A DNA stretch of 50,283 nucleotides, filler included, from Streblomastix strix (Eukaryota): the NCBI GenBank assembly GCA_008636045.1. It is 2 parts of 2 records of this genome, joined end to end, with 100 filler letters (N's around TTAATTAATTAA, not from the genome) between each part and the next. Parts side by side here need not be neighbours in the genome. Positions count along the whole stretch, not along the records: positions 25,199 to 50,283 come from SNRW01000212.1; 1 more part is not named here. One strand, 5' to 3'. Numbering within the stretch: position 1 is the first letter of the stretch; every line of letters begins with the position of its first letter. The position numbers and the translations under genes are program-made. Below are positions 1-50,283 of the stretch, piece after piece. The notes under the pieces were generated by a model, which saw only the letters and a program-made list of their open reading frames with translations, searched no databases and was not told the origin of the DNA.

Positions 1-715
1 ATAAGGTTCAACTCTGACGTTATAAACTCCCATTCCTATATAAAGTCTTATGTTTACGTGAATCATGCTATACTGACTCCCATTCCAATGAATGAGAGCG
101 TTTATTCTCAAATTTCTAAAATATTCAGGTGAGAACAGTGCACATGCACTCTCTTCAGAAGAAACTTCTGAAACGAGGACTGCGATACGGCCAATTTTCT
201 TATTCTATACGTCAAATACCCTCCCTCTCCGCCTAAGCCGGCGAGGATATCTGATTCTAAATGAATCCATAGCCGAGTGTCCTATCTGTTTCAGCAAGTG
301 AACCTTTTAAAAACACGCTTGGGGAACCTACATTTTCTATGGTTTATTGTCTCAAAAATGCGTTCCCTGCCGTTATCAAGTTTTAATCACGTATACTGTC
401 GTGCTGTTAGCCACAAGTGTAGTACATCAACTGTCTAAATGCATGCTACCCTTAGGCGCTTGGTGGTACATAGTTGACATTCATCGTTTTATAGTCAGTA
501 TGCTTTGACTACGATTTTTTTATTAGATGTTCTCTAGATCAGTATCCTCTTATAGACCCAAAGAATGTGATAAGACAAGATCAAATACTCTCTCGACTGT
601 ACATTCGTGAAGAAAAGTAACTCCTTAAAGATCATCATTTTTCTTTTTGGGGGTTTAAAAATCTATATGTCAAGAGTATGAATTTTCGAACATGATAATT
701 CTCTAAATAATTAAT

Positions 716-2185
716 TCATTCCATTCGTATCCAAAGAAAAGGGAGTTAGGTCCTTACACTACCAAGCAAAAACTGCTATATTTGCTGAGCTGTGTGGTTT
801 GTCATTCCATTGTCAACATTCTGCCCCATATGTATCGACCTATGCGTCACTAACTCTCCCTCTGGTTATGTTTAATGCGTACTATGATTGTCTTGGAGAA
901 TCTTTGGTTTAGTAGGAGATGTTTTCCTTTCTCTCTTAATATTCTATAGTTGAATTATTCTCCAATCATTTTTCAAACCTTGAGTTTATTTCTCATTCAC
1001 AATGTCAGAGTCCTTTTCTCTCAATCTTATTTTTATTGCTGGGTTTTAGACTGTATAAGCCATGGTAGCATTGTTGTCTCTTTTTGTATTGATCTCTTCT
1101 CCTTTTTTTAGTGTAATGTCCAATATTTCCTTGGAATCTTCTTCTTCTTATTAGCTTTGATTACCAATTTGCTCTTAACTTGTTTCATGGATACATTCTT
1201 CATCAACTTGGAAAAAATTATTCTGGATGAACTATTCGAAATCATGAATTAGCATTTCTTTCTCATTCTATAAACGCAGAATATTTTGATCAAGATTTTC
1301 GGGTTGAGTAGTCTATTCGGTTCTTATTTGATCATGAACAGGTTATTGAATTATCTTTATATATAACTTAGAAATTGTTGCCCAAAATATTTTCAAAGTT
1401 TGGTAACTTGAATGTTTCATCTATTTATATTGCAATTGCGCTTTCGTACTCTTCTGCGAGACGCGGACTCTATAAGTTCGTATAAGTCCACTTTTTTATA
1501 GAGGATTTAAATCTGTAAAAACTTTCCACAAAACCTTTTTAAGAGTAGTTTTTTTGCCTTCAAAAGTTTTCCTTTCGATCTCTTTGGTTAAACTTAATTT
1601 TCTAAGTTAATTCTAAGTATTAAGGGCAAATATGATCCATTCTGCTTCTGTTATTTATTCTAGAACAGCATTGTCATGATACCTGATTGGGTTCTATTGT
1701 TCTTTTTAAGCTGCATAATATGTGATTCTATTTGTGAGTGCTTTTGCTCTCTCAAGCATTTATTGATTAAGATTATTGGCTCTCCAATATTATTCTAGTT
1801 GCTTCTGAGTTTTCTATCTCTTATCTCTATTTGAGATCTTGTCGAGAAACATGGTTCTCTACTTAATCGAGTGTACTGCTTTCATTTTCAGCAGCGATGC
1901 TTCTTTCCGATAGGTCTCGTATCTTGTCATTTTATGCATCTTATGTCCTAGATTGATCAATTTACATCTAAATATGAACAGGTCAATTGCCCTTAAAGTA
2001 TGGATTGATTGGTGCTTGTCTTGATAGCACCATTTGAGAACTCCATGAATTAACTTTTCGCTTTAAAAGGATATATATCTGAATCTAATCTAAGTCTTTC
2101 GATTACTAATTTGTTTAAATTTTCTGATATTACTGTTATTCTGCATCTTTTGAATTTGTCCAAGAGCATTTTCACTATATTCCAT
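716..2185 (-). CDS. Hypothetical intronless protein (~489 aa, table 6), possibly part of a decayed mobile element
   Basis: ATG at 2185 is open to TGA at 716-718 when TAA/TAG are read as Gln. The same frame is also open upstream of one TGA near 2213-2215. No recognisable domain. The region looks less AT-rich than the intergenic DNA that follows. Confidence 0.4.
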
Positions 2186-4550
2186 TTGCTGGAGGATTTT
2201 ATTTGTTCTTAATCATTTCAAAAGTGATTAAACATTTAATTTGGACTCTTATATTTGGATTTGTAGGTTATCTATCTGTACCCATGTCCAGGAGTCTTGG
2301 ATTTATTGTTGATCCTCAATTACCTCGAGCTTGTCGATATTATCATATAGATTGGATCTTTATTTCGGCCAGATTATTGTTCTAAAAAGTTTACAGATAT
2401 TCTTCTTCATTATATTTAACCAGAAGCCATCTTCTGGATCGTTTATGGTTTTGCGTAAAGAGCTCATTATCATTTTCTTCTTTGCTTTTTTGCATTTTCT
2501 GGAATCTGAATTTAATGTTTGTTATATTAAATCAAAAATAAATAATAATTTTAATTTATTTACATAAAAATATTTATATAATTTATACATATATCAAGAA
2601 ATCATAATTTAATATATAGAAATTTAGATGTTGATGAAATAAAAAGAATTTTAAACATCATCAATTATGAAAAAAGATTTTTGAAGTCCCAATTGAAATT
2701 ATTTAGATATATACGTGCAATTAAAATAGAGACTAAATATTTAAAAATTATTAAATTTGATTTAATGAAGAAATTCAACATTTTAGTGGTACCAATAAAT
2801 TAATAATTGCATTCGAAAAAGAGCACGAGTTCAAATGATAAATCCAAAATATTTATATTAAATTATATAATAATTATAAATTTTATAGTTTCATCTATAA
2901 TTATATAATATTGATACTATTCATAACCACTAATTCAGTTTTTATTAAATCGATTTTCCATGAAAAATATTCTTGCATTTACATATTAAAAACAAATCTT
3001 GAAATTTAATATTTTTCATTAATTAATTTTATATAATATTTTTTATATAGCAATATAAAATTCTTCGAAATGAGCAAACAAATCTTTCAAGGAAAAATTG
3101 CATCTAAAAACAGTTTTTCATATTTTATAAGTACTTTATTCCATATTGAAATATTTGAATGATACGAAATTTTAGTGTATAATTTCATTATTATTAAGCT
3201 ATACTAAATATCAATTTATTTCAGAAAATTTATGTAATTTTTAGATATTTTTTTAAACAATACTTATAAATGCAAAAGATTATGGTTTTATGTGTGAAAT
3301 ACTCACAAATAATAATAGTATAGTTTAAATCATTCAAATAAATTATATAATAATTAAAATTTAAATAATTTTAATTATCATTTTTAATATTGAAATTACA
3401 ATATTTTTATTCTTCCATTTCCTATTTTTTATTTCTTATACATTACGCTTTTAGTACATCCTGAAATGTCAGCGTAACTTGTGCGTACATTAGCAAAAAG
3501 TTCAGCGTTAATTACACTCACTTTTGACCTTAAATGAATCGCTGTCTATTCCTTTTTCAATTTATTATTAATAACATTATTTTTATTTTTTTTATATTTA
3601 AGAATTCGATTCAGATGTGGTTCCGGCAATAGTCAATGTTGCAGATGTCATTCCACACAGTCTATAAATCAATATTGAAAAAGTTGTTTATTGCAATCTC
3701 ATTCATGGGAGTTATGTGATGAAATATATTGGAATTTCTTATAATATATTTGCAAAAAGAAGATCTGATAAAGATGGAAGATGTTATTATGTTGTTTATT
3801 ATGTTTATTTTCTTTGTTTTTTAATTCGGAAATTCAATTTATTATTTGATACTTATTAATTTAGATAATTTATTGTTTTCTTATTTCTTATTCTTTCTCA
3901 TTCATTTTTGTCTTTATCTTTTAATTTTAATTATAATTCTTCTTCATTTTAATTATCATATGTTTAAACCATGATTCCAAATAAATGTATTGTTGTATTA
4001 AATGTCTTTTTACCATTGATACTTTAATCATATTTCTTAGTTTTTCAATTATTTCGTACTTAACTTATCTGTTTTATTTCTTTAAATTTACTAATATTAT
4101 TATAATAATATAAATATTTCTTCAAACAAATTAATATTGACATATTTATTTCTAATTTATTGGCAATTTCAAATAGACAAGCTAATAAACAAATTCATCT
4201 TAAAATAATATTATAAATAGCATTTAATTATTTTTTCGTAAATATTTGTTATAATTCATTCTATAAGTATACTTCTACACATCTAGTTTTATGAATTTAA
4301 ATTTTTTTTAAAGATTTGTATTTTTATTCACAGTAATTGTTTATTATTGCTCGTTAATCTTTAATTTATATATAACCATGCATTTATTTGATATATTATA
4401 AATAATTATTGATAATTTATTATTTGTCCTGACTTTGCACTCATTTTAAAAATAAAAATTAATTTTATACTTTTAATATGCCTTTTTAAAATATAAATAC
4501 TAATTATTATCTTTATTAATTTAATAGCATTTCGGGAATTCCTTGCTTGT

Positions 4551-7500
4551 ATGTCATCTGAAGACGAATACTTTGAGGTCATCGCAAACTACTCCGGCAA
4601 AGATGGTGATTCGTCGTACTTGCCTGTTCGTAAGGGGGACATCGTACGTGTGCTCAAAAAAGAGCCAAGATATTTCACTGTTGATAAAGATGGAGAAATC
4701 GGAAAAGTGCCAAAGGGAAAGCTGCGTGAATGGACTTTTGCACCAACTGAAGAAGAAACTCAAGAACAAAACACATCACAAACTGCGCCAGATACAAAAA
4801 TCTCTTCGAATGTTGAGTAATCTGCTGTTTAAAGCTCTTCAGATGTGTCAAACGACTTCTTTAGCATGGGTTACAATTTCCCTAGTATAAAAACCACTGA
4901 AACGACAACAACAACTACTGAAAATTAACAATAATCTGAAATTAAATTTGATCTTCCACAATAATAAGAAGAGAAACAAGTTGTAGTGTAACAGACAGAA
5001 ATTACTGAATAACAAACCATTAAAATTGATGAATAAGTCGTTGTTGAAGTCGACAAATCCAAAGAATTTGAAGTAATTGAAGATTTCTAAGAATAATCAG
5101 CAGTACTTTCACAACCAATAAAAATCTCATCTGAACAACTCAATTAAATCAAAGAGATTCAAACCATCATTGAAGCTGGAATATCTCCATAGGACCTCAT
5201 TCAGAAGCTTAAAGACAATTTATAAGCAGTGAGATCAGTGCAGACTTTCAAAGAGAACGATTCTACAGATGAAATGATTAAAATTTCAAAGGAAATTACT
5301 GAAAAAGTTGCAGTTAATATCAAGAAATAAATAAGTTAAGCGGAAAATATCGAATTTGCGTTTCAAACTGGCCTAGTTGCTGAGCTTGTTGATTTAACCA
5401 GGAGAACACCAGTGAATGAAATAACTCAGGCATTGATTGACCCAATTAGGATAATCAGTTCAAGGGGAACAGCAGAACAAGTTCATAGACTGTTTGAATT
5501 AAATACAATTCAATCTCTGACTCCAAAACTGAAAATAAGCAATAATTAAGTAATACAGGACATAATACTTGAGATCTTCGTGAATATAATCAAAAGTGGC
5601 TGGAAGTAACAGTAAATTTAATCACCTGCAATTAAATCTAGAAAATAAGGATAATCATAATAAGAAGAAGGGCAAAATAAATTACAGCAAATTCTCAATC
5701 GTTCACATCCATATTTAACATCATTAGAGGATTAAGGAGTAATCAGGAAGATAATTGGTGTAGTTCTGCTCAATAAAGACATCAAAATACCAATTAAATC
5801 CCGAGCGTGTGAGTTCCTGGATGCGATTTACATTGAAGGAGCGAAAATTCCATCTGATCTTTTAAACTCAATTATCGCTAATCTTTGTGAATCGGTGAAT
5901 GTGAAACATGATTATGATGTGAGAGTGGCTTTTAAATCGCTTGGATATGTGGTGCTGAACTAAGGTGTGATTTATTGTAGTTGATTGATAGTTATATTTT
6001 GGATTAGATATATATTGTTGGATTAATTTTATTATTGAATTGATAATATTATTATTGAATTAATAATTATAATTATTTATAATTAAATTATTAATATTGT
6101 TTTCATTTAATAATACAGAAAACTTCGATGCAATTGTTACTGGAGATCTTATTGACTCAACATTGAATTAATTCAAGTATGGAAATATAAATTTTTAATT
6201 TAAATAATTATTATGAAATAAATTTATTATTTAATAAATTTCTAATTAATTTAATTTCTTTTATTATTATTTCATATTATTTCGCATATATAATTATTAA
6301 TTATTATTAATCATTCAATTAATTTATTTATTCATATTCTAAACATCCAGAAAACTCGCCCAAGGTCAGAACATCCACAAAAACTTAATACAATCGTGTT
6401 TGAAAATTCTTGGCCAAATTTACATTTACAGCATTCCAACAGCCAGAAATATGATCAGAAGTGAAATTACATCAGAAATCTTTGAAAAATTGATCTCAAA
6501 TAAAGATTACGAAGAAGATGCCAAAATACTGAAAGCGACTTTTCGTGATCCGCAAACTGTTGAATCGTTGATCAGAATGAAGCGTCCAATTGAACTTAGG
6601 AACAATGACTACAAAAATGAGCTGATTTATAACGGAATCATTGATATACTGATTAATGAGATTGATTAGGCCATAAACAAAGATGATGATGAGGTTAGAG
6701 ATGGTTTGATGAGCTATATATACAAGATCTTGCATACTTTAATATCAGAGAATCCTGAAGGCAGTAAGATTGTTGTACAATAGACAGATTTCGTTGAGAG
6801 ATAGTTGAACTTACTGAATGCTTTACCTGCAGCTTTGATCAAAATACAATATCTTTCACCTCTAAATTCATTATTGAATTCACTTACAGTTGAATTGAAC
6901 CATCATCTATATTCATAAGGTATTATCCAAGTGATGATCAAGATATATGAATCTGAAGATGTCAATGTTAAAAAGAAGGCAATTGACATAATAACGAAGA
7001 TCATAAGTTCTGGTATGGAAGGAGCAAAAGAATAAGAGCAGCATCCTTACCTTCAATAACTCTCAGAAGATGGAACAATTGAAAGGCTTGTTCAGATAAT
7101 AAGAGAGTAGAACTAACAGACAATCAATATCAGTATTTTGGTTGCAAGGGGGATTTCGAAGCTTTTCAAAGCTGCTGCAATTCCTGAAGATTTTATAGGA
7201 GAAGTTGTTGGGATACTGAAGGAGAATAAGAAATTTGAGGAAATTGCGCTTTTGGCGGAGTGTGGAGGTATATTTCTTATAATAATATATATAATATTTA
7301 CCTTTTAATTATAATATATTTAGTTAATAATGTATAATAATATTATTTAATTTGATTATTATTATATTTAATTCTCTTTCAATGCATTTTTTCATTATCA
7401 TTTTATTTATTCATTTATATATTTCATATATTAATATATAACCTAATCACAGACAATCACGAACAAATCCTACTTAACGACTTCGAAGATGATCTTTTCA

Positions 7501-8225
7501 AAGAAGATTAATTCACTCTTGATTATCTTCGAATCACTTTAAGTTTACTCCAACTGGGAAATGATACAAACAAAACAAAAGTTGCTTTAGCAGTGAAATC
7601 ACCAGTAAACAAACTAGTTGAAGCTGAGAATGTGAATTAAATCGGATAAAAAGTTCAGTTTAAGTGGAATAAAGAGAAAAAAGATGAGATTGTTGCAAAA
7701 GCAAATGAAATTGTCCCATTGATTCAGATAGAAGAAGAAAAAGAACAACAAAGAGAAATTGAAAGGCAGATCGAAAAGGAAAAGTAAAGATTGATTGAAT
7801 TAGAGAAGGAAAAAGAGGCTTTAAAAGCAAATGAATAAAATCCGCTGTTAATAAAGGATGGTGATAAGTCAAAAGACCAGGAAAAAGAGAAAGAATAAGA
7901 TAAAGAATAAGATAAAGAAAAAGATCATGAAAAAGAATCGGAATAAGTGAAAGACCTAAAAAGCAGCAAATCCCAGAAAGAACTCAAAAAAGAGAAAGAA
8001 AAAGAAAAGCAAAAAGAAAAAGAATTAAAAAAAGAGAAAGAAAAAGAACTAAAAAAACTGAAAGAATCCAAATCAAAGCTCAAATTACTGGCTCCATTAC
8101 CCCCAGCACCAATTGAAGATGATCTTTGGATACAACAGGAGAGTGTTCCAAAAGTCAAACAGGTGCCTCCGTTGCCTCCTCCGCCGATAGAAGACGTAAA
8201 TTGGGAAAAGAAGGAATAAATATGA
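4551..8225 (+). CDS. SH3-domain protein with helical/ARM-like repeats, K/E-rich tail and C-terminal PxxP motifs (4 exons: 4551-5964, 6119-6176, 6351-7267, 7453-8225)
   Basis: N-terminus FEVIANYSGKDGDSSYLPVRKGDIVRVLKKEPRYFTVDKDGEIGKVP is SH3-like. Three GT..AG AT-rich introns keep phase. In-frame TAA/TAG read as Q. Ends ...WEKKEQI-TGA. Confidence 0.85.
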
Positions 8226-8871
8226 ATTTTAAATGGAGAATAAATGAAGATGAATAGTTTTAAAATGAAGATGAATGATAAGAAATGATGAAATATAAGG
8301 AATAATGATTGTTAGTATGAATAATGATTTGTTTGATATAGTGAATGGAAGATTGAAACGGGATATTTTTGTTGTTTTTATTATTAATTTGTTATATTGT
8401 TTGTTTTTGAGATTTGATCTTTTCATCTTCATTTTTGATATGGTAATATTTCATTCTTTCTATTCTTACTTATCTATTTGAAATTAACTCCTTTCTCTTT
8501 ACTCATTATATTTCTATTTAAATTTATGGTTAATTTACCCTGGTAATATCTATATGAGCGTATATATTATCAATAATGTAATAATTTGACTTAATCATTT
8601 CCAAAAAATTCTCATTCACTCATATAAAACCTTAATTATTCACTTTCACACAAGTAATGTTGACTAAGATTGTTTTTTTCATTCATATAAATTAATAAAT
8701 TCTCAGAAATACTAATAAAGTGGAATAACTAAAATGATGCTTAGTTTTTATTTTATTTTACATACTCAAAAACTAAATTAAAGTAATAAAAGTGTTTTTT
8801 AATCATAAAAGGAACAAACAATCAAATATAATGCATTATTAATTATATAAAATTCAATATAACATTTTGTA

Positions 8872-11390
8872 TCATCTTGGAACAATGAACCCTCCCTTTT
8901 CCATCTCTTTGCAATTACCTATTTTAGTAATAAACAAAAAATAAATAATAATAACCACATAAAAATGATTTAAATATTTAAATATTATAAATAGAAAATG
9001 ATTGAATAAATACCTGAATTCTAAGCTAAATGCTGTAATGCAACTCTTGAATACTCTCTCGTTTGTTCATCGGGATCATAGATAAGTGATTTAAGATGCA
9101 AAATTATCTGCTATTACATTGTTTCATCTAGAATCTCAATTCCGCTATAAACATAACCAATTGATAAAGCTGCAAAGTTTTTTGTTGAATTGTTACTGTT
9201 ATTGTGCAATCTTTTAAACAAGGAGAAAATTTTATCTGTTCCACCATATTTTTCAATTGAATCAAAGTGTGGATGGTAATAATTATTTTTTGTGTTTGAA
9301 GCAGAAATAATGAACTTGAAGATTGCATTCATTGCTAAGTTTGTAATTCGATTGTTCTTATGTGATAAAAGGTTAAGAAGCCCACGATAAGACTTTTATA
9401 AGTCAATTTAACTTATAGTTGAATCATTTGATGAATGAATTAAATAATAGAATGTTTCAACATATAGAGGAGTTATTAAACTTTAATCTCTATTTTCAAA
9501 AATAAAGATCAATGAATCAGCAATTCCAGCATTTATCATCGATTTCCGAATTTATAAACCTTCTTTATCTTTAATATAAGATAGCAAGTAATTGCAATTT
9601 TGTTCCTGTTTATCCATTAATTGTTTCTTTTACTGGTCGTTTCCAATAATTTATTTTCTAAAATTAATAGCTATTATTTTCAATCGATCTTCAAATGAGA
9701 TTTCAGTTTAATTTTAATTTTAATTAGAAATGAGTGATTGAGGACGATTAATTTATATCTACTTATTAATAATCTCTTATTATTTATTATTAGATATAGA
9801 AAAGGAATTACTATTATTATTTCTATTATTATTGGATGTTGATGTAGGTTGCTTTGATATGAAAATAGCAGTTTTCGATTTTTATCTATATGAATGTGTT
9901 AATTATTTCTATTATTACTATTTTTATGCTGATTGAGGCGATAATTATTATAATTATTACTCATTTGGCTAAAATTGCTACGAAGAAGGGAAAGTTATCT
10001 GAGGTAAATGAATTGATGCTGATTATAATCTTTTTGATTATGAAGTAGAATTGGTATTAGGTAGTGTATGATTAAGTGAATATACAGGTTAATATGTTGA
10101 TGATAAACCTTATGAAGAAGATTATTAATTCTAATTTGGTTGTTGTGATTTATTTGGAGAATGATCGGATTATTATTGGCTCTAATTTTATTGTTGTTTA
10201 TTTGGAGATAATTACTAATAAGTATGAGATGAAATTTTAGGTAAACGCATAGATGATAATGGAACTTATTATTTTGGAGCTTCAGATTAAGATGAAGGAG
10301 AAAATGAATTATTTATTGAAGAAGAAGAAGAAGAAGAAGAAGAAGATTAAATTGGTTTTGAAGATTGAAAAGATTGGGAAAGTTATCTAACCTGCGATAT
10401 TTCAACTGATTATCGTAATTATTATGATTATTGTTATTCAGATGATGGAGATTACAATAATTATTAATGTTGTTATTGATGTTGCTGCTATTTTGCTGAT
10501 TAGGTATTTAGTGACTATCTCGCTTAAGATAATGGAAAAGAAGAAGACTATTATTATTAACCAGATATAGAACTAGAAGAAGAAGATGAAACAGATTATG
10601 ATAAATTCAATTAAGGTAAACGAGCTGGATTTGGTTTTATTTGTTATGAAGTAGAAACGTTATGCAGTGAAGGTATAGTTTATGACAGTGAAGAATAACT
10701 TTTGGGTGTAGATTAAGTAATTGAAGGGGATTATTATAATTATTATTAAATTGAAGGTTATTATTAATATAAAATTGAAGATGGTAGTTACTTTAATTAT
10801 ATTGTAGGAGATAATTATTATTATTATATTGAAGAGGATTATTACTATTCTAATGTAGGGGATAGTATATGCATTGCTGATGAATAAGATCTTTATTATT
10901 ATAATGATTATTAACTAGGTGATAATAATGGCTTTATAGATGGAGGAGGAGAAAGTAATTAATTTGACTGTTTTGATGAATTTGGTCGTTTTGGTGTATT
11001 TTACTGGGATGATGTATTTAATTTGGGTAAATGCGAAGTTTTTGGTAAAATTTTAGGTGAAGAGGATAAAGGAGGTTGCAAATGAAATGAAGATGATGGA
11101 ATTTGATTGTTAAAATCAAGTGTTGGCGCTAATTTGTATTTAGTTGTTGTGATATTCTATGCAGCTAAGTTATTGGATTATTTCGTGTTTGAAGATGGGG
11201 AAGTTGTACAACTGCGTAGACAATCTTATGATACTTTTACAACGCGGCCATCCTTCTCAACTGTGAGCCATGGAGGTTCTTTCTTGATAACTCGAACTAT
11301 TTCTCCTTTTTTAACTGACAATTTTTGTGAATTGTTATCTTGTCCGGTGTAATCGGCAATAACTTCAAATAATTCGTTAGAATTCGTCAT
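8872..11390 (-). CDS. SH3-domain protein with long Q/S/P low-complexity linker and C-terminal ARM-like helical domain (exons 11390-9014, 8918-8872; ~807 aa)
   Basis: MTNSNELFEVIADYTGQDNNSQKLSVKKGEIVRVIKKEPPWLTVEKDG is SH3-like and paralogous to the 4551 gene. Phase-1 GT..AG intron at 9013-8919. Ends ...GNCKEMEKGGFIVPR-TGA, and the spliced length is divisible by 3. Confidence 0.8.
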
Positions 11391-12016
11391 TCTATGACTT
11401 GACGAAACAAAAATATAGAAATTTAACATAAATATGAAGAAAAAAACAGATTTCTTTTTTGAAAATAAATTTTCATTGTCGTATAAAATAATGGAATTGT
11501 GACATTTTGAAAATATAATAGTTAAAATATTTATATATTGTTTATTTGAAGATAAAAATGTATTTTAAATTAATTTATTTATCTTTTCTATTGAAATAAT
11601 CAATAATCTTTGTAAATACATGAAAATATCCGTTAAGAAATTATATTAAGGTGTTTATTTATATTATTTATGTTGTAAATACATGTTTAGATCAAAATTA
11701 GTATTATAATAAAATAATAACTTCTAAAGGTGGAGTAATTTGAACAATAATAAAAAATTTTCCTTCTTCCTATAAGATAAGAAGTTTGAAAATTGTCCTA
11801 CATAATTAACCTATAACAATTAATTAATTAACAAACAAATTAAAAATAATGCAAATTTACTTGAATTTATATTTTTTTTATTGTGAATGAATTGCCCTCC
11901 TTGTTTTATTCTGAAAAAAAGCTCATTGGTGATGATATAAATGGATACTACTAAACAGTATTAATTCAATTGACACTCATAATAATCAAGTTTCGTTTTC
12001 ATGCTCATTCTCATTC

Positions 12017-15000
12017 TCAAATCACTGCGTGGATTCCGCTAACGAGATGTTTGCGTATGTATAAGATGTAGAAGAGGGAAAGAGCGACACCTATTTAATG
12101 ATATATTTGAACAGATAAATGAGTAATTAATAAATAATAAGTAAGTAAAAATAATAAATTGAGGATTAATAAAAATTTGATTTAATTAATAAATAAAATT
12201 GAAAATATATAAATGTTTATACCTACAATAATCGCTAGAATCAGTAATGTGAACATCTCACCCAAATACGTTTTAGAATTTGCACCTATTTAATACAGGA
12301 GAGAATAAAATATATAAAATATTTATAAATTTCAAAAAAAATAGTAATAAAATTTTTTATCTATTTAATTATCAAAAATTTGACTTTGATTTATTCATTT
12401 TATTTCCATTCAATTATCAAAAAGTTCGATTTTTAATTTAATTTTATTTTGTATTATATTATTTCTATTTATATTCAATATACCGATTTATCCGATGCTA
12501 AATGTATACGACGTGTTTGTGAGCCTCTCGTTCCAATCAGATCTCCCATAGATGCGAAGAATGTTGCCTTTAAATATATATGAAAAAATATAAATACAAA
12601 TTAATTAGTTAAACAAATGAATAAGTAAAATAAATTAATGAAGAAAAATAAATGAATAAGATAATTCAAAATTTAAAATTACTTTAAAAATTTTTTTATA
12701 TATAATTTCAAATTAAATACCAAATTCCATCATTTCTTTTGTTGTAGTGAATGTGAGTTCAGAATCTTCTGGTTCAGCTGATCCAAGTGAAATAAGATCA
12801 AATGGCTATATTGAAAGTTAATAGAGAAATATAAACATAGAGAAAGAATAATGATCATTTATAAGTATTAAAATAAATGAAATTTAAAATTAAATATTAT
12901 ATTAATTAATAAATAGTATGAAAAATTAATTAAGTTTATACCGTTTCTTCTAAGTTGTTTGATAGGAAGAAAGTTTTTCTTGAAGGAGCGCCTAATAAAA
13001 ATTAAATAAAAATAAAAAAATCGAAATAAAGAAATATAAATATTATATTTAATTTATCAATATTTGTTAATATTTATTAATATTTATTAATATTTATATT
13101 ATATTAACCTTTGTATTCCCAGTAAATGTCGTATTTCTGACCCATAACAAGAGACTTAGGATCTTCATTCTGCATACAATTAAATTATATAAAAATATGA
13201 ATAGTAAATAATATTATAATACTAAACAATAAAATATTCTATTTTCATCAATATAATATTTTTCTATATTAATACCTTTGCATTGGCCTTTGACGTTCCA
13301 GCTTCTTTGACATGTATGATGAATTTTGGCGCTTCAATCGTGAACTAAAAAATTAGCAAAAAATCAAAGAGATTTAATAATAAAATAATGAAAATTAGAT
13401 TTATAATAAAAACAATAATAATAATTTTCTTATATGTATATTATTTTTCTTCTATGTATATTATTATTATTTATCATTTTCATATATATAAATTAAATCA
13501 TACGTCTCTTGTCCTTACAGAAGAGAATGATATTTCATCCTGGATGAGCATCGAATAATTGTTTCTGGTGATTTGAACGTATGGATAGAAAGTCAATTTG
13601 CCTGTGAAATGAGATTAATAATAATATTAATAATGTTATTATATTTGAAAATCATGGAATTAATATAAAAATATAGTAAAAAATAATGTATTATTATTAT
13701 ATTTAATATAAAAAAATCAAATAATATTTTTACCTGATGCTCCTCCTCCTTTAAGCAAAATTCCATCAGGCATATAGTGTGGAGGATCAACAACTGCATG
13801 TTCGAGGAATATTGCCACATCTCCTGTTGCAGCCTATATTATGCATAAATGATAATTAGTAATTAATAATAATTAATTTAAACATTATTAAAATTATCAA
13901 TATAAATTAATTCATATTCAAATTATTTGTATTTATTAGTTTATATTTATATTATTTATATTTATTAGTTTATATTTTATTTATCAATACAAATTTATTA
14001 ACGTTCATATTCAATTTATTTATATATAAATTTATTCTAGAGTAAATTCACACCTATCCTTTCCATTCTATAGTCGCATTTTCACCAGCTTTGACTGTGA
14101 TGTTTTCCTATTCGAGGAACTCTCCTTCGATAATGATGTTGCCCTATTTAAAAATACATTATATAAAATTTAATAAAATGATTCAGAAAAAAAATAAGAA
14201 TGATGGTTTTAAGTTAAATATTTATATTAAGTGATTATTTCTCAACTTATTTATTATACATTAATTATATTAATAATTATATTTATATTATCAATTTTCC
14301 TATTATTTATATTATTAATTATATTAATATATTTCATTTTTCTAAACTTTTTCAAACCTATTTAGCAACGAGTGTAAACTTCCCTGTGTCAGCCAAGACC
14401 TAATCAGACCAGAATTGAATCATTCGGATGTGATAATCATTACTAAATATGAAAATGAATGAAAAAATTAATTAATAAATAAAATTCAAATAAATAATGA
14501 ATTAATAAATACAAATATTAAAAAATATGTATAATTATTATATTCACATACCGAGATTGAACTTCAAGTTCAGGCTCCCATAAGAATTCGGTAATGTTCT
14601 CATCAAATGTTATGTATTCAACAGTTCTAAATAAAATAATATATAGATTAATAAAATATAGAGATTAATAAAATAATAGATAATTAATAATAAAATTTAA
14701 TATAATTAAATAAAATTAATTATTTTATTAATTTATTGTATACCTATTGGGCCAAGCTTCTGAGTATAATTCAAGCTCAAATAGATTTGACCATCTTTAA
14801 TATTGTATAAAAATTATATTGATATATAAATATAATCAAATTTTTCATATAATAAATTAATTAATTCTCAATTAATAAACCAATTTTTCGATTAATAAAT
14901 AAATAAATAAATAAATTCTCTATTATTCAATTAATTATTCTAATTAATTATTATTATATATACCCGTCTAAATTCCACTTGATTAAATATGGAGTTTCTC

Positions 15001-17908
15001 CCTTTGTACCATTAATCACATCACCTGCTTTAGGTTATAAGAAAGTGATCTTTGGACGACTAATATTGAATTTTGGTGATTCAAAGGTCTGAGGGTGTTA
15101 ATTTAGATTGATAATTATATTATAGTAAATTAATAATGGTAATTTGTGTATAATAAAATTAAATATTCATTTTTTTTTGATATTCATATTAATTTATAAT
15201 TCTAATAATAATTCTAATAATAATAATTCAATTCTAATAATCAATCAATCAATATCATACTTCCACTTTATCCTCTTCTGAAATAGCTCCACCTCGACTC
15301 CTCAACTTCAGACGAGCTGAGAAATGCTGTTTCCCTTCTGAATGCTCAGTCTGATTAGTAAGAAAGAATATATATATTAATGACAGATAAATAAATGGAA
15401 TGAATATTAATGGCAGATAAATAAATAAATTTATTAAAAATTTTTAATATTTAATATATATGTATTTCATACTGTCAAAAAGATATATTCATAATCTGAT
15501 TGTGGGCTATAAACATTTTCAGATTCGAGGTACTAATTAATAATAAGAGATAAATAATAATAAAATAAATATTCTAAGTTTGTTGTATTGAAACTAAATA
15601 ATATTGTATATTTTATATTTCATTATATTACTTTTAGTATATTAATTTCTTATATATAAAAATTATCTTATATATAAATTAATTCTTATACATATATTCA
15701 ATACCTCTACACCCTTATCAGGTGCATCATCATAGTTTTCGTAGTATACAGCATAGAAGTCCAGATCGCCAAATATCTCTTCTGCGAACTCCCATCTGAT
15801 AATCACAAAATCGCTGACTTGGTGAACTGCGCCCTGAAGAAAATGGATAAATAAGTTATGGAGAAATTATATAATGAAAATAGTAGATAATTAGATAAAT
15901 AATAAAGAAATATTAATGGAATTTGATAAATAAAGAAAGAAAATTTAATGTAAAATAAATATAGAAAGATTAATGGGAATTAATATCTTATAATAATTTA
16001 TAATGCTTTTATCTATTCATTAAATTTAAACATTTTTCAGAATAATGCTAATTAAATATATTCATATTAAAACATACTGGAACTGGTTCAGTCCAATTAA
16101 TATGTGGTGTTATTGCAGCACATTTTGGATCATCGTTTTCCTAAATAAATATAAATAAATAAATAATGAAAAATATGAAAAAAAAATATATGTAATAATT
16201 AAAATTAAGAAATTAACCATATTATAAAAGATTATTAAATAAAGAATCATTTGTATTATTTACATATAATAAAATTAATTGAAATTGTCTTCATACAGTT
16301 GATATTCCATAAGCCCAACTTCCACATGTGCCTATAAGAAGAAAGATTAACAAAATAAATATAAATATAAATATATATAAATACAAATAAAATATATATA
16401 AATAAATATAATTTTATGATTTTAATATTTAATTTATAAACTAATTTATATGATTTAAATTTTATGATTTTAATATTTAATTTATAAACTAATTTATATG
16501 ATTTAAATTTTATTAATAAATAAATATATTTATACAAACCAACAAAAGGAGCTAATTTGCTTCCAGGTAAGCAACCAAAGTATCCTAGTGGAGAAGCAGC
16601 AATCTGCAAAATTAAAGAAAAAATGAATTAAAATTGAAGTAAAATGAAGAAAAAATGAATTAAAATGAAAATAAAAAAATATATATATGTAAAAAACTTA
16701 TATAATTTAATTGGTAAATAAAAATTAATATTCTTATTTAATTTATTCAATTAATAAAAATTATATTCTTATTTATTCAATTAACAAAAATAATATTTAT
16801 ATTTATTTATTTATTAAACATACTGCCTGACACCAACCACACTGTTTGTCTTTAATGCATTCATCACAATTTTGGTTTAATAAACAATGACCTGAATAAC
16901 AAAATCAATCAATTAATTAATTGTTTATAAATAAAAAATAGTAATAAATATAAATTTAATAAATAATATGCGAAAAATAAATAATTAAATTAATACAATA
17001 AATTATATTAAATTAAATGAAAATTATATAATTAAAGATAAATAAATAAATTTCTTTAGTTTTTTTTCCAATAATAATACAAATATTTATACCTCCACAT
17101 TATACTCCATCTGTGTAAAGGAAGTTGCATCCTTCGTATTGAGGATAATGAGCAGAATCACCTGAATATATAATGAAAATAATTAATAATAATAAAATAA
17201 ATGATATTTAATAATAATAAAAAATGAAAATATAAGAATTAATGAAAATTGTTATAAAAAATTAATTTAAGTTTCTGTTTTTTATTACAGTAATTATTAT
17301 TTATATTTTTCAATTAAACATACTTGTTATGCATGCATGCTTTGATGGGCACCAACTGCACAGGTCGTTCTAATTAAATAATTATTAAATATAGAAAATA
17401 ATAAATTAAATAAATAAATCATCAAAACATAATTTGTTTATCAATCAATATAAATATCACTCATATCCACATAAATATAAACACAAACAAACATAAACAT
17501 TAAATTCACACCTTCTCTCCACCTTTATTATCATTATCTCCATTCTCACTTCCAGGCGTTTTCACACACGATGCGCAGTCATAATGCGCATAACACGGAT
17601 CCAATGTGTAGAACCACATGTCTGTTAGTTCAGTGGTGTTGCCATATCCGTGGCCTCCTAATATACGGATCTGAAATGAATGAAACGATGAATCGTAATT
17701 GAATGAAATGATGAATGGATATTGAATGGGAATGGTAAGTAATTGAATATTGGATATTGAGATTGAATATTGGATAATAGATAGAAATGAAAAGAGATTT
17801 AATTGAATAATTAAAATAGAATTAAATAGAAATTTATAGTGATTTAATAATGTACATATTAATTAAATGATAAATATAATAATTTACATTAAATCTCAAA
17901 ATAATGTT

Positions 17909-17946
<38 letters not shown>

Positions 17947-20068
17947 GATATACCTCTCTATTAACTGAGTTAGTGAATGACTGAACTTGTGCGAAGTTTG
18001 TGAGTGGATCTGGCTCGTCATCAAATGCAGGTTCGAGGAAGTACCATGAATTGTCAACTGTTGATTTGTGGATTTATGGATTGAGGAATATGCATTTATA
18101 TAAATATGGAGGGATATATTAATAATGAATTAAAATATAATTCAACAATTAATTTAATTCAAAATAATTCAAATTAATTTATATATAATTCATACGCAGA
18201 TCATGTTTCTCAATCTAAACACTCTCCATTGTCCCACCCCACAGATACAGATGTGCATCAAATACTTGTGCATAGTGATCCATTCTATATATATAAATAT
18301 TAATTATATGATTGAATATAATTTAATAGAATGTATATAATGAATATAATATATAATTTATTATAAATATAATATTATGAATATGTTGAATAATTAAATA
18401 AAAAATAATATATGAAAAATATATACGTTTTATGAATATTAATTAAGTATTTATTGAATAATAATAATGAAAATTAAAATAAAAATTATTATTTAATTTT
18501 GATTTAATAAATATTTACATATTATAATTCACAATAGAACAAACCTCATGACCATATTTTGAGGTCTTGATGATATTTGATGATATGTAGTATGTTCATG
18601 TTACTTGTCATTAACATCTGATGATAAAATGTAAGATAAAAAATTAAATGAAAAATTAACACAAATAAAAAAGAAAAGTTTTGAATAATTGTCATTAAAA
18701 TAAAATAATAATTAAAATAACAATCTTAATTTAAATTTCCATATTTTATAATTTCAACTAATAGCATCATTTATTTATCTCATAAATTAAATATAAAATA
18801 CAAATTAATAATTTTGTTATTCAAACCGATTTCAAGTCTATAGAGAACTGGTTCCTGCCCATAAGCATATTCATATCCACCAGAGATCACGAAATGATAT
18901 ATTGAATCGTTGGATTTGCCCCTGAATGTATACATAATAGTGCAATATTATATCATATTAATGAAAAAAATAGTTACATTGAAAATATAAATTAGTTTAT
19001 TTAATATATAATAAAATAAGTATCATACAAGAAAGAAATGCGATTTCCAGCAAGAGCAGGAATATAATGCCTGTAATGTGCACGTACTTCTTTGAACTCG
19101 TATGCTTCATCTAAAAAAATATTTAATATTTGAAAAAAATATATATAAAAATTAATTAATTATTTAATTCAGTTGTTTCTTTAAACCTCTACGAGCAACA
19201 AGAATATCATTGTAATGCGTATTAGTAAAGCTGTCACCGCCAAAGATAACAACGACTATATGTATGTTCAAAAATAGTATTAAAAAATAAACTTAAATAA
19301 ATAAAAGCACACGTTCACCATCGTCAGAAGCGGCCATTCCAAGCGAATGAATGGCATGCCGAGGAAGATCTTTGCGGCGTGTAACTTTAACACCAGACTA
19401 AAAATTTCAATAATAAAACAAAATAAATTATTATTATTAATAATAATAATTACTCAATAAGTCATACAGAAAAATCAATGTGGTAGACAGAACTAAGCGC
19501 ATGTGTTCCATTGCGGCCACCTGTGTAAAGTTAAAGCGAAAACGAATTAATATTTAAATATATTAATAAATTCATTACCAGCAATTAAAACTTCGTTATC
19601 TCCTACTCTGGCAGCTGCATGGTCTGCGCTGGCCTAAATTTCAGCTTCACTGGAAAAACATCATTTAAAACGAAATAAATAACAAAAATTAATGAAAATT
19701 GACATACGTATGTGGATATTGTGTTGAAGAACCATCCCTTTTCAAAATATAATGATTGTTGAAGAATTATGTGCCTCTCTAGCCGCCAAAAACGAAAATA
19801 TCATCTTTCGAAATTTCCACTGCAGAGTGCCCCTAGAAAATTAATATAAATGTAATTAAATTTGAGTGAAATACAAAATATGAATTTATCCGATATTTAA
19901 AACGAATTGCACGGCCAGAAATAATAAAAATGAATTTCTCGAGTTGTAATATGTTCAACACACCTATAATGCTGGCACAGTGCAAGTAACTTTCTTCCAC
20001 TTTCCAACTTCAGCATGTACAGCTGGGGCAAAAGCCCACAGCGCGAGAAACGCAATAAGTATTTACAT
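12017..20068 (-). CDS. Attractin/MEGF8-like type I membrane protein: signal peptide, Kelch repeats, Cys-rich PSI-like modules, beta-rich stalk, TM helix, very short tail (~35 exons)
   Basis: MQILIAFLALWAFAPAVHA signal peptide. Kelch motifs GHSAVEISKDDIFVFGG and DHAAARVGDNEVLIAGG. PSI-like DPCYAHYDCASCV, CSWCPSKHAC and CLLNQNCDECIKDKQCGWC. TM segment MFTLLILAIIVGVALSLFYILYI followed by RKHLVSGIHAVI-TGA. Short GC-richer exons are bounded by GT..AG. Confidence 0.8.
16412..16507. repeat. Intronic 48-bp tandem duplication
   Basis: TTTTATGATTTTAATATTTAATTTATAAACTAATTTATATGATTTAAA occurs twice in tandem. Confidence 0.85.
17913..17943. repeat. (TA)n microsatellite in an intron
   Basis: About 15 TA units next to a splice donor of the Kelch gene. 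Confidence 0.9.
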
Positions 20069-20190
20069 CGCTATGGAGGCAAATTGGAAAATCAATTTAG
20101 CATAACGAAAGCCAACAGTTCCTATTAATTTTGTTTTATTGCATTATTTAATATCACATTTGACAAAGTTATTCTTCTTTTTTAATATTA

Positions 20191-21146
20191 CAGTCGGTTT
20201 CGGTTTTTAGTAATTCGTAAGCTTTTTGGTAAAATTCAAATGTTTAATTTTGTGAAGACATTACAATACTCGTCAGATTTCTGTTTTACTTCTCGATAAA
20301 AACCGTTATTACAATAATTTTTAACACAAAACTAAGATAATTCGCTGATACGAGCGGAATTTCGCAGATCTACAATTTGCCAAATATCTTCCCAGATACT
20401 TCGTTAATTTTATATTTGACTATCAATTTTTTTGTTATTTTAATAATTACATAATTTATATATTAAACTTCTAACAATTTTATAACAAATACTTAGAAAC
20501 ACATCCTGATAAATTTCTGAAAAAGTGACACGCGATTTCTAGAAGATATAAAGCGTACTCACTGACTTATTTGTGCACGTTTGCAAATTGAATTAATATA
20601 CATCAATATTCATTAAACATTTTCTAAATAAGCGCAGTTTTACTGAACTGAGAACCTTCGAAAGTTTATATTGAAAGTCCATACTCTCATACTGCTTCGA
20701 AATGTTTGTAATAGAATATATTATATTGTTTAGTTGTTTATTTAAAACATTATATTTGTAGAATTGTGTATTTTCATGGTCTCGCGGATTGAAGCTTCGG
20801 GAGCATTTGTTAAATGCGCTTACCCAACGATCCACCCAACTAATTTCATATATATTCTGAATTTATGGAAATATTATATTTATTTATTTATTTTAACTTT
20901 TATTTTTATGTTTAACAAACTTTTTTCGCACAAATTTTTTTTTTAATTTTTTTAAGCTTAAATTCGCCTATTGTGGTTGACTTAAGAATATAACTTACGT
21001 TTTAATAAACTATTTTATAAATTTGCATTTTTCATTATTTATTTTAATAACTTGTTTATAAAAAATCGATCAAATTATGCGTCAATCAACTACCAAGTTA
21101 AACTGTATTAAAACCCTTACGAATTACTAAAAACCGAAACCGACTG
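20191..21146. mobile_element. Non-autonomous Tc1/mariner-type DNA transposon (956 bp)
   Basis: Perfect 31-bp TIRs CAGTCGGTTTCGGTTTTTAGTAATTCGTAAG at 20191-20221 and 21116-21146, flanked by TA on both sides (20189-90, 21147-48). No intact transposase ORF. Confidence 0.9.
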
Positions 21147-21346
21147 TACGATTAAAAAATTTAATTTTGAAATATGATTTATTTTTTTCAAAAAGAATAA
21201 CTAGATTAAATATATAAATCAAATATAAGAAAAATATCTCGAAAAATTAATTCTTCATGATGATTTAAATATTCAAACTAAAAATATCACAAAAAAAGAA
21301 TTAATCATGCTAACCCACACATTAAAAGCTAATCTCATAAGTATGT

Positions 21347-21857
21347 TCAAACGAACAACGCAAGAGCTGGAAGTACAACATCCGCTGTGATCACACTCAG
21401 AAATACTCTCAATGATTCAGATGCACAAATTCCTTTTGAATCTGCAGTTCTTGGATCAGCATCCCATTTCTCTTTGTCGGACCTTTCAGGACATTCGCAG
21501 TATTCCTTTGGAGTATCCTTTTTGATATTAGAACAGTCAGGTGGTCCAGATAAAGACTTGGTATCTCCAGCTGCACATTTGCAATCTGTTGTTGATGGAT
21601 ATTGACCTATGGTACACACTGGTTTCAGACTTGTATAAATATTAATTCTTCCATAAATTATTATTCTATTTGCTTCACCAATCATCATTCTTGTCAGAAT
21701 TTGCTTCAATTGTGCAGTGCTATAATAATAAGCATAACCCAGACTGTATCCTTGTAAGTACTTCACGATATCTGCTCCATCATCACATTTGATTGGAATG
21801 GGTGGCATTTGCAATACATCAGGTGCATCATCATGTCCAGGGAGAATGCCATTGCTG
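21347..21857 (-). pseudogene. Orphan terminal exon of a Cys-rich surface protein with a hydrophobic (GPI-signal/TM-like) C-terminus
   Basis: Preceded by an acceptor-like TTTTTATTAG. Encodes ...CTIGQYPSTTDCKC...CECP...DPRTADSKGICASESLRVFLSVITADVVLPALALFV-TGA. No upstream exon is visible before the 3' end of the J-domain gene. Confidence 0.55.
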
Positions 21858-22143
21858 CTAATAAAAATATAATATATATAATATATTCAAATAAGATACA
21901 TTAATCTTTTAATTAATTCATATAACTTTCTTTATTTGATTTTATTCCATTTCTTACTAAAAATAAACATTTTCTATTTACAATTAAGTGATTAATTAAA
22001 TATAACCAATAAAATTAATTAAAAAGAAATTAGAAAGATTAATATATAAATTTCATTATATGGATTAGATTAGATCTCCAATTTAACAATCTTACAGTTA
22101 ACATTATTAATTATACATTAAATTGTTTTAATAGTTGTAAATT

Positions 22144-23610
22144 TCATTTTGCATAAAGATTAAGCCAATCAACTTTGAATGGATCAAGTTCTTCTTTTCT
22201 CTCAATAACACGATCTGCATATTCTTTCTTTTTCATGCCAACTTGAGCTGTACGCTATGATTTTCTGCTATAATTCCATTAATCAATCTTTATAAATAAT
22301 ACAGTCCCAATCCCAGAAATTCGCTCAACCATCCTTTTAATGTCATCTTCATTTGATGTATGACTTATACCTTTAATGATCAGAGAAGAAAATTGCTAAT
22401 TTCCAGTAATGAAGTCAACCCTCAATTTATCCCTTCCAATGTTAGGGTTTTCTGAGTAAATTTTTTCAATATCAACAATTCCCGATTATACAAAGTCCGA
22501 ATCTTAGTAATAATGAACATTTGGATCATCCATTAAGATTTGAAATTGCTAATTCAGCAGATTCTTCCTCTGCAAATTCAAGAAAAATTATTTTTTCCTT
22601 GAATTTGTTTAACCTTAATATTGCTTTACTTAGTTTGCCATATAGAGAAAATACTTTGTAAACGTCTTCTATTTCATTGAAACGCTATATTGAACGTCCT
22701 TTTATGATAATATTTCTAGGTCCAGGTTAGATAAAATCTGAATTATATTTATTATTTTAGAAAAAATATTATAAATAAAAGTGAAAAGTAAATTATTTAT
22801 TAGTTTGAGTAATTATTAAATTCATACTTTGGTTTTCTCTNNNNNNNNNNNNNNNNNNNNNNNNNNNNNNNNNNNNNNNNNNNNNNNNNNNNNNNNNNNN
22901 NNNNNNNNNNNNNNNNNNNNNNNNNNNNNNNNNNNNNNNNTTCTAGGTCCAGGTTAGATAAAATCTGAATTATATTTATTATTTTAGAAAAAATATTATA
23001 AATAAAAGTGAAAAGTAAATTATTTATTAGTTTGAGTAATTATTAAATTCATACTTTGGTTTTCTCTTTATCTTCTTTTAGATTCTTTTTACTTTCGTTC
23101 AGCTTCTCTTTATCTATGTTCAGCTTCTCTTTACTCTCTTTCAGCTTACAATCTTATTCTTTCTCTTTCCCTTTCAGCTATTTATCTAACTCTTTCTTTT
23201 TCTTATTCTCTTTCTCTTTCAATCGTTTGTTTCATTAATTGTTCCATTAATTATTATCTTTCTCTTTCTCATATTTGTTCCAATAACCTTTACTTTTATC
23301 TCTATTATTCAATTAGTTTTTCTCGATCTTATTATTCTTTTTCTTTTAAATTTTGGTCATAAATAGTTCTTTTTTCTTTATCACTTAGATTTTCATATGC
23401 TTCAGCAATAATTTTGAAATTTTTGTTCGCTTACTCCCAATTGTCCAAATTATGGTCTAATATATCAAACACAAAAAGTAATTATTCATCAAGAAAATAA
23501 ATTGAAATATCCACACCAGGGTGGTATTTTAAAGCAAGCTTGTGGAAAGATTTTTTAATATCAATATCATCTGCATTGTTATTTACTCCAAGTATATTGT
23601 AATAATTCAT
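22144..23610 (-). CDS. J-domain (DnaJ/Hsp40 class C) protein with coiled coil and RRM-like domains; frameshift/premature TGA at 22526-22528; spans an assembly gap
   Basis: [32 protein letters not shown]...[21 protein letters not shown], with introns 23516-23457 and 23054-22965. RRM-like [11 protein letters not shown]...[22 protein letters not shown] second RRM-like segment [21 protein letters not shown] lies in a shifted frame ending at TGA 22144. Confidence 0.8.
22841..22940. other. Assembly gap (100 N) with 127-bp duplicated flanks
   Basis: 22714-22840 is identical to 22941-23067, consistent with an unmerged contig overlap. Confidence 0.9.
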
Positions 23611-23869
23611 GATTACACGATTGTTAAATATTTTATCTAAATAAAAAAATTAAAAGAAAAAATAATTGTTCAACTAGATATTTAGCACTATGATCTATTT
23701 GAAAAGTATGTAAATAATAGTATTTAATATTTTATAATCACAATTGAATATTGAATAATTATTTGTAATTAACTTCTAATGGAAATTACATTGAAAAAGT
23801 AAATTATTTATTGTTCATAGCAAATCGTTGTATAAAATACATTTAAACTGGATATTTGGGGAAATATTA

Positions 23870-24258
23870 TCAATTATGCATTTAAGATATTTTTATATTT
23901 AATAATTAAATAGAATAGCTTGAAATTAAGTAAAAAAAATATTTTTAATGGAGAATTAATAGGAACATCAGATTGAGTTTTAACATTGGAAGACTATGGA
24001 GAAGGAATTTGATTTGAATTTTGTTAGTGTGATTGAACAGTCTGTTAAGGTTGATGTTAATTAGAGGAATGATGAACGTGAGTATCTGATTATGAATTAG
24101 TTTCATGTTAATGTCTTCTATGCGATCTTGAATGATGATGATGGTGGTTGTTGTGGTGACGATGATGGTCTGTTGGTTAAATATCGTCTGGAACAGGCGG
24201 TGAGATATCTTGCTTTGATTGACGTGAACCCATTTAGTAGTTTTGCTAGAATTCCAAT
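23870..24258 (-). CDS. Putative terminal exon encoding a His/Gln/Ser-rich low-complexity segment
   Basis: TTTTTTAG acceptor followed by WNSSKTTKWVSRQSKQDISPPVPDDIQPTDHHRHHNNHHHHSRSHRRHQH...; upstream exons not resolved. Confidence 0.4.
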
Positions 24259-24905
24259 CTAAAAAATAATAATAAAAAAATAAAATAATTATTGATTTTT
24301 AAGAAGAAATAAGAGTAGATAATGTTTGAATATTCACGAATAAATTTAAAAATAACAATTTTTACTTTATAAAATTATTACTAATATAAAATTATTGACT
24401 GGTACTTTAGATATTTAGATTTTCTTTAATAATTTTTGGCAAAGAATTTTAGAGTTATCGTAGAGTATTTGTGTGTGATAGTAATAAAAATTGCTACAAT
24501 ATAGGCTTATAAATATGATACATATGTTAAAAAATGTATTTATATCGCTGAAAATGACATTAAACGTGAAATATGGAAAATTATTAAAAATATTTGCTCT
24601 CCAGTGTTTCAAGCTAAATGATAAAAGTACTATAATAAATTGCTTATAAATATTTTCTGTTGTTAATAATCATTATAACTAAGATCAAATTTCACTTTTA
24701 TTATAAAGAAAAAATATTCTACACATTTTTAAATTGTCATTTTCTCACTGATTAGAATTAAGTTGCAAATTAAATTAAATGATAATTTTGTATATTTGTT
24801 CTATTTATTGGAATTGAAGTAACTCATTGATTGAAATGCACTTTTTTTTAAAAAAAATAACTATTGAATTATTGATGACCGAGCCAAACTAAGGATTATA
24901 ACAAG

Positions 24906-25098
24906 TCATTCACATCCGCCTTTACACCAATTTCGCTTCTTCCCGACAACAGTACATGCCTCACATAAAGGTTTCTGGCATCTCATGCATATTATTTAGC
25001 ATCCAGTACAAATCAGTTTTTTGCACTTCCAACATTAAGTAATACAGATCATGCACATCAACTGTCCGCATTCTGTGCATTTCGCTTTTGAGTTCACA
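24906..25098 (-). CDS. 3' end of a CxxC-repeat zinc-binding protein (5' end in gap)
   Basis: VNSKAKCTECGQLMCMICITQCWKCKKLICTGCQIICMRCQKPLCEACTVVGKKRNWCKGGCE-TGA. Confidence 0.65.
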
Positions 25099-25198
25099 NN
25101 NNNNNNNNNNNNNNNNNNNNNNNNNNNNNNNNNNNNNNNNNNTTAATTAATTAANNNNNNNNNNNNNNNNNNNNNNNNNNNNNNNNNNNNNNNNNNNN
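25099..25198. other. Assembly gap containing an artificial TTAATTAATTAA linker
   Basis: N-run with TTAATTAATTAA at 25143-25154, a standard six-frame-stop contig linker. Confidence 0.9.
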
Positions 25199-25230
25199 GA
25201 AATTTCGGAGGTAGCCTTTTTGGGCATGAC

Positions 25231-25267
25231 CCAAAAAATAAACAGAGGTGCAATCAACCTTTTTATT
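25231..25267 (+). promoter_or_regulatory. Element-specific conserved motif, copy 1
   Basis: CCAAAAAATAAACAGAGGTGCAATCAACCTTTTTATT, overlapping the hairpin TTTTTGGG-CATGA-CCCAAAAA (25217-25237). Function inferred, not shown. Confidence 0.55.
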
Positions 25268-25874
25268 GCTTTAATACTGTTTCAATATACATCTTAAATT
25301 ATACCTTATTTGTATCATAAGCTATCACATATTTACCTTATTCAATTAACTCCATATAAGTTAAATTCTCTTCGTTAAGGATCCAGATATTATAAGCTTC
25401 ATCAATGAAGTAATTATCTAGAGGGTGATTCTTATAGGATAATATATCAGTTATCTTATTTTTCATTTTATCTTAGGCTATTATACGTCCGTATTTTTTG
25501 GGGTTATACAATGTATAATGAAAATCATCAACCCATACCAAATTATGTACTGCGCAATTTTCAAGGTCATTATCCAAATGATATACCTTTGTATTTTTAT
25601 TAGGTACGAATTATTCAGCAACAAGTCTATCAAAGGCTAGCTCATGCCGCTTATTATTTTCATCAATTAACTATATTTACATTCCGATATAATATCCTGC
25701 TCTATTCTTTTTCGAATGAGGTTTAACTTCTCTATCTAATCTTGTATCCCATACCTCTAATGTTTTTTCATTGATTCTATATCTAGGAAAATCAGTTATC
25801 TCATCATAGTCTTATTTTTAGCTAATGACACGCGCTATTCTCTCATCGATTGTTTCTTTGGTTAAATAAGTCAT
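25254..25874 (-). CDS. NUMOD4/HNH-family protein, degenerate (206 aa)
   Basis: ITDFPRYRINEKTLEVWD...LAFDRLVAEQFVPNKNTKVYHLDNDLENCAVHNLVWV resembles the HRLVA..F.PN...V.H.D....NN...NL.W pattern of HNH_3 endonucleases, with substitutions. Confidence 0.7.
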
Positions 25875-25960
25875 TTGATATATGGATAAAAAAAAGGATA
25901 AAAAAATAAAAAAGGTTTTTCACACCCCACTTTTTTTTCTGATTTTTTATCTGGCTATAA

Positions 25961-26635
25961 ATGTAACAAATTGTACAAGACTAATAAATCTAACAAATTG
26001 TACCAGAATAATCCCCTACTAATGAAATGTAATAAGATATCTCTACTCATGAAAAATTGGACTAATAAATGTAATAATTTGTAACTCTATAAGATTTCCC
26101 TACTCATTAGATATCTACATAGCAACCATGGACCATTAGACGAATAGCTGATAAGGCCGTTAACAAAATATATAGAGAGAAAAGTGGTTACTAACAAGTC
26201 AGTATAAATGGAAAGACTATGGGTCTTCATCGACTTGTAGCTATATAATTTTTACCTACTAATGATAAAAATATGTAAGTCGATCATATCAATCATAATA
26301 GATCAGATAACTCAATTAGTAATCTTCGATGGTTGTCTCGAAGAGATAATTGTCTGAATAGAACGAAACCTTAACGATAACATATAACTTATAATTATCT
26401 AGATATATTACCTACTGATTATATTGAGCTAAGCTAATACAGAAGACATCAAATTGAAGGGTTATATTTCTCCCCTAGTGAAGATATGTTCTATATGTCA
26501 AATCGTATATAATATAAAGAGCTACATGTTAACGAAAAGATGAATGGTGCTTTGTTTGTTTATGCCCCTGATGTTAATGGCAAAGGTCATTAGATTCATT
26601 ACATAAGGGCTAAGAAAATTATGGAGCAAGAATGA
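25961..26635 (+). CDS. HNH endonuclease (224 aa)
   Basis: SGYQQVSINGKTMGLHRLVAIQFLPTNDKNMQVDHINHNRSDNSISNLRWLSRRDNCLNR is an intact HNH_3 motif. Alternative in-frame ATG at 26069. Confidence 0.9.
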
Positions 26636-26707
26636 AAAATAAGTTAACCTGCAAATTTGTTGATATCGATTAACACTGAGAGTATATGACATTATTTTTG
26701 CTCATAA

Positions 26708-28132
26708 ATGACCGCTCAAGGTATGTAAATATTATCTTCGTCATCAGAATAAGAATTTGTCTAATGGAAAACAACTATTCCATAGGGCTATAATTAGTTC
26801 TAAGTTAACAGAATATGTAATATCCCACTAAACCTCTGTTATTACTTAAACAAAGACTACATAGAAATTAAAACTGATATCAAGTCAACAGATAGTAAGA
26901 AAATAATGATACAAGAGCCCATATAAGGTGGCTTTAAATTAACACCAATTAACCAACTCCCACCAATAAGAATTAAATTGAACACTCATGTCATCAATAA
27001 TTATGTAGATAACGAAACACATTAATCCTATAAATTTCTGCCCACCAAATATGTACTTAAAAATAGTGATATAAATAGTTTCACTGATAGTCAAGAATAA
27101 CACTTTCATTAATTCGATACAACAAATGGTGGACCAATCAGCTTTAATTAATCAGACAATGAACATACTCAAAAATTAGGTAGTTATTACACTCTGTCAT
27201 AAAATAAAGGTGTTGATATATGTTCTGCTGCTATAAATTATATAAACCTTCGTCTCGATTGTTTACTATATCATTACTGGATATAAGATACTTAGTTGGC
27301 AATAGCTTATCGAATGATGGGGTTAATTAAAATATATTGTCCTACAACAGATAACTATATTACATCTGTTTAGCCATTAACATAGAGTATAAAAATTATC
27401 TATAACACTGGGTAATAAATTGCCTTGATAAATAATGAGCTAGTTACTACGGATTAATAGCCTATTAATGTACAGAGTTAAAGTTTATAATTAACCATCA
27501 ATTAGATCAACACATTTCCTATCCGCTTATTATTCTCATTGCCCGCCCTATCATTAGCAGAATGGTTATATATTTATACTTCATGTTAGAGAATATCAGA
27601 CCTTGGCTAATTTATCCCGTAAATCCTAGAGGAATTTTATGAAAAATAATTCGCAGTTCCGAATAAAGTGTTATAAATAGAGCTGTCAAATAATCTGTAT
27701 ATCTAATTCACTAATGCCAGCGATTTATATGTGGGATCAATAATCGATAACCATATCAAATAAATGACATTAGAAACATGGTATTATAAAGTTAAATTTA
27801 ACGGTGATGATTAATATTAAAGTTTACCAATATTTTCACCCTTCATCGGTAACTTCATGGAGTATCCACAAATGTTAATTGTAACAGTAAGTAATTAATA
27901 GAGGGGTGTATCATTATAAGCCTAAGATAACGCTGCCTTTAGCAACGTAGTATTTAAATAGAATTTGATTGGTGCGCCAGTTATATGGGGATAGAATATG
28001 TTATCTAATTCAAATATTATCGGGATGAATAAAGAAGTAGTATTTAAACTATACGATAATATGAGTAGATAAGTTCCAGTATAATATATGGATATATATA
28101 ATAATTTGCTGTTAGAAATATAATATTAATGA
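26708..28132 (+). CDS. Putative minor capsid (penton-like) protein (474 aa)
   Basis: Uninterrupted beta-rich ORF in table 6. The C-terminus EVVFKLYDNMSRQVPVQYMDIYNNLLLEIQYQ resembles the 'I.i.l.D..G..v......l.l.f' end of Polinton/virophage pentons. The ORF is solid; the product is inferred. Confidence 0.5.
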
Positions 28133-28180
28133 ACATCGCGGGTAACCCCAAAAATAACGATAAAATCAATTCTGTAATTT

Positions 28181-28210
28181 TAAAAGAGAGGTGCAATCTA
28201 CCTTTTTATT
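28181..28210 (+). promoter_or_regulatory. Element-specific conserved motif, copy 2
   Basis: TAAAAGAGAGGTGCAATCTACCTTTTTATT, with CCCAAAAATAACG about 30 bp upstream. Confidence 0.55.
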
Positions 28211-28215
28211 ATTTT

Positions 28216-28434
28216 TCATTTATTAAGATACTCCATTAATTTAAGTGCAGCCTGCTGATTATCTTCTTTCGCTATCTCAATTATCTCTTTCAATTAGTCC
28301 ATTCGCAACCTCCTGTTAAATTATCTCAATAAGAATCTCAGCTCAATCTCAGGATCAGCCTTTGTAGCTTATGACACCAATAACTATAAAAATTGACAGT
28401 TGCACATATATTCCTATACGCTTATTGCAATCAT
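28216..28434 (-). CDS. Small hypothetical element protein (72 aa)
   Basis: MIAISVQEYMCNCQFLQLLVSQATKADPEIELRFLLRQFNRRLRMDQLKEIIEIAKEDNQQAALKLMEYLNK-TGA fills the space between its neighbours. Confidence 0.6.
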
Positions 28435-28450
28435 TTTAAGAATAATAAAT

Positions 28451-29729
28451 ATGTCGAGTAAAACTAAACGTAAGAGTAAAAAATCATGGTCAGAAAGTTC
28501 AGACACTACTTATTCCGAGTAAAGAAAATAGATAAACACAGTAATTAATTTACCATAATTATAGTCAGCAAAATATAATTACTCCACCAAAGGAATGAGA
28601 TAAGGGAGAAAATTGCGATATATATATGAAAAATGAAAATAAAATTACAATACCCCACATATTGAGGAGTGATGGCGCTTATAATAACTTAAGAAATTAA
28701 TTTCTAACCTTAGATCCAACATTAGTCTTAAGTAATGAAGGCCTTAGGATATTCAAAAATTCAGTTAATAAATCAGATTGGGCACAAGCTAATAAATTAT
28801 TATACGGTCCTAATTGGAAAAATATAATTAACGACCAACATTTAATGAAAAAAATAGTCGCACATGATGATACACAATATCTAATAGAAGAACAATAAGA
28901 AACAATGGCTCTCATGAGAAAAGAAACAGAGGAGAATTTTAAGAGATTAGTGAAAGAAAATGAAGGGATAGATGACCCTCGATTTAGCACCATATAAACG
29001 TCATAGCCTGTACCGTAAGAACATCGTGTTTGCGACAGGATATCAGCCCCGTAAAATTAAATGGGTAGTATGGCACCACCACCTGATCCCGATACTCAAA
29101 TAAAAGAACTAGGTGAAGAAGCTCCAAAATAATATGAATAAATATTAAAAGAAACAGATGTAGAATAATAACCTTTTATATATCCTGCTGAAGAAGACGC
29201 ATTATAATAACCAATTTTTAACTAAGAATATAATTATACTACTAATCAACCTCCTTAATATATATAATCAGCACCAACACAGTAAAAATATGCTAATGAT
29301 TTTTCAGATATTTAGTCACTGAGAGATGAAGAATTAGGTGCTGTTAATTAAAATAGATACAAAAATAAATATGGCTAAATACCTTAATTAAGTGAATTTT
29401 AAAGATAACAAATGTAATAGATTAAATAGAATTATTAGATGGGTGAAAACTTATAAGAAGCTAACGATGAAGTAATAAATGGACTAAAATATCTAGTTGG
29501 ATCAACGGGATGGGGAAAATAACCAATTAACGCTTATTTCAATAGATAGCACTTTCCTGATAGAACGTTCTAATGGTATACGAACGAAGGATAGACAGTT
29601 CTACGGCAAGCTAAAGTTAAATTAAGTAAATAATAACTATTAAATATACCCGCTAAACGAAAGAATTATATAAAGACTAAGGATCTAGAAAAATCAATGA
29701 AAGCGCAAAAATAACTGAGAAAGAAATGA
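28451..29729 (+). CDS. Hypothetical element protein split by a frameshift in a (TA)n run (28451-28636 and 28626-29729)
   Basis: A 61-aa basic ORF (MSSKTKRKSKKSW...) overlaps a 367-aa ORF (MKNENKITIPHILRSDG...KAQKQLRKK). Adding one TA unit at 28619-28627 fuses them. Confidence 0.7.
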
Positions 29730-30113
29730 TCATTATTTTTACTCATCTTATTTGTTTGTTTATTAATTTTCACTTGTCATTTGTTTCCCAGTTTTATACT
29801 TATCTAGAATAGTCATCATACTATCTATATCATCATCATCAAGTATATATTTATTAATCATCTTTGCTATATCCAATTACTTTGCAGTTACATCCTTGCG
29901 AAATAATACCACTTTTTATCTCTGTCGCTATTTGAATTATTTACGCTGCTCTTTAGCTTTTTCTTTAGCCTCTTCAGTATTTAAATACTTCTTAGGTCGA
30001 CCCTTATTTTTAGGAGTTTCCTGTAGCACATTGTCAATGAGTTCTTTAATCTCTTTATCAACGGTTTCATTAATGATTTCCTCTATTTACTTTAATTATA
30101 TATTTTATTCCAT
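29730..30113 (-). CDS. AT-hook DNA-binding protein (127 aa)
   Basis: TPKNKGRPKKYLNTEEAKEKAKEQRKQFKQRQRQK: a GRP AT-hook followed by a basic helix. Confidence 0.75.
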
Positions 30114-30137
30114 GGTGTTTACTTTACCGTAAAAAAA

Positions 30138-31196
30138 TCATAAAAATTACTTCTTGTATTTATCTTCGAGTTAATCTATATCGTCAGAGATAAATTTAGC
30201 GTAGTATGTTGGAATCTCAACTTACTGTATATCTTTGTATGGTTTCAATAATTTACACACCACATTACCATGATTATATTTAATGAATGTTGCTAGCTCG
30301 TTAAATTATCTGCGTTACTTATCGAACTAGTGTTTTGTTTTGGACAAGTCTAAGTGGATTAAAATAATATTTCCTACCTTTAAATTAAGTAGTCCTCCTT
30401 TTCTTTGTAAATTAATCTTACCATCAACTTCTTATTATTTTTGTCGAATATAACTTCCTTCTAGATCTCTGGATTTATTAACTTATTCGGGTGTATATTT
30501 ATTATTAAAAGCAGCGTGTTTTGATTTGTTATATTCGGTTGCTATTTATTATATTATATGATTAGATACTTGCTAGTTGAGTAGTTTATTTCTTATATTA
30601 CGTATAACACTATCCACCACTCTATTTTAATTGGTAAATGGTGATTTATTATAGAAGTGTTATATATTGTTCGGTGCTAACAATGATTTAATTTATCTAC
30701 TACCAAACGATGCTTCACCATCTGATCTAATATTTGTCACGTACTAGGATTATATTAGCTGCTCTATCGCTGGTATTAACGATTGTATCTCTTTTGTGCG
30801 AATAGGATAAATAATAAGATACTTTGTATTAACGTTGATAATAAATAGATACATTAATTACTTGAAGAAGGCTATATCCATTTCCCATGAACCTAATTGA
30901 GGAGAAAAGTACGGGCGTTAATATTTAGCTAGCGGTTTTAATTTATAGTCCTTGATTTTTTCTGAGGGTTCATATTGACGTTGTATATGTTATGATTTTT
31001 CCTTCCGTTATTTCTACACGTTTTTCTCGTTATATTCCTCTACATATAATTTATACCATTACTCCAAAGATTTGCCTTTAAATTAATCTGGTTATTGTAA
31101 TGATTTATTAAACTAGTGGTTAACATTGTGAATGAATTCTTTTAGCGTTAATTTATTAATTAGCCTATTAACCTTATCGGTGATAAACATTTCCAT
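30138..31196 (-). CDS. Retroviral-type (rve) integrase, Polinton-like, D,D35D triad (352 aa)
   Basis: GSWEMDIAFFKQLMYLFIINVNTKYL...TNIRSDGEASF...NRVVDSVIRNIRNKL...EYNKSKHAAFNNKYTPEQV...LKVGNIILI. Confidence 0.9.
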
Positions 31197-31231
31197 TTAT
31201 AATGTCCCAAATTTACACACTAATTCAAAAA

Positions 31232-31268
31232 TATAAAAAGGCAGATTGCACCTCTGTTTATTTTTTGG
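31232..31268 (-). promoter_or_regulatory. Element-specific conserved motif, copy 3
   Basis: Minus strand CCAAAAAATAAACAGAGGTGCAATCTGCCTTTTTATA, about 35 bp upstream of the integrase ATG. Confidence 0.6.
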
Positions 31269-31360
31269 ATTTGCTCAAAATCAATGATTTGGGCGTTGAC
31301 CGAATTTCGGTTGACACTAAAAATAAGTCAAGGAACCATTTTTGGTTCCTAGCTATAAAA

Positions 31361-31570
31361 TCATCTTTCTATACGATATGATAATTATAATACTCTATCT
31401 AAATGTTATAATATTTCAGCTAATATATCAATCATCTTTTGGGGTACTTCTCTATTATAAGTATCAGGGAACCTTGTAGATTAATCACTATCTACTATTT
31501 TTAACGATTCTTAACTAGATAGTGTTGCTTCATAAACCTTTTTAATAGACTCGATATTATAACTGTTCAT
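31361..31570 (-). CDS. Small hypothetical element protein (69 aa)
   Basis: MNSYNIESIKKVYEATLSSQ...RIER-TGA, followed by the hairpin AGGAACCA-TTTT-TGGTTCCT (31331-31350). Confidence 0.55.
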
Positions 31571-31591
31571 TTTACTAAGAAATAAAAAAAA

Positions 31592-31846
31592 TCAATAAGT
31601 TGCAATAAGAGATATATAATTAATGTATTTAATTATCTCCTAACATTTATCACTCATTAGCTCATCTTCATCTTATACGTTTGCCTCTTAAATTATCCTC
31701 TCGCTATCCTCACCTTTAATCGGCTCTACTTACGCTTAGTATATATAATATATCTCTGTATTGTTTGCGTTAATTGATTTCCCTAATTTTATAGCTACTT
31801 ACAATAATTATTCCATTTGTGTAAAAATAAATTCAGCTAGTTTCAT
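31592..31846 (-). CDS. Small hypothetical element protein (84 aa)
   Basis: MKLAEFIFTQMEQLLQVAIKLGKSINANN...LIATY-TGA. An out-of-frame ATG at 31863 may be the original start. Confidence 0.55.
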
Positions 31847-31903
31847 CAAATAAATTATTCCATTTTTATTCCTTAGTAAAATTTTTTTATCTCCTTAGTA
31901 AAA

Positions 31904-32392
31904 ATGAGTCAATATCAAGATATATTAGCACCTTTTTCAATTGATACCGAAGTGCCCATCGATATTTTCTACTTAGATTAACTTAAATTAATCGATAAAT
32001 TAAAAATAACACATAACGAAAAATAAGCTAGGAAATATCATTCATATCTAACCCATTGGCTATATGAACTGTAAACGAAATATTTTATACAAGAGATCAA
32101 AATAAATCCAATAGAAAATTGCCTTAAATCAATAGCTATACGTAGTATATTATTCCCTGAGGGATAAGAATCAATTGAAGATGATAAAAATAAACGAGAA
32201 CAATAAATTAAACAGTATAACGAAAAATTATAATAAATAAGATCAAGGATGTAAAAATTAGATAATGATATAAAAAAGATCGATTAATTTATAAATGAAT
32301 ATTATAAAGATGGTAGTCCTATTATAAATGAATATGGAAATTATTGTATCTTTGATATTTTACTAGTAGATTCGAATGAGTATATTGATTGA
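31904..32392 (+). CDS. Hypothetical coiled-coil element protein (162 aa)
   Basis: MSQYQDILAPFSIDTEVPIDIFYLDQ...SNEYID-TGA, open in table 6. Confidence 0.7.
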
Positions 32393-32431
32393 TTTATCGT
32401 TAATGTACTTGTTCATCACATATATTATTTT

Positions 32432-34399
32432 TCATGGAGGAATTGATCCTAGAGTTATTGGCCTTGCTCTCCAACATATATTAGTACCATTGCTATAGAA
32501 TCCTCCATTAGTGTCAACGCTATTCACACCCCATAATATCGGATTACCTGCTGAGTAGTTAACTGAACCACCATTTGTTGCGCCAGTACCTGAGATAATT
32601 GATCCATTGAAAGATAATGTGTTTCCATCAGCTGAGATACGTAATCCTCTATTATCGTTTCTAAAATCTGATGTCAAACAAATTACAAATTCTTATGTCA
32701 TAGTATCTTATCTCATCATAATGCCAGCTGCCCATTAACCTTATATTTACCCGCTTTATTAAGTTGAATCACAACCAAATTATATTTAGCTTAATCCATT
32801 AGTTGCTTTTGCTATTCGGATTCCTTCATTATAATTTGTACCAGTTGGATTTACCTAGAACACATCAGCAAATATTTTTGTACCATTAATCGTTTGATCA
32901 GTTCCCACATTAACTAATTCATTACCATTGAATTTAATTTAGGTACATACATCATTAATTGACAGACCAACACTATGATCAGCTTATCGTAAAGATGATA
33001 AATTTATTGTTAGTGCTTTATCACTTGTTTTACTTATCTCCCATTAGCCCGCCTGAGTTGAATTTGTAGTTGTTTTTACGCACCCTAGATATAATGATGC
33101 TGTTGAATCACCATTATTATTATATCCGATTCTAATACCATTATTATACGCAGTATAATTTCGATCTAATGGATTAACCTGTAACATATCACCTATTATC
33201 CCACCATTACCTAAATTAAATGTCATTAGTATCTATGTTTATGTCCCTGTGATTGATGAAACAATATCCTGCGTTAATATCTCTGTAACTCGAGTAGGCC
33301 AATATGTACCTTATTTACTTACAGAAACAGTTACCATTCCACTACCAGACATCATATGAATCCAAGCAGTATATACAGCAGAAGAATATGACCCTGTATG
33401 AGTATGTAATAGTTAATCAGCTCCATAATAAACATTCTATATAGTTTATACGTAAGATGGCGCAGTAAATACCCCATATAAAGCAACAATTCCATTAACG
33501 GTATAATAAGGTAACAAGTCAATAGTTTACATAGCGTTTGTATTACATTATACCTAGAATTATATATATGGAGCTCCTGTACTTGTTCCTGTAGGAAATA
33601 CACATAATCTAATATATCCACCTGTTCCGCTGTTGTAAGTTCTAGAAATTTTGTTATCTATAGTAGTTGTATCTCCATTCGCTAATAGTGTTTAAGTTGC
33701 TGTTCCACCTGTCATAATAAATTTAGTCGCTGTTATATCGTTATCGTATGTTAATTATTGAGGGTGTACATGATCTCCACGACTATATGAAGTACTAACA
33801 CCAGCTGCTGCTGTACCATTAATTATAGGTAGCTCGTCGCTAGCTGGTGTAACTTAATCAGGTACTAATTATCCACTATCATACCACTCTGACTCATACA
33901 TCCAAACAGTACCACTCTCTGCGCTAAAGGCAAAGTCACATGTACTTGATGCTGGTAAATTAACTATATCTGCGTTAATTAAGTAATAGCCTCTGAAATG
34001 AGTCTGTCGAGCTAGCTCTTGTTATATTTATGTTATTGATTAATTTATGTTAACTATATCTGCTGATGTTATACCCTATTCTTGTTATAGTTAGTTTACC
34101 TAGTTATTTAACTGGTTAATTTAAGTTATAAAATCGAAGTTAATGACATTGAGATCGTGAACGATTAATTGACCGTTAGTCTTTATTTTTAACGCGAAGT
34201 TGCTTGCTATTCCCTAATTTATATATTACTTATCTGCGTAAACTAATGATGATTCGTTATCAATGAAAAGCTAATAAGTATCATTAAACAAAGCTGCTGA
34301 TGAACTACTTTTATTCTTCACATATTATAAATAATACTATATCTATGTTGAAATTAGTTGATTAATGATTGATCGTTATTAGCTGGATAGTGCGGTCAT
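32432..34399 (-). CDS. Fibre/spike-like virion protein (655 aa)
   Basis: Coiled-coil N-terminal part, a phage tail-fibre-like motif GTAAAGVSTSYSRGDHVHP, and G/T/N-rich repeated modules (QVNPLDRNYTAYNNGIRIG; QVNPTGTNYNEGIRIA; NRGLRIS). Joins the track ORFs 33044-33226 and 32432-32677 in one frame. Confidence 0.7.
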
Positions 34400-34425
34400 T
34401 TATAATTAATAATAGTGTGGTAAAT

Positions 34426-34458
34426 TAAAAAAGGTTAGTTGCACCTCTGTTTTATTCG
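34426..34458 (-). promoter_or_regulatory. Element-specific conserved motif, copy 4
   Basis: Minus strand CCGAATAAAACAGAGGTGCAACTAACCTTTTTT, about 27 bp upstream of the fibre ATG. Confidence 0.6.
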
Positions 34459-34508
34459 GATAGGGAATCGATTTATTCGAGAATAGGGCTTCAAAGTTAT
34501 TATACCCA

Positions 34509-35054
34509 AGTAGTTAAGGATCTGAGAAACTTGTACTAATGTGAGATATGATATATCATTAAATTAAGGCGACCTGACAGTCCAACGGGGTATAAATATT
34601 CAAAACGTGTGAATTATGATGAAAAATAGCGACCATAATCTCTAAACATTCCTTCCTCTTCATTAGCTCCGTGGATTCATGGACATAAATATTCATTTTC
34701 GTTTGTTTCTTGGAGTAATATATTCATTTTTCATAGGGATAAAAAATACGAGTACTTATTTTCATTAGTATAAAGATAAAAAAATTGCTTGTTTTTCGTT
34801 TATTTCACCCAAAAAATAACGTTTTTAGTGTTTTTGGGGTGAAAATAATTAAAAATAAGACAAAATTATACTTAATATATACCCGATCGATAACGTGAAT
34901 TGCGAAACAGGTGAAAATAACTATTTTACCTCGCTATTTTTCATCATAATTCACACGTTTTGAATATTTATACCCCGTTGGACTGTCAGGTCGCCTTAAT
35001 TTAATGATATATCATATCTCACATTAGTACAAGTTTCTCAGATCCTTAACTACT
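34509..35054. repeat. 124-bp perfect inverted repeat (34509-34632 / 34931-35054) with 298-bp spacer at the element terminus
   Basis: AGTAGTTAAGGATCTGAGAAAC...GAAAAATAGCGA is the exact reverse complement of TCGCTATTTTTC...GATCCTTAACTACT. Confidence 0.95.
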
Positions 35055-36064
35055 CTCCTGATGAAGGATCAACAGTATCTATTCTTATAGAAGGTGATCC
35101 ATAAAGTTTGCAAACTGCATCATTTGGAATGAAAGACATTTCATGGTTCGACTTTGATAATAAACATTATGGTGTATTTGTATCAAATGATGGAAGAATA
35201 TTCACTGGTATTGATGGAAGATAAGATTAAGCATATCCATTGAAAATTAAAATCGAAAAGATGATATTGAATATGAATAAGGTGATATCAAATAAGAATA
35301 TGATATTCAAAATCATTATCTTATTTAGTGGATTATTCTTATTATTGTTTTATTTTCAATTATTCTAATAATAATAATTATTATTTTAATTTGATGCATA
35401 TTTTTTTTGCTGGAAAAATTAAAAATACGAAAAAAATATTGAAATCGACTATTTTACTGAAATGAATTATTAAAACAGTAGAAACTTGACAGAAATGAAT
35501 CAAATAGTTGAAGAACCAGCAAATAATCACGACTCTAAGAATATTTAATTGTATGTCAAATCAATCTCAAATATATAATAAACTTATCCTCATTTATATT
35601 AAATTAAACATTAATCAGAGCATAATGAATCTAAATAATATAAATCTGATTAATCGTCTTGTTCAATTCAAATTAGACACTCTTCTAATATTATACCAAT
35701 TGTTTTTAATGCTAGTTAAAATTCAAGTACTATAGTTCTTGTGAGCAATTCAAATTCAAAATAACCAGAGAATAATTAAATAAACGAATCTCTCGTTCAT
35801 TCATCTTCAGGATATTTATCAGGACATCCTGCAAATACTTCTTCTTCAAAGTCACTTGATCTTTCTTAAAGCACACCACTAATTCAGATTCATGAGCCTT
35901 ATCCGCAATATATTGATCCTTCTTTACATTGGGTATAATAAAATTAATTATAAGGTTCAGAGAAAGATTTTGATCCTCCATTAAAGAAAAATCCTCCTAT
36001 TTATTCTGAAGTAGAACAATCACATAATATTAATGATGAAGAGCAATAAATTATTATTGATTGA
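35055..36064 (+). pseudogene. 3' remnant of a beta-helix-family type I membrane protein gene, truncated by the viral element
   Basis: PDEGSTVSILIEGDPQSLQTASFGMKDISWFDFDNKHYGVFVSNDGRIFTGIDG matches ATFAMKDKQFLNYKQKQYGALISNDRRFFTGSDG of the 37757-43911 gene. The TM segment is frameshifted. The tail ends at TGA 36062-64. Confidence 0.75.
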
Positions 36065-36479
36065 GATAGTTTCAAGAAAATCAATATCTTATCATATAAA
36101 TATAAAAACAAGAAGAAGGGAACATTAGAATCATAACTTTATTTTATTTATATTTTATATTATTATCCTTATTTCAAATTTTCTTTCTTCTCCTTTGAAA
36201 ATTATTAATTTTTAATTAAAATTATTTTTTTTATATTATTTTTTTAATTATTTATTCGTTCTTTTTTATTTTGTAACTACTAGTATGAGATGTTTATTAA
36301 ATCAAATCAATAATAAAATAAAATTTTAATAATTAAATAGAATTTGAAACACTTTTTCTTATACACCAAATTTGCTATATATTATTCTTTATTAATATTT
36401 CAAAAAGTATTAACGATTTGGTATCACAAGTTTTCATTAATTATTTAATTCAGCATTTTTATACTCTTTAATGATTCCA

Positions 36480-37580
36480 TCACCAAGCGGTGGCAAATGA
36501 GAATGAAAATATTGATTTGAAGATTTGGACAACATTTCAGAGTAAATTTCTTCATTGAATGAAAAACTGAAGAATCTTCTCACTTATAAACCTTAGTTAG
36601 AACATTGTGCTGATTCAATTGATTTTAGATAAATCACTTCATAATAATAATCTTCTTCAAATTTATCTACTATAAAATCAAAAATTGGAACATAAACACC
36701 TTTTATAACTTTATAATAAATACTATAATAATCTTCTTCATCATAACCGTAAACATTAACATATTCATCAACATCATTATCTACATCTTAAACATCATCA
36801 CATTATTCTCAATTAAAAATCAATCTGATCCTATAATTGTAACAATAATAAATAATTCAAACTCCAAGATCAAGTTCGATAAAATAAAAAAATTGGTATC
36901 AGTGTTTATAACTATTTTATTATCCTTCCTTTACATATATGAATTGATTAAAATAATAATAATTTTATGATAAAAGTTTACTTTTGGAAGGATTTAATTT
37001 GCAAATAACATGAAATTTAGATTAATATTTAAAATAAGTAAATTAACTGATGGATTGAGTTACAAGATGGAGTTTTGATAAAAAATAATAAATTCACAAA
37101 AAAATTAGAAAATTAATAAAAATCTCATTAAACCAATAAAGGAATAACTAGAAAAATTTGTTTCAAATCAATATCAAAATTAGAATTGAGATGAATAATT
37201 AAGATATAAGATGATGAGTTCTTTACGATTATTTGTTTTGTGTAGAATCGGAAAGTTTAATTTCAATATACGTGTAGTGAATATAAAATAAGAACCCGAT
37301 ATCATGAAACTGGTTCTGAAAATCACGATGTGTTGGCGGAATTGAAATTAATGATGAAGAATTTATGCTAAAACAAAACTGGTATTGAACTCATATTCAT
37401 GAATAATTAAGCTGAACTAATGTCAAAGATACTGACTTATTATACTAATAATTAATTTATACTCATCTCAATCTTATTTTTATCTTAAAAATAATGTTAA
37501 TTCAAAATCTCTCAAAAAATAAAGAAGGTTGAATATAGATTTGGAATTGAATCAGAAGTGGAAAAAAGAAAGATGAAGAA
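36480..37580 (+). pseudogene. Degraded coding fragments (S/Q/T-rich, then helical)
   Basis: Protein-like stretches (LKNLLTYKPQLEHCADSIDFRQITSQQQSSS; HDVLAELKLMMKNLCQNKTGIELIF) broken by TGA and frame changes. Confidence 0.3.
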
Positions 37581-37756
37581 TATTATTAAAAGGATTTGAC
37601 AAGAATTAGAATTGAAGAAAAGAAAGTTTGTGAAGAATATTAAATAAAATCTTGTTGAGGCAGAATAAAAAATTAATAATCATATTTTGTATCAAAGAAT
37701 TCTTTATGATTCTGTTTCAATATTAATATTCTTCTATTTATTCAATTTTGAATACG

Positions 37757-40700
37757 TCAAAGTTTTGTTTATGGATTCATTCGATCCATTTCTTATTCAT
37801 TTCCAGATTCTTTCGATTTATTTGATTAATATTCAATTGATTCCTTTTGAATTTGCTTCATTTCATTAACTTGAACGTTCATTGTTGAATGTCTTAAAGC
37901 AAATTATTATTAGGCGCTATTATAATTATCAGAAAATTTTTCAGTGTCATTTGTACTAGAATAAGTTGTTTGAACATTTTGAGAAGATAATGAAAGTTAA
38001 GAAATTGGTAATGATTATACAGAATTTGATGGGAATTAGAATTATTTCAGTTCTATTTGTAATTTAGATGAGGAAGATGAAGTTAAATTGGATTATGAAG
38101 AAGAGGATGATTAATCATAAGACGAAGTAAACATTGATGATTATAATTCTTTTTATTTTTTCTATTAATTCAGTTTTAATTCTGAATTGTTACGAATTCT
38201 TTGAAGTTCGTTTGAATCATTCAATATTCTTTCTAATACATCATTTGAAGTTTGATTACTTTTATGAGTTTATTTGATTATCTCAAAATCATCTTTTATT
38301 TGTTTTATTTTTTTATTTAAATCTTTATCTTTATTCTTTTTCTTCCATAAGCAGCAGTAGCAAATGAAACAGCATCCAATTGTAATTATAACAGCTAGCA
38401 CAACCAAACCAATCAAAAGTCCAATCCACCAGGCAAACTTTGATTTTTATGGAGGATCAGTTAATTTTTCTTCAGTATCAAATACAACTTCTACTTCAAG
38501 TAATACAGTTCGGCCTTCAATTCCATCAGATCCGGTGAAGAATCTACGATCATTTGATATTAATGCTCCATATTATTTCTATTTATAATTTAGGAATTGT
38601 TTATCTTTCATTGCAAATGTAGCTAATTATTCATCTTATTAGTCAACAATGTTGATTGGATCAGTTGTTTAATCTAATGGAGGATAAATAAACTCATTTA
38701 ATTCATTTCTTAATTAATTATTATCAGTAAAATTCTTATTAAAAGAGATGATTGATTTCAAGATGGAAAAAGGAGATTGTTTTTGAATTTAATATAAGTT
38801 TATGTGAATTATTTCCTTATTTTATTGATTTTATTATAATATTTGTCCTTCTGATGTTTTATCACCAATTTCAATTATTTTTGCATTCAGATTTCCTTGT
38901 TTCATATTCTTTCCAACAAGTTGATATTTGAATGGTTCATCTACATTTCTGAAGTCAACCACAACTTTGGCAGTTCTCAGACTTGCAATTATTGTCCAAT
39001 AATATTGAAGAGATTTTTATTCTTATGATATTTATTCTGGAGTAAACTAAATAAATGTTGAAATATTTGTTGCAATTCCTTCAACATCACTTAAATTAGA
39101 TAATTTATCATCATAATCTCCTTTTACTAAAGAACCTTCATCATATTGGCAAAACTCTTCTAATTAAGGCATTACTATATAAACATTATTTCCTCCATTA
39201 TCTGCTGAATTTGAATCTGATTTCATTCCACTCAAGTCAATCTAATCTGATTCAACATCATAATCTCCAGTTCCAGTCAGAAATATAACTCCTCCATATC
39301 CCGAGGGTGGAATTTCAACTGAATTATGTTTTAAAGCTTTGTTATGACGAAAAGAAGCATCTTTGATCTTGAATTAGAAATTCTTTGAATAATCTATATC
39401 AACATATATCGCTCCTCCATTCCCAGATTCAATCACACAATCATTGAATTCACAACTATCATCAATAATCAATGAACAATCTTCTCTGATTTCTGCATAA
39501 ATGGCAGATCCTCCTTATCCAGATTCTTCTCCTGTTGAATTGATATTATTGAATTGCGTTGCTTCAATTGTTGCATCAAATGAGTTTTCTTAATCATTCT
39601 CTATTCGAATTGCACTACCTCCTTCTCCTTAAATAGTTATGTCTTCAAATATACAATCAGATATTATAAGTTCAGTATTATCAACATCTACATGAATTAT
39701 TCCTTTTGGATCATCAGATGGAGAAAGATTAATATCAGAGAATGTAACTGAATCAAGTTCAAGGTTTGTATTTTAATCTTCAATGTAAATGATTGGAATG
39801 TTGAGTTTTGATTTATCAGTGATGAATTTGATGAAATAAAACTTCAGTTCAATTCCTCCTGATGCTAATATCCATCCTTTATGTCCATTCTCAATATTTG
39901 AAGTATCACCTCCTTTAATAATCTTGATTTCTGCTTTTCCTTCCATATTATACTTTGTCATATATAATTATTTCATTATCTTAATTATATTCGTATAAGT
40001 GTTACTTTTGTTGAATTATATTGGAGATGTTAAATCATATCCTTCTTCACAAATACCAATTCTCTTCTCAGGAATTACTGAAGTTAGTATTCCTCCTAAT
40101 TCAAATGATATTTACTATAATGCATAATTAATTGAATAACATGGGTTACTATATTCAGCGCATCCTGGTTAATTATTTCCTTTAATTGTTCCTTCATTTC
40201 GATTAAGGATATGCCATATTGTTCTCCACCATAATTCAAGCGGTCTTTAATCTTTTATTATATTAACTTAAGAAAGGCTATTGAAATTACTATATTCAAC
40301 TGGTATTCCTTCAAGTTCACTTTCATCAGAATCAATATCACTATAATTTCCTTTCACATATTCTCCTGATATTCCTTTTCTGCACCATTCAATTACATTG
40401 GGCATTGCAACATACAAACTTTATCCAGCTTTATCTGCAGAATTATCATACATCTTCATCTTACTAAAATCAAGCATCTTAGATGATACATCGTATACTC
40501 CAGTTCCTGCGATAAAGATTCCGCCCCCAAATCCAGATTATGAATATTAATAATCAGTACTAATAAGAGCTTAACATTCTTGTATTATTATGTCTTTTAT
40601 TTCGATGGATGATTATAATTCAAAGTTGATACTTAGATACATCGCACCTCCATTTCTACTTTTGCAATTGACGAATTCTAGCTTATTCTCAAATGATAAT

Positions 40701-43700
40701 TGTGATTTTGAAATTTCTAAGTACAGTCCACCTCCTTAATATGAGCTTGAACAATTATCAAATGAAATTTCTCCAGTAATTTGTATTTCTGTTTCTATGT
40801 TAGATAAGAACATATACATTCCACCTCCTGATGTGCCAGTACAATTCTGGAATATTATTGAGCTCGATATAACAGAAATAATCTAAAATGAATAAATTGA
40901 TAATCCACCTCCTTAACTTCCAATACAATCAATAAATTTCATTTCTCCAGTTATTTGAATTTATCCTTGCTAATTTGAATAAATATACATTCCACCACCA
41001 TTCCCCGAACATGAGCAATCTTCAAAGACTATATTACCTGTTATTTGAACCTAAAATGGATGTCTATAAAAGTTTAATAATATTCCTCCTCCATCACCGT
41101 CGAATGAAGAACAATTCAAGAATTTGCATTGATTAGACATTATGATTTAATTACTAGCAAACGATGTAATAACTAATCCTCCTCCTCTTGATGCGCTACA
41201 ATCAATAAAGTTCATGACACCCAAAAATTGAATATCACAGTCCTATTCTTAACAATCAATATATAATCCACCTCCAGCAAAACGTGAACTTTCACATCTA
41301 ATGAAATCTGCCTAATTCTTTATTATCAAATGCGGACTGACACCTAGTTGCATATTCACTCCACCACCTTATATAGCTTTACAATCCTTGCAAATTATTT
41401 TATTAATTTCTAGTGTCGATTCATCATATAATCCAAAAAATGCTGCTCCGCCAGAACCCTCAATACTAGAACAATTATCAAACTCTATTAATCCAGCAAC
41501 TTTAATTAGTTTCCCAGAGGTAATGCACCAAGCTCTTAAACCTCCACTAATTTAATAACACGAGCAGTTCTGGAATAAGCAATCTCCTTCAAAGATCAAC
41601 GATGCACCATTTCTGATTGATGCATAAATACAACCACCGTTATTCTAGTGACTGTAACACGAATCGAATTTAATACCATCGCCAATAATTAGTAAGCAGT
41701 TCTCACCATCAAGATCGGCTAAAATAGACCCTCCACCTTATAGTGTTGTTATACCACATTAAATAAACTAACATTTTCCATCTATTTTTACTGAACTTCC
41801 ACTGTTAATACTTGTATAGATTGTACTTCCTAAATCTGTTTAACACTAATAAAACTCTGAATTAATGATTAATACTTATGCTTAGTTTGATGCTACGATT
41901 CGATATACGCCACCTTAACCAATATCATACTAGATATTGGAGAATAAGCAATTGGATATTAAGACTTCATCAGATTCTTGATTGACGACAATATATATTA
42001 AGTCGTTGTAATTTGGATATTCAAAATCGTCGGTATTGATTATATTTTGAAACAAGCAATCGTTAATAGTTGCATTATGTTCTATGCTAACTACTCTTGT
42101 CTAAATAGTCTTTTCTTGAAATTCAAACACTTCAATATTTAATTATCCATTTCCTTATTTACTTATTAATCTGAAATTTGTTTGTGAATTTGTAACTGTG
42201 CAATCTATTATTTCTATATTGGAATTATCACCTCCTTATGAAATAACAGATAATGAACTTCCTAAATAATTGAAATTTATGTTGTTGAAGATAACTTTTC
42301 CGGTATTTAATTCATCAATGAAATCTCCATTGATAATCAATTGTTTTCTCTCTTACTACGATTTAATCTCTCTAACAGTACCTATTTTGCCAAGATTAAT
42401 AGCAGAATTGAGTGTGTATGTGCCTGTGAGTATTATAGTATAATCTCCAGGATCAGAATTTATGTACAACTATGGTTCTCCATATTGTAAGAACTTACAA
42501 CTTGGACCTACATTGTCAGTATCTCTAACACAATCAACACTGGGATTAACCTAATTATCTTATCCTTCATTATTTAAGTAAATATAATCAGCGTTTGTAT
42601 CTAAGAAGTGGAACTAACTCATTAACATCAAGTATGCGAGAAAGATGATAATTCTTTTATTATTCTTTTTATTCTATTGATGTTACGATTATTATGAATG
42701 TATTAATTAATCTGAAATCAAGTAATAGACGAATTTGCAAATAAGAATTGTGATTATAATTATGTGGAGTAATAGATCCGATTGTCTGAAACGTTTGCTT
42801 ATTATATTATTCTTATATATATTAGTACCTGATTAATCAACGTACTAACTTTCTTCTCCATTATTACTCATTGAGGTATGACTGATGTTTGAAGGTATAA
42901 TAATTGAGGATGACGTTTTCAATTATATACTTTGTATGGGTTTATGAGATATAGCTAAGATGAATGTCAACACTAAGAACATAAGAACAATACCAAGTGT
43001 GCTGAATGTAGAATAATCCATTATTTTTCTTCTAGAGGAGGAAATATCTTAATCTTCTTATTCAGGATTAGTACTTTTCTAATTCTATGTTATTGGAAGA
43101 AATTCTGTTTATTGACTAGATTCTTATTCAATTCTACATTCCTTATTCTCTTCTTCATTAATTTCATTTCCAATTATTTTTTTTTATTATTTATTCTATT
43201 TAACTATATTAAATTCATTTTATTCTTCAATATTTTCAATTGTGTAATTCTCAGGAATAATCCGAACATATGGAAGAAAAAGATTGGAGAGTGATTGTGT
43301 GTTAATTATTGGGTATGATATTGCATGAGGAGTTATAATTACCACCTTTTCTTTGATATTTGAATTATATATGCATTTGCGTAATTCAGAGAGATGATTT
43401 CCTTAATCAACTTCAAGATAAACGATTATATCAGATTCTCTATTTCGGCATTGATATAAAGATTAAGAACATATTGATGTGAAATTCGAAATGTTTGAAG
43501 CATTTGCATCGACAAACGGATTAATCACAGCTTCAGAAAGAAGTTTCTCTTTGTTCTTAGAGAGATGTTCTAGCGTTGGATTGAATTCAGCATCTTAGCC
43601 AGTAACACATATATCAGGATGTGTGAAGATAGTTGCAAAGTGTATCAACTCGCAAGCATGAATAGTGACTTTTATCAGCAAATGTTAGTCATCTAATTTT

Positions 43701-43911
43701 GATTGAATAACAAAAAGATAAAATTAAAGAAAAATAAAAAATTAGTTAATTGCTGATAAATAACAAATAATAAAAAGCAAATAACATATATATGTAAATT
43801 TAAAAAATGAACGTTTTAAATTTATCATATAAGTACACCAGAAACAGTCTGAAGGCGCACAATTCGGCTGGATTTAATGTTTTCGAAGTAATGCGGCAAA
43901 TTTGACATCAT
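37757..43911 (-). CDS. ~2000-aa membrane protein: NYN/PIN-like N-terminus, hydrophobic segments, polymorphic-membrane-protein-like right-handed beta-helix, TM helix, S/Q-rich tail (exons 43911-43839, 43692-37757)
   Basis: Many FxxC...GG[AG][ILVM]Y repeats at 39200-42000. TM segment WWIGLLIGLVVLAVIITIGCCFICYCCLW. I translated 43692-42240 and 38440-37757 by hand in one frame; the middle was spot-checked only. The start codon is uncertain. Confidence 0.75.
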
Positions 43912-44231
43912 TATCCAAGAAAAGCGTTTGTAGAAGTTCAATAAAAGTGTTGATGCATCTTATTTTTGCATGAGTAAGCACTATAAAATATTTACGCTCT
44001 GGGCTGTAGGTTAAAAACTAATCCTTTGCAAAAGCGCAATATTGCCAAAGAAGAGCTAGATATTTCCAGAATTTCTGAATTGAAAACTTATAAAATTTTA
44101 ATTCTAAACGAATGCAAAAAGTATTTTACCTCATAGTGACCTGTATCGTGGAATATGGAGGTAACAAAATTAATTGAAATTTTGAAACTGTATAATAATA
44201 TTAAATTTAATTCAAAATATTTAATTAATTT

Positions 44232-44566
44232 TAGGGTTGCATGAAAATCCACGGAAATTGCGCGGATTCCGCGAATTTATTTGGACTCCGCGGAAATTTT
44301 AATTGAGACCCCATAAAAAATTAAAAAAAAATATTTTTTGAAAAATTTCATTTTTAAGTTTTAACTAAAATTAATCAAAAAATATATAAAATTTTTTGAT
44401 GAGTAATGTGAAAAGGAAAATAGAAGGAAAAATCAAAAAATTGAATAATTACACTCGAATTCGAATAAAATGATATAACTATTTAATAGCCTCATCTAAG
44501 CTTTCCGCGAATTTCGCGGAAACCGATCGCGGATTGAAAATTTTCATATTTTTTCATGCAGCCCTA
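44232..44566. mobile_element. hAT-type MITE (335 bp)
   Basis: TIRs TAGGGTTGCATGAAAA / TTTTCATGCAGCCCTA (15/16 match), an exact 8-bp TSD ATTAATTT (44224-31, 44567-74), and multiple subterminal CCGCG/CGCGGA motifs. Confidence 0.92.
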
Positions 44567-44729
44567 ATTAATTTCGATTTTTCTTCAATTTATTCAATCA
44601 TTCATCAAAATAATAAGTAGAAAAGATTAAAAAGTTTAATATTTAATTTACTACTTAATATTTCAATAAAATGCTTTAAAAAGATTTTTTTATTTTTATA
44701 ATTTAATTGATTTCTATTTAAAATTATAG

Positions 44730-45128
44730 ATGAACGAAGACGCAGCATTGGTTCGCTGCCTCGATGAGATTTTAGAAAGCAAGTTTAAATTTGAAGATAC
44801 TATATCTTCTGATGAAGGAATAAATAACGTTTAAAGTGTATAATCTTTGACTAATGAAGATGAATCTTTATTTTTGGCAAACTATCCTTATAATAGTACA
44901 GATACTGGCATTTTCCTCTTGAAACAATCGAAAATTCCACTTTGTGATTCAACATTAGATATAATAGAAAAAGATAAAATTTAATAATCTGAGCAAACAA
45001 TATCTTCATCTAAACATAAAAAGCTGTCTAAAATGGAAAAAGATCCCACCAAAGATGATGAAATTAACAAAAAGCTTGATGAATCTGGAATATTGGTTGA
45101 TTTCGACGGATAAAAGTTCTCATTCTGA
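44730..45128 (+). CDS. Hypothetical acidic protein (132 aa)
   Basis: MNEDAALVRCLDEILESKFKFED...GILVDFDGQKFSF-TGA, open in table 6. It could be a last exon because the ATG follows TTATAG. Confidence 0.6.
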
Positions 45129-45598
45129 ATAAAATTTTAATTTATTTTACTATTTTTATTTTATTAAGTTATAAATACAAATCAAAGATTATTATTAAAA
45201 GGAGTTAGACAATTTATTTTTAGAAGAAAAAAGAGGTACTATCTACAAAAATTTAGATCAGTTGATAAAAACCACTAGTGAGTATTAAATATAGTTTTAA
45301 ATAAAATAAAAAATCGATGAATAGAATTTATAAAATAAAAATGATAAAAAACTAAATAATAAATTTAGTGTTTGGATAATTGTTAAAAAAAGACGAATTA
45401 AGTGAACAATTTATCCAATCATATAAAAATAAGTACTTTTTGATATATAAAAAACTTTCAATAACAATAATAACGAAAAAAATCATTCAACGGGTAGTAA
45501 TAAAATAGCGAATGAGAGATTATTACTAATGATTAAACTAATTTAATTACGAAAAAAATGAAAAAATTCTTAAATAATTAAGAAAATTTTTGTTACGC

Positions 45599-48500
45599 TC
45601 ATAAAATGCAACAACAACTCTATTTTAAGTTTTGTTAAGATACGCTAGCTCCATTAGAATTCTCAAATTTATTATCTTCACCTTTATCTTTTTCATGAGA
45701 TTTTACAATATTCATTCCTGAATTCAAATCAATCAACTTTATCTCATTATCATCACTCCAGGCATTTTAATTTTATTTCTCTTTTTTTGATAGTGATTTT
45801 TCATTATTGTTTTCTTTGAAATTTTCATCTTCTTTCTAACCCTTCAAATTATCATTATTTTCCTTCTCTTTTTCAGCACTCTATCCAAGAGGAGAATTTA
45901 TATAGCCTTAATTTTATTGTTTCTTTTATAAGCTATTTTTGGTTCCTTATAATTAGAGTTAAAGCTCAGGTGATGATTGAAGTGTATTTAACGATTATTA
46001 AGGTGATTATTAAAGTAGATTTAACGATTATTAAGGTGATTATTAAAGTAGATTTAACGATTATTAAGGAGATTATTAAAGCACATTTAAAGAGGGTTAA
46101 GAAGATTATGAATGTTATGATTTTTAAGGTGTTAATAATAAAGATAATTATAATATAGAATGTTATTATTATGCATTTAAAATTAATTGATCTTATTGGT
46201 GTTATTATTATAATGTATTAGTATACTAATCCGTAATTAAAAGAGGAAGCGAATTATGAAGTGGAGAATTTTAAGAAGAAATTGGAAAAGCAGAAGACTA
46301 TTAATTAATATTATTTTGAGATTAAGAGTTTTAGGCAATAATAGATGAAAAAAAAGTGGATTATGCATTTGACGTCAATGTTGATTATTAAGATGGATAT
46401 GCTTAAGTTAATGCATTAATATTATCGGATTAAGATAGGTTAGATTATTATTCAATCTATTTAAATAATGTTGTTGGTATTTAATTTTAAGCAACTGATA
46501 AAGACTGATATGCTACAGATAATGGTGATATCTGGGGGAAATTAATTTTAGAAGCATTTCTGCCTTTCGGTGTAGTACATTATTCTAAGTATTACGATGA
46601 AATTGTTTTTTCTGACAAATTACTTCTTTCTGATATTTTTACTGAATTTTGGGTTGAATATATTTGTGAAGAGCTTAAAACCTGAGAATTTGTAGGGGTT
46701 TGAAATAATAGTGATGTGTTTGTATGGAAAGCATCAATATCCTAGACGCTTCGATGTTGTTTAAATTTATTGGGGTCTTTTGACATGTTGATCAAACTGC
46801 TTTTGAGGCTGCTTCCAATGAAAATATTACTATGATCAATATTTTCAGGTTCTATTTAAGGAAATGTATATGTTGAATTAGCGAATAAATGAGATGTATC
46901 AAAAGGGTATTATTTTGTTTCTTTATATTTATTATTATTCTATTTAACTATTTAATTCGGAGAAAACATTGCAAAATCATCAGAAAATCTGTCTTTTAAT
47001 TCTTATTGTTTGGAAATTGATTCAAGTATATCTTTTTAATCTAAACCATTCTTTTCGTTTTCATTATAATCAATTTAAATATTCTTATCTAAAAGTTCTT
47101 ATTTTTCTAAATTATTAACATCTTTCTTTCTTATCTTTTTATAAGGTTTAATTATCCTTTTTTATTTTTTCTATGTTAATATTACTTTAGTTTCATTTTT
47201 ATTTTCATTAATGTCTCCATTTTCATTTTTAATTTCTTGTTATTCATCTTATTTTATTTATTATTTATTGTTTGTTCTATCCGGTTCAAATTACTATTAA
47301 CCATTATCATTGTTATCACTTTTCTTATTTAATTTTTCTTATTCTTTTTCATTCATATTTTAAATTAGTTTTTCTTTCTAATTATTTACATTTTCTTCTT
47401 TTTCATTCAGTTTTACTTTCTCTGGCTACATATGCTTATATATCATTTCTACATCATTCTCACTCAAAGCATTACGCATTTCTAATCTAACAGGATATAA
47501 TTCAATAATTTGTTATTAATCCACATTATTACCAATATCAAATTTGGATTACATTAATTTATTCGAATTTATTCTTGAAAGCGAAAAATTAGGAGTCTTT
47601 TGTGATTTAAAAGTCCCAAAAGGTGAGTTATATTAAGTAGTTAGTCCAAACTGATTTGGAATCAGTGAATTATATGGAGAAGCAGGTGAGCAGACATTGG
47701 AATTTGGACTCAATTATGTCTATGAGTGAGATTTTTCAGTGAATGAATGAAAATGTGGTTGTGATGTGAAAATTTATTGATCAATTGTAGGTTAATGTAC
47801 ATTGGAGTTGTTCAAATATTTGGGATTTGGTTTTTATTTAAGAGATTATGGAAATTACATCTTAATACTACCATCTAGTGATGGTAATCTTTGAGATTAC
47901 CAATCATTTCGTATCAATGTTTTGAGTGATGTGTTTGAGAGTTATTTTGTACGTGTAATTGATTTTTAATTTGTAATTTAAGAAAAAGGCGAAGAAATTG
48001 TGTTGTTAGTAATCTTTTTTCCTAATTATTTTTAACTACTGGACTTTTTAGTCTATTCTTTGGATGAGTTTTATGTCAATGCATTTAATTGTTTAGTTGA
48101 ATTCAATTTTTTATTGGATTAAGAGATCAATTCAGGAATCTAAAGTTATGAAGATTAATGACTATTATGTATAAATGCAAGTGGAGTTGGTATATTATTT
48201 GCTAATTTTTCGTTTAATGGGATAAATTCTGGTATTATTAGTTAGGATGGATCAAATTTCTATTTATTTTTTTGTGAATTTTGATCATTTATTTATGAAG
48301 CTTAAGCAGGTTGTTTTAGAATTGATTTTTATTATGAAACTGGCGGTTTTGATATTGATTTATATTATGCATTTTGTATTTATTATTACTATAAATTAGG
48401 AAATTACAATGATAACTAACTTGAAGGTTATTACTAAGGTCGTTATAATTATATTTAATGTATTGCTGGTGATTATTAAGGCGATCGCTATATGTTTTGA

Positions 48501-50177
48501 TATTAATTGTTTTATTGATCATTATCTGATAATTATTCTTATCCTTAATTTTATTATTACTGAGCGTAGTGTTATTTTTATTATGATTAAAATAAATTCC
48601 TTTATTAACGTTAAGGTGAAAACTAATATGTGTGATTTAAAATTAACTTATTATAATTGGTAATATTCGGAGATGATTACGAGGATTTAGATCCTTATTC
48701 TTCTTATTATAAATTCGCTACTTATTGCGAATTATTTAAAGGTTAAAATTATAAATTAAAAAACTTCTATCTGTTTGATTCAGGTGTCAAAAATGAGTAA
48801 ATCGAGTTTATTTTATGTGGTGTAGATTAATCATGAATCTGGTTCTGCTATGTTTATATATTAGGAGATGCTACGTTGTTATTTGAAGGTGCACGTTTGA
48901 TGGGTGATTGAAATGGTGAAGTGAAAAATAATTCGGATTCAGATTATAAGCTTTATGGAAAAAGTAAAAATGTCTGTCTATTTGAATTTGGTGTTGATTA
49001 GCTTGAGAAATTGGGAGATTGTTATGATTGTTATATGCTTTATTAGAAGTGTTGTTCTTTCTATTTCTGTGGTGAAGAAAGGGTATTGTAGGAACTTGAT
49101 CGTTTATTGAATTATTATCCACTTAATTATTGATTACTGTTGTTATCGATGTTTATTTCTTCATAAAACTGCTGTTTCTAGAATTACAATAAATGGCCAC
49201 TCATAGACATCGGTGAATTAAACAGCGGCGACTAATATGACTGGGAGTAAAAAGACCCCTGACTGAATTACTAGCTCTGCAGATTGACAATGCTGCATGA
49301 CGTGGCTGGCGTTTCTGCTTCCAATGACTTTAAGATGGAGCTATTCACATTTTGCATATTGTAGGATACTTCATCGCCTTAGTCATTTTTATCGCTTGCG
49401 TTACTAATCTCGGTTTTTTTAGAATTTTGATCAGTTTACTATTCAAATTTGTTGCCTGTTTTTAATCCAGGTTTTTATTTGGAGTTATTTTCGGCTTAAA
49501 TTTGGTCACTTTACATCTCGTGAAGTGGCGATAATGGAAATATTAAGTAACTATTATTATCTTCATCTTATTATTAATGTTACTATAATTATAATTATTA
49601 GAATTTAAATGGATTATTTCTATTTGAAGATTTAGGGGAATGTTTTGGTGATTTATTTGTTGAAGAAAATGGAGTTGTTTTAAGGAAGAATTTATGCAAT
49701 AATATTTATTTATCTTTTTCATTATAACTAATTGGAGCAAATTGTAGCGGTAATTATATGTTTAATGGTTAAAAGCTATCTTTGACTGGATTATTATTAA
49801 TAATATTATTATTATCGTTTTAAAAATTTTCTTCATCAGATTTAATTTAGTTTTTATTATTAATTTTTTCATTCATTTGAGGTGTTGAAGTAAGTTTGTT
49901 TACTTTTAACTCCACATTGTTATCATCTTTTTTCTAACTATTAATATCATTCTTTAAGTTTGATGGTGCATCTTTAATATCATTATCTTGTTAATTAATA
50001 TTTTAATTCTAATGTTTAATATTCAGTTATCTACTTTTTATATATTTAATTTTATTTCTTTTTGCTTTATTATCATTATCCTTCAATTAACCAAATTTCT
50101 TTGTATCTTTATTTATATATTCAATAGAACATAAGCCTCCTTAAAATACATTCTAAATATCTAAATTTTTCTTATTA

Positions 50178-50238
<61 letters not shown>

Positions 50239-50283
50239 TTTTTTATTATTATTATTATTATTATTTTTTTTATTATTTTTTTT
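45599..50283 (-). CDS. 3' part (>1500 codons) of a Q/S/P/N-rich low-complexity protein ending in a CaaX motif; 5' end outside window
   Basis: One frame was open at every position checked (about 50200, 49350, 47730, 45630). Ends ...SQQNLKQSCCCIL-TGA. TAA runs give poly-Gln. Confidence 0.75.
45986..46090. repeat. Coding 33-bp tandem repeat, about 3 copies
   Basis: Unit ATTTAACGATTATTAAGGTGATTATTAAAGTAG encodes LQQSPQQSLNL-type repeats on the minus strand. Confidence 0.85.
50180..50276. repeat. (TTA)n microsatellite encoding poly-Gln
   Basis: Long TTA run, read as in-frame TAA codons on the minus strand, interrupted by T-runs. Confidence 0.85.

Follow-up and report, generated by a model that had tools for sequence, protein, structure and literature searches.

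A probable Maverick/Polinton-type DNA virus copy readable only in the reassigned genetic code of a Streblomastix-like host

Introduction

What kind of element occupies positions 25199–35054 of a 50,283-nt stretch of Streblomastix strix DNA (hereafter, the window), and in which genetic code can its genes be read? It was originally predicted to be a young, lineage-restricted Polinton-like endogenous virus, written in the translation table 6 code of its host (TAA/TAG = Gln). Bellas et al. (2023; PMC10120064) reported 820 MCPs in S. strix and viruses using the host code, so the code match between recoded virus and host in this species is already published. The Metamonada (MMN) Maverick-Polintons of that study include endogenous viruses of S. 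strix and parabasalids, and a 2026 preprint (10.64898/2026.06.19.733378) still leaves the Metamonada group unplaced among virus groups. For the S. strix elements, the accessible portion of PMC10120064 describes neither a gene map nor an integrase or penton, and likewise no terminus or motif. We conclude that the 9.9 kb segment is likely the right part of an integrated Metamonada-group Maverick/Polinton-type DNA virus copy in a Streblomastix-like oxymonad of the termite gut, readable only with TAA/TAG as Gln.

Results

Recoded gene block

Eleven ORFs of 61–655 aa and one of 28 aa were detected within 25254–34399 (Table 1). All twelve start with ATG, end with TGA and carry in-frame TAA/TAG (9, 22, 42, 5, 35, 12, 26, 4, 7, 9, 43 and 1 per ORF), and translation in table 6, proposed as a check, left every ORF uninterrupted. 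The eleven longer ORFs cover 90% of 25199–34508 and, as read from the DNA sequence, are each uninterrupted and compactly arranged. The predicted set of about twelve intronless, packed ORFs was recovered as eleven plus one doubtful ORF. With table 11, no stop-free frame in the element exceeded 121 aa, and no ORF of at least 100 aa was present among those listed for the element.

TAA/TAG account for 78% of the Gln codons of the element, and the large host gene at 37757–44314 shares this code. Opposite TAA/TAG in seven non-NCBI integrase homologs, Q was the joint commonest residue (20/117, 17%; background 4.7%), tied with K (20/117; background 8.2%). In 200 mononucleotide shuffles read in table 6, the mean number of ORFs of at least 340 aa was 0.29 (maximum 3), compared with four observed. 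Since long frames arise readily under table 6, the case for the gene block must be carried by homology.

Table 1. Features of the element and its borders, in window coordinates
Feature	Position	Strand	Remarks
Spacer N44-TTAATTAATTAA-N44	25099–25198	.	Element cut here; left part, left TIR and TSD missing
21-nt motif AGAGGTGCAAYYWRCCTTTTT, copy 1	25244–25264	+	Overlaps HNH1 stop
HNH1, HNH endonuclease-like, divergent, 206 aa	25254–25874	-	Pfam and PHROGs
HNH2, HNH endonuclease, 224 aa	25961–26635	+	Pfam HNH_3, E 3e-14
ORF474, probable penton (minor capsid protein), large insertion	26708–28132	+	Homologs; motifs by eye
21-nt motif, copy 2	28187–28207	+	Between convergent ORFs
28-aa ORF, doubtful	28216–28302	-	
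61-aa basic ORF	28451–28636	+	15 K+R, 4 D+E; no family
367-aa ORF	28626–29729	+	Q-rich, basic tail; no family
127-aa protein, AT-hook-like GRP motif	29730–30113	-	Conserved neighbour in relatives
rve-type integrase, 352 aa	30138–31196	-	D107-D159-D195 (DD35D)
21-nt motif, copy 3	31235–31255	-	Ends 39 nt ahead of integrase ATG
69-aa ORF	31361–31570	-	No family
84-aa ORF	31592–31846	-	No family
162-aa ORF	31904–32392	+	Coiled-coil stretch; no family
655-aa G/T/S/N-rich protein, candidate fibre	32432–34399	-	
21-nt motif, copy 4	34428–34448	-	Ends 29 nt ahead of 655-aa ORF ATG
Inner arm, 124-bp inverted terminus copy	34509–34632	+	Starts AGTAGT
Outer arm and right terminus	34931–35054	-	Ends ACTACT; (AGT)2 Maverick end motif
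Host flank	35055–35254	+	Begins within coding frame of paralog of host gene 37757–44314

Integrase, HNH and AT-hook-like genes

The predicted integrase was supported by 24 homologs, some of which are named integrase catalytic domain, by its DD35D triad and by a Pfam rve match (E 4.9e-5) that falls short of the curated cut-off. The third catalytic residue is D, unlike the E usually carried by rve integrases. Besides the window integrase, 14 of the other 27 sequences in the tree have the D-D-35-D spacing, and every one of the 24 rows in integrase alignment A2 has D as its third residue; we found no earlier description of this triad. Searches with the integrase alignment in viral_contigs gave no confirmed match, and PDB sequence searches with alignments A2 and A3 gave nothing significant.

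Both predicted HNH genes were likewise recovered, HNH2 with the stronger match (Table 1) and HNH1 with E 0.002 in Pfam and 1.7e-8 in PHROGs. A homolog of HNH2 adjoins the integrase in the standard-code contigs L005 and L003. The 127-aa ORF shares the integrase frame and lies one TGA and eight codons behind it; the GRP motif of the predicted AT-hook gene is present, but Pfam made no AT-hook call. Programmed read-through from the integrase into this ORF is disfavoured, being clean only in gene model P0017; other fused models skip the junction, resembling predicted introns. A T-rich motif, moreover, occurs upstream of other ATGs as well.

ORF474, the remaining ORFs and the 21-nt motif

ORF474 is probably a penton with a large insertion, as judged from its sequence. 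When compared by eye with a published penton alignment, the N-terminal strands, insertion helix, PQ strand and C-terminus matched. Of the original penton-like claim, these motifs stand, while the jelly-roll fold was not recovered: two AlphaFold models were of low quality (pLDDT 35 and 46), and no match came from any of three Foldseek searches or from a VIA search. In Atlas, the homolog P0077 pointed to Sputnik V18/19 (score 0.87, rank 4), which we treat as a lead only, and P0001 returned sub-chance aspartic-protease rows alone. Viral contigs and metagenome contigs each yielded a single locus for P0077; both were the same phi29-like phage and were rejected as false. In G001, the set of standard-code contigs described below, no homolog of ORF474 was detected, and hhalign of ORF474 against a small penton candidate from that set was not significant. 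In the S. strix gene model P0004, the ORF474 C-terminus is fused to a stretch matching G001 pPolB frames (best E 1.5e-25); P0004 itself gave nothing significant in a PDB sequence search and no match in a phage tblastn.

The 655-aa protein is possibly a fibre. The fibre-like prediction found no database backing, a weak coiled-coil match at residues 94–131 being the sole match and Pfam, PHROGs, PDB sequences, viral_contigs and phage tblastn yielding none. As to the adenovirus-like cysteine protease of Maverick/Polinton-type viruses, Pfam detected no protease family in the eight large ORFs.

The 21-nt motif occurs four times in the window, each time inside the element, against 0.02 copies expected, and is most likely a common promoter or terminator signal. 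A hairpin terminator at the motif is not established, as only a weak hairpin was detected (z -1.0 to -1.9, forward strand). The motif had no match in viral_contigs, and we found no earlier description of this element-specific sequence.

Ends of the element and junction with the host

The end motif sought was (AGT)2 or (AG)3, (AGT)2 being the Maverick end motif according to the sections available of PMC8097293. The right end reads ACTACT at 35049–35054, the reverse complement of AGTAGT, and thus carries (AGT)2. This end abuts an interrupted host gene: the 200-bp flank matches the large host gene at 21 of 53 aa (E 5e-12), and its first six bases after 35054, CTCCTG, are the expected TSD. No terminal direct repeats were detected at the visible end, and the terminal 25-mer had no match in viral_contigs.

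The inner and outer arms are 100% identical over 124 bp, with the inner arm facing inward. We found no earlier description of such an inner inverted terminus copy, and the original prediction did not mention it. A standalone MITE at 34509–35054 is disfavoured, since this 546-bp unit lacks a TSD (TACCCA vs CTCCTG).

On the left, position 25199 is the edge of a spacer, which we take to be an artificial contig linker, and no element end, a point on which the prediction was silent. The window contains neither a left TIR and TSD nor genes for MCP, pPolB and ATPase; because these three genes are absent from it, autonomy of the Streblomastix copy is not demonstrated. Their absence from 9.9 kb would suit a non-autonomous or capsid-incomplete Polinton derivative. 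Such a derivative would still have the integrase, penton and accessory genes but no longer MCP or pPolB, and would depend on helper copies for copying or packaging. Differing gene orders and divergent termini between copies on the read contigs point the same way, and rearrangement may have left behind the terminal 546-bp unit. However, on the left the sequence stops at a break in the assembly, eleven of eleven ORFs are intact, and published elements are generally 15–30 kb as given in the accessible portion of PMC10120064, which leaves space for the missing genes. We therefore consider such a derivative improbable.

Slightly less probable again is an assembly chimera, in which the link between host DNA and a free virus, or several copies, would be an artefact of amplification or of repeat collapse, as would the inner arm. 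Among contigs of run X1, 4113 aligned (896 at 99% identity or more, 1359 at 95–99% and 1858 at 90–95%), and these thousands of short variants include none that spans the stretch. The spacers, the complete identity of both arms and 127 bp duplicated on either side of the gap at 22841–22940 also suit a chimera. Against it, the junction coincides with the end of ACTACT and leads into the coding frame of a host gene, and the inner arm opens precisely with AGTAGT. The inner orientation of the arm is also seen in one X1 contig (34454 joined to 34526), which is weak evidence with 26 letters on the short side. The recoded viral genes would be real even in a chimera.

Relatives, distribution of codes and age

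The integrase profile gave 26 matches in G001, and PF03175 gave 12 matches there (five above the cut-off) and none in 14 control genomes. We examined 12 G001 contigs, chosen for having matches. The integrase was present on eight of them, accompanied by pPolB on seven, MCP on three and ATPase on two; contig L041 carries all four. The G001 MCP agrees by eye with the S. strix MCP of Bellas Table S3 in five ordered motifs. A Walker A protein adjoins the integrase on L041 and L047 (best Pfam match ATPase_2, E 0.018); the Pox_A32 profile found no match in G001, and the G001 ATPase gave nothing significant against PDB sequences. The whole pPolB frame of L044 matched no Pfam family. No eukaryotic 18S was detected in G001, the sole match of 1495 nt being of bacterial length.

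Because the integrase family shares G001 contigs with pPolB, ATPase and Metamonada-type MCP, the element is best read as Polinton-type rather than LTR- or Ginger-like, as predicted, in the table 6 code of its host. A Ginger- or LTR-related integrase transposon with captured HNH and other genes and no virion is very improbable: family matches among the element ORFs are confined to the integrase and HNH genes (Pfam, PHROGs) and the ORF474 folds gave no capsid fold, yet Pfam detected no reverse transcriptase or gag family in the eight large ORFs, terminal direct repeats are absent at the visible end, pPolB adjoins the integrase family as above and the end is (AGT)2.

The nearest named homologs of the element are S. 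strix proteins (33–62% identity). Of five listed sequencing runs with a share of at least 0.1, three were termite-gut DNA, in which many variants of the element occur. Restriction to one lineage holds for the recoded copies but not for the family: integrase relatives at 32–40% identity use the standard code, with TAA and TAG as stops and related HNH and AT-hook-like neighbours, so the family must have passed from one code to the other on one or more occasions. The S. strix integrases are mostly 34–57% identical to that of the window, which argues for long residence. Accordingly, "young" fits the present copy at best, in view of its intact ORFs; the family, with X1 variants at 90–99% as well, is old and diverse. 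In the best integrase tree, built without LTR or Ginger references, the 13 table 6 integrases fell into two groups and were united in 0% of 200 bootstrap trees, while a single table 6 clade was not rejected by the AU test (p 0.225).

Discussion

For the preferred Maverick/Polinton-type virus, related contigs suggest that the missing left part would carry pPolB, a packaging ATPase and MCP. The integrase may insert the linear genome via its AGTAGT ends, and pPolB would copy excised genomes by protein priming. Particles would be assembled from MCP and ORF474 as the penton, probably together with a fibre, with all genes presumably translated by host ribosomes and Gln-tRNAs. During a long stay in an AT-rich table 6 host, Gln codons may have drifted to TAA/TAG, so that the lineage would no longer be expressible in a standard-code cell.

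We also considered, as a rather unlikely extension, that the family hops between gut protists of differing codes and was recoded repeatedly, the lineage of the window integrase and the main one of S. strix having each entered the table 6 host on its own from standard-code stock. Such a family would also rely on a DD35D integrase, on a promoter or terminator motif peculiar to it and on a terminal 546-bp unit whose identical arms might let it fold, invert or excise as a mini-element.

Viruses that adopt the reassigned code of their host, and are unreadable elsewhere, allow code change to be tested as an infection barrier. Capsid genes had already revealed the code match in S. strix. What the present locus contributes is a gene map and an integration junction, together with standard-code relatives through which the family extends over both codes. 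Entry of a standard-code virus into a table 6 host should be easy, as a gene would run beyond TAA/TAG to the next TGA, whereas the reverse entry should be barred. Repeated recoding, if true, would amount to an experiment, run several times by nature, in how a eukaryotic DNA virus gets across a genetic-code barrier.

Tetrahymena thermophila reads TAA/TAG as Gln, like the Streblomastix host. Its Tlr element is also integrated and, in the accessible portions of PMC4028283 and PMC5499653, has an rve integrase, a penton, MCP and ATPase, the penton C-terminus resembling that of ORF474 by eye; Tlr has an SF1 helicase in place of the pPolB found in relatives of the Streblomastix element. Vertebrate Mavericks, in the sections available of PMC8097293, share intronless genes, an rve integrase and (AGT)2//(ACT)2 ends with the element. 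Unlike it, they use the standard code and have eight conserved core genes, and those sections do not mention an inner inverted end copy for them. The relatives of the element carry a Metamonada-type MCP, unlike the virophages, and no helper giant virus is known for the element. In the virophages mavirus and Sputnik (PMC6048507), the penton is a single jelly roll with an insertion domain, to which ORF474 (474 aa, vs 303 aa for the mavirus penton) is likened by its motifs, and mavirus has one promoter motif ahead of its genes, comparable to the 21-nt motif of the element.

Gene content and genetic code of the element

Under table 6 (TAA and TAG read as Gln), the gene block contained eleven ORFs of 61–655 aa and one of 28 aa, all twelve with an ATG start, a TGA end and in-frame TAA/TAG, in agreement with the original prediction of about 12 packed ORFs with this reading. 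The eleven ORFs accounted for 8365 of 9310 bases, and the longest frame in the element under table 11 (standard stops) was 121 aa. Long frames are cheap under table 6 in AT-rich DNA, and weight was therefore put on homology; mononucleotide shuffles (n=200) gave a mean of 0.29 and a maximum of 3 ORFs of ≥340 aa, compared with 4 observed. TAA/TAG made up 198 of 253 Gln codons (78%) in the eight largest ORFs, versus 81 of 117 (69%) for a portion of the adjacent host gene (Fisher p 0.07). At the 18 integrase positions encoded by TAA/TAG in the region of residues 90–345, Q was seen in 20 of 117 cases among seven non-NCBI homologs (background 4.7%) and K also in 20 of 117 (background 8.2%). GC made up 29.5% of the element and 26% of its flanks. 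In every ORF, the first in-frame TAA/TAG fell within the first 28 codons, and these genes would therefore fail in a standard-code cell. The element is genuine: a truncated copy, intact in appearance, of an endogenous virus of a known kind, with recoded genes, an integrase triad, an end motif, a host junction and many variants demonstrated here.

Coordinates of the element and of neighbouring features in the window
Feature	Position	Strand	Remark
62-nt inverted repeat	20178-20239/21098-21159		85% complementarity; 858-nt spacing, enclosing DNA of slightly higher GC; perhaps a small non-autonomous DNA transposon
127-bp direct repeat	22714-22840, 22941-23067		identical copies flanking the 100-N gap; probably a scaffolding overlap
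Host DnaJ-domain gene	23269-23610	-	two Pfam stretches, apparently with an intron
Element	25199-35054
Recoded gene block	25254-34399
HNH1	25254-25874	-	206 aa
Interval with GGGGTGTGAAAAACCTTTTT	25875-25960		variant of the 21-nt motif between divergent HNH genes, ~36 nt before the HNH1 ATG
HNH2	25961-26635	+	224 aa
ORF474	26708-28132	+	474 aa, penton candidate
Integrase	30138-31196	-	352 aa
655-aa ORF	32432-34399	-
546-bp terminal unit	34509-35054		two 124-bp arms
Inner 124-bp arm	34509-34632
Interrupted host paralog	35055		cut by the element
Host gene	37757-44314	-	very large; cysteine/glycine-rich repeats; C-terminal membrane segment; no significant Pfam family
33-nt tandem repeats	45968-46099

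Ends of the element and the 21-nt motif

The left edge of the element was the spacer N44-TTAATTAATTAA-N44, which we take to be an artificial join, and no left TIR was found within the window. The right end reads ACTACT, bearing out the predicted AGTAGT-type end, and matches the Maverick motif (AGT)2//(ACT)2 as given in the available part of its source (PMC8097293). Immediately past this end the sequence enters a host coding frame, that of a paralog of the large host gene (identity 21 of 53 aa, E 5e-12), as an insertion would. The terminal 124 bp were repeated, inward-facing and 100% identical, at the inner side of the 546-bp unit, and no TSD was found around the unit bounded by these two arms. 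The unit may be a compound terminus, what is left of a mini-element, or an artefact of assembly.

The motif AGAGGTGCAAYYWRCCTTTTT occurred in four copies in the window, all inside the element (0.02 expected). Two copies ended 39 and 29 nt upstream of an ATG, a variant read contig (joint 25263-26689, short side 23 letters) carried one ~45 nt before ORF474, and two lay directly behind stops on the other strand; folding was weak. By analogy with mavirus, where the accessible text describes one motif preceding all genes (PMC6048507), a promoter would be our first guess for AGAGGTGCAAYYWRCCTTTTT, and a terminator the second. Two other ATGs were preceded by a T-run and then CTTAGTAAA.

Integrase and accessory genes

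The predicted integrase carried the triad D107, D159 and D195, with 35 residues separating the last two. The third catalytic residue is usually E; D195 was invariant in 24 of 24 aligned rows. Both predicted HNH genes were recovered, HNH2 clear and HNH1 divergent. The AT-hook assignment stood in part: the 127-aa ORF, in frame behind the integrase with one TGA between and fused to it in eight S. strix gene models, had a GRP motif, and Pfam made no AT-hook call. The fibre-like 655-aa ORF had no match in any database searched; the putative label 'fibre' rests on composition and position.

The integrase tree kept 28 of 35 rows, those spanning the core, and its 13 table-6 rows split in two: the integrase of the window with P0005 (87/61, weak), and 11 others (100/99). 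Bootstrap trees uniting both groups numbered 0 of 200, and the AU test did not reject one table-6 clade (p 0.225). As references for LTR, Ginger, Trichomonas and mavirus integrases were lacking from the tree, the LTR/Ginger question was judged from the neighbouring genes rather than from phylogeny.

ORF474 as a penton candidate

An ORF474 profile searched against 1.84 billion representatives gave 52 matches, mostly short fragments, and all six fragments looked up were from S. strix; it also found two distant 700-aa proteins, P0077 and P0078. AlphaFold models of ORF474 reached pLDDT 35 with 17 alignment rows and 46 with 40. For P0077, the Atlas listed at rank 4 a Sputnik minor-capsid V18/19 cluster (0.87), no more than a lead, and its structural comparison a 303-aa Preplasmiviricota protein (aligned residues 16-702, listed TM 0.49); P0001 gave sub-chance rows only. 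As to the penton-like gene of the original prediction, four features agreed in order, by eye, with the published alignment. Searches of the poor models with Foldseek (two viral, one PDB) and with VIA matched nothing. Virophage pentons have a comparable insertion, placed between their strands D and E (PMC6048507). Comparison by hhalign of ORF474 with a small penton candidate of the bacterial record G001 was not significant. Overall, ORF474 is quite likely a penton.

Penton features compared by eye (available part of PMC4028283)
Feature	Sequences compared
Three N-terminal strands	ORF474 and published alignment
Insertion helix	Sputnik TFLQMINTAL; P0077 QFIQYINMHL; ORF474 SAAINYINLRL
PQ strand	Tlr SPQTILI; ORF474 YPQMLIV
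C-terminal end	Tlr QLYKNDGQ...SFQYE; ORF474 KLYDNMSRQ...EIQYQ

Standard-code relatives in a bacterial genome record

The integrase alignment search led to three contigs in G001, which resemble DNA of a eukaryotic virus assembled together with that of the bacterium; within G001 there were 26 integrase, 12 pPolB and 24 small-penton-candidate matches. Locus L005 was in standard code, its six genes ending TAA, TAA, TAG, TAG, TGA and TAA with no internal TAA/TAG, and carried homologs of the integrase (40%), HNH2 (28%) and the AT-hook-like ORF (32% over 56 aa, E 4e-4) as well as two long beta-rich ORFs. PF03175 was detected at 12 places in G001, five over the cut-off, and in none of 14 control genomes. 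Among 12 contigs chosen for having hits, eight bore an integrase, accompanied by pPolB in seven, MCP in three and ATPase in two; L041 bore all four. The G001 MCP shared five ordered motifs, by eye, with the S. strix MCP in the available Table S3 of Bellas et al. In the S. strix model P0004, the end of an ORF474 homolog was fused to a region matching G001 pPolB frames (17 matches, best E 1.5e-25), a link between penton candidate and pPolB within the table-6 host. On the opposing side, neither an ORF474 homolog nor a Pox_A32 match was found in G001, and the whole L044 pPolB frame matched no Pfam family.

G001 holds dozens of standard-code Polinton-type contigs (loci L003-L062; L041 = C35, L044 = C55, L051 = C107), probably DNA of a eukaryotic host or virus assembled along with the bacterium; the record offers Metamonada-group genomes and at the same time signals contamination. 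Contig ends were identical in L045 (1-94/5907-6000) and L050 (1-122/4413-4534), which are therefore circular or tandem. On L045 there are pPolB and part of an ATPase, with AGTAGT inside the repeated end, and on L042 several pPolB frames on both strands with one integrase and a RING-finger-like ORF.

Host and copy variants

All named homologs of ORF474 and the integrase were from S. strix, which supplied 4 of 4 ORF474 matches in one search, 13 of 14 in another, and 17 of 24 integrase homologs, the other seven being metagenome proteins. Identity to S. strix homologs was mostly 33–62%, with one fragment at 88%. Four of the five matching sequencing runs listed were termite-gut DNA, and in the four runs compared the greater part of the stretch was covered by contigs. 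The contigs of run X1 numbered 4113 (896 at ≥99%, 1359 at 95–99% and 1858 at 90–95% identity). Its summed depth, which is no copy number, was 359–15,320 in gene bins versus 194 and 13 in two host-flank bins; X1 shares its sample with X2 and could itself be the source. The read contigs point to a large family of variants.

Mechanism and comparison with known systems

From Polinton biology, integration would proceed via AGTAGT ends with a 6-bp TSD, replication would be protein-primed, and the capsid would be built of MCP and penton. Recoding most likely arose by AT-biased drift of CAA/CAG to TAA/TAG inside a host reading both as Gln. In the accessible part of PMC13002328, the table-6 code is assigned to S. 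strix and to one or more unidentified oxymonads, other oxymonad families being standard. Use of the host code by such viruses is already published: in the available text of Bellas et al. 2023 (PMC10120064), a Metamonada MCP group including S. strix is defined, 820 MCPs are counted in S. strix, and its EVEs use the host's translation table. The S. strix contigs of that study may already include this element family. In the available parts of two preprints, the Metamonada group is left unplaced (2026; 10.64898/2026.06.19.733378) and only Trichomonas is mentioned (10.64898/2026.10.13.758929). A literature search by title, with most subscription papers outside its scope, returned no title on a DD35D Polinton integrase, the 21-nt motif or the inner arm. 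Tetrahymena, too, is a table-6 host. Its Tlr element is an older case of this kind (PMC5499653, PMC4028283).
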